In this document: positions 1-64,000 of the stretch, piece after piece
Layout of the letters: each line of letters opens with the position of its first letter
Position numbering within the stretch: position 1 is the first letter of the stretch
Source: Flavobacteriales bacterium
Lineage (GTDB): Bacteria > Bacteroidota > Bacteroidia > Flavobacteriales_D > Crocinitomicaceae
Length of the DNA stretch: 64,000 nt
Reading direction: 5' to 3'
NCBI GenBank assembly: GCA_947491305.1
Contig: CANLIL010000001.1
Coordinates: forward strand, 30,814 to 94,813
Translations under genes and position numbers: made by a program
The notes under the pieces: generated by a model
Told to the model about the DNA's origin: nothing
Seen by the model: the letters and a program-made list of their open reading frames with translations, nothing else
Database searches by the model: none

Positions 1-147
1 AAACACAATTTCAGTAACACTATTGTCTTCGCTAATTATGGTTAATTCATAGTCAAAAAAAACAGATCGCCAAAAAGAAAGCATGTATTCCATGGAACGA
101 ACGCTTTGTCCTCCATTATTATGAAATTTTAGATAAACGGGAATCAT
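1..147 (-). CDS. hypothetical protein, N-terminal fragment (gene runs off left edge)
   Basis: ATG at 147-145 (minus) opens MIPVYLKFHNNGGQSVRSMEYMLSFWRSVFFDYELTIISEDNSVTEIVF with no stop up to position 1. It lies 10 nt downstream of the preceding same-strand gene. Confidence 0.35.
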   Translation of the reverse strand, partial: MIPVYLKFHNNGGQSVRSMEYMLSFWRSVFFDYELTIISEDNSVTEIVF

Positions 148-157
148 GCTTTAATTT

Positions 158-1525
158 TTAGTTTGTGATTTTTTTGTCTTTTTCTTGTTTGATTAAGTCT
201 TGTTGAGAAGGCGTATAATTATACATTATCGCATATAAGAAAGTTTGGGTTTTAACAAGTGTTCTAACATTATCCAACCATCCTTTGTCCTCACCCCAAA
301 ACTTATCAGGAAAAGCATAAGAAGTCGCAATAGAGCGTTTAATTGGGTTAATATGAGAAATGTTGTCAAACATTCTTTTATTTATGTCGTCACAGCTCCA
401 CTCTTTATTGTTGATTGAGTTATTGAAGTCATAATATTCTTTTTTCCAGAATATCTTACCTCTAAAACCAACACAATCAGGTTTACCCTCAATAGCGGCC
501 AAGATTATAGAAATGTATCTTTCGTGAACTGTATCGTCGTCGTCAATGAAAACAACGTATTCACCGCAAGAACTCTTCAAAAGACTGTTTCTCTTTTTTC
601 CAATAGGAATTTTAGCATCGTCTATTTCGTACAAAATTTCTACATCCTCAAATAAATTGTCTTCTTTGATTTGTTTGTTTAATGAGTTCAAAAGGCTTTT
701 AAATTGTTCTTCTCTCTCGAAAATAGAACAAATCAAAATAGAAAGTTTTTTTTCAGGTATTTTGTTTTGCTGTAAATCTTGCTTTTTTGGATTAGCAAAG
801 CTGTCAATATAGTCTAAAAGTATTCTTGCATGATCGTCTCTTTCACCTTTTTTGGATTCATATAAACTAACTAATTCAGGATTTATTTTAGCTTCATTCT
901 CTTTATAAACATCGTCAATACCTCTTGAATTTTCAGTAGCAGGGTGATAGTGGATAACTTCAACATCGTTCAAGTAAACGAATCTATTAATTGATTTAGA
1001 AACTTCATCAAGCCACGTATCAGCATACCAATAGCCAAAATAAGGAGGCGTGAAAAAACCAACTAATTCAACCCATTTTCTATGAACAAAACCATGAACA
1101 CCAATGCTTCCGTTTTGGTAGCCATCTCTTGTGGCTACATAGGCAATATTATCTGGTATTGCTTTAAACGTTTCTAATACACGAACATCCCAATCTTTTG
1201 TTAAAAACTCAACATCGTCACCGCATAGCATAACGTATGTTCCTGTAGATTTTTCAAATGCGTGATTCCACATATCACTGAACAATACCTTTTCTTCAGT
1301 AGTACACCATAAAATAGTAATGTTTTCGTGTGTGTTTGATTTTGCATCCCAAAGGTGCTCAATGGTTTTTTGATCATCGTTATCAACATAAAAAACAACT
1401 TCTAAGCCACCACTAGATAATAGCGAATCAGAGGTAGTTGCTTGTAAAGATTGTAAAACACGAGATATATTTTCGGTTCTGTTTTTAGTTGGAATAAGGA
1501 TGCTAATAAGTGCTTTATTTTCCAT
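158..1525 (-). CDS. two-domain family-2-like (GT-A) glycosyltransferase
   Basis: Two tandem GT2-like modules. The first reads 'ISILIPTKNRTENISRVLQSL..VVFYVDNDD..MLCGDDVEF'. The second reads 'LSILICSIFEREEQFKSLLNSLNKQI..YVVFIDDDDTV'. Each has a Rossmann-like start plus DxD-type acidic motifs. Confidence 0.7.
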   Translation of the reverse strand: MENKALISILIPTKNRTENISRVLQSLQATTSDSLLSSGGLEVVFYVDNDDQKTIEHLWDAKSNTHENITILWCTTEEKVLFSDMWNHAFEKSTGTYVMLCGDDVEFLTKDWDVRVLETFKAIPDNIAYVATRDGYQNGSIGVHGFVHRKWVELVGFFTPPYFGYWYADTWLDEVSKSINRFVYLNDVEVIHYHPATENSRGIDDVYKENEAKINPELVSLYESKKGERDDHARILLDYIDSFANPKKQDLQQNKIPEKKLSILICSIFEREEQFKSLLNSLNKQIKEDNLFEDVEILYEIDDAKIPIGKKRNSLLKSSCGEYVVFIDDDDTVHERYISIILAAIEGKPDCVGFRGKIFWKKEYYDFNNSINNKEWSCDDINKRMFDNISHINPIKRSIATSYAFPDKFWGEDKGWLDNVRTLVKTQTFLYAIMYNYTPSQQDLIKQEKDKKITN

Positions 1526-1583
1526 TTTTTTTTAGTTTTTTCGGTTTTATAAAATGTTATTAGTGGTTTATAATAGTTTTTAT

Positions 1584-1591
1584 CAAATATA
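1584..1591 (-). promoter_or_regulatory. candidate Bacteroidota -7 box (TATATTTG on minus strand)
   Basis: Forward caaatata is TAnnTTTG on the minus strand, 59 nt upstream of the ATG at 1525. Confidence 0.3.
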
Positions 1592-1626
1592 GTTGTTTTT
1601 AAAATACGCAATAAAAAAATTTTTTT

Positions 1627-2262
1627 TTATATTAAAACTGCATTCATAACCTCTAAACATAGTTCGTGTGGAATAATACTTCGGTCGTAACTCCCCTTTT
1701 TTCCTTGAGTTCCTGTTCGTGAACCTCTCGGCGCTCGTTCATGGTGACAATCAGGATTTCCATTTTTACAAGCAGGTCTTGGAGTCCAATTTTCATTATT
1801 AGTCCAAATATCAGTCGGCTTGGCTCTATTATCACCGTAAGCGCAGTACCAAACTGTATGCCGTTTAAACCTTTGCATAAATGGCATTTTTCGCAACATA
1901 CCTCTAGGGTTTTCGATATAAAATAAGAAGTTTGGATTTAGCTTTAACCATTCATCAATCATTGATATAAAATGTTGGTTTACTCGGTCGCATTTAATGG
2001 CATATTCTGATAATGGCTCAATTCCTTTTCTATGAACACTTATTGCTGCCATTGAATACGTTGCACAGTCAGGAGAAAACCACCCCCAATCAGGTATAAA
2101 TGGTACATCTTTGATAGTCATAAATTCAACATCACCAACATAATCAATGTTTTCAAATGGTTTCCAATCAATACTAAAAACTTTCATTCCTAAACTTTCG
2201 GCAACTTTTCCAATGGATCTACTACCAGCGAAAAATTCTACCCCACTCTTTGTTTTTTTCAT
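1627..2262 (-). CDS. short DNA cytosine-C5 methyltransferase-like protein with deviant catalytic motif
   Basis: Motif I-like 'VEFFAGSRSIG', Cys motif 'FSPDCATYS' (canonical P-C-Q replaced by D-C-A), motif VI-like 'ENPRG', and C-terminal 'YGDNRAKPTDIWTN' / 'HERAPRGSRTGTQG'. Confidence 0.55.
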   Translation of the reverse strand: MKKTKSGVEFFAGSRSIGKVAESLGMKVFSIDWKPFENIDYVGDVEFMTIKDVPFIPDWGWFSPDCATYSMAAISVHRKGIEPLSEYAIKCDRVNQHFISMIDEWLKLNPNFLFYIENPRGMLRKMPFMQRFKRHTVWYCAYGDNRAKPTDIWTNNENWTPRPACKNGNPDCHHERAPRGSRTGTQGKKGSYDRSIIPHELCLEVMNAVLI

Positions 2263-2266
2263 AATT

Positions 2267-3073
2267 TTAATAAGTATAATAAATAGTCTTAATCTCTGGA
2301 AAATCTACTCTTGAAGTACAATTCTCTCGAAGATAGCATTTTTGACATTTTTCATAAGAAGGTTTCGCAACAAATCCTTTTTTTAATTCTTGTTCAAAGA
2401 ATTGTATTGCTAAAAACATTTGCTTTTCAAGTTTTGGATAGGCTTCATTATCCACCTCAATTTTGAAAATCTTATATTCATTTTCCTTTTTGCTACTGAA
2501 AACAAAGAAATAAAAATCAATTTCTTCACCAAACATTTTAAGCCAAAGAAATTTATAGGTAATTGCCTGAATAAGAATTTTATCTTTTGTTTCCAATGAA
2601 TCCTCAGACCAACCTGTTTCGCTCCATTTATCATTCAATAAAGCAGAATACTTTAAGTCGATAATTGCTTTTTTATTTGTTTCTTGATGTAGTGCGAGAA
2701 TATCCAAAATACCACCCAAATCCATACCTGAAACACCATTCAAACCTTCGTATTTCAGCTTTGTTCCGGTTTCAATTATTGAAAAACCATAATGCTTCAT
2801 TACTTTGTTGAAGTTTTCTTTCTGTGTATGAACTTTGGCATAGTCAGCTAAATACTCTCCGCTTTTTTTTGCCTTGGCTTGTGGAATAGAACCGTCTCTT
2901 GGTATTTGCCCGGTACAAATAAACTCAAAGTAATTACCTAAGTCCATTGGGTCTGTAGAAGGGAACTGAATTAAATCAACCCATTTAGCTTTTAAAACTA
3001 AACCGCACTCCAAACCATTTCTATAATCGTGTAGTGACTTGGCTAACGACTGAGACATTGTTATGTTAGGCAT
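2267..3073 (-). CDS. Cas4/RecB-like PD-(D/E)XK nuclease with C-terminal Cys cluster
   Basis: 'GGILDILAL..AIIDLKYS' (D..D-x-K), 'QAITYKF' (QxxxY) and 'CQKCYLRENC' (CX2CX5C), plus an upstream Cys, as in Fe-S Cas4/AddB-type nucleases. Confidence 0.6.
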   Translation of the reverse strand: MPNITMSQSLAKSLHDYRNGLECGLVLKAKWVDLIQFPSTDPMDLGNYFEFICTGQIPRDGSIPQAKAKKSGEYLADYAKVHTQKENFNKVMKHYGFSIIETGTKLKYEGLNGVSGMDLGGILDILALHQETNKKAIIDLKYSALLNDKWSETGWSEDSLETKDKILIQAITYKFLWLKMFGEEIDFYFFVFSSKKENEYKIFKIEVDNEAYPKLEKQMFLAIQFFEQELKKGFVAKPSYEKCQKCYLRENCTSRVDFPEIKTIYYTY

Positions 3074-3074
3074 G

Positions 3075-3362
3075 CTAATCTTGTTTTAATGAATAAAAAT
3101 GCTCTGGCTTACCATACAAGCCAGTAATCATTTTGTCTGATTTAAACAATGCGTTTTTAGAGCAAAGATTTGTTATTGCACGTCTAATTGACGTTAATGG
3201 AACCGATTTATTTGGGAAAAGCCCCCAAACTTGTGATGCTGTTAACGCTCGGTTTTCAGACTTAAAGATGCACTCAATTATAACTTCTTGATTTGCATTT
3301 TTATCAATAGCATCCAATAGCTGTTGATTTCTTAGGTTATTCGTGTTGTAGTAGTCTTGCAT
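3075..3362 (-). CDS. small protein, possible winged-helix DNA-binding protein
   Basis: 95 aa. 'LTASQVWGLFP..PLTSIRRAITNLCSKNALFK..GLYGKPEHFY' has helix-turn-helix plus wing-like spacing. The call is weak. Confidence 0.35.
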   Translation of the reverse strand: MQDYYNTNNLRNQQLLDAIDKNANQEVIIECIFKSENRALTASQVWGLFPNKSVPLTSIRRAITNLCSKNALFKSDKMITGLYGKPEHFYSLKQD

Positions 3363-3387
3363 GGTGGTTCATTTTAAAGGTTAACAA

Positions 3388-3936
3388 TTATATTTTTGGT
3401 TTTTTAAAAAACTTTTTTTTGGATTTAATAATCAATAATTTTACATACATTTCTTCTTTGGAAGGGTTGCTTTTTTCTTTCAAGTCGTTTAAGTAGGATA
3501 GTGAAATGAAAATATTGTTTTTCTCCAAATTTTTCTGAACGTCTTTAAATACATCAATTGTAGAAACGCTTTTATTCACGTTTGATGGATAAGTCACAGC
3601 AAAGTCTATTAATTGATAGTTCAATGGTTTGAATGAGTGTTTTTCTTTTAATGCAAGAATTATTTCTGCTTCGTTATTTATTTCTTCTTTGCTTATACTA
3701 CACTCAGTCTTGGTGCTAAAATGCGTATTTATTTTTTGGTATATTAACTCAACCTCCAGACAAGCATTATCAAGTTCTTGACGAATTTTATTGAACTGAT
3801 ATTCTTTGCTTTTAAGATCATTTTTAATCTCTTTAATGTCTGACTTATGTGACATAGACTTGACATATAAATAAGCAATAACAATTAATATTACTACAAA
3901 AGCTATGTCGTGTAGAAGAATTATATTTTCTCTCAT
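3388..3936 (-). CDS. N-terminally membrane-anchored coiled-coil protein, unknown function
   Basis: TM segment 'IAFVVILIVIAYLYV' followed by a K/E-rich helical region. ATGA overlap with the upstream ORF. Confidence 0.5.
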   Translation of the reverse strand: MRENIILLHDIAFVVILIVIAYLYVKSMSHKSDIKEIKNDLKSKEYQFNKIRQELDNACLEVELIYQKINTHFSTKTECSISKEEINNEAEIILALKEKHSFKPLNYQLIDFAVTYPSNVNKSVSTIDVFKDVQKNLEKNNIFISLSYLNDLKEKSNPSKEEMYVKLLIIKSKKKFFKKPKI

Positions 3937-4154
3937 TTTGTAAAGTGATTTTTTAGTGATTGTACCTTATTGTCTAATTCGTTAAAAAGAATATTAACAT
4001 CTTCGTCGGTATAAGAATAGTGTTCTTTATTCGATATTTTAGAAAGCTTACTGAAACTAACATCTACATTAAGTAGTCTATTTGCTTTTATACGTAAAAA
4101 TCTTTCTCTTTTTTCCTTGTTTTTATCCTTTTTATTCTTCATAAAAAATAGCAA
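3933..4154 (-). CDS. hypothetical protein
   Basis: 73-aa ORF with a 4-nt overlap with the next gene and a candidate -7 box 18 nt upstream. Confidence 0.45.
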   Translation of the reverse strand: MLFFMKNKKDKNKEKRERFLRIKANRLLNVDVSFSKLSKISNKEHYSYTDEDVNILFNELDNKVQSLKNHFTK

Positions 4155-4171
4155 ATTTGAAATAATGCGAA

Positions 4172-4179
4172 CAAACCTA
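4172..4179 (-). promoter_or_regulatory. candidate -7 box TAGGTTTG (minus strand)
   Basis: Forward caaaccta is TAnnTTTG on the minus strand, 18 nt upstream of the ATG at 4154. Confidence 0.35.
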
Positions 4180-4236
4180 CAAAAAAAAATCTTTTTTTTG
4201 ATTTAAAACTAAATATTTTTTACTAACAATTTAAAA

Positions 4237-4908
4237 TTAATCTATTTTAACTGATTTAACAAGTCCGCCTTTATAGAAAGAATACTCTATTTCAGGCAAC
4301 AAATAATGTGTTCTTAGTGTAGAAGCGCCGTGACCAATTTTTTCAGAAACTTTTCTTAGTAAGCCGTTAAAAATTTTAGGTCTCAACTTAGCGTCAGAAA
4401 CTTTTCCAATCTTACTTAGTTCTAAAACCATCATTCTATTTGCATTGTAACCACGAATATCTTTACTCTTTACGCCGTAATTGGATAAATAACGATTAAC
4501 ACGATCTGGCTTTATTCTAAAACCTTCTTTTGTTGTGAAAATAAATAGGTTGTTTCGCTTTTTGAGTTGTTTTAAAATTGTACTAGAAATTTCATCTGAA
4601 AAGCTTTTTTCGTGCCTCACTCCGCTTTTGCCAACATAATTAAGTTGAATCGTATTTCCTTCAATTTTAATGTGTTTGTTCTTGAATTGCGTTACTCCAA
4701 AGTGACCATTCGTGGCGCTTTCTTCATTACCAACTCGCTCGTGCGTAATTATCATTATTCGAATAACCAAAGCAGTCAATTGTTCTTTTTCGTCGCAGGA
4801 AAATAAGTCTGCTCTAATTTTTCTTTTTAAAGCGGACATTTTATTTCTTAAGTTGTAAATAGCTTCTTCTTTTTTTCCCCATCGGTTTATTAAATCGCTT
4901 TGTATCAT
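4237..4908 (-). CDS. minimal type IB DNA topoisomerase (catalytic domain only)
   Basis: 'ERVGNEE' (Arg), 'GVTQFKNKHIKIEGNTIQLNYVGKSGVRH' (Lys), 'SKDIRGYNAN' (Arg) and 'GHGASTLRTHYLLP' (His, then Tyr 9 residues later). Order and spacing match the poxvirus/bacterial TopIB R-K-R-H-Y pentad. Confidence 0.7.
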   Translation of the reverse strand: MIQSDLINRWGKKEEAIYNLRNKMSALKRKIRADLFSCDEKEQLTALVIRIMIITHERVGNEESATNGHFGVTQFKNKHIKIEGNTIQLNYVGKSGVRHEKSFSDEISSTILKQLKKRNNLFIFTTKEGFRIKPDRVNRYLSNYGVKSKDIRGYNANRMMVLELSKIGKVSDAKLRPKIFNGLLRKVSEKIGHGASTLRTHYLLPEIEYSFYKGGLVKSVKID

Positions 4909-4924
4909 TTTATTAGTTTTAAAA

Positions 4925-4932
4925 CAAAAGTA
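4925..4932 (-). promoter_or_regulatory. candidate -7 box TACTTTTG (minus strand)
   Basis: 17 nt upstream of the ATG at 4908. It sits back-to-back with the plus-strand box at 4934-4941. Confidence 0.4.
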
Positions 4933-4933
4933 G

Positions 4934-4941
4934 TATTTTTG
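4934..4941 (+). promoter_or_regulatory. candidate -7 box TATTTTTG (plus strand)
   Basis: TAnnTTTG lying 15 nt upstream of the ATG at 4956. Confidence 0.4.
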
Positions 4942-4955
4942 TCAAAAAAAATTAC

Positions 4956-5660
4956 ATGAATAACATCACTATTGAATCGACCGACCAATTAGTTTATGGC
5001 AATATCTCCAGAGAATACTTACCATTTTTAAAAACTGAAAACGAATTTACTGAGCTTAAAAAACATTTTATTGATTATCAGTTCCCGGACGTAGAAGAAA
5101 CATCTATGGAAATAAACAAAATAATCGACAGCCAAAAACGAGCAATCGAAAACCCAAGTTGGGAAAATTACAAGAAATTCATAATGGCTTGTGACACCAA
5201 CTTTAATCAGTATTTTGCAAAAGAATTAGCAAGGCTTGGCTTTGAAATGCCTTTAGATAAAGTTGTAGAAATTCAAAATGATTTAGGCGCTTTGATTGTA
5301 CAGCTAAAAATGCACTACCAAAGACCAAGACCGTTTTTGTTTTCATACTATACGCAACAAGACCTTAAACCATTTTCATCCGCAACGGCTCAAACACCAT
5401 CTTATCCTTCTGGACATAGCACGCATGCGTATTTCACCGCACACTTTTTAGGCTTTTTATTTCCGATAGCAAAAGACGATCTACTAAAAATAGCACAAAG
5501 AATTAGTCAATCGAGAGAAGTGATGGGTTTACACTATAATTCAGACTTAGAGTTTGGTAAAATGATTGGAACGGCATTAACGAAACACCCAAAGATTATT
5601 CAAAAATATTTTGTGATTCCGGAAAACGTTGTTGAAGAGAATAACGAACAACCAAAATGA
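4956..5660 (+). CDS. PAP2-superfamily (class A acid phosphatase / haloperoxidase-like) phosphatase
   Basis: All three signature blocks are intact: 'KMHYQRPRP' (KX6RP), 'YPSGHS' (PSGH) and 'SREVMGLHYNSD' (SRX5HX3D). There is no obvious signal peptide or TM segment. It is the only plus-strand gene in a 49-kb minus-strand run. Confidence 0.8.
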   Translation: MNNITIESTDQLVYGNISREYLPFLKTENEFTELKKHFIDYQFPDVEETSMEINKIIDSQKRAIENPSWENYKKFIMACDTNFNQYFAKELARLGFEMPLDKVVEIQNDLGALIVQLKMHYQRPRPFLFSYYTQQDLKPFSSATAQTPSYPSGHSTHAYFTAHFLGFLFPIAKDDLLKIAQRISQSREVMGLHYNSDLEFGKMIGTALTKHPKIIQKYFVIPENVVEENNEQPK

Positions 5661-5673
5661 AACAATAATCCTG

Positions 5674-6336
5674 CTATTTAGAAGGTTTAATAACTACAAA
5701 AACACCTCCATAACTTTTAGAGTCTTTGGATTTGTCAATTTTTCCTGAACTTAAAGGATAGCTTGTTTGTGAAACTGAATTGCTAACATTCCCTCCTACA
5801 CCAACAGCTTTGTTTTTTTCTATCTCCACAATAATATCGCAATGTGAAGCATAAGCAGATTGTGTGTCGTAAGTTACGCCAGCTTGGCGTGGATAGCATA
5901 CTAAATCACCAACTTCAACTTTTGTTTCGTTTGGTTTATAGCCCTTAAAACCACTAAGGTTTTGTTTTTTGTTTTTAATTGAATCTCTGATATAAACAGA
6001 ATGACTCGCATTGAATTTGAAATCATCAAAACCAGATTCCCGCATAACATAACTAATGAATGCAGCCGACCATGGTGTATTAATGTACCAACTATCGTTG
6101 TTGTTGATTTTAGCTCCTTTTTTCCAATAATCGCGAAGTCGTTGAATAGTATCTGAGTTACCTTCTTTTATTGATCCTTTGCCCCAGCTATCAAATTCGA
6201 GTTTAGCTAATTTAGCAGCGTTCTGGATTTTATTTTTACTATTTCCTCGCCTCAGTGTATAGAATGTTAATCCTACCACTAAAACGATTGCTACAACTGA
6301 CACACCAATTACTATATATTTTGTATTTTGACGCAT
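5674..6336 (-). CDS. membrane-anchored DUF2272-like putative cell-wall hydrolase
   Basis: N-terminal TM 'YIVIGVSVVAIVLVVGLTFY'. 'PWSAAFISYVM', 'GDLVCYPR', 'SHCDIIVEI' and 'GGNVSNSV' resemble DUF2272. Confidence 0.45.
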   Translation of the reverse strand: MRQNTKYIVIGVSVVAIVLVVGLTFYTLRRGNSKNKIQNAAKLAKLEFDSWGKGSIKEGNSDTIQRLRDYWKKGAKINNNDSWYINTPWSAAFISYVMRESGFDDFKFNASHSVYIRDSIKNKKQNLSGFKGYKPNETKVEVGDLVCYPRQAGVTYDTQSAYASHCDIIVEIEKNKAVGVGGNVSNSVSQTSYPLSSGKIDKSKDSKSYGGVFVVIKPSK

Positions 6337-6383
6337 TTTGAAAGAATAATAATTGAGGTTTAGTATTATTGGAAAACATAATG

Positions 6384-6506
6384 TTAATACGTGTCTGTGT
6401 AACGCGGCAAAGTTATTGTAATTCCTTTGTTGTTGATTCTCATATAGCTGTAAACGGCAATTAAGCCAAATACTACTCCTGCTGTGATTAAAACTTTATT
6501 ATTCAT
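6384..6506 (-). CDS. small single-pass membrane protein (40 aa; ORF trimmed to internal Met)
   Basis: MNNKVLITAGVVFGLIAVYSYM.. begins 6 nt after the stop of the upstream gene. The longer 60-aa version would overlap that gene. Confidence 0.4.
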   Translation of the reverse strand: MNNKVLITAGVVFGLIAVYSYMRINNKGITITLPRYTDTY

Positions 6507-6511
6507 TTTTT

Positions 6512-7183
6512 TTAATTTAAAAAGTAAATACTTGAAAGACCCAAAGTTAAGCCAATAAGCGCCCAAAAACTATTTTTTTGATATATTTTTTTTTTGTTTT
6601 CTACAACAATGTTATCCATGCTCTGAACTGTTAAATACTTATTTGAGTTTTTAACCTGAACAATAGGAACGGCTTTTTTCCACCATTTAGTTTTTTGACT
6701 ACCTATTGTTACACTCATGTCATTAGGAATAATCAAAGTGTCAATTTTAATTCCATCTAACAAAACTAAACCTCCGATTTCATATAGCGAATCTTTCTTA
6801 TGGAAGCGCTTAGGAACATTAATAGTGCCTTTCGGATATATTGTATCACTTTTGTAAATAGTGTCTCTGTAGCTTACAAAAATTGTGTCAAAAACAAACT
6901 TAGTTTCAATCTTTACTTTAGATTTTATTGATTTCCATTTTTCACCATCTAATCGAGCTTCTTTAAGTGCCGTTTTTAGATCAACAATGTTTTGATTTTG
7001 AATTGCAACAACTTCATTTTTTTCATTCAGGAAAGTTTTGTATTCTCCTTTTTGTCGCTCGAGTTTAGTTATTTCTTTCTGAGCTTTAGAAAGTTGTAAC
7101 GACTGATTCCAATAACACAAAACCGTCAAGAGTAAAAGGATAGCCGTTACAACTAAAACACGTACATAGATTTTGTTTCTCAT
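6512..7183 (-). CDS. bitopic membrane protein with coiled coil (lysis-cassette neighbour)
   Basis: N-terminal TM 'VRVLVVTAILLLLTVLCYW', a coiled coil ('LQLSKAQKEITKLERQKGEY') and a C-terminal TM 'FWALIGLTLGLSSIYFL'. It lies immediately downstream of the endolysin. Confidence 0.5.
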   Translation of the reverse strand: MRNKIYVRVLVVTAILLLLTVLCYWNQSLQLSKAQKEITKLERQKGEYKTFLNEKNEVVAIQNQNIVDLKTALKEARLDGEKWKSIKSKVKIETKFVFDTIFVSYRDTIYKSDTIYPKGTINVPKRFHKKDSLYEIGGLVLLDGIKIDTLIIPNDMSVTIGSQKTKWWKKAVPIVQVKNSNKYLTVQSMDNIVVENKKKIYQKNSFWALIGLTLGLSSIYFLN

Positions 7184-7196
7184 GGTTCTGTTTGTA

Positions 7197-7967
7197 TTAT
7201 TTGGTAATTTCTTTAATCCACTGATCTACTTTGTATGAAGGGCACGCTTTGTTTGAAAACTCATAGTGTCCGTGGTGAGTAGCAGCAGGAAGTTTGTCTT
7301 TAAACGCTTTGTAAATCAATTCTTGCGTTAGTCTTTGTTCTGGTGTTCGGTTGTCAAAAGATTTGATGTTTTTATCAATTCCACCAATATATGAAATATT
7401 AATAGAATCATAATTATGACCTGCTACTCCATTTGAAGGTAGGTTAAAGTCAACGGCATAAGTCCATTCCCCTTGTGGATTGATTATAATATGATAACCG
7501 GGTCTTGACCAACCTTTTGACTTTAAATGAAAATCAATTATTTGTTTTGTTGTTGCCGTTTGGTGCGAAGCTGTACAGTGCCAGATTATCTTTCTAATTT
7601 TTCTTTTGAAATCAAATCCATTAATCAATTTCACTAACTCCAAAGCTGAGGGAGAAGTTGGATACTTACCGTCAATTTTCGGGAACTTAGAAAAGTCAAT
7701 AACATCTTCATCTTCGAAATCTTCATCTTTACCACCTGTTGTTGCCGGGTTAATCATTACGATTTTACTCGATAACTTATCCCAAGTTCTTGATCCAACA
7801 ATACCATCGTCCAATAAACCATTTGCTCGTTGAAAAGCAATAACAGCCTTTTGAGTTACTTCACCAAAATTTTCAGTGATAGTAGGGTGAGTAAAAAAGC
7901 CTTTTTCTTTTAAAAGCTTTTGAAGTTCGGAAACATTTTTCCCTTTACTGCCTAATTTTAAAATCAT
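7197..7967 (-). CDS. endolysin: PG_binding_1-like domain plus N-acetylmuramoyl-L-alanine amidase (Amidase_2/PGRP)
   Basis: 'GSKGKNVSELQKLLKEKGF..DGIVGSRTWDKL' is a peptidoglycan-binding repeat. 'IIWHCTAS', 'GYHIII', 'SINISYIGG' and 'HYEFSNKACPS' are amidase_2 blocks. Confidence 0.8.
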   Translation of the reverse strand: MILKLGSKGKNVSELQKLLKEKGFFTHPTITENFGEVTQKAVIAFQRANGLLDDGIVGSRTWDKLSSKIVMINPATTGGKDEDFEDEDVIDFSKFPKIDGKYPTSPSALELVKLINGFDFKRKIRKIIWHCTASHQTATTKQIIDFHLKSKGWSRPGYHIIINPQGEWTYAVDFNLPSNGVAGHNYDSINISYIGGIDKNIKSFDNRTPEQRLTQELIYKAFKDKLPAATHHGHYEFSNKACPSYKVDQWIKEITK

Positions 7968-8101
7968 TTTTGTGAGTTTACTAAAACCTTAAAGTTAATT
8001 ATTGCCGTTAAGCCAAAAGTAATGATACCAACTATTACAAATATGGTATCAAGCTTTTCCTTGGTTGTTTTTTCTTTGAATTTTCTTTCTTGAACTATCA
8101 T
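7964..8101 (-). CDS. 45-aa single-pass membrane protein (holin-like candidate), below the ORF-track cutoff
   Basis: Hand translation gives MIVQERKFKEKTTKEKLDTIFVIVGIITFGLTAIINFKVLVNSQK. There are ATGA overlaps at both ends, with the GH19 gene upstream and the amidase gene downstream. Confidence 0.5.
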   Translation of the reverse strand: MIVQERKFKEKTTKEKLDTIFVIVGIITFGLTAIINFKVLVNSQK

Positions 8102-8853
8102 TTTACTGTTTTTTTGATTAAAAAATAAGCTCCTACTGACAAAGATACAACAAACGCACTAAACACCAATATCTTAACTAAATTATTGTTTGTTCCGTTT
8201 GATGGTTTAGCTTTTAATTTGGTTAAAATATTTTTCCACAATGCAAAATTCTTATTGATTTCAGATAAGCTTTTTGTTCCACCATTAACTGAAATTCTAG
8301 CAAGCCTTAAATCACCATCCCTAACAATATCAAAGGTTGATCTGCTTGTGCCATTTTTAGCATATTTACCGCCACGCTTTTTATTCATAAAGGTAGTGGC
8401 AATGTTAAACGAGTTTATTGGAACTAAGGCTAAATTAGCATTATTGATTAGGTTTATACCTAGCTTATCTCCGTAGTATTTATAATTGCTTTTACCAGTT
8501 AATTGAATAAGCCCACGACCGAAATAAGGTAATCCATTTTTATCAGTTCCTAAATTATAATAATTCGCTTTTCCGTTTGTGCTTCGGTAATAATCAAGCG
8601 CCCTTTGGCAAGGTTTACCAACATACGCTTTTCCTGTACTATTGCATAAATAGTCTGCCTCCCATCTTTGAAGCGAATAATCGCTTTCGGATTTAGCAGT
8701 AGCAAGCAAGTAAGCCAAATCAGAAATAGAATTAATTCCATCAGATTTTTGAGCGTAACGAAGCACCTGCTTAAGACTATCAGTGAATTGAGTAGATGCA
8801 CCGCTTTTTTTGTACAACTCAACTGCTTTATTTATATCAAAGTCTAATCCCAT
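8098..8853 (-). CDS. GH19 (chitinase-like) peptidoglycan hydrolase with C-terminal membrane anchor
   Basis: 'ATAKSESDYS' and 'GRGLIQLTGKSNYKYYG' match the GH19 lysozyme catalytic blocks. C-terminal TM 'ILVFSAFVVSLSVGAYFLI'. Confidence 0.7.
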   Translation of the reverse strand: MGLDFDINKAVELYKKSGASTQFTDSLKQVLRYAQKSDGINSISDLAYLLATAKSESDYSLQRWEADYLCNSTGKAYVGKPCQRALDYYRSTNGKANYYNLGTDKNGLPYFGRGLIQLTGKSNYKYYGDKLGINLINNANLALVPINSFNIATTFMNKKRGGKYAKNGTSRSTFDIVRDGDLRLARISVNGGTKSLSEINKNFALWKNILTKLKAKPSNGTNNNLVKILVFSAFVVSLSVGAYFLIKKTVK

Positions 8854-9806
8854 TTTCGTAAAATATAAATTAGTCCGGCAATAATACCTGATACAATTAG
8901 TGTAGGGTAAAGATTAAGTTTATTGTTTTTTGTAGGGTTGCTAAAGTTAGAATACTTATTTTCTAACACAATCCTTTTTTTAAGTTCTTCTTTTTCAATT
9001 TCATAGTTTTCAAGTTCTTTGTTACCCTCTAGTTCATTTTGAAGTTTTGAAATCATTATTGGATAAATCACAAATTTAATTGAAGTGTTTGCCTTGGCTA
9101 TAAATTGTAATCCAACATTTCCGTCAATCATATAATCATCGAAAAACTCAAGTGTAGAAGAAATATTTTGATATGGATCAATAGTTGGAACAAATGGGAA
9201 TTTTGTAACGTTACCATTAACATCTTTTTCAGTTCGTGTAAATGCTTCCAATAATTGATTTACATTACTGCTGTATATTTGAGTTTTACCAACAACGAAA
9301 GGCTCTGCTGTACTTTGTTGTAATATTTGAGAATAAGTTACTCCGGGAATAGAAGACGTTGGCTGAACCTCTCTTTTTGTATTGAAATTGTCAAAAAAAC
9401 TAGGGATTACTACCGTCCATTCTCCAATTCCACCAATAGGTAAAGCAGTATCTTTAAAAAGTTTCAATATTATATTCGGCGGATGTGAACTAGTTAGTAA
9501 TTCCCAAGCATCTACACCATTCCACACGATTAAATCTAAAGCAGTTGCGCCGTTTATTTTGAAGGATTTTTTTCCATTGATTTCAGCTAAAAACACTAGG
9601 TTATTTATGAAAGTATTTCCTACATACCATAAGATACCATCTAATAAAGTATTGTTGAGTTCTTGTAGTTGAGCGTTTGCATCAAATATTGTAACTAATT
9701 TGTCCTGTGGTGAATTATTTGAAACATTTATAATATAAGGGTTACTCAAATCCTTTTTTGAAGGATTAAGACCATTAATTTCATCTGATGTATCAAAATA
9801 ATTCAT
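8844..9806 (-). CDS. virion protein, paralog of the capsid candidate, with C-terminal membrane anchor
   Basis: About 95 aa align by eye at roughly 45% identity with the 26088..26816 product: 'AEPFVVGKTQIYSSNVNQLLEAFTRTEKDVNGNVTKFPFVPTIDPYQ..KFVIYP' versus 'QKPFVVGLTYLQSGSANQVLETLTLIAKDVNGNVNQKTLVPTVDPYQ..KIYFYP'. C-terminal TM 'LIVSGIIAGLIYIL'. Confidence 0.55.
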   Translation of the reverse strand: MNYFDTSDEINGLNPSKKDLSNPYIINVSNNSPQDKLVTIFDANAQLQELNNTLLDGILWYVGNTFINNLVFLAEINGKKSFKINGATALDLIVWNGVDAWELLTSSHPPNIILKLFKDTALPIGGIGEWTVVIPSFFDNFNTKREVQPTSSIPGVTYSQILQQSTAEPFVVGKTQIYSSNVNQLLEAFTRTEKDVNGNVTKFPFVPTIDPYQNISSTLEFFDDYMIDGNVGLQFIAKANTSIKFVIYPIMISKLQNELEGNKELENYEIEKEELKKRIVLENKYSNFSNPTKNNKLNLYPTLIVSGIIAGLIYILRKWD

Positions 9807-9813
9807 TCATTTT

Positions 9814-10152
9814 TTAATTAGCAAACTTTTTGTTTTGGGAGCGAGAATTGTATGTCTCTGCACAAAACTTAATCATTTTGGCAAGTTCTTTTTTCTGGTT
9901 TTCATCTTTAAGAGCAAGAAGGTTTTCTTCGTTTTCTTTAATTGATTGCAAAACATCTTCATCAGACATATTTTCAACATCCTTTTTAAAACTTAAATAC
10001 AATCCGTCAGAATCCTTTTCTGTTTGTTTTTTTAGGTATAATTTAAGCAAATCATCGTATTCAGTTTGCTGAATAGACAACTGCTTTCTTCGCCAAAGGT
10101 GATATATAATCCCAATAGCGCCTAATACTACAAAAGGGTTCTGTAAATACAT
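9814..10152 (-). CDS. N-terminally anchored membrane protein, unknown function
   Basis: TM 'PFVVLGAIGIIYHLW' followed by an acidic helical tail. Confidence 0.5.
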   Translation of the reverse strand: MYLQNPFVVLGAIGIIYHLWRRKQLSIQQTEYDDLLKLYLKKQTEKDSDGLYLSFKKDVENMSDEDVLQSIKENEENLLALKDENQKKELAKMIKFCAETYNSRSQNKKFAN

Positions 10153-10153
10153 A

Positions 10154-10477
10154 TTATTCTGCTTTTGTTGACGAGTCTGTTTTCTTTTTTCTTGCTGAAT
10201 AAATGCTATTTGGCTTCAAAACACTTTCCAATCTGGAAACTTCTTCGCGCAACTCAACATTTTCACTAATTAGTAAATCAACTTTGTTTTCAAGTTTTTG
10301 AATTTGAATCTTTAAATCTTGAATTATAGTCATATACAAAGTACTTAACTTGTTGTCAGCACTTTCGTCCTTTCTAGCCTTAATATCAATCTTTTTTTTC
10401 CAGATTACCCAGATTTCTTTTACACCGAAAGCCCCTATTAAAGCCACCAATAAAGTTATAATCGTCTCGTTACTCAT
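10154..10477 (-). CDS. N-terminally anchored coiled-coil membrane protein
   Basis: TM 'IITLLVALIGAFGV' followed by the heptad region 'LKIQIQKLENKVDLLISENVELREEVSRLE'. Confidence 0.5.
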   Translation of the reverse strand: MSNETIITLLVALIGAFGVKEIWVIWKKKIDIKARKDESADNKLSTLYMTIIQDLKIQIQKLENKVDLLISENVELREEVSRLESVLKPNSIYSARKKKTDSSTKAE

Positions 10478-10481
10478 ATTT

Positions 10482-10781
10482 TTAAATGTTTTTAATTTCT
10501 AATACTAAAGAATCAATCAATGCTTTATTCAACTCATCGTAAGGCACTTTAAAATAATCATTTGGATTACCATTTACCCAATCAGAAAAATCATTATTGT
10601 AAATAGCAATTCTAATATAATCTTGTTGTGAATTATTTTCTAATGGCTTTTTTGAATATATATCATTAATAACCGCATTTAAAGATAATAACTCATCAGA
10701 ATTAACAATCTTAGAATCTGTATCAGTTATCAATTGAGTCTGACCATAGCCAAAAATCAATAGTGTGTTGTAGTTTTCCAT
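10482..10781 (-). CDS. hypothetical protein
   Basis: 99-aa ORF tightly packed in the fibre operon. Confidence 0.5.
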   Translation of the reverse strand: MENYNTLLIFGYGQTQLITDTDSKIVNSDELLSLNAVINDIYSKKPLENNSQQDYIRIAIYNNDFSDWVNGNPNDYFKVPYDELNKALIDSLVLEIKNI

Positions 10782-10782
10782 A

Positions 10783-12078
10783 TTATGCGTAAATTACTTC
10801 CGTTGTTTCTATATTAGCTACCCATTGAATGTTAGTAGCACCTGCTCCTTGAATTTGTATTCTTAAGCCTCCATTACTAGTATCTGCCGCAAGTGTTGGA
10901 GTTCCCCAAGCTGGCGTATTTTGAACTAATGTAACATTACCTATTAACAAAGTTGTTGCCGCAGCATTAGCACCTCTTACAAGTAATCCATCAATATCCC
11001 AAGCAGATACATTTGTTGACCCCGATTGTTTTGCTATAATTGTTCCTTTAAATCTATAACCACTATTGTTGCTAAGAGTAATTTGATTTGTTGTGGACGC
11101 TCCAGTTCCCTCTATTGTAAATGTAGTTAATGTTGCATCAGTAGTTCTTTGTCTAAATATAAATGTAGATTTTTGAGCATCTCCAGTAGTTGCATTTGCA
11201 AAAACATTTCTATTTCTAACGCTATTTGCATTTCCACCAACACCAAATACAACTGAGCCATAAGAATTTGCAACTGAACTTGTACCTCCTGCAAGTGAAT
11301 AACTACCACTTGCAACATTACCATTACCTCCAACAACTGAAGAACCTTCTCCACTTGCGGTGTTGCTTATACCCCCTAAATTACAAGCATAACTAGTTGA
11401 TGAAGAATTACCAAATCCACCTAATGTTGAAGCTGCATAAGCTGTTGCAGTACAAGAAGACCCACCAGCTACTGTTGTTCTTGAAGCACTTGCAACATTA
11501 CTAGTTCCATCTCCTACAGTTGAATAGTCTGATGATGCAGTATTTGACAAACCTCCACCTACTCTTGATTGTGTACCCGATGCTGTGTTATCTTGACCGC
11601 CACCAATTGAAGCATCAGTATTTTGTGCTCTATTTCTATAACCTCCCGATATAACACTATTATTTCCACTTGCTACATCTGAATTTGACAATCTTGACAA
11701 TTGTAAATCAACTGCACCTGTACCTCTTTTATTTCCACCCGAAACTAAACCATCAGGAATGTCTGCTATGATAGCACCATTACCTTTTGGAATGATTGCA
11801 AAATCTGCATTTGTTTCACTACTTACTGCGGTTAAAGAATCAACGGGGGTAGTTGCGTTAGGAGATGAAGTATTTTGAGCCTCTGCGAAATAAGTTAATC
11901 CGCTTTGTGTAAAAATTTCCAAAATAGTGCCACTACTATTTTTATAATGTACTAACTTATCTGCCTTATCATAAAAATAAGTTGAGTTAGATACACTACT
12001 CCAATCTGCCGAAGTATCAGTAACTACTGAATAGTTAATTGCTCCTGCCATTGTTGTGGTTACTGATGTTACTGCCAT
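10783..12078 (-). CDS. fibre/spike protein with YadA-head-like Gly/Ser/Asn repeats
   Basis: Repeats such as 'SIGGGQDNTASGTQSRVGGGLSNTASSDYSTVGDGTSNVASASRTTVAGGSS'. The N-terminal ~60 aa are homologous to the N-terminus of the 806-aa fibre ('TDTSADW..YF.DK...LV.(Y/F)K..SG'). Confidence 0.65.
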   Translation of the reverse strand: MAVTSVTTTMAGAINYSVVTDTSADWSSVSNSTYFYDKADKLVHYKNSSGTILEIFTQSGLTYFAEAQNTSSPNATTPVDSLTAVSSETNADFAIIPKGNGAIIADIPDGLVSGGNKRGTGAVDLQLSRLSNSDVASGNNSVISGGYRNRAQNTDASIGGGQDNTASGTQSRVGGGLSNTASSDYSTVGDGTSNVASASRTTVAGGSSCTATAYAASTLGGFGNSSSTSYACNLGGISNTASGEGSSVVGGNGNVASGSYSLAGGTSSVANSYGSVVFGVGGNANSVRNRNVFANATTGDAQKSTFIFRQRTTDATLTTFTIEGTGASTTNQITLSNNSGYRFKGTIIAKQSGSTNVSAWDIDGLLVRGANAAATTLLIGNVTLVQNTPAWGTPTLAADTSNGGLRIQIQGAGATNIQWVANIETTEVIYA

Positions 12079-12257
12079 TAGTTCTTAGATTTAATCATTG
12101 TTACAAAAGCATCCCAAGTAGCTTTATCTGAATCTGATAAGTCAGAATAAATTATTATTATTTGTTTTTCTGGCATAATTCCAGTACCATATTGTGCTAA
12201 TGCTCTTACTTCATCTGATGTTGTTTCTTGAACAACTATTTGTTGTAAATTTTCCAT
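12078..12257 (-). CDS. 59-aa hypothetical protein (just below the ORF-track cutoff)
   Basis: Hand translation gives MENLQQIVVQETTSDEVRALAQYGTGIMPEKQIIIIYSDLSDSDKATWDAFVTMIKSKN. Its stop overlaps the next ATG (TAATG), and it fills an otherwise 185-nt gap between the fibre genes. Confidence 0.45.
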   Translation of the reverse strand: MENLQQIVVQETTSDEVRALAQYGTGIMPEKQIIIIYSDLSDSDKATWDAFVTMIKSKN

Positions 12258-12263
12258 AATTTA

Positions 12264-14684
12264 TTATATTAATATATTTCCTTGATTATCTTGTGTATTA
12301 ATTACTGTTTGTGTAACATTTGCATTTACGGGTGTAGTACTTCCTGCATAAATATTACCAGCATATTTTAAAGTTAAAGCAACTGTTCCATTAATACAGT
12401 TAGCTGTTCCTGCTGTTGTTCTTAAAGTACAATTAACAATAGAATATCCTGACTGTCTTACAATTACAGCATGTCCTGATGCAGAATTAAATCCAGACCA
12501 AAATGTGCAATTAGATGCAAAAAGAGGTGTACCTGATGCAACATTAACATTTAATGCAGCCGAAACTGAAGAATACGCTGTACAATTTATTGCATTGTTT
12601 GAACCATCTCCACCATTTGTAAATTGCATACCATAATTTGCATAACTCACACCATTACAATTTTGAAGTGAACCATTATTGACACCAAAACCAATATTGG
12701 CAGATGATATTCCAATACAACCTTCAATACTATTTCCGTATGTATTTGTTAAAAATCCTATATTTGCTGTTGAATACCCAACACATTTAGTACTAACAGC
12801 ATTTAAGTAATCTTGAAAACCAACAGATGTAGTAGAATATCCTACACAATTTATAGCAGTTGCTTGATTAAAGAAACCATAACAAAAATTATCTCCGCCA
12901 AACACATTTCCTACTGAATTTTCTACAAGTCCACCAATATTATAAATACCATTACCTGCAGAATTAGCTATACCTACACAATTAAAACATCTTCCCCCAG
13001 CAAGATAAATTGCAGACCCATAACCATTACTGTTAGTAACTGCTTTTGAATTTGTTAATGTACCTAATGCAATATAAATTGCTGTTTTACCATTAGCAGC
13101 TGAATCAGTATAAACATTTGCTCCGTTTAATTCTACATTAGCATTATTAAGTATTACAACATTAGAATTTGAACCATAGAAAGTTGAGCTAATAACATTT
13201 ATTTTAGAAGCTCCTGTTAAAATTAATGTTGAATTATTTGAAAAACTAGACGTAGCTCCTCCTATTCTTTTTAAAGTTATTCCGATAATATCACAAATAA
13301 CAGCTACTCCATTATCAATTAAACAAGAATTTGTTCCACTATTATTTAATGTGTAGGTATGTCCATTGCCATTAATGTTTACTCCATTTTTTAAATTGAC
13401 TGTAACAGTACTTGTTTCTGTAACATCAGCAAACATTTCAATAGTTTGCCCTGCGTTTGCAGATGCCATTGCTAATGTTAATGTAGCATAAAAAGTATAT
13501 ACTCCACTTGAATTTGAAATTCCCCATACTCCTACCGAAGATACTGCGGTTAATGTTCCAGCACTTAAAGTTAATCCCGTTCCTATTGTTATTTCTTCAA
13601 CTGCTCCATTACTTGCGGTTGTTCTTCCTAACAATCGGCTTGTTGCCATTGTAAGACCCGAACTCGTTATTGCTCCTGTACTTACTTTTCCATTAAATGT
13701 ACCCCAATCCGTTGATGATAATTTACCCGTATTGGTTGCTGATGCAACGGGCAAATTAAATGTATGAATATCAACTGAACTACTAATACCGAAATCAGTT
13801 CCGCTTGTTCCCGTTTGAAAATACTGAACTTGGTCGGTTAATCCGTTTAATGCAGTTAATCCAAATGAAAATGTGGTTGTAACTTGAGATATTGTAGTAC
13901 CTTGCGTGTAGAATGTTATCGTTCTACCACCCGTAGTAACATAAAATCTAATAGCAAGTCTATCAGTTGCTAATAAACTTGTTTGCGGTACACCTAATTG
14001 ACTATAATAAACGTCAACACCATTTGCTTTTGTAATAAATTCGGGATTTGCTGAATTATCTGCTATTGAAGTAAATGTAGTACCATTCCATTTTAATAAT
14101 TCAACATAAAAAGATGGATTACCCGTTCCATTATTTGAATCAAAATATGTTCCAAATACCCAATTTCCTGCGGGTATTTCAAGTAAATTTGGGTCTAACG
14201 CATCAGTAATAAATTGCGTTAATAGTCCATCAACTCCAATAGTTTGAAAAGTTACTTGACTTCCGATTACCGCAGTCTTACTCATTTCGTAGTATGTACT
14301 ACCTCCGAAAGTTCCTTGATTCGTTCCTCCGTTAAAATAATATACTACCGAAGATCCACCTCCCGTTGAATGAGGAAAATCGGCTAAAGTACCATCCCCT
14401 CTAATATATTGAGATGCAACACCATTAGCTGTTACATCTAAAGAGCCACTTTGAGTAATTGGAGAATTTGCAACACTAAAAGCAGTAGGCATTGTTAACC
14501 CTACGCTTGTATAAATACTTCCAACATTACCACTTGCATCTTTGAAATAAACTAATTCCGTTTCTTTATCAAAAAAATATGTTTCATTATCTACATCTCC
14601 CCAATCCGCAGATGTATCAGTTGTTGCAGTATATTGTATTCCTGCACTTGCAGTATATCCTAAATCTAAAATTATATAAGCCAT
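12264..14684 (-). CDS. large fibre/spike protein with right-handed beta-helix-like C-terminal half
   Basis: Shared N-terminal adaptor with the 431-aa fibre. Periodic 'NC(V/I)G.S..(S/A)(V/I)GF' repeats ('NCVGYSTTSVGF','KCVGYSTANIGF','GCIGISSANIGF','NCNGVSYANYGM'). The segment 'GVYTFYATLTLAMASANAGQTIEMFADVTETSTVTVNLKNGVNINGNGHTYTL' is homologous to the 467-aa protein. Confidence 0.65.
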   Translation of the reverse strand: MAYIILDLGYTASAGIQYTATTDTSADWGDVDNETYFFDKETELVYFKDASGNVGSIYTSVGLTMPTAFSVANSPITQSGSLDVTANGVASQYIRGDGTLADFPHSTGGGSSVVYYFNGGTNQGTFGGSTYYEMSKTAVIGSQVTFQTIGVDGLLTQFITDALDPNLLEIPAGNWVFGTYFDSNNGTGNPSFYVELLKWNGTTFTSIADNSANPEFITKANGVDVYYSQLGVPQTSLLATDRLAIRFYVTTGGRTITFYTQGTTISQVTTTFSFGLTALNGLTDQVQYFQTGTSGTDFGISSSVDIHTFNLPVASATNTGKLSSTDWGTFNGKVSTGAITSSGLTMATSRLLGRTTASNGAVEEITIGTGLTLSAGTLTAVSSVGVWGISNSSGVYTFYATLTLAMASANAGQTIEMFADVTETSTVTVNLKNGVNINGNGHTYTLNNSGTNSCLIDNGVAVICDIIGITLKRIGGATSSFSNNSTLILTGASKINVISSTFYGSNSNVVILNNANVELNGANVYTDSAANGKTAIYIALGTLTNSKAVTNSNGYGSAIYLAGGRCFNCVGIANSAGNGIYNIGGLVENSVGNVFGGDNFCYGFFNQATAINCVGYSTTSVGFQDYLNAVSTKCVGYSTANIGFLTNTYGNSIEGCIGISSANIGFGVNNGSLQNCNGVSYANYGMQFTNGGDGSNNAINCTAYSSVSAALNVNVASGTPLFASNCTFWSGFNSASGHAVIVRQSGYSIVNCTLRTTAGTANCINGTVALTLKYAGNIYAGSTTPVNANVTQTVINTQDNQGNILI

Positions 14685-14686
14685 AT

Positions 14687-16090
14687 TTATCCAATTAAAA
14701 TGTTTCCGTATAAATCGGGAGTAATTGTTTGAGAATTAGTCAAATTACTTGTATCAATCATTATAGAAGTACCAATTCCGACATTTGAAGATAAAAATGC
14801 AGTATTAGAAGATGAGCCTTGAATACAATAACCATCAGTTGATTCCATAGTTATTGTGTTATTAGCAATAATGCTATTATCTGAATCAATTAAAATTCCA
14901 ATTGCACTTGACCCACTAAAACCATTATAAATCGTGCAATTAGAAATAATAGTTTCGCCTAATAGATATATTGTATAAGCAGGAGTTGGTACTACCCCCG
15001 TTGTTGTTTCAAAATGACAATTAGAAATAACGCTATTGTCAACATATAAGGCAGGAGTATTGGATGCTATAACCGAAGTATTGGATGCTCTACAAGGATT
15101 TGTTTCACTAACATCAGTAATTATTGATAATGCTTGTCCTCCACCATAAATTGTGCAATTATTAACAATTGATTCAGATGTTGCGTAAACACCTATTGTA
15201 ATTGCATAAACACTACAATTATTTAATTGTGAGCCATTTATATTAGCACCATTAGTACCTCTAATAGTGCAATTATCATAACTGCCTCCATTAGTAGTGG
15301 TTGCATATACATCTTCAACCGATGGATTCCAAACAATGCAATTTTGTAATATACCACCAGAAATAATTGTTTCGGAATAGAAAATAGAATTTTGAAAATT
15401 AACATTACTTGAATCTATCGCATATCCTAATGTTTGATTACCGCCAAGCCATATACCTCCATATACTCTTTGAACCGATTTTCCATCAGTTGTCATTATT
15501 GCGGTTTCGCTTGATATAACAAATGAATTATCAAATGTTAACTCAAAATCATAACCATTCAAAAATCTAAATACAAGACCATCTGTATCGTCTGTTTGAA
15601 CTCCTTTATTTCTATATAATGCGCCATTTATAAACTTTACCCTAACATTATCTAATGGACTTTCAAACATATTAGTGCCATCTGCAACATCTAAAGTATA
15701 TGAATATCCATTCAAATCAAATGTTACTAAATCTTTTAATACTAAAGAAACCGAAGTTGATTCAACTATGTTAGCAAAAAAAGTAATGGTTTGTCCTGCG
15801 GTTACATCTGATATAGCATCAGAAACACTATTGTAAAATGTGTACCATCCAGTACCATCTTCAATTCCAACAACATCGGTAGATAATCCTATTTCAACTT
15901 CTTCTCCACTTATACTATCAGCAATAGAAATTCCTTTAGCCTCTAATAAAGTTTTAAATTCTAAATCTTGTAATAGTTTTTGATAAAATACACCAACACC
16001 CGTACCTATGTTAGATGCGGTTGTTACTGCATTTGAGCTTCCTCCCGGGCTACCACCAAATTGTGCGAAAAATTTACTGTCTCCACTCAT
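14687..16090 (-). CDS. beta-helix spike protein (possible depolymerase-type receptor-binding protein)
   Basis: 'GWYTFYNSVSDAISDVTAGQTITFFANIVESTSVSLVLKDLVTFDLNGYSYTL' is followed by 'NC(T/S/I)' periodic repeats. The C-terminal 'LYGNILIG' resembles 'NQGNILI' of the 806-aa fibre. Confidence 0.6.
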   Translation of the reverse strand: MSGDSKFFAQFGGSPGGSSNAVTTASNIGTGVGVFYQKLLQDLEFKTLLEAKGISIADSISGEEVEIGLSTDVVGIEDGTGWYTFYNSVSDAISDVTAGQTITFFANIVESTSVSLVLKDLVTFDLNGYSYTLDVADGTNMFESPLDNVRVKFINGALYRNKGVQTDDTDGLVFRFLNGYDFELTFDNSFVISSETAIMTTDGKSVQRVYGGIWLGGNQTLGYAIDSSNVNFQNSIFYSETIISGGILQNCIVWNPSVEDVYATTTNGGSYDNCTIRGTNGANINGSQLNNCSVYAITIGVYATSESIVNNCTIYGGGQALSIITDVSETNPCRASNTSVIASNTPALYVDNSVISNCHFETTTGVVPTPAYTIYLLGETIISNCTIYNGFSGSSAIGILIDSDNSIIANNTITMESTDGYCIQGSSSNTAFLSSNVGIGTSIMIDTSNLTNSQTITPDLYGNILIG

Positions 16091-16100
16091 ATCTCTAAAA

Positions 16101-16361
16101 TTACTGGGTGATTAATTCAAAAATACCAGTACTTACGGGTTCTATTGTAATTGGGGGTAGCACATTTCCTGCTGAAGATGTAATTGAAACGGATTGACCT
16201 TTACTTAGAGTAATTCCTGAACCAACTTCTGTAATGTAAATACTAATTTCTTCGGTATCTTCAATACTTCTATTTAAGACTGATATACTATTTTTGTTGA
16301 TAAGCTCAACGCTTTCGTCAACAAATTCTCTCATTAAAAGTTGCTCTAATATATACGGCAT
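16101..16361 (-). CDS. hypothetical protein
   Basis: 86-aa ORF in the structural operon. Confidence 0.5.
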   Translation of the reverse strand: MPYILEQLLMREFVDESVELINKNSISVLNRSIEDTEEISIYITEVGSGITLSKGQSVSITSSAGNVLPPITIEPVSTGIFELITQ

Positions 16362-16372
16362 TTTTTCAAATT

Positions 16373-16774
16373 TTAAAGGTCTTCACCAAATAAGTACTCA
16401 AATGTAATTTGACCCTTGTTGGTATTACCATCAAAAACGGTCATAATTACTTTTTCAAGTTCGTTGTTGGAGTAGATGTACACGGAAATATTATTCCATT
16501 CTGCTTTTTTTTCACGCAAAAGCCTTTTTAGACTATTACGAATAAAAGGAGTTGCCATCAATTCTCTTCCCAACAAGTCGAACTTAACATTTAGGATCTC
16601 ATTAAAAGTTACTCTCTTAAGAGGTTTCCAATTCACAAGAACGTCATAAACAGGGTCGCAATTTTCATTTTCAGCCCTGATAGCTAACTGACAATCTTTG
16701 TTTTCAACTTTGTTTTCTTTTGCATATCGCTCGATAGCGTTACGCATGATTTTTACGGTTTGTTCTACTAGCAT
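16373..16774 (-). CDS. hypothetical protein
   Basis: 133-aa ORF in the structural operon. Confidence 0.5.
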   Translation of the reverse strand: MLVEQTVKIMRNAIERYAKENKVENKDCQLAIRAENENCDPVYDVLVNWKPLKRVTFNEILNVKFDLLGRELMATPFIRNSLKRLLREKKAEWNNISVYIYSNNELEKVIMTVFDGNTNKGQITFEYLFGEDL

Positions 16775-16797
16775 AAAATATATTTTAAGCTACAAAA

Positions 16798-17295
16798 TTA
16801 ACCTAAAATGTATTTAAATGAATAACTTAAATCCAAAGGAACTCTAAAAAATAAAATTCCGCTTTTAACAACAAGGTTTCCATCTAATGTCAATAATGAA
16901 TTTTTACCGCCTAACAATAGATCAATACCAGTAGAAACCCAATTAATATCTTTCAATAAAATATCAATATCGAACGTGATATATGACTTTCCGTTTCTTT
17001 CAAGTGTTTGATTAATATTTGAATTGGAGATTACACCTACTTTATTGGAACGATTCAATAAAATGTCAAAGTTATATGATGCCAAAACAAACTGTAATTT
17101 ACTTGGATTATCAATTTCAACTGTTGCTCTAAGTTTAAGAATCTCTTTTGTTTTAGAGATAGTTTGAACACTTTTAACACTATAAGTGAAATTGTATAAA
17201 ATTTCAGATTGGTTTTTATAGTATCTTACAGTAGCTATTGCCCCTGCTGTAGCAGCAAGAGCAATACCTCCAAAAATCAAATATTTTTTTAACAT
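16798..17295 (-). CDS. N-terminally anchored protein, possible LEA_2/WHy-like beta-sandwich
   Basis: TM or signal 'IFGGIALAATAGAIA'. 'LRATVEIDNPSKLQFVLASYNFDILLNRSNKVGVISNS..GKSYITFDIDI' resembles the LEA-14/NDR1-type pattern (tentative). Confidence 0.35.
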   Translation of the reverse strand: MLKKYLIFGGIALAATAGAIATVRYYKNQSEILYNFTYSVKSVQTISKTKEILKLRATVEIDNPSKLQFVLASYNFDILLNRSNKVGVISNSNINQTLERNGKSYITFDIDILLKDINWVSTGIDLLLGGKNSLLTLDGNLVVKSGILFFRVPLDLSYSFKYILG

Positions 17296-17320
17296 CTTAT
17301 TTATTTTAGTTGTTAATAAA

Positions 17321-18100
17321 TTATTTTGTGTAGTATTTTCTGTACGCCAAGAAACCTAGTGTAAGAACAGCAAGCCCAATACCAGTCCACAACATGTAGT
17401 TTGGTTTTTCTGAACCCTCGTTTGTGTCAGATCCAACTGTAGGTGTAACCATAGTTGAAGTTGATTCATCAACAGCATCAACAGCATCAGTAACCGGACT
17501 TTCTGGTAATGCACCAGCATTTAGATTTTTAGTTTCACCTTGTGTTTGACTAGCAATATAAGCGTCTTTAGCACCCTTACTTGCAAATTTCATACTAGCT
17601 AATTTTTTAAATAACCCAGTTGGTGCTTTTGGTAATTTAACATTACCTATTTCACCTAAACCCGGTTGTGCTTGTTGAGATAGATTTTGATTAACTGCTT
17701 GTGAGTCCGCTAAAGATTCTTGTTCTAATTGTTTTTTTCTAGCTTCTTCCCATAATCTTTTAGCTCTAGCTCCAGCATTTAATTTATTCGCTTTTTTAGC
17801 AGAAATCAAATCTTTTTTAAGCCTATCAACTTCGTTGTTTTTTCTCTTTTGGATTTCCAATAAAATTGTAGCCCTAGACTTTACTTTAGCCACTCCCGGT
17901 AAAGCACCAGAATTACGCAAATCTTGTTCGATTTGAGCCATTCTTGCTTCTTCCGCGTTAGTAAGTTCTTTTAGTCGCTTACCTGCTTTTATAGCAGCAA
18001 CACCTGCACCAATAAACCCATCAAACTCATTTTCGTCTGAACCACTGAACTCTAAAAAAGTATTTTCTCCTTCAAAGTTGTAAAATTTTTCGTTTTTCAT
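17321..18100 (-). CDS. tail-anchored membrane protein with N-terminal acidic-aromatic motif
   Basis: N-terminal 'FEGENTFLEFSGSDENEFDGFIG', a central helical K/R/E/A-rich region, and C-terminal TM 'WTGIGLAVLTLGFLAY'. Confidence 0.55.
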   Translation of the reverse strand: MKNEKFYNFEGENTFLEFSGSDENEFDGFIGAGVAAIKAGKRLKELTNAEEARMAQIEQDLRNSGALPGVAKVKSRATILLEIQKRKNNEVDRLKKDLISAKKANKLNAGARAKRLWEEARKKQLEQESLADSQAVNQNLSQQAQPGLGEIGNVKLPKAPTGLFKKLASMKFASKGAKDAYIASQTQGETKNLNAGALPESPVTDAVDAVDESTSTMVTPTVGSDTNEGSEKPNYMLWTGIGLAVLTLGFLAYRKYYTK

Positions 18101-18117
18101 TTTTGTATATGTTAAGT

Positions 18118-18657
18118 TTACTTTTTAGCAAATTTTTTGTAAGCAATAAAACCTATTGCTAGGACTGCAATTCCAACACCTCCCCAGATAGCATAAGGTT
18201 TCCAATTGAAAGCACCATCAACTGTATCTGTATCTGCTCCTTTAGTTGAAACACCACTAGTATCTTCTCCTCCACTAGTTGAACTAGTTGAAGTACTTCC
18301 TGTTGCTCCATCGCCTCCACCTGCACCAATTCCAGCTTTATCTCGAAATTCTTGCACTCTGTCTTTTACTTTTTCGATAGCATCCATGATACCGCCACCA
18401 CCAACTTTTTCTTTAGCTTGTTGACGCGCATCTTTACGAGAAACACCTTGAGCCATCAATTCTTTTTTAATTGCTCGTTTTTCTTTGGCTTTTTTACCAA
18501 TAAACTCATCAAATTCGCCCTCGTCTTCTGTACCAGAGAAACCAAGGTAATTTGATGTTTGTTCGTCAGTATCGTTGTCCCCATCGAAACCCACATAACC
18601 TGAACCTGCACTACCGCAACCACAAGCATTACTAAATTGTTCTTTTACTGAAATCAT
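18118..18657 (-). CDS. tail-anchored membrane protein with N-terminal acidic-aromatic motif (paralog of the 19490..20515 product)
   Basis: 'YVGFDGDNDTDEQTSNYLGFSGTEDEGEFDEFIGKKAKEKRAIKKELMAQGVSRKDARQQAKEKVGGGG', with C-terminal TM 'IWGGVGIAVLAIGFIAY'. Confidence 0.55.
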   Translation of the reverse strand: MISVKEQFSNACGCGSAGSGYVGFDGDNDTDEQTSNYLGFSGTEDEGEFDEFIGKKAKEKRAIKKELMAQGVSRKDARQQAKEKVGGGGIMDAIEKVKDRVQEFRDKAGIGAGGGDGATGSTSTSSTSGGEDTSGVSTKGADTDTVDGAFNWKPYAIWGGVGIAVLAIGFIAYKKFAKK

Positions 18658-18685
18658 TTTTTTTTAATTTAAACGTTACTACTAT

Positions 18686-18790
18686 TTATTCTTGACCTTT
18701 TTTCCATGCTCTTGACACTAGCCAAACTGTTCCAAATAATACAGCAATTCCTACTGCAATATTAATCAAATTAGTTTTATTATTTTCCAT
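18686..18790 (-). CDS. 34-aa single-pass membrane peptide (below the ORF-track cutoff)
   Basis: Hand translation gives MENNKTNLINIAVGIAVLFGTVWLVSRAWKKGQE, in the gap between two same-strand genes. Confidence 0.35.
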   Translation of the reverse strand: MENNKTNLINIAVGIAVLFGTVWLVSRAWKKGQE

Positions 18791-18819
18791 TTGTTTGATT
18801 TTTAACTAAATAAATGTTC

Positions 18820-19485
18820 TTATTTCGCTTTTAACATTAAGTAAGCAGCTCCAAGTATCACAGAACCAATGATTAAAGGTTTAAAAAATGCGTGTGAAGT
18901 TGGTGTACTTTTTGGTTTTGTATAAATAGGAATTTCTTGTTCTTTTGTTGCTTGTTCGTCGCTTGTTTCATCACCACCACCGCCACCACCGACAAATCGA
19001 GGGGTAGGGGATGTTGCGTTATTCAAAGCACCGCCAAGTAAACCGCTTCCAATCAAAATACCCTCAGTGAATGTAGGAGTAGAAGAAGAAGTTGTAGTTG
19101 TTCCTGTTGATGTTGGAGTCGGTGTTGGAGTCGGTGTTGGAGTCGGTGTTGTGCTTCCTGTTACCACACCATTTCCATATTTACCCTCTGTTTGGGAACT
19201 AATAGTTGAACCTGATGAAGGGCTTGCAACAATAACATTTCCAACAGGTAAAACAGGCGTGCTAATAATAGGCGTTGGATTTCCACCGGTAGTTACAATT
19301 CCTGTTGCCATTCCTGCATTTAAAGCTGAAGCAGGAGGGGTTGGAGGGGTTGGTGATGGAGGAACAATTATATTTAAACCATCTGTTTTAAGTTTACCGT
19401 CTACGCTAATAGCGTTATTGTACCTTTGTCTTTTGATGCTTATAAATTCATCAAACTCACCGTCAAAATCTAATTTCCTTCTCAT
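18820..19485 (-). CDS. tail-anchored membrane protein, Pro/Thr-rich, with N-terminal acidic-aromatic motif
   Basis: 'LDFDGEFDEFISIKRQR', the '(TP)n' linker 'TPTPTPTPTPTPTS', a 'GGGGGD' tract, and C-terminal TM 'LIIGSVILGAAYLML'. Confidence 0.55.
   Translation of the reverse strand: MRRKLDFDGEFDEFISIKRQRYNNAISVDGKLKTDGLNIIVPPSPTPPTPPASALNAGMATGIVTTGGNPTPIISTPVLPVGNVIVASPSSGSTISSQTEGKYGNGVVTGSTTPTPTPTPTPTPTSTGTTTTSSSTPTFTEGILIGSGLLGGALNNATSPTPRFVGGGGGGDETSDEQATKEQEIPIYTKPKSTPTSHAFFKPLIIGSVILGAAYLMLKAK
19111..19150. repeat. 12-nt tandem repeat (about 3.3 copies of tgttggagtcgg) encoding the (Thr-Pro)n linker
   Basis: Read directly from the sequence: tgttggagtcgg tgttggagtcgg tgttggagtcgg tgtt. 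Confidence 0.8.
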
Positions 19486-19489
19486 TTTG

Positions 19490-20515
19490 TTACTTTTTTC
19501 TTGTTATAAAATATGCACCTATACCTAGTAAAAGAGCAATAGGAACACCAATCATTAAAATTTTTCTAATGTTTCTTGTATCTGATTGCGATTCTGTTTT
19601 TTCAAACAATTCAATAGAAGCTTTCTTTTCTTCTGCTGTAAGGTCAGGATTATTCAAGATTGCTTTTTTAGGATCTCCCTCAGCTTGAAGTCTTTTTTCT
19701 GCCGCTTCAATTTGAGCTTTTTGATTAGCTGTTAATGTTGCTAATTCTTTGTCTGCCATTCTTTCGGCTGCTTCAATTTCTGCTTTTTTACCTTTGTTAA
19801 TTTGGGCGTTATTTATGGTTGATCCCATAACACCAACGGCAGTTCCAGCTAAGCCTATTAGTGCAACTGTAGTTGTCGGCTCAAAATTGTTGAAGTCGCT
19901 ATAAATAGTTCCTTCTTTACCCAAAAAACCTGTAAATGAACTTGTTTTTGCTTCTTCTGCAGCTTTCAATTTACAGTTTTTACCACAGAAAAAAGGTTTT
20001 TTGTTTTCAGCCTTTTCAGCAGCTTTTATAAGCTCATCATAATCACCACCTAAATTATTTTCCCATTTAGACTTTAATGCTTTTTTACCATCAGGCTGAC
20101 CTTTATCAATAGCCATTATTTTAGTGGCAAATCCCTTAAAGTTTAATAATAACAAAGATAAAAACGCACCGCGTACAGGGGCAAAAGCAACCTTAAGAAT
20201 GCCTTTACCTATTTTACCACGACCAACTTGTTCCAAGGCTTGTTTACGTGCTTCTTTGTTAGATAAACCAGTTTTTTTGAGTTCTTTTTTTACTTTTCTT
20301 CGCTCCTTGGCTTTTTTACCAACAAACTCACTGAACTCATTATCTGAATCAATATCAAAAACAGAAGCTATTTTAATTTCAGGTTCTATGTTTTCTTCTT
20401 CTTCTTCTTCATCTATTTCGTCAGATACATTTCCAAAGAAAATAGCACTATTCTCAAAACCTAAATCTCTATTTAGATCGAGTAATTCTTTTTCGTTTTC
20501 AAATTCTTGTTCCAT
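19490..20515 (-). CDS. tail-anchored membrane protein with acidic-aromatic motif
   Basis: 'FDIDSDNEFSEFVGKKAKERRKVKKELKKTGLSNKEARKQALEQVGRGK' parallels the 18118..18657 product. C-terminal TM 'ILMIGVPIALLLGIGAYFI'. Confidence 0.55.
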   Translation of the reverse strand: MEQEFENEKELLDLNRDLGFENSAIFFGNVSDEIDEEEEEENIEPEIKIASVFDIDSDNEFSEFVGKKAKERRKVKKELKKTGLSNKEARKQALEQVGRGKIGKGILKVAFAPVRGAFLSLLLLNFKGFATKIMAIDKGQPDGKKALKSKWENNLGGDYDELIKAAEKAENKKPFFCGKNCKLKAAEEAKTSSFTGFLGKEGTIYSDFNNFEPTTTVALIGLAGTAVGVMGSTINNAQINKGKKAEIEAAERMADKELATLTANQKAQIEAAEKRLQAEGDPKKAILNNPDLTAEEKKASIELFEKTESQSDTRNIRKILMIGVPIALLLGIGAYFITRKK

Positions 20516-20530
20516 TTTTTTTTTTTAGGT

Positions 20531-21028
20531 TTATTTACTCGCTTTTTGTCCTTTAATAAATTCTGCCTCATAAGAAGCTTTACTTGGGGATTTTTTCAAT
20601 GCTTCTGGTAATTGTTTATTATAAAAACCTGCTGCATAAGCCCACTTCAATCGTGCATTATTTCTTGTTATTGAATTTGCACTAGGATAAGAAGCAAAAA
20701 TCAAACGAGCTGCTGCATCCGAATCTCGACCGAATTTACCATCGGCATCAATAGGAAATTTAACATTAACTCCATTTGGCGCTTTTTTTCTCAACCCACT
20801 CCATCCTCTCCATTGAGCGATTTCATTAATAATTACTTGAACAGCTGTTGCCCCTTCGCCTTCGCTACCTTTTTCTACCTTTTCAGAAAGAATATCTCCG
20901 GGTTTGCTTTCGTCGTTTTCTTTTGGCTTGCTTGTTTTCTTGTAATCCTTGAACATAATAAACCCAATACCTCCTGCTAAGGCTACAAATCCTGAAATGA
21001 TTAAAGCTATTTTTTGTCCTGTTGTCAT
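20531..21028 (-). CDS. N-terminally anchored protein with peptidoglycan-binding-like C-terminal domain (paralog A)
   Basis: TM 'IALIISGFVALAGGIGFIMF'. 'GEGATAVQVIINEIAQWRGWSG..KFPIDADGKFGRDSDAAARLIF' fits the PG_binding-like pattern (G..V..(L/I)Q..LN..DG.FG..(S/T)..A). It is a clear paralog of the 21057..21632 product. Confidence 0.5.
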   Translation of the reverse strand: MTTGQKIALIISGFVALAGGIGFIMFKDYKKTSKPKENDESKPGDILSEKVEKGSEGEGATAVQVIINEIAQWRGWSGLRKKAPNGVNVKFPIDADGKFGRDSDAAARLIFASYPSANSITRNNARLKWAYAAGFYNKQLPEALKKSPSKASYEAEFIKGQKASK

Positions 21029-21056
21029 TTGATAAGTTTATTATTGTTCTTACTTG

Positions 21057-21632
21057 TTATTTACTCGCTTTACCCCCTCTAATGAACTCGTTTGTGTAAT
21101 CTGCTCTACGAGAAACATTTTTCAATCCATCAGGGAAAGGTTTTTTATAAAATCCTGCTGCATACGCCCACTTCATACGAGCTTTATGTCTTGTTATGTT
21201 TAAATCTGCTTGATAATTGTCAAAAATCAAACGAGCGGCAGTATCAGAGTTTGTTCCAAAATCACCATCAGTACTAATAGGGAATTTAACAGATTTGCCG
21301 TTTGCCGCTTTTTTGTTTTGACCACTCCATCCTCTCCATCTTGCAATTTCATTGATTATTACTTGTACACCTTTGGCTGCATCACCTTTACTACCTTTCT
21401 TTACAACCTCGTCTGCTATGTCAGAACTTGAAGGTTTTGTAGTTTCTGTTTCTGTTTCTGTTTGAGAATTACTAGATGAATTATTTGAAACTTGTGATAC
21501 CACAGGCAACAAATCCTCTTCAATAATTTCTTCATCTTTTTTGGCACGGTTTCTAAAAACCAAGAATCCAACACCACCAACTAAAGTTACTACTCCAGCA
21601 ACTATTAAAGCTATTTTTTGTCCTTTTGTCAT
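21057..21632 (-). CDS. N-terminally anchored protein with peptidoglycan-binding-like C-terminal domain (paralog B)
   Basis: TM 'IALIVAGVVTLVGGVGFLVF', 'TETETET' linker, 'KGDAAKGVQVIINEIARWRGWSG..KFPISTDGDFGTNSDTAARLIF', and the shared 'ARMKWAYAAGFY'. Confidence 0.5.
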   Translation of the reverse strand: MTKGQKIALIVAGVVTLVGGVGFLVFRNRAKKDEEIIEEDLLPVVSQVSNNSSSNSQTETETETTKPSSSDIADEVVKKGSKGDAAKGVQVIINEIARWRGWSGQNKKAANGKSVKFPISTDGDFGTNSDTAARLIFDNYQADLNITRHKARMKWAYAAGFYKKPFPDGLKNVSRRADYTNEFIRGGKASK

Positions 21633-21648
21633 TTTACTTTTTTTTAGG

Positions 21649-21891
21649 TTATTTTTTAACTCCTGCTAATTCTGTTGGTCTTGTTGAGCTACTAGAAGCT
21701 AAATTCATCCCTGCCTCCACTGCTGTAACAGTTCCAAGTGTTTCAGGAATATAATTCTCAATTTCTTCCTCTAATCTTTTTTCAGCGGCCTTAGCTTTCT
21801 TTTTGTTTCTGTAATAAACAAATGCTCCGAATCCTGCTCCTACTAATACTAATCCGCCTAGCAGTAAAGCTATTTTTGTTCCTGTTTTCAT
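21649..21891 (-). CDS. small N-terminally anchored membrane protein
   Basis: 'MKTGTKIALLLGGLVLVGAGFGAFVYY' is the same anchor type as the two preceding genes. Confidence 0.5.
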   Translation of the reverse strand: MKTGTKIALLLGGLVLVGAGFGAFVYYRNKKKAKAAEKRLEEEIENYIPETLGTVTAVEAGMNLASSSSTRPTELAGVKK

Positions 21892-22157
21892 TTTGTTGGG
21901 TTTAAAATTTCTTTTTGTTTAATTAACTCGTCAATTTCCTTTTGTTTAGGTAGGAAATAAAAATACCTTGGGAGAATCCCTACAGCAATACTACCAGCTA
22001 CTAAATAGCCAACACCTCTTAAAAAACCTCCACCTGTACTTCTTGAATAAAGAACGCCAAGCACTGAACCTAGTACATACACTGCTGAATCTTGTGCAGA
22101 TAGAACTTTCTTCTTTGCTTTTAATTGTTCTACTGATAAATTAGATAAATTCTCCAT
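21888..22157 (-). CDS. small two-TM membrane protein
   Basis: Hydrophobic segments 'AVYVLGSVLGVLY' and 'GVGYLVAGSIAVGIL'. ATGA overlap with the downstream gene. Confidence 0.5.
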   Translation of the reverse strand: MENLSNLSVEQLKAKKKVLSAQDSAVYVLGSVLGVLYSRSTGGGFLRGVGYLVAGSIAVGILPRYFYFLPKQKEIDELIKQKEILNPTK

Positions 22158-22159
22158 TT

Positions 22160-22612
22160 TTAAATTTTAGTAATTATAAATTCAACACGTCTGTTTGTTG
22201 CTCTTCCTTCTTCTGTTGAATTATCTGCTATCGGCTCGGTCATTCCTTTACCTAGTGCCGTAATTCTTTCAGGAGCAACATTTTTAGAAATCAAATACTT
22301 CATAACCTCATTGGCTCTCCCTTCGCTTAGTTTTTGATTTGCACTCGCAGAACCTTTATTATCAGTGTGACCAATAATTTGAATCGAATATTGAGGATTA
22401 TCTGTAAGCGCCACCGCTAATTCATCAAGGAAAGGAAAAGAAACAGGTTTAATGTCTGCTTTACCAAACTCAAACAATAAATTATCGTAAGCGTCCTTAA
22501 TAGTTTCGGTAATAGTTTTCTTTTTAAAAAACTTATAATATAGTAATATAGCTCCTGTAATGGTTACAAGGCTAATACCTGCTACTATTGCTATTTTGGT
22601 TGTTTTATTCAT
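22160..22612 (-). CDS. N-terminally anchored OmpA-C-like peptidoglycan-binding protein
   Basis: TM 'IAIVAGISLVTITGAILLY'. 'IQIIGHTDNKGSASANQKLSEGRANEVMKYLISKNVAPERITALGKGMTEPIADNSTEEGRATNRRVEFII' is a textbook OmpA/MotB C-terminal domain pattern. Confidence 0.8.
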   Translation of the reverse strand: MNKTTKIAIVAGISLVTITGAILLYYKFFKKKTITETIKDAYDNLLFEFGKADIKPVSFPFLDELAVALTDNPQYSIQIIGHTDNKGSASANQKLSEGRANEVMKYLISKNVAPERITALGKGMTEPIADNSTEEGRATNRRVEFIITKI

Positions 22613-23061
22613 TATCTTAAACCTAAATTTTTCATTCTTTTTATTACATTCTTATAACACCAATCAAAATTACACTGCGACTTTTTAGCGTCCTCGTGTT
22701 CAAGTTCTTGAATAAGCGTTCTTCCTTCTTCTTTATAGCCTTTTGTGTTATAATAATTATTCAACTTAATAAGCTTATCATCACTTAAAAGCATAAATAA
22801 ATCACGAACCTCTGGATAAGCGTCGTCAAAAACCCCCCAACCTTGAATCATTGTTCTTAAATAATCGGCATCAGCCTTTGGGTTGTATTTTGCAGCATCA
22901 TCCTCTGTTCCTGAATTTGGTGAAGTAGTAGTCCCACTTTCTTCAAAACCTCTATTCAAAACTTTTTTCTTTGCTGCCGAACGTACAAATAAATAGACAA
23001 CTACTCCTGCTACAATAACAGAAGAACCAATAATCAAAGTATTTCTAATTGCTTTTTCCAT
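22612..23061 (-). CDS. N-terminally anchored protein, possible annexin-like repeat
   Basis: TM 'LIIGSSVIVAGVVVYLFV'. 'GWGVFDDAYPEVRDLFMLLSDDKLIKLNNYYNTKGYKEEGRTLIQELEHE' loosely fits an annexin-type repeat (tentative). Confidence 0.3.
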   Translation of the reverse strand: MEKAIRNTLIIGSSVIVAGVVVYLFVRSAAKKKVLNRGFEESGTTTSPNSGTEDDAAKYNPKADADYLRTMIQGWGVFDDAYPEVRDLFMLLSDDKLIKLNNYYNTKGYKEEGRTLIQELEHEDAKKSQCNFDWCYKNVIKRMKNLGLR

Positions 23062-23063
23062 GA

Positions 23064-23531
23064 TTAAAAGTTTTTCATTTTATCCAATGCTTCGTTTAAA
23101 TCAGACCAGTTATCATTTTCCAAAAAGCTTTCTAAATAAGATTGTAAATCTCTTTGGTACAATTGATAAAATCTGAAAGCAACATAACTAACATTTATTT
23201 TAGTTCCTGCTGATTTTATAGCCCCAACGGCTTCTTCTTCGTCGTCGTTATAAAAACTCTTTGCGTTATAAATATTATATGCCAACTGGTTAGCCTTTGT
23301 TTGACTAATAGTAACCTTTGATTTATTTTCTGAATAAGGCAAAGAAGATAAATATTGTTCTCTTCTAAATTCGTCAATGGCTCTGTCTGCTTCACGATCT
23401 TCTTTAGAATCTGTTAAGCCTACTGCATTGAATATCGGCTTAATAATACCAAAGTAAGCCAATGTAAGCGCAGCAACTCCCACAACACCAATTGCTATCC
23501 ATTTAACTGTTTCACTATTATCGTTTGGCAT
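23064..23531 (-). CDS. N-terminally anchored protein, possible annexin-like repeat
   Basis: TM 'WIAIGVVGVAALTLAYFGII'. 'NDDEEEAVGAIKSAGTKINVSYVAFRFYQLYQRDLQSYLESFL' fits DE..(L/I)(I/V).(I/L)...(S/T)......(I/V)...(F/Y)...Y...L...L (tentative). Confidence 0.3.
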   Translation of the reverse strand: MPNDNSETVKWIAIGVVGVAALTLAYFGIIKPIFNAVGLTDSKEDREADRAIDEFRREQYLSSLPYSENKSKVTISQTKANQLAYNIYNAKSFYNDDEEEAVGAIKSAGTKINVSYVAFRFYQLYQRDLQSYLESFLENDNWSDLNEALDKMKNF

Positions 23532-24297
23532 AGTCGTAGTTTTTAATAAATTTATCTAAGGTTTTGAACCTATTTAGCGTTTCAGGATTAGTTGATGCAC
23601 TTTGAAAAACATTCAGAAAAACGTTGTAAGCGTCGATTCTTGGATAGCCCAAAGCGAGGTATATTCTGAGACCGTTTATGTCTGCCTGAATTTCTGACTC
23701 AGGATTTTTATTTACGTAAAAATGACAAAACTCATGACACAAAATAGCCATTCGCATAGGAATACTCATATCCTTAAAATGGAATTTAGAAACCTCAATC
23801 CTTCCATTATCCTTACTTATTCTAGCAGGTGTAGGAAGCGGATTACCTATTTCATTTCGAATAACATCAAAATAATCAATTCTAAATTGCAGGTCGTCAC
23901 TTTTATATATGTCGCCTTTTTTTGAACAAGATAAAACGCCTGCACGCTCACAAAATTCTTGAGCAAATTTTATAAAACTTTCTGTTTTATCATTGAACCT
24001 AATTTTTTCACGATGTAGTGGTAAAACTTGTGTTTCTAATACTTTAAAAGTAGAGCCATCCTCTCCTTTTCCTTGCATATTATCATTGTTATAAACCAAC
24101 AAAAACCCTAACTCTGGTGCTTGTGGCATTCTAATGTAGAAATCTTGTCTCCCATCAATATTAGTGTATCTCTTAGTGTAAAATGTATGATTTTGATCAG
24201 CATCAGTAAATTTAATCCATAGCTTTTCTGGTTGATTGGTTTCAATCACAACTTTAAGCGTACACGGCTTTCCTCCTAATCGTTTTTCAATCAACAT
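23518..24297 (-). CDS. HExxH zinc metallopeptidase-like protein
   Basis: 'MAILCHEFCHFYVN' (HExxH). No TM segment. It is embedded in the membrane-protein cluster. Confidence 0.5.
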   Translation of the reverse strand: MLIEKRLGGKPCTLKVVIETNQPEKLWIKFTDADQNHTFYTKRYTNIDGRQDFYIRMPQAPELGFLLVYNNDNMQGKGEDGSTFKVLETQVLPLHREKIRFNDKTESFIKFAQEFCERAGVLSCSKKGDIYKSDDLQFRIDYFDVIRNEIGNPLPTPARISKDNGRIEVSKFHFKDMSIPMRMAILCHEFCHFYVNKNPESEIQADINGLRIYLALGYPRIDAYNVFLNVFQSASTNPETLNRFKTLDKFIKNYDYAKR

Positions 24298-24307
24298 ATC
24301 TTTAATT

Positions 24308-24580
24308 TTATTCAGAAACTTCTTCCGGGCTACTGTTTTTAGTAACCAAGTAAATTCCGTAAATTAATATTCCTACTGCAATCACTCCTAAAAAGTTATT
24401 TGTAACAACTTTACTTTTTAAAGATGAAACTTTTTCTTTTAAAATAATTTCTTCTCCAGAAGCATTAAACAATACCTCGTTCTCACCATTTAAAAAGTTA
24501 CCTTTCAATTGTTCTTCATTAAGCCAATCCCTGAAAGATAGCTTAGTACTTGATTGTTTAAAAGCTTGATTAGCTGTCAT
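24308..24580 (-). CDS. small tail-anchored membrane protein
   Basis: C-terminal TM 'FLGVIAVGILIYGIYLV'. Confidence 0.5.
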   Translation of the reverse strand: MTANQAFKQSSTKLSFRDWLNEEQLKGNFLNGENEVLFNASGEEIILKEKVSSLKSKVVTNNFLGVIAVGILIYGIYLVTKNSSPEEVSE

Positions 24581-24585
24581 TTTAA

Positions 24586-24795
24586 TTATTTAAGGTGGGT
24601 AAATAGTAATTTTCCTGCAACAAGTCCGATAAGTCCAGCGATATAAATATTTTGTCTCGATGCAATTCCAATCAATACGCCTACAGCACCACCGATTAAA
24701 GCCCCTTGAATGTCTTGTTCTGCTCTTTTTTTAAGATTTTCTGCAAAACTATAGTGATTCAAGTCTCGAATAAACTGAACATTTTTATCTACCAT
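24586..24795 (-). CDS. small membrane protein (ORF trimmed to internal Met)
   Basis: MVDKNVQFIRDL.. starts 1 nt after the upstream gene's stop. Gly-zipper-like hydrophobic segments 'ALIGGAVGVLIGIA' and 'IAGLIGLVAGKLLF'. Confidence 0.45.
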   Translation of the reverse strand: MVDKNVQFIRDLNHYSFAENLKKRAEQDIQGALIGGAVGVLIGIASRQNIYIAGLIGLVAGKLLFTHLK

Positions 24796-24796
24796 T

Positions 24797-25453
24797 TTAC
24801 TTATTTCTTTTTGCGTAAAAATAAATTCCAGCACCAAGAATACCCACAACAGCAACACCAATTAAGATGTTACGTGTATAGGTACGTCTTCTAGCCTCTT
24901 CTTCTCTTCTTCTAGCCTCTTCCTCTTGTCGTTGCATTTCTTGTTGAAAACCAATCGTGCTTTGATTGAGTATTTGACTAGAAGCATTTCTATTTCCAAT
25001 ACCACTCAGTAAGTTACCAGCAATTCCAAGGATGTCTTCTTTATTATTTCTAAAGAAATCACCTGCCTTAGAACTTGTTGTACCATCAGGATTTTTTGTC
25101 TTACCAAATAAACGTTTTAAGAAACCAATCTTTTCGCCTGAGTCTGCTGATTTTTTCTTTTTATTAAAGAAATTTTGATAAGTTTCTTTGTTTGCAAAAA
25201 TCAAAATACTAAGGTTCTTTAGCAACTCTTTTGATTTCTCGGTGTTTTTACGTAAAACCTGAACAATAGCGTTAGATAACAACTCATTGTCTGCGTCTGT
25301 GGGAAAAGGAATATTACTTTGGCGAAACGCCTCAATAACAGCCTCTTTATCTTCACGGATTAAACTTCCAAGAGCTACGATAACATCATTGCTTTTGCCT
25401 GCGGTATTAGCTGTATTAAAGTTGCTCCAAATATCTGCTTTTTGGTATATCAT
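24797..25453 (-). CDS. tail-anchored membrane protein
   Basis: 'EEEARRREEEARRR' (encoded by a 20-nt tandem duplication at about 24888-24927), then C-terminal TM 'ILIGVAVVGILGAGIYFY'. Confidence 0.5.
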   Translation of the reverse strand: MIYQKADIWSNFNTANTAGKSNDVIVALGSLIREDKEAVIEAFRQSNIPFPTDADNELLSNAIVQVLRKNTEKSKELLKNLSILIFANKETYQNFFNKKKKSADSGEKIGFLKRLFGKTKNPDGTTSSKAGDFFRNNKEDILGIAGNLLSGIGNRNASSQILNQSTIGFQQEMQRQEEEARRREEEARRRTYTRNILIGVAVVGILGAGIYFYAKRNK

Positions 25454-25459
25454 GGCTTA

Positions 25460-31618: not shown

Positions 31619-34600
31619 TTACATTTTACCGAATTGTTGCTCGAAAATTTCTTGGTCTGATACAGAACCTCCTTTATCATACTTTTTTGAATCAAGTTCT
31701 CTAAGTAACGCCAAAACCTCATTGAATCGAGTAAGTTTAGATTCTCTTTCTCTTCTTAAGGCTTTTGCTTCATCTGAATCGTCACCTTCATTGTAAGTGC
31801 TTAAACGGCTACTATTTAAATCTCTTTGAAGCTTGTTAAGTTCTTTTAGTAGATTGGATTCAAGTAAGCTTGCTTTTCTAGCCTCAGTCTTATTCATAAA
31901 ACCTTTTTCCGGGTCTTCTTCTTTAATAATACCTGCTGATAATTTAGCGTGATTTACAGCATCCTCTTCCGAAACAAAAACTATAACTGTATCTTCTTTC
32001 CATCTTGGGGAACTTGAAACTACTTCCCATCTGTCAGTTTGCGTTGTAGAAGGTTGAACTTTGTAAGTAATATTAAGCTTTTCGTCTTTGAAAGTTTGAG
32101 TTTTGGTAGTTGGTGATTGCTCAACATCTTTCTTTTTACCCAAAACTTTCAAGCTAATTTCCAAGGCTTTGATACGCTTTTCAACCATAGCTTTATCTTT
32201 CGAGAAACGAAGCGAAATTTTAAGAGCTTTCAATCGTTTTTCAGTAAAGTCAACTTTGTTTATTGGTTTAGCGGTTTCAATTACCTTTTCCACTTTAGGC
32301 AGAACGTTTGTTCCCAATCCTGCGTAACTTCTATTTTCTGGTAACTGCATTCCACCGCGCTCTTCAATCAATTGTTTGATACCATCAACTTTGATGTAAC
32401 CGTCAACCTCTTTCTTAAGCATTTGGAAAGCTTCATCGCCTGTACCATAGAAATCCTCAATTACACTAATAGGAACGTAACGACCAAACTCACCGTTTTT
32501 AGCGTTATTGTCTTGGTAACGTTTCAATGCGCGTTTGATTGAGTCTTCTTTTGGAATATCCATAAACACAAGGAATACTTTATATCCTAATTTTTTCAAT
32601 CTCTTGATTAAAGGACGGTATTTCTTAACGTTACTCATTGTTCCATCGTACAACAAATCGTGCTTACAAGGTGTGTCGTAGCGATCTAAAAGCATATTCA
32701 CAACGTCTTTAGCTTCTTCATGCGTAGCAGGTGCATTCCATCCCTTATACTCTGGGAGCATTGAACGAACCTCGTCAGCGTCAATTTTCCAAATTTTATC
32801 ACTTTGCAAGTAAGGAGCATTGTTTTTTAAGAAAGTAGATTTACCACTTCCCGGTGCGCCACCCATAATAATTGCAATAGGTTCAATTTGGTCGGTACAC
32901 AAAGCATTTCCAACAAGTTTGTCGATTATTTCTTTGTGAAGTTTTTTTCTTTCTTCCGTGTATTCATAAACAACAGTTCCGTCTTCTGTTTTGATTTCTT
33001 TGCTGTTTAAGTATTTCGTTTGTGGTTGAGATTTAACACACTCGTCCAATAGCATTAATCCTTCTGAATCAATTCTAACAATTCCATTAGGATCAACAGG
33101 AGGGCACATTAAAACTTTTGGCTCAATTACTTTTGGTAAAGTAACATCGTCTAACAAGTAGTTCATTCGAGCGAAGTCCTTCACTAATTCATCAACAGAT
33201 TTTTCTTTGATTTGAAGCTTTTCTCTTTTTTCAAGAACTTCCATTACCTTTCTGTCTTTGGCTTCTTCACTAGTTAAAGAAGTTTGGCGTTTTTCAAGGT
33301 CTTCTATTTCAAATTTAACCTTTCCGATATAATCAGCAACATCCTTTTCTGGAACACGTCTTGGATCTAAGAAATCACGTTTGAAACGATCTGTATTTCT
33401 AACAGACATATTGAAATCGTCAAACCAATAAGGCTTGTAAACGCTACTATACGGGGACTGAATCATATCTTTAGGAACTGAATCATAAGACCCTTGCTTA
33501 ACATATCTTTTATCTTCATCAAGTTTTGTTCTCCAAAATTCTTGAATTGCGGAGATTTGTTCTTTTATAGGTTTATCTACGTATTTTTTTCTTACGTCTT
33601 TCAACAATTCTTTTAAATCGTCTTTTCGATACTCAATAGTTTTAATTTGCTCAATAAATCGCTCTAGTTTTTCAACATCCGCTTTTTTATCCGTAATATC
33701 CTCAGCAATTGTTTCAATATCCTCCATTAATTCCATTTCTGCAATAACGCGAGGGTTTTTAATCAATGAATACTTTAAATCTTTTGGATTAAACTCTTCT
33801 GTTTTAAGGATGTTTGTTTGACCATCAGTATCAAAAATACTATTGATACGAGAAGTTTTTTCTTCTAATTTCTGGAACATAAAAATATCAGCACTGTCAA
33901 TCATTAATGGATTAACAATACGTACATTTTTAAACGCATTTCCTTGGCGGTAAATTCTACCTTCCAATTGTTGAATATCCGTTGGGTTGAATGAAAGGAA
34001 ACAGTTGAATAACGTACTAGAATAAGCTTGCAGGTTGATACCTTCGCGAATAGTAGCACTACCAATTAATACCTTACATCTTTCTTCATCAGAAATTGGT
34101 TCTAATTCGAGTGTTTTTTTATTGAATTTTTTACCAAGGAATAAGTTTTTTACATATTCTTTTGCGTCTTCGTCACTTACACCCTTTTCGATAGGCAATT
34201 TAATTTCAGAACTGATAATTCCAACTTCATGAGGTTTAAAACCTAAATTTTCAATTAAGTATTCACGGATTAAACCAAAGAACTTAACACCTCTTTCGCT
34301 GTAAATAACAACTCCAGACATTGGTGTTTTTGTTTTTTCGTGGTGTTCTTTAATGGATCTTATGCTCTCTACTACAAAAGTAAGTTTTCCAGATGTTTCA
34401 ATAAATTGTTTCGCTGTAGGTCTTAGTAAACCTTGACCACAATCAAATAAATATGGACTGAAAGCAACATTTCTTGAATGGTTTAGAGCTAATAATAAAC
34501 GAACGCCTTTTTTCTCGTTTTCGTCCATTGCTCCTTCGTCGATTTCAACAGATTCCTCCGATTTTATTTCTTCTTCGTCTTCACCACCATTACTAGAGTT

Positions 34601-37177
34601 TGAAGAAGAACAAAGTTCATCTTTAGATATATTGCCCTCAGCATAATCTTTAATCTTTGCCATATACTCGTACTGCAAAGGAGTTAAAGGAATAACAGTA
34701 TTTACTTTTTCATTCTCAGGCAAGTCAATAACAACTCCCTCACTCTTCATTTTAGTGTAAGGAAGTACATATTTATTTGGTCTTTTTACACCAACCGATT
34801 CACCAGTTTTATGATTAATGAATTGTCTTACTAATTGTTGCAATACCAATAGGTTATTAAAACCTAATATTACTTGTTTTCTTTCTGGGTTAAGGGCGGC
34901 ATTAATTACTAATTCATAAGAAACATCAACAAATGTATCGAAGAAATTAGTTAAATTATTAAGTGTCATTTGCTCCAATCGTCTATAACCGACCATTGCC
35001 AACATGGAAAATACTTCCAATGGTGAATTGGTAAATGGAGTAGCGGTTAATAACTGCGTATTTCCTTGGAAATTATTCTGAATATATTGACAAAGCGTGA
35101 AACCTTTTATTGCGGTTGAGCTTGGTTTTCCAGAATTAATCTTATATTGTGAAGTTGCTTTCGTCGCTTTTGCTTTTCCATCGTCTTTTTTAACACTTGT
35201 ACTAGCCTCTGCTTCACCACGAACACTTGTAAATACTTTCTTACAAGCGTGTGCTTCGTCCAAACACATATAATCAAGACCTAAGTCTTCAATGTTGATT
35301 TTCGTGCCTCTAAGCGCCTTTCCTAAAAGTTCTTCTATTTCAGTATTTAACTTCAATGCTTGACGTTCTGCTTCTTTGTCTTTTAATTCAGAAGTATCTT
35401 GCATCAAAATTGATCCAATGCTAGTTTTCATTGAATTTGCTGTATCATCATTAAAACCAAGGTTCAACATACCTTCATAAGTCATAATGGTTACAGAACC
35501 TTCATCAACCAAAAGCGTATTTCCGTTTGTGTCTTGGAAATCTTCAATAACAGAATCATTTAGGTTGTATAGCTTATTGATTTTAATATGTCCAGCAAAC
35601 TTTTTAAACTCTGAAATCCATTGTTTGTAAGTTTGATTTGGAACGATTACTACAGGACGTTTTGACCAACCTAAGTCAATGAAAGCACTTATAGTAAATA
35701 TTGCTGACGGCGTTTTTCCAACCCCAACATCAAATGCTAATAACCCAGAGCCATTACTTAAAGTAAAGGCAACGGCTTCGCGTTTTTCGAAACGAACATC
35801 ACTTGGTTGTCCGTCGATAAATTTATTCATTCTAAATCCTACCGGGATTTTGTTGTAATTGATAGCTACATTGTTATTGAAAGTCATGTTCCATTCCGAC
35901 TCAATGCGAATTTTGTCGTTTTGCAACAACATTTTATCAATGAAAATAGCAAATAAACGATCTCCCTCTTGCTTAGATTTGGATTTCATACGCTCAAAAG
36001 CAGCGTCTTCTTTCTGTTTAATTTTTAAGTTTTCACCTGTATATCTACCATCATAATCTTTTTCAGCAGAAGTTTTTGGTTTCTGTTTAGCGAAAACATA
36101 GTAGTTTATAATATCAGCATAAGAAATACCCTTTTTAAATTGAATAGTTTTATCAGTAACCATCCAATAACAGAAAGCATCGCGTAAATTAAGCTGATCG
36201 TATGTCGTTTTTTTCCAGTCACTGTAGTATTTGGTGTCCAAGAAATCCATTTGACCATAGCGCTTATCCGAAGAAGCAGAAATTTGTTTCCATTTAAACG
36301 TAGCTTCATCAGACAATGTTTTTATATAGAAATTTTTTGCAAAATTAGAGTTAGGCAAAAGCTTAAGGCTGTTTTTGTCGCTACTATTTATAACTAAACG
36401 CTTAGCATATTGCATGTCAAAAACTTTCTTGATTTCTTCAATTTGTCTTTGCAATGCTTTTTCACCGTATTTTTCAACGATGTAATCAGCGTCTTCGCCT
36501 ACATTCTCAACACCATCAACTTTTCTTACTCTTGAATTTTTACGGTAAACGTCTCCGGATAAATATAACCATGCAGGCTCAATTTCTTTTGTAATACCAT
36601 TATAAAAAACTAATCCTTTTTCATACCAGTCTTTTATTTTTTCTTCGTAGTTATTGTTTCCAGACATCAACATAGAAGGAGTAGTTCCTGCTATCTCGAA
36701 CCATTCCATGTTTGTTACAGGCTTAGATATTTGGTTACAATGCCATAAGAACACTTGTAATTCTTCTTTGGAAACTTCTGGGTTTATTTCATTGAAAACC
36801 TCTTGTAGAGACCTTGTTTCAATACCTTCCATGCTTGATTCAGCAGGCTTATTCGATTTCTTAAGTTTTTTGTAGTCGCGATTGATTTTTAATTCAACAT
36901 CAGACTTCGATTTAGAAAGCGCATTTTCGATATTGTCAATTTGCTCAACGTCTTTATCTGTAAGGTCAATTATATCAACGGTTTTAGAAGAAACCAAAGG
37001 GTCGTCATAATTTACTGCTGTAAGATAAGCAATTGCATTGATTCTGTCAAGATCAGCTAATGATCCTTTATACAAAGTAATTGATTTACCAAATTTGCTT
37101 TTACCTTCTTTTTGTTCAGCTAAAATATTGTCTGGGTTTTCTTTAAAATATAACCCGTTTGCAAAAATATTCTTCAT
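31619..37177 (-). CDS. giant polyvalent protein: N-terminal unknown region, SNF2/DEAD-like helicase and zeta-toxin-like P-loop kinase domain
   Basis: Helicase motifs 'FDVGVGKTPSAI' (I), 'MCLDEAHACKK' (II), 'LLTATPFTNSPLEVFSML' (III) and 'QLEGRIYRQGN' (VI). The C-terminal region has 'IIMGGAPGSGKSTFLKN..IDADEVRSMLPEY..LLYDGTMSN..GRYVPISV', which is zeta-toxin/AAA_33-like. Confidence 0.7.
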   Translation of the reverse strand: MKNIFANGLYFKENPDNILAEQKEGKSKFGKSITLYKGSLADLDRINAIAYLTAVNYDDPLVSSKTVDIIDLTDKDVEQIDNIENALSKSKSDVELKINRDYKKLKKSNKPAESSMEGIETRSLQEVFNEINPEVSKEELQVFLWHCNQISKPVTNMEWFEIAGTTPSMLMSGNNNYEEKIKDWYEKGLVFYNGITKEIEPAWLYLSGDVYRKNSRVRKVDGVENVGEDADYIVEKYGEKALQRQIEEIKKVFDMQYAKRLVINSSDKNSLKLLPNSNFAKNFYIKTLSDEATFKWKQISASSDKRYGQMDFLDTKYYSDWKKTTYDQLNLRDAFCYWMVTDKTIQFKKGISYADIINYYVFAKQKPKTSAEKDYDGRYTGENLKIKQKEDAAFERMKSKSKQEGDRLFAIFIDKMLLQNDKIRIESEWNMTFNNNVAINYNKIPVGFRMNKFIDGQPSDVRFEKREAVAFTLSNGSGLLAFDVGVGKTPSAIFTISAFIDLGWSKRPVVIVPNQTYKQWISEFKKFAGHIKINKLYNLNDSVIEDFQDTNGNTLLVDEGSVTIMTYEGMLNLGFNDDTANSMKTSIGSILMQDTSELKDKEAERQALKLNTEIEELLGKALRGTKINIEDLGLDYMCLDEAHACKKVFTSVRGEAEASTSVKKDDGKAKATKATSQYKINSGKPSSTAIKGFTLCQYIQNNFQGNTQLLTATPFTNSPLEVFSMLAMVGYRRLEQMTLNNLTNFFDTFVDVSYELVINAALNPERKQVILGFNNLLVLQQLVRQFINHKTGESVGVKRPNKYVLPYTKMKSEGVVIDLPENEKVNTVIPLTPLQYEYMAKIKDYAEGNISKDELCSSSNSSNGGEDEEEIKSEESVEIDEGAMDENEKKGVRLLLALNHSRNVAFSPYLFDCGQGLLRPTAKQFIETSGKLTFVVESIRSIKEHHEKTKTPMSGVVIYSERGVKFFGLIREYLIENLGFKPHEVGIISSEIKLPIEKGVSDEDAKEYVKNLFLGKKFNKKTLELEPISDEERCKVLIGSATIREGINLQAYSSTLFNCFLSFNPTDIQQLEGRIYRQGNAFKNVRIVNPLMIDSADIFMFQKLEEKTSRINSIFDTDGQTNILKTEEFNPKDLKYSLIKNPRVIAEMELMEDIETIAEDITDKKADVEKLERFIEQIKTIEYRKDDLKELLKDVRKKYVDKPIKEQISAIQEFWRTKLDEDKRYVKQGSYDSVPKDMIQSPYSSVYKPYWFDDFNMSVRNTDRFKRDFLDPRRVPEKDVADYIGKVKFEIEDLEKRQTSLTSEEAKDRKVMEVLEKREKLQIKEKSVDELVKDFARMNYLLDDVTLPKVIEPKVLMCPPVDPNGIVRIDSEGLMLLDECVKSQPQTKYLNSKEIKTEDGTVVYEYTEERKKLHKEIIDKLVGNALCTDQIEPIAIIMGGAPGSGKSTFLKNNAPYLQSDKIWKIDADEVRSMLPEYKGWNAPATHEEAKDVVNMLLDRYDTPCKHDLLYDGTMSNVKKYRPLIKRLKKLGYKVFLVFMDIPKEDSIKRALKRYQDNNAKNGEFGRYVPISVIEDFYGTGDEAFQMLKKEVDGYIKVDGIKQLIEERGGMQLPENRSYAGLGTNVLPKVEKVIETAKPINKVDFTEKRLKALKISLRFSKDKAMVEKRIKALEISLKVLGKKKDVEQSPTTKTQTFKDEKLNITYKVQPSTTQTDRWEVVSSSPRWKEDTVIVFVSEEDAVNHAKLSAGIIKEEDPEKGFMNKTEARKASLLESNLLKELNKLQRDLNSSRLSTYNEGDDSDEAKALRRERESKLTRFNEVLALLRELDSKKYDKGGSVSDQEIFEQQFGKM

Positions 37178-37178
37178 A

Positions 37179-37409
37179 TCAATCTGGAATATAGTTTGGA
37201 TTTAATTCTGTTTCTACTTGAGAAATAGCTGTTGATATAGAGATACCTTCGTTTGCGACGAAAGAAACTATTCTATCTACAATTTTTATTTTGTCGTTTG
37301 TGTTTTCCAACAAAGGGCACAAATACGGCGTGTCGGTTGGGTTGCAAAAAGAAAGCTCAATATCAATAGCTTCTTTTAATTTGATTACTTTTTCCTGAAT
37401 TGAATCCAT
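37179..37409 (-). CDS. hypothetical protein
   Basis: 76-aa ORF ending 2 nt before the giant gene starts. Confidence 0.45.
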   Translation of the reverse strand: MDSIQEKVIKLKEAIDIELSFCNPTDTPYLCPLLENTNDKIKIVDRIVSFVANEGISISTAISQVETELNPNYIPD

Positions 37410-37572
37410 TACTTTAAGTTTAAGTTGCTAAATTACTGAAAAATTAGTACTTGTAAATATAATTTTTTTTACAGTTGTTAAAAAATAATCACAAAAAAAA
37501 ATCGACTAACCTAAGCTAACCGATTTTCGAGAGAGAGAAACTGTTTCTAGTTTTCGATAATTACATTTTAAT

Positions 37573-37812
37573 TTAAGCTCTTATTTTTTCTAAGACATAG
37601 TTTATGTCTAAACCAAATTCAGCTAAATTAACAGGTTTTGAACATAATCCTCCGTTTGAGCCTTCGAAGATGAAGGTTGCTTTTGTTGGATCTTGGTTGT
37701 CGTATTCAATTTTTGTCATAGTGTCAACCTTGACATTAATTTCTTTGAGCTCTATTGGTTCTGCAATAAAACCACCTTTTCTTTCAGCGATTACGGATGT
37801 TGTTACTTTCAT
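37573..37812 (-). CDS. hypothetical protein
   Basis: 79-aa ORF. Confidence 0.45.
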   Translation of the reverse strand: MKVTTSVIAERKGGFIAEPIELKEINVKVDTMTKIEYDNQDPTKATFIFEGSNGGLCSKPVNLAEFGLDINYVLEKIRA

Positions 37813-37833
37813 TTTTTTTATTGGTTTTTAAAT

Positions 37834-38208
37834 TTAGTTTTCTTTTTGAATTTCTTCAAGGATTTTACCTAAGTCAATACCCCTTTTTTTAAACCCTTCT
37901 ATTTCTGTTGGTGTAATAATGAAACTACCCGGAATAGCACCAATAAGAACAAAGTTTTCTTCAAATAGTTGGTATTGATTAAGGAAGTTTTCTTGGTTCA
38001 TAATAACAACTTGTCCGTCTTCTTCTGAAATAAAATCTGTTATGTCAATTTCATAACTGCTTTCTTCAGTCTGTTTAATGAATAGTTTATTATCTTTTAA
38101 AAAAACTTCATTGTTCAAAAATTCTTTTATTTTTTCAAAGTTTTCGCCTGTCCATTGAATTGCTTTAATACGCTCAGGATTTTTAAGGTAGGATGATGAT
38201 TCGTTCAT
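37834..38208 (-). CDS. hypothetical protein
   Basis: 124-aa acidic ORF. Confidence 0.5.
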   Translation of the reverse strand: MNESSSYLKNPERIKAIQWTGENFEKIKEFLNNEVFLKDNKLFIKQTEESSYEIDITDFISEEDGQVVIMNQENFLNQYQLFEENFVLIGAIPGSFIITPTEIEGFKKRGIDLGKILEEIQKEN

Positions 38209-38251
38209 GTTATTTTTTTTATTGGTTATTTAAAGTTGTTGTTTGAGTTTT

Positions 38252-39652
38252 TTAAGTATTAAATTTTTTCCACATCGGATAAAAATAGCTTCTAACTTGA
38301 CCTTGCAAGTAATCCATTACATCCTCAGCTTCATCGTCAACTAACTCCTCGTACATTTCTCTTTTGTAATCAGCGTCATTTTCCTTTCCGTAATGCTTAG
38401 CAACGGCGGTTAAAAGCAAATCACTGTCTTCGTCTGTTAGTTTACTAAGGAATAACTTATTTCTTTGACCATTGTTAGTTGCTTCTGTTTTAGACTCAGG
38501 CGTTTCGGTAGTTTTGATTTCAGCTACATTCTCAATAAACCTATCCTCTTCTTTTTCTCCACCGTTTTTCTTTAAAACAATAATATCACTCGTAACACCA
38601 GTGCGCTCAAATGTTGTATCAGGCAAGCGATAAGCTTCTAATAATTTACAATTATCATTTAAGTATTCTTTTACAGGCGTAACATCGCCATCTAAGAACA
38701 TCATACCACCATTTCTAACCTCCGCACCAATTATCATCACCATTAATCCACCCGGCTTCAATAAGTCCATTCCACGACGCAAGAAATACTCAACATAGTT
38801 GCGAGCATCGGTAAAATCCTTTTCTCCAAAGCCTAACAAATAACGTGCTGCATTCGGATCAAGCGCATCAAAACTTCCATAAGGACAGTTACCAATTACT
38901 ATATCAAATTTTTCAAGCTTGTCAACTTTGCCTCTAATTGTATTGTTTTTATTGATAAATACAGTTTCAAAAGGCGTTAATTTTACATCACAGAAAGGGT
39001 ATAAAATTTTAGTGATAATTGCGCTATATTCGTTTATTTCGTAAGCAACACATCTAGCCTCTGGATTAGCATAAGCAAGAAACTCACCTGTTCCAACAGA
39101 CGGCTCTAAAACAGAATGCTCCCCTTTATATCCATGCTTGTAAGCCAAAGCCCACATTTTTTCAATTACTTTTTTAGGAGTAAAGAACTCGAATAAAGAA
39201 CCAATTGAAAGCTCACCGTATTTACCCAAACCACCATAACCAGTATAGTTTTTGATAAACATTTTTTCTTCCAAGCTATATTCTCTCGAATCAACATTAG
39301 TAAAAGAACCAACGTTGTCTTTAATCCACTTTTCAATTCCCTTATTTAGTTCGTATGGATTGTTGTAATCGTCGATGTTTAAACTGATTTTAGTATTAGT
39401 TTCGGATGCAACACCACCACCATCTGCAAACTTACCTCTTCTTTGCATATCCAAAGCAATTGCAACAGCTTGTTTCTGAGGGTAACCTTCATTGACCAAT
39501 ACAGAAATCTTTTCGCTTACCATAGCTTTGTCATTTTCTGAAATTTCGCCACCTCTAGCTAAAATATTTGGAACATTTGGGTTATTTGCTCCCATCGTTT
39601 GAACTAATTTTGCGTTCATATCGTACAATTTATTTACTTTATCTACTTCCAT
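38252..39652 (-). CDS. N6-adenine DNA methyltransferase-like protein (polyvalent-module associated)
   Basis: Motif I 'VLEPSVGTGEFLAY' and motif IV 'VIGNCPYGSF' (NPPY variant). The N-terminal 'PQKQAVAIALDMQRRGKFADGGGV' ends in the same poly-Gly junction seen in the neighbouring giant proteins. Confidence 0.65.
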   Translation of the reverse strand: MEVDKVNKLYDMNAKLVQTMGANNPNVPNILARGGEISENDKAMVSEKISVLVNEGYPQKQAVAIALDMQRRGKFADGGGVASETNTKISLNIDDYNNPYELNKGIEKWIKDNVGSFTNVDSREYSLEEKMFIKNYTGYGGLGKYGELSIGSLFEFFTPKKVIEKMWALAYKHGYKGEHSVLEPSVGTGEFLAYANPEARCVAYEINEYSAIITKILYPFCDVKLTPFETVFINKNNTIRGKVDKLEKFDIVIGNCPYGSFDALDPNAARYLLGFGEKDFTDARNYVEYFLRRGMDLLKPGGLMVMIIGAEVRNGGMMFLDGDVTPVKEYLNDNCKLLEAYRLPDTTFERTGVTSDIIVLKKNGGEKEEDRFIENVAEIKTTETPESKTEATNNGQRNKLFLSKLTDEDSDLLLTAVAKHYGKENDADYKREMYEELVDDEAEDVMDYLQGQVRSYFYPMWKKFNT

Positions 39653-39653
39653 T

Positions 39654-39839
39654 TCATTTATACTTAAAGGTTGACATTATTGGTTCGCATCTGCTAATTT
39701 GCCATTCTTCTTTTAGCGCATTTTTCAACTGCATTTTCATATACTGAGCCATTTCTGTTTTTGTCATGTTCTCACTTGACATCTGAAACTCTACAGTAAT
39801 TGTTCCAGTTATTTTTTTTCTTGTTTTAGATGCTGGCAT
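39654..39839 (-). CDS. hypothetical small basic protein
   Basis: 61-aa ORF with a -7 box 14 nt upstream. Confidence 0.45.
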   Translation of the reverse strand: MPASKTRKKITGTITVEFQMSSENMTKTEMAQYMKMQLKNALKEEWQISRCEPIMSTFKYK

Positions 39840-39852
39840 AACTATTTTTTTT

Positions 39853-39860
39853 CAAATTTA
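39853..39860 (-). promoter_or_regulatory. candidate -7 box TAAATTTG (minus strand)
   Basis: Forward caaattta, upstream of the ATG at 39839. Confidence 0.35.
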
Positions 39861-39888
39861 GTGTAAAAATATTATTAATTTGTCAATC

Positions 39889-42800
39889 TTATTTTTTAAA
39901 CCTACCAAGAATTTTATTGCAATCAATTTCAACTCCATTATTATCCATAGAATTGAGCTCTGAAACGATTTCACATGGAGTTAAATCTTTTCCTTCAAAC
40001 TCAAACTTTTCTGTTTCAGAACTGCTAAATTTATTTACCACCAATTCTCCACCCTCAATCTCTATGTTTTGCCCGGTTGACTTAACTACCAAAGGAATAC
40101 CACCCTCTGAGTGTGGCGGCCCTTCCGCCAAGCCTCCCAACGCAAGAATTTTTTCGGCTGTTTTTTTGATTTTGATACCATCAATAATACTATCGTAATC
40201 AGACATTGAAAGTTCTTTGTCTTTCAGCTTTAATAAGTTTTCAGTTAAAAAATGAATTTGAGCGTCGTTATCAACATCTTCGCGTATATACTCAAACAAG
40301 CGAATTAATAAAGGCACGTTGATTGTTAGTGTGTCCGTTTCATTAACATCAACATGGTTGTTTTCGATATTCACATAAGGCACTCCTTCAAAATTATCAA
40401 CCGACAAATATTTTGATTTATTAATCTCGGAGATCATATAAGGTTTAACTTTTGTTTTAACACCTTTTCCTTTACCTCTATTCCATGAGTCAATTACTGT
40501 TACACAAACAGGATAATAAGGTACTTCTAATTCAATCAAAGCATTTAATCTATGATTTCCCTCTGTTAGCAATAACTTACTTTCATTTCTAATGTAGTTA
40601 AGTATCAAAGGTTCTGTTATACCATTTTCAATAAAGGACTTTTTAATGTTTTCAATATTTTTGGCGCTGTCGTCCAATGAGTATTTTGGATCATTACGTC
40701 GATTAAACTCACTACACTTTACTAAAAAGCTTATTGGAACAAGCAAAATATTAATATCAGACCATCTTTTGTCAAGACTGATAGCTATTTTACCTTTATT
40801 TGAGTTGAGTGTGTGAGAAGATTTAGCAGCAACTCCACCTCCACCAGCTAATTTTTTTTTATTTTTTTCTTGATCAAACAAATTAATGTAGTTTTCAATA
40901 TAAATTCTACCACCATAATACTCAAAGTCAATGTAAAAACCTTTTGAATTTTCTTTTACTTTAATCCAATTAAATCTATAATCATCTCCGAATGTATCAA
41001 TATTTATAAACTTAATTTTTTCATTTGAAAAATCAAACAATGCTTCACTTTCAAAATATCTTTTGTTATAAGATGGGTTATTTGCATAAATTTTTAATTT
41101 AACTATTGGGAAATTATCATTAACCCCACCGCCACCACCAAAAGTTTCGCTTTCTTTTTTCATTTCGTTATTTTTATTAATTGTAATAATTTCATTGTCA
41201 TAAGCACTTTCAACTTCTTTTTTAAAGTCTCTTTTCAAAATGCCATTTATTTTATCCGATTTATCGAAATCAAATTTTTCCATTACATAGAGTAAATCAT
41301 ATTGACCATAAGTTCCGAACCTAAGAAGTTTTACTCTCATGCTCCAATTAGCTTGATCCTTTTCTGATTGAATGTTACTCCAATCGTTGAAAACTTTATT
41401 GAGAGTTTCTCCGCTGCCGAAATTATTAACTACGTGAATGTAATTATCAGGAATACCACCACCATTTTTCATTTTCAGTTCGTTTGAATCTATTTTTGAA
41501 GCTTTACCCCCCATTACAGCGCTGTAAACACGAGCCATAGCCCATTGTTCTTTTGATTTAACAGTTGGTCTCACACTACTTGGATTTGTTTTGAATGCAC
41601 CAATACCTTTATTGTAAATTTGCTGTAACCCTTTCAGCGAAACACGCGTATCTTTTGAAATTTGCTCTAAATTATGAGAAGTGGATGTTGGATAGCCAAA
41701 TTTTTTATTGTATTTATCTTTAAAACTTACAAAACCACCGCCTTCATAACGGATGTCTGGGTTGTTTGTGTCGAAGTTTCCATTGTTTCCTACCGCAGAC
41801 TTTATTTGATTGGGTTTAAAAACAACATAAGTAGTAGCAAATAATTCATCCTTTAAAAAATCTACAGCAGAGCCCAAGTCTTTTACGTTTTTAACAATAA
41901 GACCATCTTTATTATGTTTTTTTGCGATTGAAATAAAATCGTTTATGTGCTTATGTTTTTCTCCAATAGAGTTAAAATTGGTAAATCCTGCATCTACAAT
42001 AAGAGGGTCTTGTAAACTTAAAAAAACAGGCATTATATTAGCGTTTTCTTTAAAAAAAACACCTGATTTAATCTGTTTTGGTGTTGGAGTTAAGTTTTTA
42101 TAAATGTATGTTTCTGCAACTGAAATACTATCAGTAAAAAAAATACCTTCTTTACTAACCCCTCTTCTTTTCGTATCTTCATCATTTGAGAAAACATTAA
42201 AGTCGTGTGTAGTGGCGTGTAAAACTACCAAAGGTTCTCCATTTTCGTCAACCGCTTTACTAACTCCTTCTTCTAATCTTTTTAATGATACCTCGTCAAT
42301 TCCAGAATCATTTATTTTAGTTAATGCAAGTTTCTCCCAGTCGCCGAAAAATTTTTTAAAGAAATCGCCTCTCACAAGTTTGTATTGCTCTGGATTTAGG
42401 TTACTTGGTTTACCGTTGGGTGCAAGTAAAGCAGGAACACCGCCGCCTTCATCAAAACGAATATCAGGATTGCTCGCATCAAACGTTGTGTTTGTGCCGT
42501 CAGTAAGTTTTATTTGGTTAGGTTCAAAAACGACTATTTCATTAAAGTATTGAATTTGATTTTCATGATTTATGTCTGGTTTTTCGTAAATATTAATCCT
42601 ATTTATAACTACTCCATCAAAATCATTTCTTATTAATAATTCTTGAAATCCATAGTCTGAAAAATATTTTGTGATTGCTTTTGAAGGTCTATAATCGTCT
42701 TTGAAAGTATTATTTAAAAAGTCTTTATCTAAATCCGATAAACCTTCAAGTCCTTTATAATTAATTATTGATTGCTCTGATAGTTTTTCCCAATTAAGCT

Positions 42801-43665
42801 CAATAATAAATGGGTTCATTATTTTCAGAAAAACAGGCATTACTATTCGGTTATTTTCTGATTTAAGTGTATAGTACTTTGCTGTTCCAAAAGAAGATGT
42901 AAAATAGAATCCAGCTCCAAAATCGCCAAATCCTGTTTTTGTATTCTGAAATTCTTTATCAAAAATTGTAAATATAGAATTTGTTCCATGGTAGCAAATT
43001 AACGGCTCTCCGTTCTCGTCAACTACTTTAGAAACATTAGATAAATTTTCAATAATATTATTTGTAATATCCAAAATCTTTCTATCTTTGCATAGAGCAT
43101 TCTGATTTGCACGATATGACGGTTTAGCATGTACGGTTTTCAGGATGCTTTCTTTTTCTACAACCCCTGTATCATGTATTATTAAATCACCATCGTTCTC
43201 TTCTTGAACGGTGATTCGATAAATATATTCAACTCCTTCAAAGATGAAGTTAGATATGTAAACCCAAAACTTTTTAATATTTGGTTTTAAGTCTAGTTTA
43301 CGATTAGCTTCTTCTTCTATTTTTATTGCATTTTCTAATATTTCAGGAAGGTAGTCAATAGAAGAAAATAAAACATCAGGTCTAGCATGTCTGCAAATAT
43401 GTTTTAATCCACTTCTGCTTAATTGAATATTGTTCCCGTCCTTATCTATTTTAAATAAACTATGAAGTTTAATATATGATTTCTCATAATCAAAGTTTCT
43501 TTCTTTGTGATTATTCACAATAGTAATTGGCTTATTCAATAAATTTAGAATATTTGCTTTTTCAAAATTTCCAAACCACGCTATAAACTCAGGAGTTCTC
43601 ACCAATTTGTATTGCTCAGGAGTAAGGTTGCTTGGCTTTCCGTTTGGTGCTAATAATTGTGTCAT
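39889..43665 (-). CDS. giant polyvalent protein: two ART-PolyVal-like (ADP-ribosyltransferase-fold) modules, ParB/Srx-like nuclease domain and C-terminal 'GPPHSEGG' module
   Basis: Duplicated leader 'LLAPNGKPSNL(T/N)PEQYKLVR..(F/W)FG(N/D)(F/W)EK'. 'VDENGEPLICYHGTNSIFTIFD..GAGFYFTSSFGTAKYY..MPVFLKIMNPFII' and 'VDENGEPLVVLHATTHDFNVFS..EGIFFTDSISVAETYIY..MPVFLSLQDPLIV'. 'LLLTEGNHRLNAL' is ParB-like. Modules are separated by GGG(G)(V/I) tracts. Confidence 0.6.
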   Translation of the reverse strand: MTQLLAPNGKPSNLTPEQYKLVRTPEFIAWFGNFEKANILNLLNKPITIVNNHKERNFDYEKSYIKLHSLFKIDKDGNNIQLSRSGLKHICRHARPDVLFSSIDYLPEILENAIKIEEEANRKLDLKPNIKKFWVYISNFIFEGVEYIYRITVQEENDGDLIIHDTGVVEKESILKTVHAKPSYRANQNALCKDRKILDITNNIIENLSNVSKVVDENGEPLICYHGTNSIFTIFDKEFQNTKTGFGDFGAGFYFTSSFGTAKYYTLKSENNRIVMPVFLKIMNPFIIELNWEKLSEQSIINYKGLEGLSDLDKDFLNNTFKDDYRPSKAITKYFSDYGFQELLIRNDFDGVVINRINIYEKPDINHENQIQYFNEIVVFEPNQIKLTDGTNTTFDASNPDIRFDEGGGVPALLAPNGKPSNLNPEQYKLVRGDFFKKFFGDWEKLALTKINDSGIDEVSLKRLEEGVSKAVDENGEPLVVLHATTHDFNVFSNDEDTKRRGVSKEGIFFTDSISVAETYIYKNLTPTPKQIKSGVFFKENANIMPVFLSLQDPLIVDAGFTNFNSIGEKHKHINDFISIAKKHNKDGLIVKNVKDLGSAVDFLKDELFATTYVVFKPNQIKSAVGNNGNFDTNNPDIRYEGGGFVSFKDKYNKKFGYPTSTSHNLEQISKDTRVSLKGLQQIYNKGIGAFKTNPSSVRPTVKSKEQWAMARVYSAVMGGKASKIDSNELKMKNGGGIPDNYIHVVNNFGSGETLNKVFNDWSNIQSEKDQANWSMRVKLLRFGTYGQYDLLYVMEKFDFDKSDKINGILKRDFKKEVESAYDNEIITINKNNEMKKESETFGGGGGVNDNFPIVKLKIYANNPSYNKRYFESEALFDFSNEKIKFINIDTFGDDYRFNWIKVKENSKGFYIDFEYYGGRIYIENYINLFDQEKNKKKLAGGGGVAAKSSHTLNSNKGKIAISLDKRWSDINILLVPISFLVKCSEFNRRNDPKYSLDDSAKNIENIKKSFIENGITEPLILNYIRNESKLLLTEGNHRLNALIELEVPYYPVCVTVIDSWNRGKGKGVKTKVKPYMISEINKSKYLSVDNFEGVPYVNIENNHVDVNETDTLTINVPLLIRLFEYIREDVDNDAQIHFLTENLLKLKDKELSMSDYDSIIDGIKIKKTAEKILALGGLAEGPPHSEGGIPLVVKSTGQNIEIEGGELVVNKFSSSETEKFEFEGKDLTPCEIVSELNSMDNNGVEIDCNKILGRFKK

Positions 43666-44258
43666 TAATTTAATTTTTTATCAATTTGTGAACCTATTTT
43701 TGAATAAATAGGGAGATTTGAATGTGGGTCTTTTACTTTACCGATTGCAGGTTCAATTATTTCAACGCCTAAATCTTTGAATATGTCATAATAGGCATTT
43801 ACTTTTGATTCAGTAATGTATTTATTTCCACCCCAACCCCAAGAACCTTTTACTGCAAATAATAATGCGTTAGGGAATTTTTCTTTTACACTACTAACTA
43901 ATCCATCAATATCTTCTTTTGAATTAAATCCACCATTTGTTCCGATATTAATTATAATTGAATTTACATCTTTTGAAACAGGATAATCGTCAACGGCACT
44001 TTTTAACCAAGACAAACTTTTACCACCTTCCCACAAACTTTCTTTACCACCTTTTTCGTTAATTCTTTTGGCTTTTTCCGAGTTCTTGTCTATGAATGGG
44101 GTTTGACTATCACCTATTATATAATTCTTTTCTTTATCAGTACCTCTTTTGCTTGATTTACCACTTTTTCTTCTGTGTCTAACAACTAATACCGTTGTTA
44201 GACCAAGAATAACAACACCAACGATACTGAATAAAATTATTTTTTGAGTTCTATTCAT
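43665..44258 (-). CDS. N-terminally anchored SGNH/GDSL-like hydrolase (divergent)
   Basis: TM 'IILFSIVGVVILGLTTVLVV', with 'YIIGDSQTPF' (block I), 'INIGTNGG' (block III-like) and 'VKDPHS' (block V-like). Confidence 0.45.
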   Translation of the reverse strand: MNRTQKIILFSIVGVVILGLTTVLVVRHRRKSGKSSKRGTDKEKNYIIGDSQTPFIDKNSEKAKRINEKGGKESLWEGGKSLSWLKSAVDDYPVSKDVNSIIINIGTNGGFNSKEDIDGLVSSVKEKFPNALLFAVKGSWGWGGNKYITESKVNAYYDIFKDLGVEIIEPAIGKVKDPHSNLPIYSKIGSQIDKKLN

Positions 44259-44980
44259 TTTACTTTTTTAATTGTTTCATAAACTTTTTCTGCAACTATT
44301 TTGTGCCCGGCAACAGTTGGATGAATACCATCAGTGGTTTTACTTTGAAGGTCGTAGGGATTAATGAAGTTTACCCCCTTTATTTGATTAGGAAGTAAGC
44401 GCTGTAGTTCCTTTCTTTTTTGAACGTATGGAATCCATTGTTCTTTTTTAGTCAACAAGTTTGCAGGGCGGCCAACAGGCATAATGTTTATGTCACCAAA
44501 CTTACCTTGAATCTTATAACCTAGATTAATAAATACATCAGCACCATTGTTTTTAGCGAGATCGACCATTTCCTGAATGTTCTTAATTGTAGTTGATAAT
44601 GGAATACTCGCGTTCGATGTGTCGTTACCACCTCCATGAATAATAACACGGTCGTATTTCTTTGATTTAAGTTTAGCAGGAAGGTTTTTCTTCATCCAAT
44701 CGGTTGTTTTACCACCCAAGGCAAGAACGTCGATTGAAACACCTTTATTCGATAATTTTTCTCGAAGGATGTTTGGATAAGTGTAGGTAATTTTTCCACC
44801 ACTTGAATTAACAACGGCTACTTGACTATCACCAACAAAAAGTATTTTTTTAGGATTCTTGTTTTTTATCCGGGCAGAATTTAATCGCTTGTGTAAAAAA
44901 TAAAACAAGGAAAACAATCCAATAGCAGAGGCAACACCAATGGCGCTATAAACTATAATTTGCTTTGTATTTTTGTTCAC
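44255..44980 (-). CDS. N-terminally anchored SGNH/GDSL esterase
   Basis: TM 'IIVYSAIGVASAIGLFSLFYFL', with 'ILFVGDSQVAV' (I), 'ALGGKTTDW' (II), 'IIHGGGNDTS' (III) and 'TDGIHPTVAGH' (V). Confidence 0.7.
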   Translation of the reverse strand: MNKNTKQIIVYSAIGVASAIGLFSLFYFLHKRLNSARIKNKNPKKILFVGDSQVAVVNSSGGKITYTYPNILREKLSNKGVSIDVLALGGKTTDWMKKNLPAKLKSKKYDRVIIHGGGNDTSNASIPLSTTIKNIQEMVDLAKNNGADVFINLGYKIQGKFGDINIMPVGRPANLLTKKEQWIPYVQKRKELQRLLPNQIKGVNFINPYDLQSKTTDGIHPTVAGHKIVAEKVYETIKKVK

Positions 44981-45000
44981 CCTTAAATCTGTTTTTCAAC

Positions 45001-45008
45001 AAATTTAT
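45001..45008 (-). promoter_or_regulatory. candidate -7 box TAAATTTG (minus strand)
   Basis: Forward caaattta, 21 nt upstream of the ATG at 44980. Confidence 0.35.
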
Positions 45009-45044
45009 GATTTTCTTTTTAGATTGCAGTAATCAATAAGAAAA

Positions 45045-45269
45045 CTAGATGGTCTTTCTTTTGAGATTGAAGTAAACAACAGGTAAAACCAAATAGTCTC
45101 CTTCCAGATTAAATTGCATACTTCCATCAATAGCAACCTTAACTTCTTTGAAATACCTCAATACAGCCTCCATGTCTTCATAGTAGCCACAAAGAACCAA
45201 AGAGTCATCGCCCATAACCTTGAACACTCCAAGAGTTTTAACATTGCTTACAGGTTGAGTAATTGACAT
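45045..45269 (-). CDS. hypothetical protein
   Basis: 74-aa ORF. Confidence 0.45.
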   Translation of the reverse strand: MSITQPVSNVKTLGVFKVMGDDSLVLCGYYEDMEAVLRYFKEVKVAIDGSMQFNLEGDYLVLPVVYFNLKRKTI

Positions 45270-45271
45270 TG

Positions 45272-46045
45272 TTAGAATATTTTTTTGATTTGATTTTTAT
45301 TTGATATTTCTGTTTCACTCGATTTTACCCAAACTCTAAAGTGAAAATCATAACCCATATCCTTAAGAGCCTTGTTAACTTTATGCGCATCTTTTAAATC
45401 AACATATATCGCGTCAACGTTAAATTTAAAAAAGTTATCTAATTGACAAACAGCTAAATATATGTTGTTATTTAAAGTAATCCTTACATTGTCATAAACC
45501 TTTTTAAGAATGGTATTATCGCATATAATTTCATGCGGTACTCCTTTGTTGTAGTGTACAATCTTTTTACGTCGCGCCAAGAATGAAAAACACAAGCGTT
45601 TATACATTTTAGCGCTTGGGTCATTGTAATACCTTTGAAACATTTTTTCATCAATATAGCCTATAATCTTTGATGTTTGCCAGTAAGCTGATTTTATATC
45701 AAACTCATATACAAAATCACCAATAGGGTGTTGTTGCCAATACTCGTGATTAAAACGAACAGTTCTATCAGATAAAGGATTTACTTTCAATTCATTAATA
45801 CCAATTACTTCACGTAAATTTTTAAATAGATTTTTATTGAATAAACTTAAAAAAACACGGAAAGCTTTTGGATTAAAACCTTCTTTGGATTGCAATATTG
45901 CAGAAGAAGCTTTGCAAATAGTTTTTTTATTGAATGAGATTGTTTTGGTGCTGCCAATATGCTTTTCGGTAAACGTTCTATTCTTACGAACAAAGCGCTC
46001 AACTGTCTTTCTAAATTCTTGGTCGGTTAATTTTGTGGTTCGCAT
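45272..46045 (-). CDS. hypothetical protein
   Basis: 257-aa ORF. See the rejected polymerase idea. Confidence 0.5.
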   Translation of the reverse strand: MRTTKLTDQEFRKTVERFVRKNRTFTEKHIGSTKTISFNKKTICKASSAILQSKEGFNPKAFRVFLSLFNKNLFKNLREVIGINELKVNPLSDRTVRFNHEYWQQHPIGDFVYEFDIKSAYWQTSKIIGYIDEKMFQRYYNDPSAKMYKRLCFSFLARRKKIVHYNKGVPHEIICDNTILKKVYDNVRITLNNNIYLAVCQLDNFFKFNVDAIYVDLKDAHKVNKALKDMGYDFHFRVWVKSSETEISNKNQIKKIF

Positions 46046-46049
46046 TGGT

Positions 46050-46931
46050 TTAGTCTATTTCATCAATTTGTTTATTTATTTTATCCAATCTTTCAAAGGC
46101 TTCGTTTAATCTAGTAAGACCAACCATACCTATTTTACTATATGTTTCAATTTCTTTGAGGATTCCGTCTTTCTTTTTTTCCAATCGTTCAAGCTTTCCT
46201 GTTTTTTCAATCTCAGTAATTTGTGCTTGTTCTACAATATTGGGAATATTAGTTTCTGTGATTTGTTGTTCTGTTGGTTCTGTTGGTTCTGGCTTTTCTT
46301 TTTTAATAAAGGCTACTTCTTGGATTTCCTGCGTTGGATCAAAGCCGAAATCCGCTTCTTCTTCATTAAAGTTGACCGAAACAATTTTAAAAACCCATTC
46401 ATTTTCATTTTCGTTGTATTCAGGAACAACAACCACATACGGCATACTTGGGTCGTCTGAGTTGTCAAGTTCTAATCCGTTGCAGTGTGCCGTGAAGTTT
46501 TTAAAGAAGGAGTCATAATCGGCATATTCACCGCCTTGAATATTTTCGAAACCTTCTGGACTAATTGAACTTACGAAAATAGCTTCATTAGAACTTTCTT
46601 CAATCCATAGTGGATATTGTGTTGCTGCTACATAATACTCTACCTTTTCTAGTAACTCAGTTTTAACGTAGGGCTGTTCTTTTTTTAGTTTTTTCTTTTC
46701 CCTTGGTGGTTCTTTCGTGGCATTTATAACCTTGTCTCTACCAATCTTATTAATTGGAACTTCTTTGAGTAACGGATATATTTGAGAGGCATCTTTCCTG
46801 AGCTCACTTATTGTTACTTTAATTTTGTTCTTTGCGTACTCCCTTCGGACTAAGCCCAAAATCTTCCAATACTTTTTTAGAGCATTAGCTGATTTTTTCT
46901 TACCCTTTTTGGACTTACCCATAATAAACAA
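46050..46931 (-). CDS. hypothetical protein (basic N-terminus, acidic C-terminal half)
   Basis: 293-aa ORF. The start may be the Met at 46922 (MGKSKKGKKK). Confidence 0.5.
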   Translation of the reverse strand: MFIMGKSKKGKKKSANALKKYWKILGLVRREYAKNKIKVTISELRKDASQIYPLLKEVPINKIGRDKVINATKEPPREKKKLKKEQPYVKTELLEKVEYYVAATQYPLWIEESSNEAIFVSSISPEGFENIQGGEYADYDSFFKNFTAHCNGLELDNSDDPSMPYVVVVPEYNENENEWVFKIVSVNFNEEEADFGFDPTQEIQEVAFIKKEKPEPTEPTEQQITETNIPNIVEQAQITEIEKTGKLERLEKKKDGILKEIETYSKIGMVGLTRLNEAFERLDKINKQIDEID

Positions 46932-47099
46932 AAGCTTTAAATAACACTATGTAAGTGCTTGAAAATCAATAAAAAAACATAAACGTATGCAAGAAACAAG
47001 CCTATAAATTTAATTATAAACAACCTATAATTAAAAATAAAATCAAGCTATTTTGTGAACAATTGAATATTTACAACAAGCTATTGGTCTTATTGCAAA

Positions 47100-47381
47100 C
47101 TATTCTGCGATGGATTTTTTCATTTCTGGTTTCATTTCCGTTTCGATAAAATACTCATCTTCCACTAAATCATTTATAGTAACGTTGAGAGCATAAGCTA
47201 TCTTTAGAAGTGTGTGTACAGAAACGTTTATAAGCTTTCCTGATGTCATTTTTGAAATTCTATCCATACCTACAGGTGTAATGAATAATTCATCGGTAAT
47301 ATCATGGAGTACTTGATGTGTTATGCCTTTTTCGTGCATAATTTCGCGCATTTTTGTTTGGCTAATTTTTATTAGGTTCAT
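47100..47381 (-). CDS. XRE/Cro-C1-type HTH transcriptional regulator
   Basis: 'MREIMHEKGITHQVLHDITD..ISKMTSGKLINVSVHTLLKIAYALNVTINDLV' has the typical HTH_3 layout with a short insertion. Confidence 0.6.
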   Translation of the reverse strand: MNLIKISQTKMREIMHEKGITHQVLHDITDELFITPVGMDRISKMTSGKLINVSVHTLLKIAYALNVTINDLVEDEYFIETEMKPEMKKSIAE

Positions 47382-47388
47382 TGTGTAT

Positions 47389-48006
47389 TTATTTGTTGAA
47401 AATAGTTTCGTAATTTATTCCAGATTTTTCCAAAACTTGTTCGATTGTAACAAAATTATTGGAGTGGCTATCTACAGTATTATTGTAAACAAAAGCTTCC
47501 TTGGGAAGAGCTATTTCGCGCAGAACAAATCTAATTCCTATATCAGTTATTGTAAAATAATTTCTCTTGTAAACAATCTTATCTTTTCTTGTAGGCATTG
47601 GTGCGATAGCATCCCAATACTTTAAAAGCGTAAAATCATTCAATAGCTTTTTAGTATCAAGACCCTCAACGTCTTTAAAGATTTCGTCTAGGTTATAATA
47701 ATCAAGTTCTTCAATTGATTTATTCTGGGATCGAGATAAGATGTAATCATACATGATTATTAGTGCGATGCACATGTTAGATCTCAGTTGTCTTTTGTAT
47801 AGTTTTACTCGTTGGCCGCAGCAAGCACAAACAGCGCCTTTTCCTTTTTTTGATTCTTCTACTAGTCTTATAGCTTCATCCGTAGTACTTAAACCCGGAA
47901 CACCTTTTAATTGGTTTAATCCCAATAATTTAAAGTTGTCTGAGTTTTTCGTAAGGTTTTCGTTGATTGATTTTAGTTGCTCTTGATTAACGGTTGTGTG
48001 TTCCAT
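47389..48006 (-). CDS. hypothetical protein with CxCC motif
   Basis: 205-aa ORF containing 'GAVCACCGQRVKLYKRQL'. Confidence 0.5.
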   Translation of the reverse strand: MEHTTVNQEQLKSINENLTKNSDNFKLLGLNQLKGVPGLSTTDEAIRLVEESKKGKGAVCACCGQRVKLYKRQLRSNMCIALIIMYDYILSRSQNKSIEELDYYNLDEIFKDVEGLDTKKLLNDFTLLKYWDAIAPMPTRKDKIVYKRNYFTITDIGIRFVLREIALPKEAFVYNNTVDSHSNNFVTIEQVLEKSGINYETIFNK

Positions 48007-48287
48007 GTTTTAATTTCGGTTAATTATTTTGCCAAAGATATATATTTTTATCAATACTAATACGCCATTCTTGTTTTTTCCAAAAGATTTTTTGAAACGT
48101 GGGTATAGAGCTCAGTATTACCTGCAAGGCTACGATAGTGATGCTATTGAACATCTGTGGGAGAAAATTTAAAAAGTTTTTCCACCTGTGCCAAAGTTTT
48201 ATTTGGTCGGATAGAAACATTTACTTCTTTCTGCCATACACACTCAAAGTCGCTTGGTGCATTGTACTCACTTACAAATACTGTATT

Positions 48288-48866
48288 TTATTTTGATACT
48301 TTCCTACACCATTGCCAAAATTTATCGTGATTAAACTTGTCTTTAGTATCATATTGTTTTGTGCCTTGATACGGAATATCACAATAAACAATACTTCCTT
48401 TTGGTATTTGTAGTTGGTCGTAGTTACAATTATGAAAATCAATATCTTTTATGGCTTCTACTTGCTTTAAAGTGTTCCTTATTTGTTCAGCAACATAATC
48501 CCTATTTTTATGTTTTCCAGAATATCCACCGCCATAAAATCTGCCATTAAAAGAACCCATAAAACCAATCCAACCTATTGTAAAATCGTCAAAGTTGTGA
48601 TTTTTTATTTCGTTGTATTGATTTCTTGCTTGGTCATAAAGTTCTTTTGGTATTTCCATAATTAACCCTCTACCTTGTTGCAATCCTTTCCATAAGGCGA
48701 TTAGATATTTATTGCTATCTGATGCAATTCGTTTTCCTTGAACTTTGTCTATAATATTGCAACCGCCTACAAATGGCTCTACATAGTATTGTTCTTCTGT
48801 TCGGTCTTTTAAGATAATTGGTAATAAATCTTTAGCAAACCTCGCCTTACTTCCCATATATTTCAT
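48288..48866 (-). CDS. Dam-like (D12-class) N6-adenine DNA methyltransferase, truncated by an in-frame TAA
   Basis: 'MKYMGSKARFAKDLLPII', 'EPFVGGCNI' (motif I) and 'YCDIPYQG' (DPPY). Homology continues past the stop in the same frame (see finding). Confidence 0.65.
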   Translation of the reverse strand: MKYMGSKARFAKDLLPIILKDRTEEQYYVEPFVGGCNIIDKVQGKRIASDSNKYLIALWKGLQQGRGLIMEIPKELYDQARNQYNEIKNHNFDDFTIGWIGFMGSFNGRFYGGGYSGKHKNRDYVAEQIRNTLKQVEAIKDIDFHNCNYDQLQIPKGSIVYCDIPYQGTKQYDTKDKFNHDKFWQWCRKVSK

Positions 48867-48941
48867 CGCTCAAACTTTTTAAATTTCCTATTCGTTTTCA
48901 AATCAATATTCCAATAGATGAACCGCACCTTCAGGTAACAG

Positions 48942-48974
48942 CATATTGGAAAACATTGAAACGTTTCCAATATG
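48942..48974. promoter_or_regulatory. 11-bp perfect inverted repeat CATATTGGAAA..TTTCCAATATG (11-nt loop) upstream of the Dam-like gene
   Basis: Read directly from the sequence. A third half-site-like copy, TTCCAATA, lies at about 48909-48916. There is no T-tract on either strand, so it is not a canonical terminator. Confidence 0.45.
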
Positions 48975-48981
48975 CGAACCG

Positions 48982-49329
48982 TTATAAATAATGATCAATT
49001 CTCTTAAGAAAGAAATAACTCAAAAGTAAACTTGGCATTACAATAAAGCTTGTGTACATTAAGAAAAACATTTTTTTCTGATTTTTCAGCAAATCGTTAT
49101 ATGAAATAAGAATCTCATAAACTTCGTCCGGAAAAGGAACTATTTCTTGCATTCTGTGAATTTTAACGGCAACCTTTGAAAGTAAAGGAAAGTATTTTTC
49201 AACAAAAAATTTCATTGACCAGATCCAATAAGCACTAAAAACAAGTCCAATTCCTATTCCTGTTAAACCAAAAATCAAGAATAAAAGAACTGTAATAGAA
49301 ATGCAAATTAAATGAATGTGTGTCCTCAT
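48982..49329 (-). CDS. polytopic membrane protein
   Basis: Hydrophobic segments 'LICISITVLLFLIFGLTGIGIGLVFSAYWIW' and 'MFFLMYTSFIVMPSLLLSYFFL'. Confidence 0.5.
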   Translation of the reverse strand: MRTHIHLICISITVLLFLIFGLTGIGIGLVFSAYWIWSMKFFVEKYFPLLSKVAVKIHRMQEIVPFPDEVYEILISYNDLLKNQKKMFFLMYTSFIVMPSLLLSYFFLKRIDHYL

Positions 49330-49368
49330 TAACCTATAATTAATTGGTTTGTTGAAGGCAAAAGTATA

Positions 49369-49386
49369 TATATTTTTAAAAATATA
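49369..49386. promoter_or_regulatory. 18-bp perfect palindrome TATATTTTTAAAAATATA (copy 1)
   Basis: Located in the divergent control region 49330-49468. An identical copy lies at 58548-58565. Confidence 0.5.
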
Positions 49387-49436
49387 AGAAAAAACAAAAA
49401 AAAATATTTATTTTACGTTTTAAAGGTAAAAAATAA

Positions 49437-49444
49437 TATATTTG
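49437..49444 (+). promoter_or_regulatory. candidate -7 box TATATTTG for the plus-strand operon
   Basis: TAnnTTTG lying 25 nt upstream of the ATG at 49469. Confidence 0.45.
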
Positions 49445-49468
49445 CAAAAATAACTAAACCGAATAAAA

Positions 49469-49723
49469 ATGGAAACCACTCCTGTATCTGAAATTATTGA
49501 GCAACACCAAAAGCTTGGATCAAAAGATTTTACTAAATGGATTATTAGAAGTGAAAAATACTTACTTCAAAAGGCTATTTCTTCTAAAACTATTTTATTG
49601 ATTTTCCAAAAACACCAAGAGCTTAATTCTTTTGAATTTACTAAATGGATTATTTGCAAAACCACTGAACTTTTGAAAAGCGAAGAAAGTGATATTGAAA
49701 CTCAATCTAATTATAAATCTTAA
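49469..49723 (+). CDS. hypothetical protein with internal duplication
   Basis: 'EQHQKLGSKDFTKWIIRSEKYLLQKA' and 'FQKHQELNSFEFTKWIICKTTELLKSE' are two copies of one roughly 30-aa unit. Confidence 0.5.
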   Translation: METTPVSEIIEQHQKLGSKDFTKWIIRSEKYLLQKAISSKTILLIFQKHQELNSFEFTKWIICKTTELLKSEESDIETQSNYKS

Positions 49724-49726
49724 CTT

Positions 49727-50134
49727 ATGGAAGAGGTATTTGTAAAAAAAGGTAGAAAATACGTTAGTATTGGCTTAACTTATAACAGCGATTGGCTCAG
49801 AAACGGACTTTGGCTAGTTAACTCTAATCCCGGAAGCAAAAGTATAACATCCTTGTTTTGGCTTGTTGGAGAAACTAAAAATCTCACAAACGTAATCGAC
49901 CAAGCATCATTGATTGAGCATGAACCAGAAATCACTAGATATATTGGTCAGTTAGGAGATATAAACTCTGAGGAATATAAAGAAGCGAAAGCAATGTTTG
50001 GCGGTTACATAAACGGTGAAATACGCGTAACAAATGCTTCAAGAATGGATTTTGTAAACCTTATATTTAGAAAATTATCCATGTTGATTGAAGAAGAAAA
50101 AATAAAGCAAATCGAAATTAGTAAAAACAAATAA
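49727..50134 (+). CDS. hypothetical protein
   Basis: 135-aa ORF. Confidence 0.5.
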   Translation: MEEVFVKKGRKYVSIGLTYNSDWLRNGLWLVNSNPGSKSITSLFWLVGETKNLTNVIDQASLIEHEPEITRYIGQLGDINSEEYKEAKAMFGGYINGEIRVTNASRMDFVNLIFRKLSMLIEEEKIKQIEISKNK

Positions 50135-50145
50135 TTCATAAAAAA

Positions 50146-51741
50146 ATGGAAACACCAGAAAACACAACCAACCAAGAAAGTAAAGCAAAACCTGTAAGCG
50201 CGATTATTTTAAATCCAGAAACAAATGAGGTTACTACTCAGGAAATGATCACAACAGTAATTACAGAAACACTCCCTTCTGAATTTGGTTTAGCTACCAA
50301 CACAGCAGTAAACATGCTAGTCGGTTTAGTTCCAACTTTGGCAGAAAGAAACTTACTGATTGAGGCATATACCGAGGCTATAAAACTTGAAATTACAAAA
50401 GAAAATGTAAAGTATTTTAAAGAGCTTAAAAGTAAAATTGTAAAAAACAGAACTCAAGGACTTAAGCTTTGGCAAGAAAAAGAAAAAAGATTTTACTTGG
50501 ACGGCGGTAGATTTATTCAAAGCATTTATAACAAGGAGGTTTTGATAAATGAACAAATGGAGGAAAAGTTAGAAGCAGCTATTAAGTATGAAGAAAACCT
50601 TGAAAAAGAAAGAATTAACAAGTTAATAGAAGAGCGATCTGAACTTATATCTAATTTCGTTGAAGATCCATTAGTTTATAATTTAGGGCAATTGGATGAA
50701 ATGGCTTTCCAAAATCTAAAAAAAGGATTAGAACTATCTTATCAGGCTAAAATAGATCAAGAAAAAGCCCAAAAAGAAAACGAAGAAAAAGAAAAGCAGG
50801 CATCCATTCTCCGTGAGCAACGAAAAAACGAACTTTTACCATTTTGGCATTTATTACCAGAAGAGCATAGAACTAAAGACTTTGCCGTTTATAATAACGA
50901 TCAGTGGGTTGTTATAATGAACTCGGTTAAAGCTAAAGATGCTCAAGAAAAAGAAAAATTGGAAAAGGCAGAAGCATTGAAGCAAAAGCAAAAAGAAAGA
51001 ATGCAACAAATAAATCCATATTTGGCATTTTTAGCTGATGTTCAGGAAACAATTGAACTTAGTGATGAAGACTTCGCAAATAAGTTAGTTGATTTAGAAG
51101 CTAAAGCGGAGCTAAAAAGAAAAGAAGAACAAGAAAAGGCAAGTTTACAAGCTAAAAGAAAAGAACGTACAGACTCAATTAAACCCTATTTATTCTTTTT
51201 CCAGTGGGATTTAGAAGAATGTTTGTTATTATCAGACGAAGAGTGGAAACCATTATTTGACGAGGCAAAATCATCTTTCGATAATGAGCAAATAAAAATC
51301 AATCAACAAAAAGAAGAACAACGAATTGAAAGCCTAACAGAATTACGCAAAAGTGTTATTGACGCTGATTATTTGACAGAAGAAGAAAAATTACTCAACT
51401 TTGGTAAAATGGGAGAAGTTGAATTTAGTGATTTGGTTACTTTGTTAAACGAAAGAAAATCAACCGAACTTGCTTTAATAGCTGCTGAAAAAGCAAAAAA
51501 AGAACAAGCCGAACAATTACAATCCGAAAGTCAAAAACAACCAGAGAATCAAAATATATCTAACCAATCAGCTACTGTAAAAGTTACCCCAGAAAGTTAC
51601 CTTTCAGACTTTAAAAACATAGTTGAGTCTTGTGAAAGATTAGGTAAAATTGATACTACAGGGTCTAAGTATTCAAAAATTCAACAATTAGCCAATACCT
51701 TTGTGGAACATTCAAAAAACATCTTAAATGAAATTAAGTAA
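50146..51741 (+). CDS. long coiled-coil K/E-rich protein with three internal repeat units
   Basis: The repeat units are 'RKNELLPFWHLLPEEH', 'ERMQQINPYLAFLADVQETIELSDEDF' and 'ERTDSIKPYLFFFQWDLEECLLLSDEEW'. Confidence 0.5.
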   Translation: METPENTTNQESKAKPVSAIILNPETNEVTTQEMITTVITETLPSEFGLATNTAVNMLVGLVPTLAERNLLIEAYTEAIKLEITKENVKYFKELKSKIVKNRTQGLKLWQEKEKRFYLDGGRFIQSIYNKEVLINEQMEEKLEAAIKYEENLEKERINKLIEERSELISNFVEDPLVYNLGQLDEMAFQNLKKGLELSYQAKIDQEKAQKENEEKEKQASILREQRKNELLPFWHLLPEEHRTKDFAVYNNDQWVVIMNSVKAKDAQEKEKLEKAEALKQKQKERMQQINPYLAFLADVQETIELSDEDFANKLVDLEAKAELKRKEEQEKASLQAKRKERTDSIKPYLFFFQWDLEECLLLSDEEWKPLFDEAKSSFDNEQIKINQQKEEQRIESLTELRKSVIDADYLTEEEKLLNFGKMGEVEFSDLVTLLNERKSTELALIAAEKAKKEQAEQLQSESQKQPENQNISNQSATVKVTPESYLSDFKNIVESCERLGKIDTTGSKYSKIQQLANTFVEHSKNILNEIK

Positions 51742-51973
51742 GTATAAAAGACACTCGTGGTTATTGCATTGTTTGTATTTGTTACTAATTGGTCTTGCTA
51801 GTGTTTATATCTTAGTATCTATTACGTTTAAAGAGTTAAATCCATTGGATTGGGGCAGAGCAGCTAAAGTAGTAGCATTCGTTTTCTCCACACCTATTGT
51901 ATTACCAATTTTTGCAATTATCATTACTATCTTAATCAAAGAAAACAATAAAACCGAAAACCAAAATGACTAG
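51728..51973 (+). CDS. small two-TM membrane protein
   Basis: Hydrophobic segments 'LLHCLYLLLIGLASVYILVSI' and 'VVAFVFSTPIVLPIFAIIITILI'. Confidence 0.5.
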   Translation: MKLSKYKRHSWLLHCLYLLLIGLASVYILVSITFKELNPLDWGRAAKVVAFVFSTPIVLPIFAIIITILIKENNKTENQND

Positions 51974-52298
51974 TGAAAAATATTTAGAAAGAATTGAGTT
52001 TTTCAAACAAAAACAAAAAGAACTTAATGAACTTAAATCAAAATTAAGAGAATCCTACATTCAAGCAAATCGACCTTGTAACATAGGAGACACCGTCAAA
52101 ATTATTTCTTTTGGAGGTAAAGAATATATTGGAGAGGTTGTTTCTTTCTCTTTATTTGATACTGATGTCTTTATAGACTGCATTAAGTCCGGAAATAATA
52201 AAGCATATCAAACTAAACCTCAAAAAAGCGTTGAGGTAATTTCCAAGGCAACAACAATTCAAGAAAATAAACAAGAGGTAGAGGATGTCGAAAATTAA
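51966..52298 (+). CDS. hypothetical protein
   Basis: 110-aa ORF overlapping both neighbours. Confidence 0.5.
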   Translation: MTSEKYLERIEFFKQKQKELNELKSKLRESYIQANRPCNIGDTVKIISFGGKEYIGEVVSFSLFDTDVFIDCIKSGNNKAYQTKPQKSVEVISKATTIQENKQEVEDVEN

Positions 52299-54555
52299 GC
52301 CACTAAAAATTGCAGGTCAATTTTCAGGCGTTGGGGCTTTCGACCATGCTTTTAAGAGACTTAACTTGCCGTATTTGAACGTGTATCAAGCCGAATGGGA
52401 TAAACACGCTAGGCAAACTTATTTACTTAATAACGAAGAGCCTATTTATTACGTAAATGATGTTTATGATACACCCATAGAAGAAATAACCGAAAAATAT
52501 GGGAGTATGGACGTGTTTATGTCGTCCGCACCTTGTTTTACAGGCGAAACACTTGTAAATACCGAAGATGGTTTTAAACAAATAAAAGATATTCAAGTAG
52601 GGGAATTTGTTTTAACGCATGAAAATAGATTTAAAAAAGTTGTAGATTTTGGTTCTAAAGTAGCAGAAACTTTTATTTTAAAAGCTCAGGGTATTATTGA
52701 TACTGAAACAACGTCAAATCATAGATATTATGTTAGAAAAAGGTATAGTGAATGGGAGCGTATCAATGGAAAAACATTTTACACAAGAAAATTTACTAAT
52801 CCTGAATGGGTGGAGGTTAAAGACTTAACCAAAGATCATTTTGTTGGAATAAATATTCCCTCGATCGAATCAAATCCATTTTTAATCAATAAAGAAACTG
52901 CTTATGTGTTGGGTAGATATATTGCTGATGGGTGGTTAAGGCTACAAAAGACAGGTAGTAGCGTTATAATTGCTGTCGGTAAATCTAAAAGGGAATCAAT
53001 TTCTGAAAAAATTAAATTAAAACACACGCTTCATCAAGAGATAAACGGTTGTTCTAAACTGTTTATTTATTCAAATAGTTTGGTTGATTTAATTCAAAAA
53101 ATAGGATTAGGAAGGGGTGCTATAAATAAACGAATACCACAATCTATTATAAATCTCCCTAAAGAAATCCTTAAAGAATTTGTTGCAGGATATATGGATG
53201 GTGATGGACATAAACACAAAGATTGTTTTCGCGCAACTTCGGTAAGTAAAGAATTATTAATGGGTTTACAACTTTGTATAGCTAAGCTATATCGGACAAA
53301 CGCTAACATTAAATTTGTTAAAACGCCTGATAAAACAGAGATACAAGGTAGAATTGTAAATCAAAAAGATTATTATGTTTTAGAGTTTAGAACGGAAATG
53401 CGTAAACAATCAAATGCTATTGTCATAGATGATGTGATTTGGTATCCGATAAAGGAAATAAAAAAGACAAATAAACAACAAAAAGTTTACGACCTTACGG
53501 TTGAATGTGACCATTCTTTTACTGCAAATCAAGCAATTGTTCATAATTGTCAAAGTTTTTCCATGATGGGTAAGAGACAGGGCAAAGACGATGAAAAAGG
53601 GAGAGGTATTTTGTTTTTTCAAAGTTTGGAATTTATACGTATAAACAAACCAAAAACTTTCATTTTTGAGAATGTAGAGGGGCTTATTTCTCATGATAAA
53701 TCCGACAAAAAAAACGTTTATGGAAAAACATTTTCTGAATGGGTAAATTACCTTGGTGGGAAATCCGTTAATGGAGTACCTACTATTTTTCCTTATGAGG
53801 ATTCAGTGGGTTATCATTTGTACTATGAAGTTTTAAATGCAAAAGAACACGGAATACCACAAAACAGAAAGCGAGTGTTCCTTATAGGATTCCGGGATGA
53901 TGAAGATAATAATTTTCAGTTTCCTAAAACCGAACATTTACAAATTAAGCTTAAAGATGTTTTGGAAAAAGATATTCCTGAAAAATATTACTTGAGCGAA
54001 AGAATGATTAAAGGTTTTATAACTCACGCAAAAAGGCAAAAAGAAAATGGTACAGGTTTTGGATTTAAACCTACTTATGGTGATAAATGCGCTTCAGCAG
54101 TAACTACAAAATGTGGAACAAGACCAACTGATGATTATATCATAGACTCTGAAATAAAAGTTGGAACTTGGCGAACACACAAAGATGGTCAAGGATTCAG
54201 AGAAGTGACTGATGGAAATTGCCCTACCATTCCTGCTAGAGCGAGAGAAGACGGAAGCGGCCAACCTGTAATAGTTCAAAAATCAGAAAATTATTCAATT
54301 GATTTGTTTTCGGACGAAGAAGAGTCTATTGATAAAAACGACATACTTTATCTTTTACAAAACGGCTACCGAATAAGAAGACTTACGCCAAGAGAGTGTT
54401 TCAGATTGATGAATTTCGACGATTCATTTATTTGGAATTGCTCTGACAGCCAAGCTTTCAAGCAGGCAGGTAACAGCATTGTAGTTCGAAAACTTGAAAA
54501 GATACTTCGCATCCTATTAAAAAAAACCATTTCAGAAATTTCCAACAATGATTAG
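52285..54555 (+). CDS. DNA cytosine-C5 methyltransferase interrupted by an intein
   Basis: The exteins read 'QFSGVGAFD' (motif I), 'FMSSAP|CQSFSMMGKRQG' (motif IV after splicing), 'ENVEGL' (VI), 'QNRKRVFLIGF' (VIII) and 'RRLTPRECFRLMNF..QAGNSIVV' (IX/X). Confidence 0.85.
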   Translation: MSKIKPLKIAGQFSGVGAFDHAFKRLNLPYLNVYQAEWDKHARQTYLLNNEEPIYYVNDVYDTPIEEITEKYGSMDVFMSSAPCFTGETLVNTEDGFKQIKDIQVGEFVLTHENRFKKVVDFGSKVAETFILKAQGIIDTETTSNHRYYVRKRYSEWERINGKTFYTRKFTNPEWVEVKDLTKDHFVGINIPSIESNPFLINKETAYVLGRYIADGWLRLQKTGSSVIIAVGKSKRESISEKIKLKHTLHQEINGCSKLFIYSNSLVDLIQKIGLGRGAINKRIPQSIINLPKEILKEFVAGYMDGDGHKHKDCFRATSVSKELLMGLQLCIAKLYRTNANIKFVKTPDKTEIQGRIVNQKDYYVLEFRTEMRKQSNAIVIDDVIWYPIKEIKKTNKQQKVYDLTVECDHSFTANQAIVHNCQSFSMMGKRQGKDDEKGRGILFFQSLEFIRINKPKTFIFENVEGLISHDKSDKKNVYGKTFSEWVNYLGGKSVNGVPTIFPYEDSVGYHLYYEVLNAKEHGIPQNRKRVFLIGFRDDEDNNFQFPKTEHLQIKLKDVLEKDIPEKYYLSERMIKGFITHAKRQKENGTGFGFKPTYGDKCASAVTTKCGTRPTDDYIIDSEIKVGTWRTHKDGQGFREVTDGNCPTIPARAREDGSGQPVIVQKSENYSIDLFSDEEESIDKNDILYLLQNGYRIRRLTPRECFRLMNFDDSFIWNCSDSQAFKQAGNSIVVRKLEKILRILLKKTISEISNND
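52534..53547 (+). mobile_element. 338-aa intein with LAGLIDADG homing-endonuclease domain
   Basis: Block A 'CFTGETLVNTEDG', block B 'TSNH', LAGLIDADG motifs 'YVLGRYIADGW' and 'FVAGYMDGDGH', block F 'VYDLTVECDHSFTAN', and block G 'IVHN' followed by the +1 Cys. Confidence 0.85.
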
Positions 54556-54772
54556 AACCTTTACAATGAGCTTTTTTCAAGTTGGATTAGTTGCCGTCAA
54601 TACAAAGCTTATTCAAACTAACAATCTTTTTGGAATATTTTTAACTAGTTGTTTAATATCGCTTGTGTGGACTATGAACGTTAACAAAATGACTGGTGCA
54701 AGCCTAAAACAAAAATTGTCTTATGCGCTTGGTGCAGGAGTTGGATCAATGGTTGCTATTTCTATATTTTAA
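54548..54772 (+). CDS. small polytopic membrane protein
   Basis: Three hydrophobic segments: 'FFQVGLVAVN', 'LFGIFLTSCLISLVWT' and 'ALGAGVGSMVAISIF'. Confidence 0.5.
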   Translation: MIRTFTMSFFQVGLVAVNTKLIQTNNLFGIFLTSCLISLVWTMNVNKMTGASLKQKLSYALGAGVGSMVAISIF

Positions 54773-54783
54773 AATTAAATTTT

Positions 54784-54981
54784 ATGTTAAATATTTTATT
54801 AACCGACGAACATTCTTTACTTACACCTTCAACAAGGATTGGATTCAACGAAACTGAACTTGAAAATTGGTGGACTAAAAAGAAACTTAGATCCGAAAAA
54901 TCAGGCTACTTTAATAAAGAGCTTTATGGATTGATTCAAAAAGTAAAATTATATTGTAACGATGAGACTGAAATTAAATAA
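54784..54981 (+). CDS. hypothetical protein
   Basis: 65-aa ORF. Confidence 0.4.
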   Translation: MLNILLTDEHSLLTPSTRIGFNETELENWWTKKKLRSEKSGYFNKELYGLIQKVKLYCNDETEIK

Positions 54982-55315
54982 CCAACAAATTAAATGTTTG
55001 ATAATATTAATGTCGGCAATAGATTTAGTTCCGTTTTCTACTGGTTATGAAAGAGAGTTGACGCTTCATGTTTTAAAACGCTTCAATAATAAATTAAAAA
55101 TAAGAGCGCTATCTGATAAGAAAATAACCTCTATTGAATTAGAAGAAGAGACTATTTGTGCATTGAATTACGTAATGTCTAATATTGGTGGTTTTGAAAT
55201 GTTTCAACCTCTTATTGCATCAGAACTTAATTTGATTTTCTCTCAGGTTAATAAACACTATGTTGGAAGGTTAAGGTTTCAAGAAAATTTAATACTATTG
55301 AACAATTCACTTTAA
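54962..55315 (+). CDS. hypothetical protein
   Basis: 117-aa ORF. Confidence 0.45.
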   Translation: MRLKLNNQQIKCLIILMSAIDLVPFSTGYERELTLHVLKRFNNKLKIRALSDKKITSIELEEETICALNYVMSNIGGFEMFQPLIASELNLIFSQVNKHYVGRLRFQENLILLNNSL

Positions 55316-55327
55316 AGCACTTTTTAA

Positions 55328-55747
55328 TTGAATCCAAAACTATTTTTTTGTCGTAAATGCAACCAACACAAAGAAGATTCTGAGTTTTGGTTTGATAAGC
55401 GTAGAGGAACTATTAGAACCCCATGTAAGGATTGTTCCAATAGTCAAAAAAGACACGTTAGGGCGCTTAATTATTTACAGAATAAAGTTACAAAGTCTGA
55501 TATTATTAATCACTATGGGGCAAAAGGTCTTTCAGATGAAGCTGTTGAATTTATTTCAGATGCTATTCTTTTAAATAGAACAATCAAATCATTTAACAAA
55601 CCACTGATAAAAAATTTTGATAATTTTGTTGTTCTATTCTGTCCGGCTTGCGGTAACTTCAATAAAATTAATTTGCCTTGTGAAATAGAAAGAATGATTC
55701 AGTTAATGAATAACTACCAAGAACTTCATATAAAACATGAGATTTAA
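55328..55747 (+). CDS. zinc-ribbon protein (TTG start in ORF track)
   Basis: Contains 'CRKCNQ..CKDCSN' and 'CPACGN' Cys pairs. Confidence 0.45.
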   Translation: MNPKLFFCRKCNQHKEDSEFWFDKRRGTIRTPCKDCSNSQKRHVRALNYLQNKVTKSDIINHYGAKGLSDEAVEFISDAILLNRTIKSFNKPLIKNFDNFVVLFCPACGNFNKINLPCEIERMIQLMNNYQELHIKHEI

Positions 55748-56276
55748 TACACTAGAAGGCATTAAAAACAAAAAGTTTAATAACGATTTTGGCATAGCAG
55801 CTTATATTGATAAGTATGTACACTATGAAGGAACTGAACAAATTTCTATTCATATAAAAAGCGGTTATGGAGCAAGCGAAAAAATGACAAATGAAGTTAT
55901 TTCCGAACACGATTTGCAAAGCTTTATTGAAGTATTTAAAAAAGAAAAAGCTAAAAAAATAGATTATTTTGCAACTCAAAAAAAATCTGAGCACGAAAAA
56001 ATAAAACCTATACCAAAGAAAATAATTATAAATAAACCAATTATTCATAAACCAATAGAAAACAACATAAAAATGAACACAGAAACTAAAGAAGAAACAA
56101 ATACAAAAGACACAGAAAATAACCATAAATCACTAAGAAGTATTCTTTTTGAGACTATGGTTGGTGTTAAAAATGGAAATGTAGATGTTCAAAAATCAAA
56201 AGCTATTTCCGCAGTTGCTCAAACGATAATCAATTCGTTTAAAGCAGAAAATGAAGCTAATAAAAAATTGAAATAA
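55737..56276 (+). CDS. hypothetical protein
   Basis: 179-aa ORF. It is the last gene of the plus-strand block. Confidence 0.5.
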   Translation: MRFNTLEGIKNKKFNNDFGIAAYIDKYVHYEGTEQISIHIKSGYGASEKMTNEVISEHDLQSFIEVFKKEKAKKIDYFATQKKSEHEKIKPIPKKIIINKPIIHKPIENNIKMNTETKEETNTKDTENNHKSLRSILFETMVGVKNGNVDVQKSKAISAVAQTIINSFKAENEANKKLK

Positions 56277-56299
56277 TTTTAGTTAGAGTATGTCAGGTC

Positions 56300-56869
56300 T
56301 CAATTCTCATTTAAAACATTATAGATAGCCAAGCAAATATCAATGTCGTATTCAGCATCGTGAAGCTTTTCTTCTTCAACTTCTATTCCAAGGTATTTAG
56401 CTACTGTTTTTTGTTTAAAGTCTTCAAATTCTGTCCTTACGGATCGTAGTTTATAAGAAGCCAAAACCATTACGTCAATTGAATCGCTCCAAAACCAAGA
56501 ACCGAAATAAACGTCTTTGTTTTGAACAAAGAAGGCTCTAAAAAAAGGATTATCAAAAGCAGCAATGTTATAACCTACTAAATGAAATTTATCTTTTTTA
56601 TTAAATTTGTCAACGTATTTCGAGAGCATTTTAATAATAATCGAATACAACTCATTCATTGAAGGATAAGCCATTATTTGCTCCTTAGTTACGTTTCCAA
56701 CTTTAAGTGCTTCTTCATCGAACTGAGCTTTTTCGTTTGGTCTAACTTTGAAGTTAAATTTTTCTTTGATTTCACCATTAATAACAATTGCACCAGATAT
56801 TTGGTGAATCCCATGTTTCCAAAATAGTGTACCTGTAGTTTCAAGGTCATAAACAAATAATTTTTCCAT
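56300..56869 (-). CDS. DEDDh 3'-5' exonuclease (DnaQ/epsilon-like)
   Basis: ExoI 'FVYDLETTG', ExoII 'LVGYNIAAFDNPFF' and ExoIII 'HDAEYDIDI'. Confidence 0.8.
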   Translation of the reverse strand: MEKLFVYDLETTGTLFWKHGIHQISGAIVINGEIKEKFNFKVRPNEKAQFDEEALKVGNVTKEQIMAYPSMNELYSIIIKMLSKYVDKFNKKDKFHLVGYNIAAFDNPFFRAFFVQNKDVYFGSWFWSDSIDVMVLASYKLRSVRTEFEDFKQKTVAKYLGIEVEEEKLHDAEYDIDICLAIYNVLNEN

Positions 56870-56889
56870 TTTTTTTTACTTTTTGCTAT

Positions 56890-58095
56890 TTAGATTAATT
56901 TTAGTTGTTTAATGGTTTGGCTTAATTCTTCTGACGAACTAAGTAATTTACCTGAAACATCAGGTGTTTTCGGAATTTTGAGTATTTCTATGAAGCTTGT
57001 TTTTGGCGAAAAATCTGAAGTAACTAATGTTTCCGGGATTAATAGTTTATGTTTTGCTCTAGTAATTGCGACATAAAGAAGGTTTATCTCTTCATTTATT
57101 TTCACAATATCAACCGGACGTTTCTTTTTGTCTTTCTCTTTTACTTTTCCGTCCAAAGCATCCTTATGCTCGTTTACCTTATCCTCGGTGATAAAGTCTT
57201 GGATAAGCTCTACTGTATCATATTCTTGACCTTTAGCTTTGTGTACTGTACTGAAAACAACATCTGCATTTTTACGCTCTTGATCCGTTAAGTGCATAGA
57301 CTTAAGGTCGCTCATGATTGAAAAAATGTCATTTCCATAATCATTAACAATATCGCGCATCATTGATAACTGAATATCGTCGGTTGCTTTTATGTATTCG
57401 TCGAGTTCATCCATGCCAAACATTTTTTTGATAACAGGGTCTTTTATTTTTTGAGGTTTTCCAACACTCAAATAGTAAATATCGTATAAAGAAGCGCCGT
57501 CTTCTGCATAGGTGTAGGAATTAATGTTTCCTTCGAAATAAATGCTTTTATTTGGCTCTCTTTTTATGAATGCAATTGCTTTATAGAGTAAACCAATATT
57601 TGTTCTTCCAATGATAGCGTATGACCTTTGTTGAGTAGAATTTCCTTTGCCTTGGATTTCTATTTTTGTTTCAGGAGGAATAATTTTAAGCTTCATTTTA
57701 TATCCAAGAATAACATTCGCTAAATCAGCAATGTCTTGATGGAAACGAAAGCTTGTTGAGAGTGTAAAGTTTTTGAAGTTGGCTTTTTCCAATGAGTTAA
57801 TTGCATATCTCCAACTGTAAATTTGTTGGTGCGTGTCTCCTACAATTACTTTAGATGCAGCTTGTTTCATAAAAATGTCCAATATGCAAGAACTAGCATC
57901 CTGACCTTCATCGAAAAGGATATATTCATAATCTAGCTTTGGATTCGATAGTTGGTATTTTTTTAAATAGAAGTCGTGTGAACATTCAATTTTGCAACTA
58001 TTCATTTTTTTTAAGAACTCCCTTGTTTGTTTCTCGATAACAGAAAGGTGTTGAGCCACAAAAATTCTTTTCTTTTCGTCCGTGAATGAACTCAA
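56890..58095 (-). CDS. UvrD/PcrA-like SF1 helicase, C-terminal part (motifs II-VI); TTG start is probably artefactual
   Basis: 'ILFDEGQDAS' (II), 'VGDTHQQIYSWRYA' (III), 'STVHKAKGQEYDTV' (V) and 'LLYVAITRAKHKLLI' (VI). Confidence 0.75.
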   Translation of the reverse strand: MSSFTDEKKRIFVAQHLSVIEKQTREFLKKMNSCKIECSHDFYLKKYQLSNPKLDYEYILFDEGQDASSCILDIFMKQAASKVIVGDTHQQIYSWRYAINSLEKANFKNFTLSTSFRFHQDIADLANVILGYKMKLKIIPPETKIEIQGKGNSTQQRSYAIIGRTNIGLLYKAIAFIKREPNKSIYFEGNINSYTYAEDGASLYDIYYLSVGKPQKIKDPVIKKMFGMDELDEYIKATDDIQLSMMRDIVNDYGNDIFSIMSDLKSMHLTDQERKNADVVFSTVHKAKGQEYDTVELIQDFITEDKVNEHKDALDGKVKEKDKKKRPVDIVKINEEINLLYVAITRAKHKLLIPETLVTSDFSPKTSFIEILKIPKTPDVSGKLLSSSEELSQTIKQLKLI

Positions 58096-58100
58096 ATAAT

Positions 58101-58517
58101 CTATTTCCAGAACTGTTTTTTTTCTGAGTTACAGAACATAGCAACATACTTTAACACATGGTTGGCTAAAACATACTCAATATGTCGTTGACCGTTTACT
58201 TTCAGTTCAAGCATTCCAACTAATTCTTGTGTTTTATAGCTCGATAACTTGACTTTGTACATCGTTCCTTTCACAATTTCTTTAAACGCTAAGGAATGCG
58301 CTGTTTCGACCACAACGTTATTAATGCCATGAGCTTTAAATTTTTCAATGGCTTCATTTTTTACTGATTTATTGAATACCAAGTAAAGTATTTTTGAATG
58401 CACTGGTCGAGCTTTAACGTACTCAATAATAGTAGTTGTTTTTCCTGCTCCTGCAAATGCGTTTACTTTAATGTTTCCACTCGAATAAACGATTAATTCT
58501 TGTTCTTTTGTTAGCAT
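58101..58517 (-). CDS. UvrD/PcrA-like SF1 helicase, N-terminal part (Walker A)
   Basis: 'AFAGAGKTTTIIEY' (motif I) and 'ETAHSLAFK' (Ia-like). The ORF ends 12 nt after an A8 run, and the -1 frame continues into the next ORF. Confidence 0.75.
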   Translation of the reverse strand: MLTKEQELIVYSSGNIKVNAFAGAGKTTTIIEYVKARPVHSKILYLVFNKSVKNEAIEKFKAHGINNVVVETAHSLAFKEIVKGTMYKVKLSSYKTQELVGMLELKVNGQRHIEYVLANHVLKYVAMFCNSEKKQFWK

Positions 58518-58537
58518 AGTGGTTCAATTGAATATAA

Positions 58538-58545
58538 CAAATGTA
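58538..58545 (-). promoter_or_regulatory. candidate -7 box TACATTTG (minus strand)
   Basis: Forward caaatgta, 21 nt upstream of the ATG at 58517. Confidence 0.4.
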
Positions 58546-58547
58546 AT

Positions 58548-58565
58548 TATATTTTTAAAAATATA
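58548..58565. promoter_or_regulatory. 18-bp perfect palindrome TATATTTTTAAAAATATA (copy 2)
   Basis: Identical to 49369-49386. It abuts the helicase -7 box. Confidence 0.5.
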
Positions 58566-58580
58566 AATAAAAAAACACTT

Positions 58581-59000
58581 TTAATTATTCCACATTTCTG
58601 AATTTAAGTAGGTTTCTGGATTCTTTTTAGTAACACCTGTTTGTGCTAAATATTTATCGTATGAACTAATGAAAGCGATTGCTTTTGCTTTTTCGTTATT
58701 ATCCATTACTTTCCAAATAAGCTCAGAGCGCGAACGCTTTGATAACTTATGGTTGTATTTATCGTAAAAACTATCAAAATTAATGTCTTCCTTAAATTTT
58801 TCGATTTTAAGGGTTTTGAAGTTTTGTTTTTTCCATACAGCAATTTTGGATTCTGTAGTTGGAAAATTATTAAAAAAAAGCTTGTATTCTTGTTGATCAA
58901 ATGTTCCGGGCTGAAAGTCACATTTAACCAAAGCTCCCTCTTCGTTGTATTCCAAAACACAAGACGCTTTGTGTTTGGTGAATTGCATCAGGTATTTCAT
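58581..59000 (-). CDS. hypothetical protein
   Basis: 139-aa ORF. Confidence 0.5.
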   Translation of the reverse strand: MKYLMQFTKHKASCVLEYNEEGALVKCDFQPGTFDQQEYKLFFNNFPTTESKIAVWKKQNFKTLKIEKFKEDINFDSFYDKYNHKLSKRSRSELIWKVMDNNEKAKAIAFISSYDKYLAQTGVTKKNPETYLNSEMWNN

Positions 59001-59079
59001 TTATTTTGATTTTTGGTGGTTACAAACTATTTGTTAGGGCGTGAAGCCTTTTCAAAATATATAGATTAGGCACAATGAA

Positions 59080-59574
59080 TTATTTTACTTCAATCCAATT
59101 GCTGCTATTAATATCTTCCCAAGTAAGATTGTAAGGTTGAAACTTTTTGAGTCCATTATCGTTGTGAAACAAAACTAAAAAACTTGAATTGGAGTGGTTT
59201 TGGTCATGGCTGTCTGCAATTAATAGTTCCAAATAGCAATCTTTTAATGATTTATGCCAATCAAGGCACTTAATACGTCTTCCCATTTCAAGTTCTGCTT
59301 TTGCTTCCCAGAAAGTAAGTCTTTTCATACATTTCGATTTGCCAAACTTATTTTCAACAATAAGCCAAGCATCTATATGGTGAAAGCCTGCATCTTGTAA
59401 AAGTTCAACCATCATATCTGTTTCGGTATCGTAATTTTCACGAATGGTATCAATAACACCAACTAATTTAGCTAGGTTTTTTTGATCTTGTTTTTCCATC
59501 AGTTCTTGCTCCAATGGTTTAATGTGCTTGTTCATTTTAATTTCAAGCTTGTGGTTTGCTGTTTTTTGTTTCAT
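59080..59574 (-). CDS. hypothetical protein
   Basis: 164-aa ORF. Confidence 0.5.
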   Translation of the reverse strand: MKQKTANHKLEIKMNKHIKPLEQELMEKQDQKNLAKLVGVIDTIRENYDTETDMMVELLQDAGFHHIDAWLIVENKFGKSKCMKRLTFWEAKAELEMGRRIKCLDWHKSLKDCYLELLIADSHDQNHSNSSFLVLFHNDNGLKKFQPYNLTWEDINSSNWIEVK

Positions 59575-59609
59575 ACTATTTGTTTTTAAGGATTATGCAA
59601 TTGTTTTGG

Positions 59610-59891
59610 TTACAAATTAATTATTAAAACATATCTGAGCCAAAATAATCCAACTGAATCTTTAACGAATGCTATAGTTGGAAAAATTATAAATGCCTCA
59701 TTTTTATTGGTTGCTTCAAATATGGTATTTGAATTGTTTTTGTTTTTTGTTTCGCTAAGAACTTCTATTAATCTAGCTGCACTTAGTTTTTCTTTTGTTA
59801 TTTCTACTGTTTTCCATCTAAAAAGACCAACCCTTTCTTGGATGATAAAAAAACTATTATGTTTTATAAACTTTGTTCTAAAGTGTTTCAT
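59610..59891 (-). CDS. hypothetical protein
   Basis: 93-aa ORF with a 14-nt overlap with the upstream gene. Confidence 0.45.
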   Translation of the reverse strand: MKHFRTKFIKHNSFFIIQERVGLFRWKTVEITKEKLSAARLIEVLSETKNKNNSNTIFEATNKNEAFIIFPTIAFVKDSVGLFWLRYVLIINL

Positions 59892-60420
59892 CTTTAGCAG
59901 GAAGGTATTGATTATTCAAAATTAGAATTGCTTTTTCTGCGTCTTTAGCGGTTAGTCCTTTGTGCGGTTTGGTATTTACAAAGTTATTTCTATGTTCATA
60001 AAGCATGTCTGTATCGTCGTCAATTATAACATATTGATAATCTTTTCCAAGCTTTTTTCTATTGTAGTTTTTGCCGTTATCTGAATGAATATTTGCGTCA
60101 ATCCATTGTTTTATTTCCACGCCTCTAGGAATAGATAAATGAATTTTCTTTGTTCGGTCAAGGTACTGATAAGCACGAATCGTAATTCCTATAATTAAAT
60201 CCCAAAACCAAAAGCCTTCTTCTTTCATAAATTGGCGCGTAGTTTCCAAATCCCATTTTCTCCATGAAGAACTTAAGACTATTTTGCACCCGGTAGCATC
60301 AATAATTTTTCTTAACTGAACTTGACGAGCATTTACTAAAGCCCATTGTCCACCAACAACACTTTCGTTTGTTGCGATAACTCCATCAATATCCAGAAAC
60401 ATTATTTTTTCCATTTTCAA
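59878..60420 (-). CDS. HAD-superfamily phosphatase-like protein
   Basis: 'IMFLDIDGVIA' (DxDG motif I), 'IVLSSSWR' (motif II) and 'VIIDDDTDM' (motif IV). Confidence 0.6.
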   Translation of the reverse strand: MKMEKIMFLDIDGVIATNESVVGGQWALVNARQVQLRKIIDATGCKIVLSSSWRKWDLETTRQFMKEEGFWFWDLIIGITIRAYQYLDRTKKIHLSIPRGVEIKQWIDANIHSDNGKNYNRKKLGKDYQYVIIDDDTDMLYEHRNNFVNTKPHKGLTAKDAEKAILILNNQYLPAKDETL

Positions 60421-60423
60421 TTT

Positions 60424-60657
60424 TTAATAAACAACAACCTCAAACGTAAATCCCGGTTCCGTTGTTGAAGTATAAAACTTAGCACTGTAGCCTTGTTTTT
60501 TACATTCGCTCTTAATGTTTTCGAAAAACTTTTCACCACCATTATCTGTAAGCGGCCTAACTACTTTGCATGTTGACAATCGAATCGTTTTGAATGGTGG
60601 TTCGGTTATCGTTTCGTCGTAGCGAGAAATTATACAGTTTATTTTTAGAGATTCCAT
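60424..60657 (-). CDS. hypothetical protein (trimmed to internal Met MESLKINC)
   Basis: The trimmed start lies 5 nt after the upstream stop. The longer version overlaps 60662..61216 by 77 nt. Confidence 0.45.
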   Translation of the reverse strand: MESLKINCIISRYDETITEPPFKTIRLSTCKVVRPLTDNGGEKFFENIKSECKKQGYSAKFYTSTTEPGFTFEVVVY

Positions 60658-60661
60658 GTTA

Positions 60662-61216
60662 TTAATATTCAGGATGCGTCCAACAAATAATTTGACCCTC
60701 AAAGTTTTTACCTTTGAACCATTCTTGGAAATCAACAAGGCTTAAACCGTCATTGTTTGCTAATTTCGTTGCCAGAGAATACCTAAGTCTGCCGTCAATT
60801 ACAGGTTTTGATTTTTCTTCTGAATCCAATTCCAAAACATACGTTTTACAAATTGTAAAATCATGGTAGAAAATGATCTGAGGTGAACTATAAGGTTTTT
60901 TAGACCAAACCCTAGGACTTAGTTCATCACCTACTTTGAAATGAAATCCTGCGCGGCAAGTATGGCGCTTATTCCTTTCGTCAGGCGGAATAATACTTTT
61001 ATAAACCAATGAGGATTTAAAATCGGAGAGGTCTTTTTCGGTAAGTTTACCTAACTTAAGGTTCTTTTCGTTTAGCTCCAAAAGAAGTTCCATGTAACCT
61101 TCGCTTTGATAATCAACTCCTGCATTGATTAATATTTTTTCTACAAAATAAGTTGGTAGTCCAACTCTTATGTGTTTAGCCGGGAATACACGACTAAAGG
61201 TTCTTACTTTGCTCAT
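60662..61216 (-). CDS. hypothetical protein
   Basis: 184-aa ORF. Confidence 0.5.
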   Translation of the reverse strand: MSKVRTFSRVFPAKHIRVGLPTYFVEKILINAGVDYQSEGYMELLLELNEKNLKLGKLTEKDLSDFKSSLVYKSIIPPDERNKRHTCRAGFHFKVGDELSPRVWSKKPYSSPQIIFYHDFTICKTYVLELDSEEKSKPVIDGRLRYSLATKLANNDGLSLVDFQEWFKGKNFEGQIICWTHPEY

Positions 61217-61668
61217 GGTTTTTGTATTAATTCAATAAATCCGTATTGGACAAGTTGCTCAATCGCATCTTGTTTAAAGTATTTCTTAAAGTCGGATGTC
61301 GTAACCGTATCTCCCTTACAAAACCAGAGGCAAGGTCTGAGCAATTTGTAATGTTTTTCTTTAGATTCTTTGATTAAACCGAATATTGGATTATTAACAA
61401 CCAATTCTCCATTCTGTAATAATTCATCTAATTGATTTAAAGTGATTTCAACTTGATCGTGCTGACCTACTCCAATGAACCAATCTTCAGTAGTAGGATC
61501 ATACATTAAACAATAATTTGTATCAATAGAAATTAATTTTTTGTTTCCTTCATAAATTTTTTGACTATGTTTTGACAAAATATCAATAGCTTGATTCCGT
61601 TTATTGCCTTCAAGTATTACGAAAACTGAGGAGATTTTTTGTTTGTTTATTTTTATTGCTATGCTCAT
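61213..61668 (-). CDS. hypothetical protein
   Basis: 151-aa ORF with an ATGA overlap. Confidence 0.5.
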   Translation of the reverse strand: MSIAIKINKQKISSVFVILEGNKRNQAIDILSKHSQKIYEGNKKLISIDTNYCLMYDPTTEDWFIGVGQHDQVEITLNQLDELLQNGELVVNNPIFGLIKESKEKHYKLLRPCLWFCKGDTVTTSDFKKYFKQDAIEQLVQYGFIELIQKP

Positions 61669-61693
61669 TGTGATTATTAATTAGGTGTTTTTG

Positions 61694-62092
61694 TTAATTA
61701 AGTAAACAGCGCTCATAACAACCAATCTCAGCGTCAATTGCATTAAGTTCAAGTCTCTTATTTTCTCTCATTGCTTCAAGCCTCTTGATTTCAGAATAAA
61801 CAAATTCTTTTGTCATGTAAGTACCTGCGCTTTTAAATAAACTGTTTTTAACATGAACTAAATCAAGCTTTGATGCTATTTCCAAGGCTTGTTCTTTAAA
61901 AATATGTACTTTAAGCCTATAGTTGTTTTTTCCTCTCCCACTAATGTATAAGATGTATTTATCTTCTTTGTCGTTTATCCAAGTAGCAATTGAGAATTTT
62001 TCATTCCATTTTTTACAAATAAAATCTACATTAGCTTTACAAGCCCCTGTTTGATTTAACTCTTCAATATACCGGTTGCGTATTAAATTCAT
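61694..62092 (-). CDS. hypothetical protein
   Basis: 132-aa ORF. Confidence 0.5.
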   Translation of the reverse strand: MNLIRNRYIEELNQTGACKANVDFICKKWNEKFSIATWINDKEDKYILYISGRGKNNYRLKVHIFKEQALEIASKLDLVHVKNSLFKSAGTYMTKEFVYSEIKRLEAMRENKRLELNAIDAEIGCYERCLLN

Positions 62093-62093
62093 G

Positions 62094-62600
62094 TTATTTT
62101 TTGTTTGGCTCGTTATTAGTAAAAAGTTCGTTGTATTTTGTTGGCGTTATTTCTTCGCAGTCGGATGGTGGTGTGAAGTTCCAAGTATCTTCAACTTGAA
62201 AACCAAAGTATTCTTGGTGATTAAAAGCAAAACCTATTGATTTGAAAGGATGTCCGTCAAAATTCACACAAGCATTTGCTTCGCCTTTTTCTACTTTGGG
62301 GCACGCTTTCAATTTTTCGTGGATTAGTTTACCTTCCTTGTTGTTTCTTTTAGGCATAAACTCTTTTCTATAATTACTTCTTTTATAAATTTTTTCGTCT
62401 GGTGCTTTATCTTCAAAAAGAAGAGAGGAAAATCCACCTGTAAAAGTCCAAGGGTCGTCTCTCCAACGAGAAAAACCAATCTCTTCTGATAGCTTTTTTT
62501 GTTCTATTCTAACTTGATTCATTTTTTGTTCAAGCTCTTGAAATTTTACCCCTGTCTCGGAGTCTTTTTTTGTTATGTAACAAATAGTCATTTTACTCAT
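62094..62600 (-). CDS. hypothetical protein
   Basis: 168-aa ORF. Confidence 0.5.
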   Translation of the reverse strand: MSKMTICYITKKDSETGVKFQELEQKMNQVRIEQKKLSEEIGFSRWRDDPWTFTGGFSSLLFEDKAPDEKIYKRSNYRKEFMPKRNNKEGKLIHEKLKACPKVEKGEANACVNFDGHPFKSIGFAFNHQEYFGFQVEDTWNFTPPSDCEEITPTKYNELFTNNEPNKK

Positions 62601-62614
62601 AGTTATTTTGTTTT

Positions 62615-62809
62615 TTAAAAATTTATTTTTCTTTTATTGCTAGTTACTAGTTTAAAAGCGAATACTGCTAACGCAACATCTGCAAAACCGACAATAATAC
62701 TTTTTTTCAATCTCCTTCTTTCAAAGTATTTTACTATTTCCTTCTTTTTAAGCTTTGACTTTAGTTTTCTGATTTGTTCTTTGCTTAGATAGTTACTTTT
62801 TATTTTCAT
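62615..62809 (-). CDS. small tail-anchored membrane protein
   Basis: A basic N-terminus followed by 'IIVGFADVALAVFAFKLV'. Confidence 0.45.
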   Translation of the reverse strand: MKIKSNYLSKEQIRKLKSKLKKKEIVKYFERRRLKKSIIVGFADVALAVFAFKLVTSNKRKINF

Positions 62810-63095
62810 GGAATTTTTCTAGAATAGTTACTTCAAATTTGTGTGAGAAAAAATCTCCTAATCCACCTGCATCGACTTGTAAATCATAATCGAAATCAGG
62901 ATGCGAGAAAAACACTTGTGTGCCGTCGTTTAACTTCACGAAACTAGAAAGACCAAGGTGTTTGATAAACCAATCCATTGACCAATAGTTATCCATGCTT
63001 TCTTCAGAGAAATACTTGTAACAAGTCTCTCCTTTTTCGAAGAAATCTTGTACTGATTCGGGTAAGTTGTTTTGATTACTCATTTGATTCGTCAC
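62793..63095 (-). CDS. hypothetical protein
   Basis: 100-aa ORF. Confidence 0.5.
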   Translation of the reverse strand: MTNQMSNQNNLPESVQDFFEKGETCYKYFSEESMDNYWSMDWFIKHLGLSSFVKLNDGTQVFFSHPDFDYDLQVDAGGLGDFFSHKFEVTILEKFHENKK

Positions 63096-63765
63096 TATAA
63101 ATAGGATTAAGAATTGAATCTGTTTGATGTATAAAAGTTCTTTTAGTAATTTTTTCCATGTACTCTATATCTTCTTTAAGTAAAACACCAGTATTCCTTA
63201 AAATAGCTTGTATGTTTTTAGAAAATCCGAATATTGAAGTTTTTGCATGAATAGCTAGTTGTTCTTGTTCTTTGTATGACTCGTCAAGCTTGTTTTCGTA
63301 ACGCTCAACGTCTGCAACAAGACTTTCATTTTTTGCAAGAAGATTTTCGATTACCAAAGATTGATTCTCTGATTTTTCTTCTAAAGCTTTTATCTGTTTT
63401 TTGAAGTTTTTTTCCGAAGCTTTTTCAATATTTTCCATGCTTACTTTTTTACTATCTTCGTTTATGTAGTCAAATTTCTTGTTTTCTTTTTCAAGTTGCG
63501 GTTGAGTATGTTGTTCTATTGGGAAAGTATGACGATGTTCTCTTCTATTATTGAGCAAATCCCATTCGTATCCTTCTTCAAGATGTTCACATGGAAGAGT
63601 GAAAATAATAATTGATGGTTCTCTTTTTTCATTTAAGACAGTAACCCCATTTTTATGAACTTCAATTATTGGATATAATTCACCTGCTCTAAAATGTTGA
63701 TCCCCTAGTTTAATTCTTTTTGATGTAATAAACCATCCTTTTTTTGCGTTGTGTACTGCTTTCAT
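63076..63765 (-). CDS. hypothetical protein with central coiled coil
   Basis: 229-aa ORF. Confidence 0.5.
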   Translation of the reverse strand: MKAVHNAKKGWFITSKRIKLGDQHFRAGELYPIIEVHKNGVTVLNEKREPSIIIFTLPCEHLEEGYEWDLLNNRREHRHTFPIEQHTQPQLEKENKKFDYINEDSKKVSMENIEKASEKNFKKQIKALEEKSENQSLVIENLLAKNESLVADVERYENKLDESYKEQEQLAIHAKTSIFGFSKNIQAILRNTGVLLKEDIEYMEKITKRTFIHQTDSILNPIYSDESNE

Positions 63766-63918
63766 TTTTTCTTTGATTTAGTTGTTTTTTGGTTATTTAT
63801 GAGTAGTTAAAGCTTTATAAGTTTTTGTTCACAAATCTTTATATTTTTCTCGTTCATTTTATTGGTTTTTAATTAGTTATATTGATAGTTGTATATATGG
63901 TAGTTAGCAAACATAAAA

Positions 63919-64000
63919 TTATTCACGCTTGCCTCGTATTTCAATATCAGCACCAATTAACTGTTCAGGACATTCTGTGTGGTATCCTTGTAGCCTTGCC
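63919..64000 (-). CDS. C-terminal fragment of a gene entering from the right edge
   Basis: The minus-strand frame is open from position 64000 and reads ..ARLQGYHTECPEQLIGADIEIRGKRE*, with the stop at 63921-63919. It is locally GC-richer than the intergenic DNA. Confidence 0.3.
   Translation of the reverse strand, partial: ARLQGYHTECPEQLIGADIEIRGKRE

What the first reader, a model, noticed from the sequence alone, without database searches (positions are those of the whole stretch)
17321..20515. Recurrent N-terminal acidic-aromatic motif 'F(D/S/E)G..(E/D)(E/N)EF(D/S)(E/G)F(I/V)G' on tail-anchored membrane proteins and on the capsid candidate
Four consecutive gene products carry the motif near the N-terminus and end in a single C-terminal TM helix. 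They are 'FEGENTFLEFSGSDENEFDGFIG' (nt 18008-18076), 'FDGDNDTDEQTSNYLGFSGTEDEGEFDEFIGKKAKEKR' (18475-18597), 'LDFDGEFDEFISIKRQR' (19423-19473) and 'FDIDSDNEFSEFVGKKAKERR' (20297-20359). The capsid candidate starts with a related double copy, 'FFHFDGNEDDFNFADDYSSFDGDNDF' (26688-26765). The regions between motif and anchor are otherwise dissimilar (PT-rich, Ala/Lys-helical or Gly-rich), so the motif itself seems to be the conserved unit. It could be a sorting or incorporation signal, a capsid-membrane tether, a scaffold-binding peptide or a protease-removed propeptide. I do not recognise it as a described signal.
Basis: seen in the sequence. Interest (0 to 1): 0.8.

Follow-up and report, generated by a model that had tools for sequence, protein, structure and literature searches.

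The report
Conserved N-terminal module, tail-anchored phage proteins
Four neighbouring membrane proteins of an uncultured, apparently tailless phage share a conserved acidic-aromatic-then-basic N-terminal module. It recurs on the same kind of protein across a whole clade of related viruses and probably helps couple the viral membrane to the capsid, although its function has not been tested.

Summary
The motif is real and sits at the stated coordinates. A profile built from it scores 14.8-22 bits on exactly the four named proteins in the window, against at most 2.9 bits on reversed sequences. It finds 62 hits in 3,251 ORFs of related loci and none in reversed controls.

It is more than a short peptide. 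It is the core of a module of about 50 residues: a disordered acidic/aromatic tract with [FY][DNSE]G units, then [FY]-D-N-F-Φ, then a strongly basic helix, a turn, and a second helix (G-x-S-x-K-E-A-R-x-x-A). In the first 60-hit set every carrier has a C-terminal hydrophobic anchor. Each genome has 1-4 carriers, lying next to each other.

P1, P2 and P4 are paralogues. P3 shares only the core.

The capsid candidate shares the composition and the FDG units, but not the core.

The module is present in the clade whose capsid-candidate N-arm is highly acidic (14 of 15 loci). It is absent from 39 loci of a sister clade with a weakly acidic arm.

No Pfam, PHROG, NCBIfam, PDB or isolate match exists.

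The best reading is a capsid-facing electrostatic/aromatic coupling or recruitment module. This is inferred, at about 40% confidence. A propeptide, a DNA-binding module and a lipid-binding module remain open.

The parts
17321..18100 (-). P1, a 259-aa tail-anchored protein. The module core lies at residues 9-36 (nt 17993-18076): NFEG, EFSG, then ENEFDGFIG. Here the basic stretch is replaced by an Ala/Lys helix.
   Evidence: HMM score 14.8 bits. Paralogue of P2 at both ends.
18118..18657 (-). P2, a 179-aa tail-anchored protein. The full module spans residues 24-97 (nt 18367-18588): GFDG...GFSG...GEFDEFIGKKAKEKRAIKKELMAQGVSRKDARQQAKEKV. A CGC motif sits at residues 12-14.
   Evidence: HMM score 22 bits. 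58% identical to the P4 module over 52 aa. Orthologues.
18686..18790 (-). A 34-aa single-TM ORF (MENNKTNLINIAVGIAVLFGTVWLVSRAWKKGQE) lying between P3 and P2. It carries no motif.
   Evidence: Translation of the gap, and called 34-aa genes (33-34 of 34 residues identical across the four) in L149, L151, L152 and L154.
18820..19485 (-). P3, a 221-aa tail-anchored protein. Only the core is present, at residues 5-22 (nt 19420-19473): LDFDGEFDEFISIKRQR. It is followed by a hypervariable Pro/Thr/Gly-rich linker.
   Evidence: HMM score 17.2 bits. In orthologues the N-terminal 27 aa are 67% identical, against 37% for the linker.
19490..20515 (-). P4, a 341-aa protein. It has an N-terminal helix, an acidic linker, the module at residues 53-109 (nt 20189-20359), a conserved central domain (R115, N125, W151, GG156-157, KKPxFCGxxCK) and a C-terminal TM.
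   Evidence: HMM score 19 bits. The AF2 model places helix 60-81 and helix 86-97 at pLDDT about 73, within an otherwise poor model.
25151..25189 (-). A sub-threshold motif-like stretch, NKETYQNFFNKKKKS, inside the tail-anchored protein 24797-25453.
   Evidence: 6.8 bits, the fifth best score in the window and above every reversed control. Orthologues in L001, L013 and L051 score 9.6-16.4 bits.
26088..26816 (-). The capsid-protein candidate (242 aa). Residues 1-54 form the N-arm (nt 26655-26816): a conserved helix at residues 3-19, then a disordered acidic/aromatic tract with HFDG and SFDG. Residues 58-202 form a beta-sandwich.
   Evidence: More than 1,600 homologues, all unannotated. The arm is conserved across them. 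AF2 model with pLDDT 69. Only weak, generic jelly-roll matches.
27164..27973 (-). P-loop ATPase next to the capsid candidate, a putative genome-packaging ATPase.
   Evidence: Weak Zot, HerA and AAA_22 Pfam hits. phrog_2666 terminase at 5.6e-6. BLASTP E=1e-4 against the packaging ATPase of Thermus phage P23-77, covering Walker A and B.
23518..24297 (-). An HExxH protein (259 aa) inside the membrane-protein block. It is the only candidate protease for a propeptide model.
   Evidence: HEFCH motif in the sequence. Syntenic homologous-looking proteins in both clades, with HEYSH visible in the L001 copy. Only a sub-threshold SprT-like hit. No isolate match.

Best explanation
What is shown:
- The 'motif' is the core of an undescribed N-terminal module of about 50 residues. 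Its parts, in order, are: (i) a disordered acidic/aromatic tract carrying 0-3 [FY][DNSE]G units; (ii) the core [FY]-D-N-F-[LFI]; (iii) a strongly basic helix; (iv) a turn; and (v) a second helix of the form G-x-S-x-K-E/D-A-R-x-x-A.
- The module sits on 1-4 adjacent tail-anchored membrane proteins per genome, in one clade of a very large, uncultured lineage of apparently tailless phages rich in membrane proteins.
- It spread partly by tandem gene duplication and by internal duplication of the module.
- It is under purifying selection, while the linkers between the module and the anchor evolve freely.

What is inferred:
- These proteins have no signal peptide, and their N-terminal regions are highly charged. 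The module therefore most likely stays on the cytoplasmic face of the membrane. That is the face that meets the cytoplasmic capsid proteins, whether the membrane ends up inside or outside the shell.
- There the basic hairpin (mean net charge +7.5 over 20 residues) and the aromatic core would engage the conserved acidic/aromatic N-terminal arm of the capsid candidate (13 D/E and 11 aromatics in 54 residues), and possibly anionic lipid head groups as well.
- This would recruit this set of membrane proteins into the particle and fasten the shell to the membrane through many weak electrostatic/aromatic contacts.
- The module's own acidic/FDG tract resembles the capsid arm. It could pair with the basic hairpins of neighbouring copies, or mask its own hairpin until assembly.
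For: - Specificity: 62 HMM hits in 3,251 ORFs of the window plus 148 related loci, and none in reversed sequences. The first round gave 60 hits against none in reversed and none in shuffled sets.
- Architecture: in that 60-hit set all carriers have a C-terminal hydrophobic anchor, 50 by threshold and 10 by inspection, against 23% of all ORFs. Of 16 new hits (17 listed; P0128 seen earlier) from 1.84 billion representative proteins, 14 have the anchor and the other two look truncated.
- Charge dipole around the core: mean net charge -4.5 upstream and +7.5 downstream, each over 20 aa.
- Helical hairpin in the P4 model.
- Selection: the P3 module is 67% identical among orthologues, against 37% for its linker.
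- Portability:
  - Tandem double modules occur in the L154 P2 orthologue and in P0147, P0151 and P0154.
  - Six N-terminally anchored proteins in relatives carry an acidic-aromatic tract (FDG-type in four) at the opposite, C-terminal, membrane-distal end. One is L001 16318-17103, ending ...FSDFDGDDMEFGLDVD.
- Co-occurrence: 14 of 15 loci whose capsid-candidate arm has 13-24 D/E have at least one module protein. None of 39 loci whose arm has 1-10 D/E has one.
- Shared [FY][DNSE]G enrichment in the tail-anchored tracts and the capsid arms.
- Context:
  - The genes lie between the ATPase and capsid candidate on one side and beta-helix fibre-like proteins on the other.
  - In PRD1, phage membrane proteins are first recruited to a patch of host membrane onto which capsid proteins then assemble (PMC6356626).
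  - In NO16 and PM2, minor capsid proteins with a predicted TM helix lie beneath the capsomers (PMC13552765).
Against: - There is no direct evidence of any interaction, of presence in virions, or of membrane topology.
- Charge counts around the anchors do not settle orientation. The tail after the TM carries about +3.
- The co-occurrence with an acidic capsid arm reduces to essentially one split between two clades, so it is a single evolutionary event and not a statistical association.
- The capsid candidate does not contain the core motif.
- Its identity as the major capsid protein is itself unproven. Foldseek found only weak, generic beta-sandwich matches. There is no profile similarity to the P23-77 capsid proteins VP16 and VP17.
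- P1 lacks the basic stretch.
- The P4 model is of low confidence overall (pLDDT 49.5).
Confidence: 0.4

Rival explanations
1. Membrane-surface module. The basic helical hairpin with its aromatic cap binds anionic phospholipids and shapes or stabilises the viral membrane. The acidic tracts might act through Ca2+ bridges. No specific partner in the shell is needed.
For: - Strongly basic helix that begins with an F-x-x-F-Φ hydrophobic cap.
- Membrane-anchored annexin repeats, which are Ca2+/phospholipid binders, are encoded in the same block of the relative L001 (PF00191, E=3.3e-7 and 1.3e-5).
- P23-77 VP11 is a basic minor capsid protein reported to use lipid-protein interactions (reference title cited in PMC6356626).
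Against: - The helix is only weakly amphipathic (mean hydrophobic moment 0.34) and is mostly charged.
- This model does not explain the conserved acidic/FDG tract shared with the capsid candidate.
- It does not explain why the module is absent from the sister clade, which has the same membrane-protein block.
Confidence: 0.2
2. Genome-tethering or DNA-condensing module. The basic helix-turn-helix binds DNA, in the manner of SAP/HeH motifs or adenovirus core proteins, and anchors it to the membrane. The acidic tract neutralises the basic part until packaging.
For: - Net charge of +7.5 over 20 residues, and a two-helix hairpin with a G-x-S-x-K-E-A-R pattern loosely reminiscent of HeH/SAP motifs.
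- Acid-then-base precursors are known for adenovirus pVII and pre-mu (own knowledge).
Against: - No Pfam, NCBIfam or PDB match to any DNA-binding domain.
- A tail-anchored protein with no signal peptide should keep its N-terminus on the cytoplasmic, capsid-facing side and not in the DNA-filled lumen (inference).
Confidence: 0.15
3. Propeptide or cleavage signal. The acidic/aromatic tracts of the tail-anchored proteins and of the capsid candidate are removed by the conserved HExxH protein during maturation.
For: - An HExxH protein is conserved inside the block.
- The capsid arm ends in a conserved ...FDMATG-(G-rich)-APTSQPY junction just before the folded domain.
- Targeting peptides that are later cleaved are known, for example the T4 capsid targeting sequence (own knowledge).
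Against: - The HExxH protein is equally conserved in the sister clade, which lacks the module.
- It has no significant similarity to any protease family; SprT-like reaches only E=0.097.
- In the tail-anchored proteins the core runs straight into a conserved helix with no recognisable junction.
Confidence: 0.1
4. Simple paralogy, with a non-structural role. The proteins are tandem duplicates whose ends are conserved by descent. They would act in lysis, superinfection exclusion or host takeover and not in the particle.
For: - P1, P2 and P4 are demonstrable paralogues.
- Tandem and internal duplications are common.
- Endolysin-type genes lie within 10 kb: Amidase_2 at 7197-7967 and a GH19 domain at 8098-8853.
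Against: - P3 shares only the core, and the N-anchored proteins carry the acidic tract at the other terminus, which points to a portable unit.
- Synteny places the genes between the capsid candidate and fibre-like genes in every relative examined.
- The module is more conserved than the linkers.
Confidence: 0.1
5. Chance low-complexity similarity among acidic N-termini.
For: The regions are compositionally biased, and the resemblance of the capsid candidate is largely compositional.
Against: No hits in reversed or shuffled controls, against 60-62 real hits. Positions are conserved in orthologues.
Confidence: 0.01

Closest known systems
Membrane-anchored minor capsid proteins of internal-membrane phages: PM2 P3, NO16 GP18 (PMC13552765) and PRD1 P16 (own knowledge)
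   Same: They are small virion proteins with one predicted TM helix and an extended soluble part. That part lies under the capsomers and complements the charge of pockets in the major capsid protein. The genes sit in the structural block near the capsid-protein and ATPase genes.
   Different: There is no sequence similarity. The known proteins are single-copy with individual sequences and do not share a module across several proteins. None has an acidic/aromatic tract followed by a basic hairpin. Genomes here are 50-130 kb, against 10-15 kb.
Thermus phage P23-77 VP11, a basic minor capsid protein that aids assembly through lipid-protein interactions (reference cited in PMC6356626)
   Same: It is a strongly basic protein placed between shell and membrane in a virus with small beta-barrel capsid proteins and a related type of packaging ATPase.
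   Different: VP11 has no TM anchor, no acidic/aromatic tract and no sequence similarity (sequence read).
Terminal targeting peptides: the T4 capsid targeting sequence of internal proteins, and encapsulin cargo-loading peptides (own knowledge)
   Same: They are short conserved terminal peptides shared by otherwise unrelated proteins encoded near the shell gene. They direct those proteins into the particle.
   Different: Those systems use HK97-fold shells and soluble cargo. The T4 peptide is cleaved by the prohead protease at (L/I)xE. Here the carriers are membrane proteins, the unit is larger, and cleavage is unknown.
Acidic-tract aromatic linear motifs: FFAT (EFFDAxE, binds the VAP MSP beta-sandwich) and the SSB C-terminal tip (DFDDDIPF) (own knowledge)
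   Same: They have two aromatic residues embedded in an acidic tract within a disordered region. They dock onto basic grooves that contain hydrophobic pockets.
   Different: The core sequence and spacing differ (F-D-N-F-Φ, immediately followed by a basic helix). The biological context is different, and no receptor has been identified.
Adenovirus core-protein precursors pVII and pre-mu (own knowledge)
   Same: An acidic segment precedes a highly basic segment in a virion protein.
   Different: Those are soluble DNA-condensing proteins processed by a cysteine protease. Here the proteins are membrane-anchored and no processing is known.

Membership tests
Any curated protein family (Pfam-A, PHROGs, NCBIfam, PDB sequences) | A significant profile match to the module or to the carrier proteins | tested here: not met
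   P1-P4 have no hit above any curated cut-off. The best were EssA at 18.5 bits (cut-off 24.1) and a holin at 14.3 bits. The module profile found nothing in PDB at E<=10.
Tail-anchored membrane protein (an architecture class) | A single hydrophobic segment within about 35 residues of the C-terminus and no N-terminal signal peptide | tested here: met
   All 60 motif proteins of the first set meet this, 50 by hydropathy threshold and 10 by inspection. P4 has extra hydrophobic segments. Actual insertion and topology cannot be tested here.
FFAT motif | Core E-F-F-D-A-x-E with adjacent phenylalanines, an acidic flank, and a VAP/MSP receptor | tested here: not met
   The core here is [FY]-D-N-F-[LFI] with the aromatics three residues apart, followed by K/R. 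No MSP-domain protein turned up among the window proteins scanned against Pfam.
SSB-type C-terminal acidic tip | The extreme C-terminus ends in D-D-D-I/L-P-F | tested here: not met
   The module is N-terminal. The C-terminal variants end ...DFDGDDMEFGLDVD or ...FLDFDGEF, without the IPF ending.
T4-type capsid targeting sequence | An N-terminal peptide of about 10 residues ending in an (L/I)xE cleavage site, together with a T4-type prohead protease and an HK97-fold shell | tested here: not met
   No prohead protease, portal or HK97-type capsid protein was found among the window proteins scanned. Cleavage itself cannot be tested here.
HeH / SAP / LEM DNA-binding motif | A profile match to the helix-extended-helix families | tested here: not met
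   No Pfam hit at E<=0.1 for P2 or P4. Only a visual resemblance in the G-x-S-x-K-E-A-R helix.
Helvetiavirae (single jelly-roll capsid proteins, e.g. P23-77) | Capsid proteins homologous to VP16/VP17 together with an FtsK/HerA-type packaging ATPase | tested here: inconclusive
   The ATPase resembles the P23-77 ATPase (BLASTP E=1e-4 over 163 aa). The capsid-candidate profile shows no similarity to VP16 or VP17. The model is a beta-sandwich with only weak jelly-roll matches. A second paralogue exists at 8844-9806.
Eukaryote-type N-terminal dual acylation signal (MGCxC) | Gly at position 2 for N-myristoylation, followed by Cys | tested here: not met
   Most P2-type N-termini read MCGC, MCNC or MSCGC, without Gly2. 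The peptidoglycan-directed genes point to a bacterial host.

The most novel reading that the evidence does not exclude
The module is a virus-encoded sorting and fastening code. An acidic-aromatic tract paired with a basic hairpin, shared between a set of tail-anchored membrane proteins and the N-arm of the shell protein, would select which membrane proteins enter the particle and zip the shell to the bilayer. This would operate in a previously undescribed, globally abundant lineage of 50-130 kb tailless, membrane-containing phages built from a new small capsid protein.
Probability: 0.25. Interest if true: 0.8.

Novelty: new variant of a known kind. Interest (0 to 1): 0.6.

Why it matters
How phage-encoded membrane proteins are selected into a virus-specific membrane patch, and how the shell then grips that membrane, is poorly understood even for PRD1 and PM2.

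A short, portable and conserved module shared by several anchors of one virus would provide a defined sequence handle. It could be tested by peptide binding, reporter fusions and co-folding.

The carriers also belong to a very large, unannotated virus lineage found in marine and freshwater samples. The capsid-candidate family has more than 1,600 protein clusters, and contigs reach about 130 kb. No cultured member or solved structure exists. Any functional assignment in its structural block therefore helps to annotate thousands of metagenomic sequences.

Tried and rejected
- Near-identity DNA search, and protein searches with the capsid candidate, the ATPase and the HExxH protein, against 50,697 phage records: no match.
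- Capsid-candidate search of IMG/VR with a single sequence: nothing. It succeeded only with alignments.
- Full-length P4 search of the 5.8-billion-protein set: only 11 orthologues, because low-complexity words swamped the candidate list.
- Module-profile search of the same set:
  - The second returned nothing at E<=0.001, because a 50-column profile cannot reach significance in so large a library.
- phmmer search of P2 residues 21-100 against 1.84 billion representative proteins: only 17 significant hits.
- PDB sequence searches with the ATPase, the capsid profile and the module profile: nothing meaningful.
- Foldseek with the capsid model: only generic beta-sandwich or jelly-roll matches, with TM-scores of 0.3 or lower.
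- AF2 model of P4: too poor (pLDDT 49.5) for a fold search. Only the local helices were used.
- The idea that the capsid candidate carries the same motif was rejected on a local-shuffle test.
- Positive-inside charge counts did not resolve topology.
- Six literature searches found no description of the lineage or the motif.

Full report
**Context.** The window is a 31-37% GC stretch in which nearly all genes lie on the minus strand.
- Its gene content is phage-like. It includes DNA methylases (one with an intein), a helicase and an exonuclease. It also has large 'polyvalent' proteins with ART-PolyVal, SNF2 and Zeta-toxin domains, an Amidase_2/PG_binding_1 endolysin, a GH19 domain and an OmpA-type domain.
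- No portal, HK97-type capsid protein, tail protein or large terminase was found among about 50 proteins scanned.
- Instead, a P-loop ATPase (27164-27973) sits next to a small, extremely widespread protein (26088-26816). These are followed by about 9 kb of small membrane proteins and then beta-helix, fibre-like proteins.
- The ATPase aligns with the packaging ATPase of the membrane-containing Thermus phage P23-77 across Walker A and B (E=1e-4 for the pair).
- The 242-aa protein has more than 1,600 homologous clusters in marine and freshwater metagenomes, all unannotated. It has no isolate match and no PDB relative.
- Its AF2 model (pLDDT 69) shows an N-terminal helix, a disordered acidic stretch and a beta-sandwich. 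That sandwich matches viral jelly rolls only weakly.
- I therefore treat 'capsid candidate' and 'membrane-containing, tailless phage' as reasonable but unproven.

**The observation.**
- EF[DS][EG]F[IV][GS]-type cores occur in four neighbouring ORFs and nowhere else in that form.
- A profile built from the window and related loci scores the four proteins at 14.8-22 bits. The next best window protein reaches 6.8 bits, and reversed sequences reach at most 2.9 bits.
- No DNA repeat underlies the motif.

**Recurrence in relatives.** I fetched relatives in four ways:
- with the ATPase (L001);
- with an alignment of capsid-candidate homologues, giving 80 metagenome loci and 5 MAG contigs;
- with a more divergent alignment, giving 62 IMG/VR loci;
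- by exact look-up of P4 orthologues.

The motif profile finds 60 hits in 1,092 ORFs, with none in reversed or shuffled copies. On the full set it finds 62 hits in 3,251 ORFs, again with none in reversed copies.

The broad consensus is an acidic run, then [FY]-D-N-F-[LFI], then [TGSN]-[KR]-[KR]-x-[KR]-x-[KR]-[KR]. This usually continues as ...(K/R)-K-E-L-x-x-x-G-(L/M)-S-x-K-(E/D)-A-R-x-Q-A-x-E. The window's EFDEFIGKKAKEKR is a local variant of FDNFLTKKxRERR.

Net charge switches from -4.5 over the 20 residues before the core to +7.5 over the 20 residues after it.

The P4 model is poor overall. It does place the core at the start of a helix (residues 60-81), followed by a turn and a second helix (residues 86-97), at pLDDT about 73. 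The acidic part is disordered.

**Architecture.** Every one of the first 60 carriers has a C-terminal hydrophobic segment followed by K/R, against 23% of all ORFs.
- There are 1-4 carriers per genome, and they lie next to each other.
- Of 16 new hits (17 listed; P0128 was already known) from a scan of 1.84 billion representative proteins, 14 have the anchor and two look truncated.

**Paralogy against a portable unit.** Within the window:
- P1 and P2 are homologous at both ends.
- P2 and P4 share 52 residues at 58% identity.
- P3 shares only the core.

The unit nevertheless behaves as a module:
- The P3 core is 67% identical among orthologues, while its Pro/Thr/Gly linker is 37% identical and varies in length.
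- Some proteins carry two tandem copies (L154 P2 orthologue, P0147, P0151, P0154).
- In six relatives a protein with an N-terminal anchor carries an acidic-aromatic tract (FDG-type in four) at its C-terminal end. In each case the tract lies at the end farthest from the membrane.

**The capsid candidate.** Its first roughly 55 residues are conserved across the family. The consensus is M-D-L-R-x-Y-F-x-Q-A-Q-D-E-A-N-x-N-F-F-N-Y-D-G...F-D-G-D-D...F-D-M-A-x-G...A-P-T-S-Q-P-Y.
- It does not contain the F-D-N-F-Φ-basic core.
- Against a matrix of acidic tract plus core, it scores no better than shuffles of its own arm (z=0.56, p=0.26 for the window).
- It does share the [FY][DNSE]G unit, which is about 3.5-fold enriched over local shuffles in both sets.

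**Co-occurrence.**
- Loci whose capsid arm has 13-24 acidic residues have module proteins in 14 of 15 cases.
- Thirty-nine loci of a sister clade have arms with 1-10 acidic residues and the same syntenic block, including the HExxH protein. None of them has a module protein.
- This fits a functional link between an acidic arm and basic hairpins. However, it amounts to one phylogenetic split.

**Mechanism.**
- Shown: a conserved, anchor-distal module with a charge dipole and an aromatic core, specific to tail-anchored proteins of one clade.
- Inferred: the module stays on the cytoplasmic face, because there is no signal peptide and the N-termini are highly charged. It therefore shares a compartment with the shell protein. 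In PRD1, phage membrane proteins gather in a host-membrane patch on which capsid proteins assemble (PMC6356626). In NO16 and PM2, TM-bearing minor proteins lie under the capsomers with complementary charges (PMC13552765).
- Proposal: the module is a coupling and recruitment device. Its basic hairpin and aromatic cap would bind the acidic/aromatic arm of the shell protein and perhaps lipid head groups. I hold this at about 0.4.
- The alternatives are lipid binding alone, DNA tethering, a cleaved propeptide, and a non-structural role. They are listed with their tests. Chance is excluded.

**Novelty.** Nothing in Pfam, PHROGs, NCBIfam, PDB, 50,697 phage genomes or six literature searches describes the module or the lineage.
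- Membrane-anchored capsid-linking proteins and terminal targeting peptides are known kinds.
- A shared module across several anchors, echoed in the shell protein's arm, is a new variant.
- Interest is moderate to high, limited by the lack of any functional evidence.

Noticed in passing
window 8844-9806 (-): A 320-aa protein with a C-terminal TM anchor is a paralogue of the capsid candidate: 36% identity over 129 aa, E=1.4e-21. It lacks the acidic arm. It could be a second shell or vertex protein tied to the membrane.
   Followed up: partly
window 18686-18790 (-): An unlisted 34-aa single-TM ORF (MENNKTNLINIAVGIAVLFGTVWLVSRAWKKGQE) lies in the gap between P3 and P2. It is almost identical to the called 34-aa genes in four relatives (L149, L151, L152, L154; 33-34 of 34 residues).
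   Followed up: yes
window 18616-18624 (-), P2 residues 12-14; L001 18407-18967 and many loci: In most clade-A genomes one module protein (the P2 orthologue) begins M(S)C[GNS]C[SN][SN]F[DS]G. This holds for 19 of 62 module proteins, against 39 of 3,251 ORFs overall. Similar N-termini occur in the sister clade (L092, L146). The conserved CxC at the membrane-distal tip is unexplained; it might bind a metal, form a disulfide or be acylated.
   Followed up: partly
L001 15013-15432, 15908-16312 and 14510-15010: N-terminally anchored proteins in the same block of a relative carry annexin repeats (PF00191, E=3.3e-7 and 1.3e-5, both above the curated cut-off). The positional counterparts in the window (22612-23061, 23064-23531) did not reach significance.
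   Followed up: partly
whole window; L149; L084: The virus lineage itself looks undescribed. The capsid-candidate family has more than 1,600 clusters in marine and freshwater data. Contigs run from 50 kb to 127-132 kb. There is no cultured member, and no tailed-phage hallmark was found among about 50 proteins scanned. One 132-kb contig is binned as a Sediminibacterium MAG.
   Followed up: partly
window 52285-54555 (+): A C-5 cytosine DNA methylase is interrupted by an intein (Hint/Intein_splicing plus a LAGLIDADG domain).
   Followed up: no
window 31619-37177 (-) and 39889-43665 (-): Two giant 'polyvalent' proteins are present. One carries an SNF2 helicase and a Zeta toxin domain. The other carries ART-PolyVal, LPD3, DUF5824 and a ParB-like domain. 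Both are typical of proteins delivered with the DNA to counter host defence. A separate N6 methylase lies at 38252-39652.
   Followed up: no
window 20531-21028 (-) and 21057-21632 (-): This is a tandem pair of N-anchored paralogues: 51% protein identity, and the only DNA-level repeat in the window (73% over 290 nt).
   Followed up: no
window 24797-25453 (-), residues 89-101: A fifth tail-anchored protein has a degenerate copy of the core (ETYQNFFNKKKK, 6.8 bits). Its orthologues in L001, L013 and L051 score 9.6-16.4 bits, so this family carries the core internally and not at the N-terminus.
   Followed up: partly
window 16798-17295 (-): An N-anchored protein directly after P1 gives a sub-threshold LEA_2 match (E=8.8e-4, 20.1 bits against a cut-off of 25.4). 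Positionally equivalent N-anchored proteins follow the block in both clades, and one (L153) also gives a weak LEA_2 hit.
   Followed up: no

What the first reader, a model, noticed from the sequence alone, without database searches (positions are those of the whole stretch)
20531..24297. Battery of membrane-anchored cell-wall-interacting domains (OmpA-like, two PG-binding-like paralogs, HExxH protease)
Seven consecutive genes, six of them encoding N-terminally anchored proteins, share a similar anchor in four cases ('M(T/K).G.KIAL(I/L)..G...(L/V).G(G/A)'; found at 20531, 21057, 21649 and, more loosely, 22160). They display a textbook OmpA C-terminal peptidoglycan-binding domain (22160..22612), two paralogous 'VQVIINEIA.WRGWSG..KFPI..DG.FG..SD.AARLIF' domains, and two possible annexin-like repeats. 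A soluble HExxH metallopeptidase follows. OmpA-like domains are cellular envelope staples and are unusual in a virus. The set suggests either a virion-membrane surface that grips and remodels peptidoglycan during entry, or a set of proteins that re-wire the host envelope during infection.
Basis: partly seen in the sequence, partly recalled or inferred. Interest (0 to 1): 0.65.

Follow-up and report, generated by a model that had tools for sequence, protein, structure and literature searches.

The report
Membrane-anchored wall- and lipid-binding phage proteins
A tight row of eight genes in an uncultured freshwater phage encodes small membrane-anchored proteins carrying cell-wall-binding domains and annexin-type lipid-binding repeats, next to a conserved zinc protease; they are probably parts of an internal viral membrane used for cell entry, though this has not been tested.

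Summary
Window 20531-24297 (minus strand) has eight tightly packed genes. Six begin with one hydrophobic helix, and four of these share the cap G-x-K-I-A-(L/I).

- **p150** is a true OmpA-like domain (Pfam E=1e-23).
- **p165 and p191** are 51%-identical paralogs. Their well-folded domain resembles PG_binding_1 only remotely.
- **p149 and p155** are single annexin repeats. Family profiles hit annexins at E=4e-7 and 2e-45, and five orthologs pass Pfam's Annexin cut-off.
- **p259** is a beta-sandwich plus a domain with an HExxH motif that is 95% or more conserved.

The protease and the two annexin-like proteins occur across a wide metagenomic clade (over 1000 protease clusters, contigs of 33-127 kb). 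No protein-level match was found in deposited phage genomes. The OmpA and PG-binding-like genes fill a variable slot where relatives carry other anchored proteins.

The genes follow the capsid-protein candidate with gaps of 43 nt or less. The real lysins lie 12-15 kb away.

Most likely (about 0.5) these are internal-membrane virion proteins used to dock on peptidoglycan and host membrane during entry. A role in the infected cell's envelope is not excluded. Topology and virion presence are untested.

The parts
20531..21028 (-). p165: N-terminal anchor (MTTGQKIALII...), short linker, and a C-terminal ~120-aa PG_binding_1-like domain (paralog B).
   Evidence: TM at residues 7-25. 51% identical to p191. 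Member of alignments A1 and A3.
21057..21632 (-). p191: N-terminal anchor, disordered S/T/E-rich linker, and a C-terminal PG_binding_1-like domain (paralog A).
   Evidence: AF2 gives pLDDT above 90 for residues 65-191 and below 50 for 1-64. Foldseek best credible hits are 6tci (SleB N-domain) and 9h68 (SleC). The profile reaches the triple PG_binding_1 protein P0166 at E=5e-4. Pfam gives no hit.
21649..21891 (-). p80: N-terminal anchor with the same cap, then a short charged or Ser-rich tail. No recognisable domain.
   Evidence: TM at 7-25. Only weak matches driven by the TM helix.
21888..22157 (-). p89: small protein with two Gly-rich hydrophobic segments and a charged C-terminus. No family assigned.
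   Evidence: Hydropathy 1.62 at residues 44-62. No Pfam, PHROG or NCBIfam hit. Start codon overlaps the stop of the OmpA gene region by design of the operon.
22160..22612 (-). p150: N-terminal anchor plus an OmpA-like peptidoglycan-binding domain (residues 46-141).
   Evidence: PF00691 E=1.1e-23. Domain-level NCBIfam matches to YiaD, TssL-long, MotB/MotD and Pal. PHROG 7897 E=5e-28. GHTD, GRA and NRRVE motifs are present.
22612..23061 (-). p149: N-terminal anchor, linker, one annexin-like repeat (~residues 56-125) and a Cys-containing tail.
   Evidence: Profile A5 hits annexin VI at E=4.3e-7; seven of the ten matches listed (E up to 10) are annexins. G74-W-G76 and invariant E123 sit at the positions of the annexin type II Ca2+-site (read from the sequence).
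23064..23531 (-). p155: N-terminal anchor plus one annexin-like repeat with a degenerate Ca2+ loop (KSFYNDDEEE in place of GxGTDE).
   Evidence: Family profile A6 hits annexin VI at E=2.4e-45 and annexins A4/A5 at ~1e-24 to 1e-26. Orthologs in five relatives pass the Pfam Annexin gathering score. The window's own copy gives no Pfam hit.
23518..24297 (-). p259: soluble two-domain protein. N-terminal beta-sandwich (1-93, CBM4/6-like) plus a C-terminal alpha/beta domain with HEFCH, a predicted zincin metallopeptidase.
   Evidence: AF2 pLDDT 90.4, pTM 0.89. Foldseek matches only the beta-sandwich. H188, E189, H192, E202, D206 and the TPARI 156-160 stretch are conserved in at least 95% of sequences. 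15 of 40 homologs give weak SprT-like hits. Over 1000 homolog clusters exist.
24308..26816 (-). Upstream context in the same gap-free run: four C-terminally anchored proteins, a 69-aa Gly-zipper protein, and the capsid-protein candidate (26088-26816) that heads the run.
   Evidence: TM positions. Intergenic gaps of -14 to 43 nt from 26816 down to 18820. The capsid candidate is 62-65% identical across the clade. Its fold was not tested here.
27078..27108 (-). 13-bp-stem hairpin followed by a T-run, inside the 347-nt gap between the ATPase gene and the capsid candidate. Likely boundary of the transcription unit.
   Evidence: Terminator-like scan and gap table. The number of terminator-like sites in the region is not above chance, so this one rests on its stem length and position.

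Best explanation
The block encodes the N-terminally anchored part of the membrane proteome of an uncultured freshwater virus of about 100 kb, probably infecting Bacteroidota and apparently tailless. It is expressed late, together with the capsid-protein candidate.

**Shown**
- Six proteins carry one N-terminal hydrophobic helix followed by a basic cluster.
- Their outer domains are one OmpA-like peptidoglycan binder, two paralogous PG_binding_1-like domains and two single annexin repeats.
- A soluble beta-sandwich/HExxH protein with a conserved zinc site is encoded at the head of the block.
- The protease and both annexin-like proteins are clade-wide. The wall-binding proteins occupy a variable slot, and their anchors can be exchanged by recombination.

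**Inferred**
- The proteins are inserted into the host-derived lipid vesicle that lies under the capsid.
- At infection that membrane is exposed, either as a tube (as in PRD1) or by fusion (as in PM2).
- The annexin repeats then bind acidic host phospholipid with Ca2+ and bring the two membranes together.
- The OmpA-like and PG_binding_1-like modules hold the delivery structure on the peptidoglycan.
- The zinc protease cuts a wall or envelope peptide, or else matures virion proteins.

Which face of the viral membrane the domains occupy is not resolved.
For: **Domain identities.**

**Operon context.** Gaps are -14 to 43 nt from the capsid candidate (26816) to 18820. A 347-nt gap and a 13-bp hairpin lie upstream.

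**Synteny across the clade.** The order ATPase, capsid candidate, tail-anchored proteins, protease, annexin-like proteins, variable slot, p341 is kept in relatives with only 34-55% protease identity.

**Density of membrane proteins.** Across the 46 related loci searched there are 131 unique N-anchored and 253 unique C-anchored single-pass proteins. No portal, HK97 capsid or tail family was hit in the structural region; the only hit was a weak terminase-like match of the ATPase (E=5.6e-6).

**Not the lysis cassette.** The true lysis enzymes are PG_binding_1+Amidase_2 (7197-7967), GH19 (8098-8853) and DUF2272 (5674-6336). They sit 12-15 kb downstream.

**Topology hint.** K/R residues number 1.8 before and 3.5 after the helix, and 78% of proteins have more after. 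By the positive-inside rule (von Heijne) this argues against export of the C-terminal domains to the periplasm of the producing cell. Wall contact would then happen from the particle.

**Modularity.** In P0007/9/10/11 the anchor is 10/32 identical while the domain is 101-117 of 120 identical (117/120 in P0007).

**Precedents.**
- PM2 P3/NO16 GP18 and PM2 P6/NO16 GP10 are anchored minor capsid proteins between shell and membrane (PMC13552765).
- PM2 entry is Ca2+-dependent and is thought to involve fusion (PMC6356626).
Against: - No particle, proteome or transcript data exist. No RNA run holds the stretch.
- The virus is uncultured, and nothing in deposited phages matches its protease, capsid candidate or annexin-like proteins.
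- The capsid candidate and ATPase were not verified here; PDB sequence searches gave nothing.
- The tailless state rests on absence of hits within this 64-kb window plus an earlier unchecked note.
- Topology is ambiguous. K/R density per residue is similar on both sides (0.28 against 0.23). The tail-anchored class must break the positive-inside rule in one orientation.
- In a related contig (L050) the anchored OmpA gene lies beside a GH19 lysin, which fits an exit or envelope role.
- The PG_binding_1 assignment is remote. The window's own p155 lacks the GxGT calcium loop.
- The protease domain has no fold match among the top hits, and only sub-threshold family hits.
Confidence: 0.5

Rival explanations
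1. The proteins act in the envelope of the infected cell, not in the particle. Anchored in the inner membrane with their domains in the periplasm, they tie the membrane to peptidoglycan (in the manner of MotB, TssL or ExeA). They would stabilise or re-wire the envelope late in infection, or take part in timed exit together with the lysins.
For: - The architecture of one TM helix plus an OmpA-like domain is that of inner-membrane wall anchors. NCBIfam gives domain-level matches to MotB/MotD and TssL-long.
- In L050 the anchored OmpA gene lies between a GH19 lysin and a GDSL-like hydrolase. In L051 it lies beside an SLT-like gene.
- p80 gives a weak match to an Rz-like spanin PHROG, E=0.01.
- p89 has the size and shape of a small two-helix membrane protein.
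Against: - In the window the block is 12-15 kb from the lysins and sits inside the capsid-led run.
- The basic cluster right after the helix (4-7 K/R) disfavours export of the domains.
- The helix has no MotB-type Asp (read from the sequence).
- No o-spanin partner or lipobox was seen.
- The spanin hit covers only the TM helix and the basic stretch.
Confidence: 0.25
2. The variable-slot genes (OmpA, p80, p89, p165, p191) are accessory 'moron'-type genes. Examples would be superinfection exclusion or protection of the infected cell's wall against other phages' lysins. Only the protease and the annexin-like proteins would be structural.
For: - The slot content differs between relatives, while the flanks are conserved.
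- Against L001, the OmpA (74%), p191 (73%) and p80 (71%) proteins are more diverged than the core genes (93-95%).
- Anchors are swapped by recombination.
Against: - There are no separate promoter-like gaps. The genes are translationally coupled or overlap with core genes.
- The slot always holds N-anchored proteins with the same kind of anchor, which points to a common destination.
- PG-binding-like anchored proteins recur in 15 of the 46 related loci searched, at different places in the battery.
Confidence: 0.15
3. The element is not a virus with an internal membrane. It is a tailed phage or another mobile element whose many small membrane proteins serve another purpose, and the capsid and ATPase assignments are wrong.
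For:
- Polyvalent proteins (ART-PolyVal, SNF2, zeta toxin) also occur on conjugative elements.
- Only 64 kb of a genome of about 100 kb was seen.
Against: - Relatives are filed as viral contigs in IMG/VR.
- The window carries lysins, fibre-like or beta-helix proteins and a P-loop ATPase with a weak terminase-like match.
- No conjugation gene was hit.
- Gene order from ATPase to fibres is conserved in contigs of 33-127 kb.
Confidence: 0.07

Closest known systems
Membrane proteins of internal-membrane phages (PRD1 P7/P16, PM2 P3/P6/P7, NO16 GP10/GP18/GP11)
   Same: These are small single-pass proteins encoded next to the capsid gene. Some are anchored at the N-terminus and some at the C-terminus. 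Wall-acting functions are carried by the particle for entry (PMC13552765, PMC6356626).
   Different: - Here the wall modules are non-catalytic binders (OmpA-like, PG_binding_1-like) rather than hydrolases.
- Annexin repeats and a zincin are added.
- The genome is 5-10 times larger.
- No sequence similarity to those phages was found.
- Presence in the particle is not shown.
Inner-membrane peptidoglycan anchors of trans-envelope machines (MotB/PomB, T6SS TssL-long/TagL, T2SS ExeA/GspA)
   Same: One TM helix plus a linker and an OmpA-like or PG_binding_1 domain that fixes a membrane machine to the wall. NCBIfam gives domain-level matches.
   Different: - p150 is much shorter (150 aa).
- It has no MotB Asp in the helix.
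- It falls below every equivalog cut-off.
- It is encoded in a virus structural operon.
- Its charge distribution is the opposite of MotB's.
Bacterial annexins (Kodavali et al. 2014, PMC3894181)
   Same: These are single- or few-repeat annexin domains, mainly in Bacteroidetes, and some have TM regions. The motif A-x-x-(M/I)-x-G-x-G-T-D-E ... D/E is kept in many clade members.
   Different: - That survey found about 30 homologs in 17 bacteria and none in viruses.
- Here the repeat is a core gene pair of a large virus clade.
- It is always one repeat on an N-terminal anchor.
- In the window's p155 the calcium loop is degenerate.
PG_binding_1 domains of spore cortex lytic enzymes SleB/SleC and of phage endolysins
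   Same: Three-helix core with the pattern G-S-x-G ... V-Q ... D-G-x-F-G ... A-A. Best fold matches are 6tci (target-normalised TM-score 0.68) and 9h68 (rmsd 2.0 Å over 62 columns). The phage's own amidase carries a canonical copy.
   Different: - There is a ~13-residue beta-hairpin insert and an extra C-terminal helix.
- No Pfam hit.
- hhalign against the phage's own PG_binding_1 fails.
- The family has only 29 clusters at 50% identity among 1.84 billion proteins.
Minimal zincins of the SprT-like / DUF45 / M48-M56 kind
   Same: A beta-hairpin segment ('TPARIS..NGRIEVS') is followed by an active-site helix with HExxH and a nearby acidic ligand. There are recurrent weak SprT-like, PhageMetallopep and M56 hits.
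   Different: - All hits fall below family thresholds.
- It is fused to a CBM-like beta-sandwich.
- The third ligand appears to be Glu/Asp (E202/D206) rather than His.
- The substrate is unknown.

Membership tests
OmpA family (PF00691) | Profile match above the curated gathering score | tested here: met
   83.9 bits against a cut-off of 27.2, E=1.1e-23, covering profile positions 1-98 of 98.
OmpA family (PF00691) | Conserved wall-contact residues (Asp of the TD motif, Arg of the RA motif, NRRVE) | tested here: met
   GHTD 81-84, GRA 98-100 and NRRVE 140-144 are present. That these residues contact the diaminopimelate moiety comes from established structures of Pal and OmpA (own knowledge).
OmpA family (PF00691) | Binds peptidoglycan | not testable with these tools
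   Needs a pull-down with the recombinant domain.
PG_binding_1 (PF01471) | Profile match above the gathering score | tested here: not met
   No hit for p165 or p191, nor for any of the 19 family members, even at E up to 10.
PG_binding_1 (PF01471) | Three-helix fold like solved PG-binding domains | tested here: inconclusive
   The only Foldseek hits with probability above 0.8 are the PG-binding domains of SleB (6tci) and SleC (9h68), but with E of 0.6-1.0.
PG_binding_1 (PF01471) | Sequence link through intermediate profiles | tested here: inconclusive
   The A3 profile reaches P0166 at E=5e-4 library-wide, in three stretches. P0166 has three PG_binding_1 repeats (Pfam E=1.6e-44). hhalign probability is only 39%, and it fails against the phage's own PG_binding_1.
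Annexin (PF00191) | Profile match above the gathering score | tested here: inconclusive
   The window's p149 and p155 are not matched individually. Five orthologs in relatives score 25.6-31.3 bits against a cut-off of 25.
Annexin (PF00191) | Family profile recognises solved annexins specifically | tested here: met
   - A5 (p149 family): annexin VI at E=4.3e-7; seven of the ten matches listed (E up to 10) are annexins.
- A6 (p155 family): annexin VI at E=2.4e-45; all 60 listed hits are annexins.
Annexin (PF00191) | Type II Ca2+ site: GxGT loop plus an acidic residue about 38 positions downstream | tested here: inconclusive
   - p149 has G74-W-G76-V and an invariant E123 at the right spacing (allowing a 4-residue insert).
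- p155 has lost the loop (KSFYNDDEEE) but keeps E138.
- Many relatives have the full G-x-G-T-D-E.
Annexin (PF00191) | Four-repeat core disc | tested here: not met
   Each protein has one repeat. Whether they oligomerise was not tested.
Zincin metallopeptidase (HExxH) | HExxH plus a third ligand, conserved across the family | tested here: met
   H188, E189, H192, E202 and D206 are at least 95% conserved in 35 unique sequences down to 34% identity. They are invariant in 40 closer sequences.
Zincin metallopeptidase (HExxH) | Assignment to a curated peptidase family or a zincin fold match | tested here: inconclusive
   - SprT-like in 15 of 40, PhageMetallopep in 4 of 40 and M56 in 3 of 40, all below threshold.
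- Top Foldseek hits cover only the N-terminal beta-sandwich.
- The PDB profile search is empty.
Virion membrane protein of an internal-membrane phage | Encoded in the late structural unit with the capsid gene | tested here: inconclusive
   A gap-free run extends from the capsid candidate, but the candidate's fold and the timing of expression were not tested.
Virion membrane protein of an internal-membrane phage | Present in purified lipid-containing particles | not testable with these tools
   No cultured member exists. There are no matches in deposited phages.
Holin/endolysin/spanin lysis cassette | Adjacent to the endolysin, with an i-/o-spanin pair or holin | tested here: not met
   The lysins are at 5674-8853, 12-15 kb away. 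Only a weak spanin hit covering the TM helix was found for p80.
MotB-type stator protein | Conserved Asp in the TM helix plus an OmpA-like domain | tested here: not met
   The helix IAIVAGISLVTITGAILLY has no Asp. MotB/MotD models match only the OmpA-like domain and fall far below their cut-offs.

The most novel reading that the evidence does not exclude
Single annexin repeats tethered by a transmembrane helix are a core, ancient part of the entry machinery of a large, undescribed lineage of tailless, membrane-containing viruses of aquatic Bacteroidota. Together with exchangeable wall-binding modules and a zinc protease, they would form a calcium-triggered device. That device would dock the viral membrane on the host's membranes and wall and drive fusion or tube insertion. 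These would be the first virus-encoded annexins. Such viruses could also explain the patchy, Bacteroidetes-centred spread of bacterial annexins.
Probability: 0.2. Interest if true: 0.85.

Novelty: new variant of a known kind. Interest (0 to 1): 0.6.

Why it matters
Membrane-containing phages are thought to be abundant in water, yet few are cultured. How their lipid vesicle crosses the wall and meets the host membranes is known only in outline, from PRD1 and PM2.

This block offers a defined and testable parts list for that step in a widespread virus group that is absent from the deposited phage genomes searched. The list has non-catalytic peptidoglycan anchors, calcium/lipid-binding annexin repeats and a conserved zinc protease.

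It also puts annexin repeats into a virus. The last systematic survey of prokaryotic annexins found none in viruses (PMC3894181).

Finally, the anchor-plus-exchangeable-domain design and the variable slot suggest an evolvable host-interface cassette.

Tried and rejected
**Searches that found nothing**
- Megablast of 12 kb against deposited phages gave nothing.
- tblastn of the protease, the capsid candidate and a canonical annexin-like ortholog against deposited phages gave nothing.
- A back-translated pattern search for p191 in IMG/VR gave nothing.
- PDB profile searches for the PG-binding-like family and the protease family were empty or spurious.
- PDB searches for the ATPase and the capsid candidate gave nothing useful.
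- No RNA-seq run holds the stretch.

**Comparisons that failed or misled**
- hhalign of the PG-binding-like profile against the phage's own PG_binding_1 domain failed.
- hhalign of the p155 profile against the p149 profile, with anchors included, aligned only the TM helices. The domain-only comparison was weak (probability 18%). The link between the two therefore rests on both matching annexins.
- My first local iterative searches with anchors included drifted onto other anchored proteins. I replaced them with domain-only profiles.
- The Foldseek runs of the protease model were dominated by the beta-sandwich and said nothing about the catalytic domain.

**Readings rejected**
- Lysis cassette: rejected on distance from the lysins.
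- MotB-type stator: rejected because the helix has no Asp.
- Cleavable signal peptides: unlikely, because the hydrophobic stretch is 19-20 residues long and is directly followed by 4-7 basic residues.

Full report
**What is there**

Window 20531-24297 holds eight genes on the minus strand. In order of transcription they are:

| Protein | Coordinates |
|---|---|
| p259 | 23518-24297 |
| p155 | 23064-23531 |
| p149 | 22612-23061 |
| p150 | 22160-22612 |
| p89 | 21888-22157 |
| p80 | 21649-21891 |
| p191 | 21057-21632 |
| p165 | 20531-21028 |

- A hydropathy scan gives one N-terminal helix in six of them. p89 has only weak Gly-rich internal segments, and p259 has no helix.
- Spacing is -14 to 28 nt within the block. 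It is -14 to 43 nt all the way from the capsid-protein candidate (26088-26816) down to 18820.
- Upstream of that candidate lie a 347-nt gap and a hairpin with a 13-bp stem (27078-27108).
- No promoter-like or terminator-like excess lies inside the run.
- I read this as one late transcription unit headed by the capsid candidate. That is an inference from spacing only.

**The anchors**

- p165, p191, p80 and, more loosely, p150 start M-x-x-(G/T)-x-K-I-A-(L/I). A Gly-rich helix follows, ending in aromatic residues, and then 4-7 Lys/Arg.
- A relaxed form of the cap occurs four times in the six-frame translation of the 64-kb window, and only at these four N-termini. The pattern was derived after the fact, so this describes rather than tests.
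- The same cap heads proteins with unrelated outer domains in distant relatives. Examples are L004 'MALGKGAKIAII' and L005 'MNKGLKITIG'.
- In four p191 orthologs the anchor is only 10/32 identical, while the domain is 101-117 of 120 identical (117/120 in P0007). The anchor and the domain therefore recombine as modules.

**The domains**

- **p150** is an OmpA-like domain by every test (Pfam E=1e-23; NCBIfam domain-level matches to YiaD, TssL-long, MotB and Pal). The usual wall-contact motifs are present.
- **p165 and p191** are paralogs, 51% identical. AlphaFold gives a confident compact domain for residues 65-191 (pLDDT above 90) after a disordered linker.
  - The only Foldseek matches with probability above 0.8 are the PG_binding_1 domains of SleB (6tci, target-normalised TM-score 0.68 over 89 columns) and SleC (9h68). 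Their E-values are 0.6-1.
  - A domain-only profile (A3) searched against 1.84 billion representatives finds just 29 clusters. The weakest (E=5e-4, three matched stretches) is a protein with three canonical PG_binding_1 repeats.
  - Pfam itself finds nothing. hhalign against the phage's own endolysin PG_binding_1 domain fails.
  - I therefore call the domain 'PG_binding_1-like, remote', not a member.
- **p149.** A six-sequence profile hits annexin VI at E=4e-7, and seven of the ten matches listed (E up to 10) are annexins.
- **p155.** A domain-only iterative search over 46 related loci gave an alignment (A6) that hits annexins down to E=2e-45. Five orthologs pass Pfam's Annexin gathering score.
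  - Many relatives read '...A-M-K-G-W-G-T-D-E...'.
  - The window's p155 has lost that loop but keeps the downstream acidic residue.
  - p149 keeps G-W-G and the invariant E123.
- **p259** folds with pLDDT 90 into a beta-sandwich (1-93) plus an alpha/beta domain.
  - Fold searches recognise only the sandwich, which is CBM4/CBM6-like.
  - The second domain carries 'TPARIS..NGRIEVS....PMRMAILLHE(F/Y)xH....E..AD'. This stretch is nearly invariant in 35 unique sequences that fall to 34% identity overall.
  - 15 of 40 homologs give sub-threshold SprT-like hits.
  - A working zinc peptidase is the most economical reading. Its family and substrate remain open.

**Core and variable parts**

- p259 has more than 1000 homolog clusters at 50% identity or more in metagenomes.
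- Forty IMG/VR contigs of 10.9-85 kb carry it at 34-55% identity.
- In all of them it sits in a run of small N-anchored and C-anchored proteins.
- An annexin-like protein follows it directly, or one gene later, in at least 22 loci.
- In the window's near relatives the whole block is syntenic.
- In more distant ones (L004, L005) the order is conserved up to p149 and again from p341. The space between holds other N-anchored proteins.
- The OmpA gene and the two PG-binding-like genes thus fill a variable slot.
- PG-binding-like anchored proteins nevertheless recur in 15 of the 46 related loci searched, at various places in the battery.
- Short homologs of p150 number over 1000 in metagenomes. The two whose contigs were examined are anchored: one lies in a clade member (L051) and one sits next to a GH19 lysin (L050).
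- Deposited phage genomes hold no match to the protease, the capsid candidate or the annexin-like protein.
- Only 22 of 50,697 deposited records match the OmpA domain, and several of those look like bacterial contigs.

**Context**

- The window has 32% G+C. Nearly all genes up to about 49 kb lie on the minus strand, and a plus-strand block follows at about 50-56 kb.
- It carries polyvalent proteins, fibre-like or beta-helix proteins and a P-loop ATPase with a weak terminase-like hit.
- Three wall hydrolases lie at 5.7-8.9 kb.
- The stretch is found in lake and river metagenomes from 11 studies.
- Between 16798 and 26044, about 16 of 19 genes encode proteins with hydrophobic helices.
- Apart from that weak terminase-like match of the ATPase, no tailed-phage hallmark family was hit in the structural region.
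- Earlier notes of this scan call the genome apparently tailless. I did not verify that beyond the window.

**How it most likely works**

- Known internal-membrane phages encode many small anchored proteins beside the capsid gene.
- They carry wall-acting proteins in the particle: the PRD1 transglycosylase and the NO16 GP11 lysozyme.
- They place both C-anchored (PM2 P3, NO16 GP18) and N-anchored (PM2 P6, NO16 GP10) proteins between shell and membrane (PMC13552765).
- Entry is by a membrane tube (PRD1) or by Ca2+-dependent fusion (PM2) (PMC6356626).
- On that model the block is the N-anchored set of the viral membrane. The annexin repeats dock on host phospholipid, the OmpA-like and PG-binding-like modules grip the wall, and the zincin cuts wall or envelope peptides or matures virion proteins.

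On topology, 131 unique N-anchored proteins of the clade have 1.8 K/R before the helix and 3.5 after it, and 78% have more after. By the positive-inside rule this argues against export of the domains in the producing cell. That would favour action from the particle. However, charge density per residue is similar on both sides, so topology stays open.

**Rivals**

- A role in the infected cell's envelope or in exit (about 0.25).
- An accessory or exclusion role for the slot genes (about 0.15).
- A wrong call of the virus type (about 0.07).

None is excluded without proteomics or topology data.

**Novelty**

- The kind, membrane-anchored wall-interacting proteins of a lipid-containing phage, is known.
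- Three things are new in the variant: non-catalytic binders in an exchangeable slot, TM-tethered single annexin repeats as core genes, and a conserved sandwich-zincin. All occur in a large clade absent from the deposited phage genomes searched.
- The 2014 survey of bacterial annexins found none in viruses (PMC3894181).
- Other notes of this scan report anchored annexins in smaller virus-like elements of Bacteroidota. This agrees with my result but is not independent proof.

Noticed in passing
L003:15310-16503: A close relative carries an IS605-family OrfB/TnpB gene (Cas12f-like TNB domain) on the opposite strand, inserted between the homologs of 16798-17295 and 16373-16774. The window has no such insert.
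   Followed up: no
window 16798-17295: An N-anchored 165-aa protein with a sub-threshold LEA_2 (WHy-like) match (E=8.8e-4). It is conserved across the clade at 25-34% identity, together with the soluble 133-aa protein that follows it (16373-16774).
   Followed up: partly
window 43665-44980; L050:10530-11887: Window 43665-44258 (N-anchored, 197 aa) and 44255-44980 have 75% and 56% identical homologs in contig L050, directly after its anchored OmpA gene. The second homolog carries a Lipase_GDSL_2 hit, so the window may encode an SGNH/GDSL-type hydrolase beside an anchored partner.
   Followed up: partly
window 24586-24795: A 69-aa protein with two Gly-zipper helices (YMGG-like Gly-zipper, E=3e-4, below cut-off). 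The long TTG-started ORF 24586-24861 overlaps the upstream gene and is probably not the real start.
   Followed up: partly
L004:12309-13103; L005:12337-13146; P0143: The variable slot of distant relatives holds N-anchored 264-269-aa proteins with a second PG_binding-like motif (G-D-I-F-R-Q-W-V-N ... D-L-D-V-S-G-D-F-D-N-S-F-M-R-K-A-W). In P0143 this motif is fused upstream of the p191-type domain. There is no Pfam hit.
   Followed up: partly
P0142, P0156, P0158 (metagenomic proteins): Some members of the p191-type domain family have no anchor. One has two tandem copies (449 aa). Others have the domain at the N-terminus of ~273-aa proteins with an unknown C-terminal part.
   Followed up: no
46 related loci (L004-L049): Both N-anchored and C-anchored proteins follow the same design: a Gly-rich helix, aromatic residues, then a basic cluster. 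C-anchored proteins (253 unique) outnumber N-anchored ones (131 unique). One of the two classes must break the positive-inside rule, and no explanation was found.
   Followed up: partly
window 7197-7967, 8098-8853, 5674-6336: Three separate wall hydrolase candidates lie in a row at the end of the structural region: PG_binding_1+Amidase_2, a GH19-like protein, and DUF2272. The GH19-like gene overlaps, by 10 nt, the end of the anchored capsid-paralog gene 8844-9806.
   Followed up: no

Follow-up and report, generated by a model that had tools for sequence, protein, structure and literature searches.

A three-gene block of polyvalent-type proteins in an uncultured freshwater phage

Three giant neighbouring genes, with small ORFs among them, lie on the minus strand of an uncultured freshwater phage with a genome of ~100 kb (estimates ~102-104 kb), within the 64-kb stretch of DNA analysed here (hereafter, the window). 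They raise the question of whether their products enter the host together with the phage DNA. Polyvalent proteins, chains of swappable enzyme modules, are thought to do so and to disarm the host, and a preliminary description had placed the block in this class, with a logic like that of DarB. ORF calling reproduced the positions and sizes given there exactly. The reading preferred here, at a probability of about 0.6, is that the block is a three-gene set of polyvalent proteins, as Iyer et al. 2017 (PMC5512222) use the term, built as effector-module chains with glycine junctions, and packaged and delivered with the genome.

The class assignment is supported by the Pfam families built from polyvalent proteins, ART-PolyVal and LPD3, which both score well above their cut-offs in the 1258-aa protein, by DarB-like antirestriction PHROG families that match the methylase as well as the SNF2 part, and by module shuffling in relatives. 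The domain set catalogued in PMC5512222 comprises ART, SNF2, N6A methylase, zeta-like kinase, DdrB-type ParB and LPDs; as this is the theme of the block, the class is already known and the block adds another member. Profile evidence came from Pfam, PHROG and PADLOC, and fold evidence from AlphaFold (AF2) models compared with the PDB by Foldseek. The SNF2, zeta, N6_Mtase, ART-PolyVal and LPD3 domains are identified by Pfam, and the ParB domain by fold and PHROG. The features are collected in Table 1.

Table 1. Features of the block and its flanks, in order along the minus strand
Feature	Position	Strand	Evidence or remarks
Two putative N-terminally membrane-anchored SGNH/GDSL-type hydrolases, 197 + 241 aa, directly upstream	43665..44980	-	Lipase_GDSL (241 aa), TM prediction
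Polyvalent protein, 1258 aa, 143 kDa, nine modules, poly-Gly junctions	39889..43665	-	Pfam LPD3, ART-PolyVal x2, DUF5824
Module 1, aa 1-205, LLAPNGKPSNL N-flank motif + LPD3	43051..43665	-	Pfam LPD3 aa 74-160, E 1e-15
Module 2, aa 206-410, ART-PolyVal #1 (ART1)	42436..43050	-	Pfam aa 216-395, motifs
Module 3, aa 411-644, second LLAPNGKPSNL flank + ART-PolyVal #2 (ART2)	41734..42435	-	Second Pfam stretch, phrog_30335 aa 413-640
Module 4, aa 645-737, DUF5824	41455..41733	-	Pfam E 1e-10
Modules 5 + 6, aa 738-846 and 847-945	40831..41454	-	Delimited by GGG, GGGGG, GGGG
Module 7, aa 946-1098, ParB/Srx-fold domain, EGNHR at aa 1035	40372..40830	-	PHROG, AF2/Foldseek
Module 8, aa 1099-1170, ~70-aa helical module (..PLLIRLFEYIREDV..D.QIH..)	40156..40371	-	Three helices in AF2 model
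Module 9, aa 1171-1258, small beta-rich module, G.SHxEGGIP..TGQ.IE[IV]EGGE	39892..40155	-	
ORF, 61 aa, between ART gene and methylase	39654..39839	-	Absent from preliminary description
N6-adenine DNA methylase, 466 aa	38252..39652	-	Pfam N6_Mtase E 1e-13, Eco57I E 2e-10
Small ORF, 124 aa	37834..38208	-	
Small ORF, 79 aa	37573..37812	-	
Small ORF, 76 aa	37179..37409	-	
SNF2 ATPase fused to zeta-toxin-like P-loop kinase, 1852 aa, 212 kDa	31619..37177	-	Pfam, PHROG
SNF2 motor core, aa 436-1100	33878..35872	-	Pfam SNF2-rel_dom, ResIII, Helicase_C; motifs
Zeta-toxin-like kinase, aa 1425-1600	32378..32905	-	Pfam Zeta_toxin E 5.8e-28, 98 bits (cut-off 22)
Variable C-terminal tail, aa ~1686-1852	31622..32122	-	Relative's similarity breaks off here
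VRR-NUC / PD-(D/E)xK nuclease, 161 aa, directly downstream	31131..31616	-	phrog_824, Holliday-junction-resolvase phrog
P/Q-rich protein, 360 aa, same GGGGV junction (aa 106)	29495..30577	-	Syntenic in L002
FtsK-HerA-type ATPase, 269 aa, candidate genome-packaging ATPase	27164..27973	-	3.6 kb downstream of block
Conserved beta-sandwich protein, 242 aa, capsid-protein candidate	26088..26816	-	AF2 pLDDT 60, beta-rich core

The methylase and the SNF2 motor

The 1852-aa protein had been described as an SNF2 ATPase carrying a zeta-type kinase, and Pfam recovers both parts (SNF2-rel_dom at aa 436-647, E 1.4e-11, with a weak Helicase_C match; Zeta_toxin as in Table 1). The motor core contains GVGKT (aa 485), DEAH (aa 640), a long insert and GRIYRQGN (aa 1073). 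The kinase has IDADE at aa 1465 and a Walker A motif, GAPGSGKST, at aa 1440, which lies at nt 32834-32860 and thus agrees with the earlier estimate of about nt 32841-32870. No Pfam match was found for the tail. The 466-aa protein proved, as proposed, to be an N6-adenine methylase with an NCPY motif (aa 255) and PSVGTGEF at aa 184; its core is preceded by a short N-terminal module (QAVAIAL) and a GGG junction at aa 78.

Three families, phrog_1685, phrog_11801 and the DarB-like phrog_10089, each match both proteins, with E 1e-67 (phrog_1685) and 1.6e-28 (phrog_10089) for the 1852-aa protein. Within phrog_1685 (2278 aa) the methylase occupies positions 63-337 and the helicase 727-1196. Because the long DarB-like phage families matched are common to the methylase and the motor, the comparison shows them as the halves of a methylase-helicase dyad of DarB type, split into genes ~1 kb apart.

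The three small ORFs between the two genes had been left without assignable function, and this holds, as none has a Pfam match at E<=1e-3 and PHROG returned only families without function. The 124-aa ORF gave, besides such PHROGs, a sub-threshold match to PhaC_N (E 0.0045, 17 bits against a cut-off of 23.7). It is variable, as is the 79-aa ORF, the stretch 38534-37576 having no counterpart in the relative L002; the 76-aa ORF, which directly adjoins the SNF2 gene, is conserved and has a counterpart in L002. The 61-aa ORF on the other side of the methylase has no family match in Pfam or PHROG, and no DNA similarity is detectable at its position in L002. A 61-aa ORF is called farther along in L002, beyond the methylase. 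A terminator-like hairpin at 37497-37528 separates the methylase group from the SNF2 gene, so that transcription may be in more than one unit.

The methylase and motor could conceivably form a phage-borne defence or exclusion system resembling DISARM, BREX or MADS, with the zeta kinase as a toxin or addiction module guarding a lysogen. In PADLOC, the C-terminal helicase lobe matches DrmD (1.2e-10) and the methylase matches mad2 (9e-16), and a tyrosine integrase in one relative makes lysogeny possible. These PADLOC matches are, however, partial and far weaker than those of the DarB-like PHROG families (1e-67, 1.6e-28). Moreover, the neighbouring genes include no DrmA, DrmB, DrmC, PLD, DUF1998, PglZ or epsilon antitoxin by Pfam, PHROG or PADLOC, and the zeta module is here part of the SNF2 protein and elsewhere moves within ART polyvalent proteins. 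A defence system is consequently regarded as very improbable.

Modules of the 1258-aa protein and their exchange

Glycine runs and, independently, the segments of 118 relatives matched by phmmer/blastp set the boundaries of the nine modules. The protein contains five runs of at least three glycines, against a mean of 0.37 in shuffled sequences, and none of 5000 shuffles reached five. The two ART-PolyVal-like modules expected from the preliminary description correspond to two Pfam stretches (ART-PolyVal, E 5.8e-45), and both motif sets are present. That of ART1 is intact (H..Y..E: CYHGT, FYFTS, VFEPNQ), and that of ART2 reads H..F..K (VLHAT, IFFTD, VFKPNQ), with K where ART1 has E. Judged from the H-Y-E pattern, this position is probably catalytic, and with K in its place ART2 may have lost its activity or work by another chemistry, a point that weighs against the preferred reading. 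A 60-nt direct repeat (42370-42429 / 43597-43656) codes for the flank common to modules 1 and 3. Module 1 is rare, being present in 3 of the 118 relatives at >=60% coverage, and module 4 is seen in 55. Modules 5 and 6, for which Pfam gave no match at E<=0.01, occur as separate units in 9 and 6 relatives, respectively.

The weakest of the earlier assignments was that of a ParB/Srx domain with an EGNHR motif, and it is borne out at the level of the fold. PHROG ParB-like families reach 2.8e-5, with Pfam ParB_N at only E 0.11. For the AlphaFold model of aa 946-1258 (pLDDT 84.5), the top 50 Foldseek matches in the PDB all belong to the ParB/Srx superfamily; they include sulfiredoxin (6ky4, prob 1.0, TM 0.63), Noc, ParB, KorB, SbnI, serine kinase and Osa. 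As the best Foldseek E-value is 4.2e-3 and none is <=0.001, support for module 7 comes from the fold rather than from a strong score. Neither an HTH nor a dimerisation domain follows it in the protein. The remaining C-terminal segment had been taken as one unassigned module; it is unassigned here too, but consists of two separate mobile modules. Module 8 stands alone as a unit in 38/118 relatives. Module 9 is found in 48/118, at N-terminal, internal or C-terminal positions, with an invariant H, GG and two E (HSEGGIP at aa 1185), and it has neither a Pfam match nor a significant PDB match.

More than 2300 metagenomic relatives use the same modules in different orders, and the ART-protein relatives have 2-8 ART-PolyVal modules each. 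In a syntenic relative at 70% identity, the parts swapped are exactly the ART cores and the modules at the C-terminus. L002 keeps the order lipase, ART protein, methylase, small ORFs, SNF2/zeta(+RelA_SpoT) and VRR-NUC at a DNA identity of 82-92%, which is broken exactly at the ART1 and ART2 cores, both swapped out there, at the C-terminus of the methylase along with the small ORFs, and at the SNF2 C-terminus. The ART1 core reappears with 93.5% identity at aa 1322-1522 of the relative P0002, a different position, and the 1852-aa protein has a 2335-aa orthologue, 92% identical to it across aa 1-1685, which additionally carries RelA_SpoT. The flanks are kept at the DNA level, with LLAPNGKPSNL..ENGEPLV.YHG on one side and NQIKLADG.NTTFD..NPDIR[FY]xxGG on the other, and 305 IR[FY]x(1-3)GG junctions were counted across 120 relatives. 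These alignments show the ART cores and terminal modules as cassettes exchanged between related genomes. The zeta module also lies inside the ART polyvalent protein P0038, the methylase type forms the C-terminus of another (P0118), and relatives join ART to Zeta_toxin, N6_Mtase, RelA_SpoT, NUDIX, GNAT, RadC, ParB and Topoisom_I; by these fusions, the three genes draw on one module pool. In more distant relatives, genes for a GDSL lipase and for an SNF2 protein cluster with 3-5 giant polyvalent genes.

Gene neighbourhood, particle type and delivery

The 197-aa ORF runs into the ART gene, its stop overlapping the start of the latter. This ORF has no family match and is probably SGNH-like, given its likeness to the neighbouring 241-aa lipase, which is syntenic in L002; a distant relative (L012) has a GDSL lipase within its polyvalent cluster. 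The 161-aa nuclease matches phage VRR-NUC nucleases in tblastn and keeps its synteny in L002. The 360-aa P/Q-rich protein, for which profile searches gave no family match, is possibly a further member of the polyvalent set.

The block is co-oriented with, and directly upstream of, a row of ATPase, beta-sandwich, membrane-protein, fibre and lysin genes. The ATPase has an N-terminal Walker A motif and matches phrog_2666 ('terminase large subunit', 5.6e-6); its family profile matches HerA (2.7e-4) and the STIV2/STIV B204 packaging NTPase (8e-4 / 2e-3) in the PDB, and 21 of 42 family members match Pfam DUF87 (HerA central domain). At E<=1e-3 the beta-sandwich protein matches >1600 clusters, of which the 120 best are 57-97% identical and none of these 120 has a Pfam domain. 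Its gene is always paired with that of the ATPase, which it follows at 5 distant loci as well. Downstream of the ATPase gene, the presumed structural region holds ~20 single-TM ORFs. A tailless, membrane-containing particle, which the preliminary description had raised as a condition, is partly supported by the ATPase, its pairing with the beta-sandwich gene, the single-TM ORFs and the lack of a terminase, portal or HK97 capsid signal in ~91 kb; the capsid part fares less well, since the fold search gave only weak, generic jelly-roll-like matches. On balance we lean towards a particle other than a classical tailed one.

An ordinary tailed phage, with head-packaged polyvalent proteins injected via the tail as in P1, is a tenable reading of somewhat less than even probability. 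Its terminase, portal, HK97 and tail genes would be too divergent or lie in the remaining ~11-13 kb. In its favour, a 431-aa fibre protein resembles, over 6% of its length, a cyanophage 'putative tail fiber protein' (E 7e-24), weak ART matches occur in the tailed phages F116, crAss-like and Dickeya jumbo phages, and the polyvalent proteins described to date all come from portal-terminase phages or conjugative elements; the weakness of the capsid matches also fits. However, Pfam and PHROG gave no signal for terminase, portal, HK97 capsid, tail tube, sheath or tape-measure in ~91 kb of the ~102-104 kb genome, seen partly through a 79%-identical relative standing in for it, and the rest falls in the recombination and anti-defence region. 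Every ORF of at least 300 aa in the window is accounted for, leaving none as a TerL or portal candidate, and the only packaging-type ATPase is short, of FtsK-HerA type and without a nuclease domain. The single-TM ORFs that fill the presumed structural region also speak against this reading.

Gene position and co-orientation with the ATPase-headed row suggest delivery of the polyvalent proteins with the DNA. Phage polyvalent proteins typically adjoin late virion genes, and DarB, DdrB and Alt are packaged (PMC5512222). In the proposed scheme, the block would be co-transcribed with the neighbouring row (ATPase, beta-sandwich, membrane proteins, fibres), taken as a late morphogenetic module, and its products would be built into the particle and reach the next host along with the genome. 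There, following the proposal made for P1 DarB, the SNF2 motor might track on incoming DNA, which the methylase would meanwhile modify or shield from restriction. The ART modules may ADP-ribosylate host targets in the manner of T4 Alt, the kinase may phosphorylate a peptidoglycan precursor or other nucleotide-sugar, and the ParB/Srx module may bind or nick DNA. The glycine junctions could be flexible linkers or cleavage sites that free modules. We know of no delivery route for 140-210 kDa proteins from a tailless particle.

The enzymes could instead act solely inside the producing cell, in host takeover and self-protection, through methylation of progeny DNA, RNA polymerase ADP-ribosylation like that of T4 ModA/ModB and a block of cell-wall synthesis. 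Neither Pfam nor PHROG detects a zincin-type MPTase, MuF or portal fusion in the three giant proteins. The MPTase is the processing hub of polyvalent proteins in PMC5512222, and the sole HExxH candidate here, an ORF at 23518-24297, lies 7 kb off (SprT-like, E 0.097, without statistical support). The terminator-like hairpin within the block, and an HTH regulator and D12 methylase in the adjoining upstream region that may be early genes, also fit a purely intracellular role. Such a role nevertheless appears unlikely: protection of DNA in cis by a DarB-type dyad requires its presence at entry (PMC5512222), the block is contiguous and co-oriented with presumed morphogenetic genes, and a structural or entry role is suggested by the conserved membrane-anchored hydrolases and by the giant polyvalent clusters of relatives.

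Comparison with known systems

Like the polyvalent proteins of Iyer et al. 2017 (PMC5512222), those of the block are multidomain, share the common domain set, lie beside presumed virion genes and have heavily shuffled modules. They differ in having no zincin MPTase, MuF, portal or ArdC-N in cis and a dyad split in two genes, and their element has no portal-terminase system in the parts examined. The kinase resembles Zeta/PezT toxins (UDP-GlcNAc kinases of type II TA) in its conserved Walker A and D-x-D motifs and its 98-bit Zeta_toxin score, but is the C-terminal module of a 212-kDa SNF2 protein rather than a stand-alone toxin with an epsilon antitoxin. Module 7 shares with the ParB/Srx superfamily (P1 DdrB-type ParB, Osa, sulfiredoxin, Noc, KorB) its exclusive fold matches and a D/E-G-x-H-R motif, yet falls under the Pfam ParB_N threshold and is followed by no HTH or dimerisation domain.

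Phage P1 DarB, one polypeptide of about 2255 aa, likewise couples an N6-adenine methylase with an SNF2-type ATPase, and the PHROG 'DarB-like antirestriction' matches both halves; in the block, three small ORFs separate the two genes, and a zeta-type kinase is fused to the motor. Of the two systems, only P1 DarB is known to be packaged in the head. T4 Alt is a packaged ART thought, as are the modules here, to target host proteins at entry, but is a single-domain enzyme of R-S-E type, whereas the block has two tandem ART-PolyVal modules of H-Y-E-like pattern, one without the Glu, in a nine-module protein. The context ATPase, short and with an N-terminal Walker A, has profile matches to HerA and B204 and so resembles the FtsK-HerA packaging ATPases (STIV B204, PRD1 P9 type), with E-values of just 1e-3 to 1e-4 and a jelly-roll capsid protein that is a candidate. 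Described bacterial tailless membrane-containing viruses with such ATPases have genomes of roughly 10-45 kb, and the phage genome, at ~100 kb, is several times larger.

Domain content of the three large proteins

The block encodes three large proteins, with small ORFs between them, all on the minus strand and exactly at the positions first assigned to them (Table). A Pfam search places the SNF2, zeta, N6 methylase and ART-PolyVal domains named in the preliminary description above their curated cut-offs. The 1852 aa protein matches Zeta_toxin (E 5.8e-28; 98 bits versus a cut-off of 22), with a Walker A sequence GAPGSGKST and a catalytic Asp motif IDADE, and SNF2-rel_dom (1.4e-11), with weak matches to ResIII and Helicase_C. 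The 466 aa protein matches N6_Mtase (1e-13) and Eco57I (2e-10) and carries a SAM-binding PSVGTGEF and the catalytic NCPY. In the 1258 aa protein, the families specific to polyvalent proteins are ART-PolyVal (5.8e-45 in two stretches; 154 bits, cut-off 31) and LPD3 (1e-15; 58 bits, cut-off 27), accompanied by DUF5824 (1e-10). With both class-specific families above cut-off, the earlier reading of these genes as polyvalent proteins is correct at the level of protein class, and the motifs listed for them were all found (zeta Walker A, NCPY, HGT/HAT, FYFTS/IFFTD, EGNHR and HSEGGIP). Eight segments without assignment, searched against Pfam at E ≤ 1, returned nothing credible, and the block had no megablast match among 50,697 phage records.

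Pfam and PHROG searches of the neighbouring genes revealed no epsilon/PezA-type antitoxin gene beside the zeta module, so the predicted zeta-type kinase is not part of a toxin-antitoxin module. Nor do these two databases assign a peptidase family to any of the three large proteins. A 259 aa ORF elsewhere in the window has an HExxH motif (HEFCH) and sub-threshold matches to SprT-like (E 0.097) and M48 families; it may be a free-standing zincin peptidase that could process the polyvalent proteins, and is offered as a lead only.

The methylase and the SNF2 protein correspond to the P1 DarB methylase-helicase dyad, divided here between two genes, as both match the same long PHROG families (phrog_1685, phrog_11801 and phrog_10089, the last annotated 'DarB-like antirestriction'). 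On phrog_1685 the methylase occupies profile positions 63–337 and the helicase positions 727–1196, the SNF2 match reaching 1e-67. Like the SWI2/SNF2-clade ATPase with inserts of the P1 DarB-type dyad, the motor here comprises an SNF2-rel_dom with GVGKT and DEAH motifs, and an insert of roughly 380 aa precedes its C-terminal lobe. The two genes are separate, 1 kb apart, in a neighbourhood that is kept in the syntenic relative, as is the 76 aa ORF abutting the SNF2 gene; the 124 and 79 aa ORFs are not. LPD36, a companion of the dyad, has no match in Pfam, and no domain is assigned to the first 340 aa of the SNF2 protein or to aa 80–150 of the methylase (Pfam at E ≤ 1). A terminator-like long hairpin with a T-run lies in the 163 nt gap between the 79 and 76 aa ORFs. 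That the helicase and its neighbours are instead a defence system of the DISARM or BREX kind is poorly supported: the PADLOC match to DrmD (1.2e-10) is partial, weak and confined to one helicase lobe, and the partner genes are absent.

The ParB/Srx domain is the least well supported of the domains first proposed, and it holds at the level of fold and not by Pfam score, as ParB_N is matched at E 0.11 and 13 bits, below the cut-off of 26.3. PHROG ParB-like families match the 1258 aa protein at 2.8e-5. A model of aa 946–1258, built from aligned module segments of relatives, has a pLDDT of 84.5, and its best 50 PDB fold matches all belong to the ParB/Srx superfamily, including sulfiredoxin (probability 1.0, TM 0.63), Noc, ParB, KorB, SbnI, serine kinase and Osa. 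Since no fold match reaches E ≤ 0.001 (best 4.2e-3), the support is at fold level and does not come from a high score. The GxxR/DGxHR-type motif of the module is EGNHR.

Table. Features of the block and its surroundings, and modules of the 1258 aa protein
Feature	Position	Strand	Remark
SNF2 + zeta protein, 1852 aa, 212 kDa	31619-37177	-	zeta Walker A at nt 32834-32860
Three small ORFs	37179-38208	-	
N6-adenine methylase, 466 aa	38252-39652	-	
Further 61 aa ORF	39654-39839	-	
ART polyvalent protein, 1258 aa, 143 kDa	39889-43665	-	
360 aa ORF	29495-30577		
ATPase, 269 aa	27164-27973	-	N-terminal Walker A; 3.6 kb downstream of block
Hairpin after ATPase gene	27078-27108	-	
Hairpin in small-ORF gap	37497-37528	-	
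25 nt repeat, four copies	37802-37826, 38203-38227, 39802-39826, 44253-44277		over starts of minus-strand genes
Single-TM ORFs, about 20	3388-25460	-	
HExxH ORF, 259 aa	23518-24297	-	
Fibre or beta-helix genes	10783-16090	-	
320 aa protein	8844-9806	-	
Topoisomerase IB, 223 aa	4237-4908	-	
C5 cytosine DNA methylase, 756 aa	52285-54555	+	
N-motif + LPD3	aa 1-205		1258 aa protein
ART1	aa 206-410		1258 aa protein
ART2	aa 411-644		1258 aa protein
DUF5824	aa 645-737		1258 aa protein
Two modules without family assignment	aa 738-846, 847-945		1258 aa protein
ParB/Srx	aa 946-1098		1258 aa protein
Helical module, ~70 aa	aa 1099-1170		1258 aa protein
SHxEGGIP module	aa 1171-1258		1258 aa protein

Modular construction and cassette exchange

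Glycine runs and segment matching to 118 relatives resolve the 1258 aa protein into nine successive modules. It has five stretches of at least three glycines (aa 407, 642, 735, 843 and 941), against an expectation of 0.37, and no shuffle out of 5000 reached five; the runs fall on the module borders found independently by the segment matches. The methylase (at aa 78) and the 360 aa ORF contain this glycine junction as well. ART1 keeps the motif H..Y..E, and in ART2 a lysine replaces the glutamate. The C-terminal region, at first taken for a single module, is actually two, because its helical and SHxEGGIP parts recur separately: among the 118 relatives the former is found alone in 38, and the latter in 48, at N-terminal, internal or C-terminal places and with the His, GG and two Glu invariant. 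Neither part has a Pfam match or a credible PDB sequence match; the best match of the SHxEGGIP profile to PDB sequences, a Rab GTPase (E 0.0028), was judged spurious, and GroES and Pvc16 followed at 0.14–0.29. We found no paper describing DUF5824. The pair of modules between DUF5824 and ParB, and the helical and SHxEGGIP modules, all widespread and without annotation, are candidates for new activities.

More than 2300 metagenomic relatives of the 1258 aa protein were found, in architectures that join 2–8 ART modules with DUF5824, Zeta_toxin, GNAT, NUDIX, RelA_SpoT, RadC, N6_Mtase, ParB or Topoisom_I domains. One relative (P0038) carries the same zeta module as the SNF2 protein of the window and another (P0118) ends in a methylase of the window's type, so that the three genes of the block share one module pool. 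A short topoisomerase IB of the eukaryotic/poxvirus type is encoded elsewhere in the window (Pfam Topoisom_I 1.5e-20), and the same domain is built into the ART polyvalent protein of the relative P0014.

ART modules start with a stereotyped flank, LLAPNGKPSNLTPEQYKLVRT..F..WFGDWE..ASKVVDENGEPLV.YHG, which in the window forms a 60 nt direct repeat of 82% identity, and stop at a second, NQIKLADG.NTTFD..NPDIR[FY]xxGG, of which 305 examples occur in 120 proteins. The syntenic relative (P0005; loci L002/L003) has the gene order lipase, 1279 aa ART protein, 395 aa methylase, small ORFs, SNF2 gene and VRR-NUC. Its SNF2 protein is 2335 aa long (SNF2 + Zeta + RelA_SpoT) and is 92% identical to that of the window over 1685 aa, diverging beyond. 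The DNA of the window and L002 aligns in blocks of 82–92% identity, which are interrupted precisely where the cores of ART1 and ART2, the 61 aa ORF and the SNF2 C-terminus lie, with a further break at the methylase C-terminus and two small ORFs. The ART1 core of the window recurs in the relative P0002 (aa 1322–1522) at 93.5% identity. Cassettes have thus been swapped between conserved flanks, which is seen directly in the DNA of two related genomes and makes the system useful for studying how phage anti-defence warheads diversify.

In more distant genomes (118–141 kb contigs), 3–5 giant polyvalent genes are likewise clustered together with genes for a GDSL lipase and an SNF2 protein. A search of IMG/VR for loci related to the 1852 aa protein confirmed none. 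A fourth polyvalent-type protein of 858 aa (L007 16661–19237; Pfam LPD1; phrog_18947 at 1.9e-66) lies ~6.7–9.2 kb past the left end of the window, far from the main block, and is kept in L009, the locus of a relative whose anchor protein is 79% identical. Upstream of the block, the 70%-identical relative has a tyrosine integrase (L002 5423–6226) with no counterpart at the matching place in the window, which suggests that some members are temperate.

Several side features were recorded. A 25 nt repeat lies over the starts of four genes, reading on the coding strand roughly AACCAATAAAAAAAAT..ATG, an A-rich initiation region without a Shine-Dalgarno sequence, which we take to be of a Bacteroidota-associated kind. 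The C5 cytosine methylase (DNA_methylase 7.7e-59) is split by an intein (Intein_splicing 1.6e-11) that carries a LAGLIDADG homing-endonuclease domain, and the intein-bearing gene is kept in L002. Further anti-defence genes, namely a Tad2-like domain (E 5.8e-4), Sequestin and Tad3, occur across the window, the extension past its right end (L004 1116–1607) and the relative (L009 19233–21107). A scan for the Bacteroidetes-type promoter pattern was uninformative (7 matches, 5.3 expected), a sigma-70 scan gave 85 matches against 73 expected, and Rfam and tRNA scans found nothing.

Nature of the carrier

The window derives from a lake-type metagenome and from a genome of ~102 kb, with copies of up to 101.8 kb. 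A conjugative element is rejected, as no T4SS or relaxase family was found and there are instead several lysins (GH19 lysin, amidase with PG_binding, DUF2272 and SLT) and three proteins of fibre or beta-helix type (431, 806 and 467 aa). The carrier is therefore viral. The first two fibre proteins share an N-terminal motif (Y..TDTSADW..V.N.TYF.DK...LV..K..SG), two of the three proteins end in (Q/Y)GNILI, and the 431 aa protein partially matches a cyanophage 'putative tail fiber protein'. Megablast and tblastn gave no nucleotide or structural-protein match to a cultured phage; since two concatenated sets of unassigned context proteins, compared with cultured phages by tblastn, returned only the partial fibre match and VRR-NUC matches, the structural candidates are without a cultured relative.

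Searches for terminase, portal, HK97 capsid and tail families gave none in the 64 kb window, in 10 kb past its left end (L007), in 7.3 kb past its right end (L004) or in a further ~10 kb of L009, a search that covered ~81 kb of this genome and ~10 kb from the relative, with ~11–13 kb of the ~102 kb lying outside it. There is a substantial chance, short of even, that the carrier is a tailed phage. The short 269 aa ATPase, a candidate of the FtsK-HerA type, matches phrog_2666, 'terminase large subunit' (5.6e-6). The ATPase family (about 500 clusters, all roughly 270–300 aa) has a profile that matches HerA (2.7e-4) and the packaging NTPase B204 of STIV2 and STIV (8e-4 and 2e-3), the B204 matches falling in a non-P-loop region; Pfam DUF87, the HerA central domain, is matched by 21 of 42 members. 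A terminator-like long hairpin with a T-run follows the ATPase gene.

The 242 aa beta-sandwich protein (26088–26816), encoded next after the ATPase, has more than 1600 homologous clusters, and none of the best 120, at 57–97% identity, has a Pfam domain. The ATPase gene precedes that of a ~240 aa homologue in all five distant MAG loci (38–45% identity), which are binned to Gammaproteobacteria, Opitutia, Chlamydiales, Sediminibacterium and Ignavibacteria; no polyvalent cluster lies within 10 kb upstream of the pair in these five. The gene pair probably marks the centre of a virus lineage not yet described, and a literature search found no paper on this lineage. The lineage of the carrier appears to be abundant across metagenomes, among them freshwater and marine (Tara) ones. 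The 242 aa protein is the candidate for a vertical jelly-roll major capsid protein; a capsid identity was not adopted, its AF2 model having a pLDDT of 60 and only generic beta-sandwich or jelly-roll-like Foldseek matches in PDB and BFVD (TM 0.2–0.3). The beta-sandwich domain recurs as a paralogue within the 320 aa protein (hmmsearch 6e-29, scored on the L007 copy, which is identical), and this protein also has an additional domain at its N-terminus and a TM segment at its C-terminus. It may represent another capsid protein, or a vertex or spike protein.

About 20 ORFs with one predicted TM segment each, N- or C-terminal, form one co-oriented row from the ATPase region to the lysins. Together, the ATPase, the 242 aa gene and this row resemble the morphogenetic modules of tailless membrane-containing phages, and on balance we lean slightly towards a carrier that is not a classical tailed phage.

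Proposed role and relation to known systems

The block adjoins a presumed morphogenetic gene row in the same orientation, a row for which we infer a role in the virion. In line with the scheme for polyvalent proteins (PMC5512222), and with P1 DarB/DdrB and T4 Alt as precedents, the three proteins would be made late with these adjoining genes, built into the particle and brought into the next cell together with the DNA. There the SNF2 motor and methylase may shield the incoming DNA against restriction, the ART modules would modify host targets, the zeta-type kinase may act on a peptidoglycan precursor and the ParB/Srx module on DNA; the glycine junctions would be either plain linkers or cleavage sites. 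The alternative that these enzymes act only intracellularly is, in our estimate, unlikely.

In a bolder reading, to which we assign a probability of roughly 0.3, the block would be the first polyvalent-effector arsenal in a non-tailed lineage (~100–140 kb, with a probable internal membrane and FtsK-HerA packaging). Proteins of 140–210 kDa, or fragments freed at the [FY]xxGG junctions, would be kept in or under the viral membrane and enter the cytoplasm with neither portal nor tail as a conduit, by a route without described precedent, and the flanks would serve as a built-in recombination system that swaps ART warheads. If the carrier is indeed a ~100 kb non-tailed, membrane-containing phage, the polyvalent strategy is not tied to delivery by portal and tail or by type IV secretion, and the carriage and release of very large proteins by such particles becomes approachable by experiment. 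The interest of the block lies in its clear cassette structure, in its widespread modules without assignment and, above all, in this possibly non-tailed carrier.

Polyvalent proteins are defined as single polypeptides that combine 2–15 different domains, effector or unknown; their genes belong to phages or conjugative elements and lie close to late or virion genes, and a processing peptidase, a zincin MPTase or similar, is frequent in the class and not universal (Iyer et al. 2017, PMC5512222). The block differs from the MPTase-centred scheme of that work in having no peptidase in cis, and resembles the class in the many domains of its proteins, with nine modules in the 1258 aa protein and an SNF2 motor joined to a zeta kinase in the 1852 aa protein. 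It is a clean and richly modular example of the class already described in 2017.
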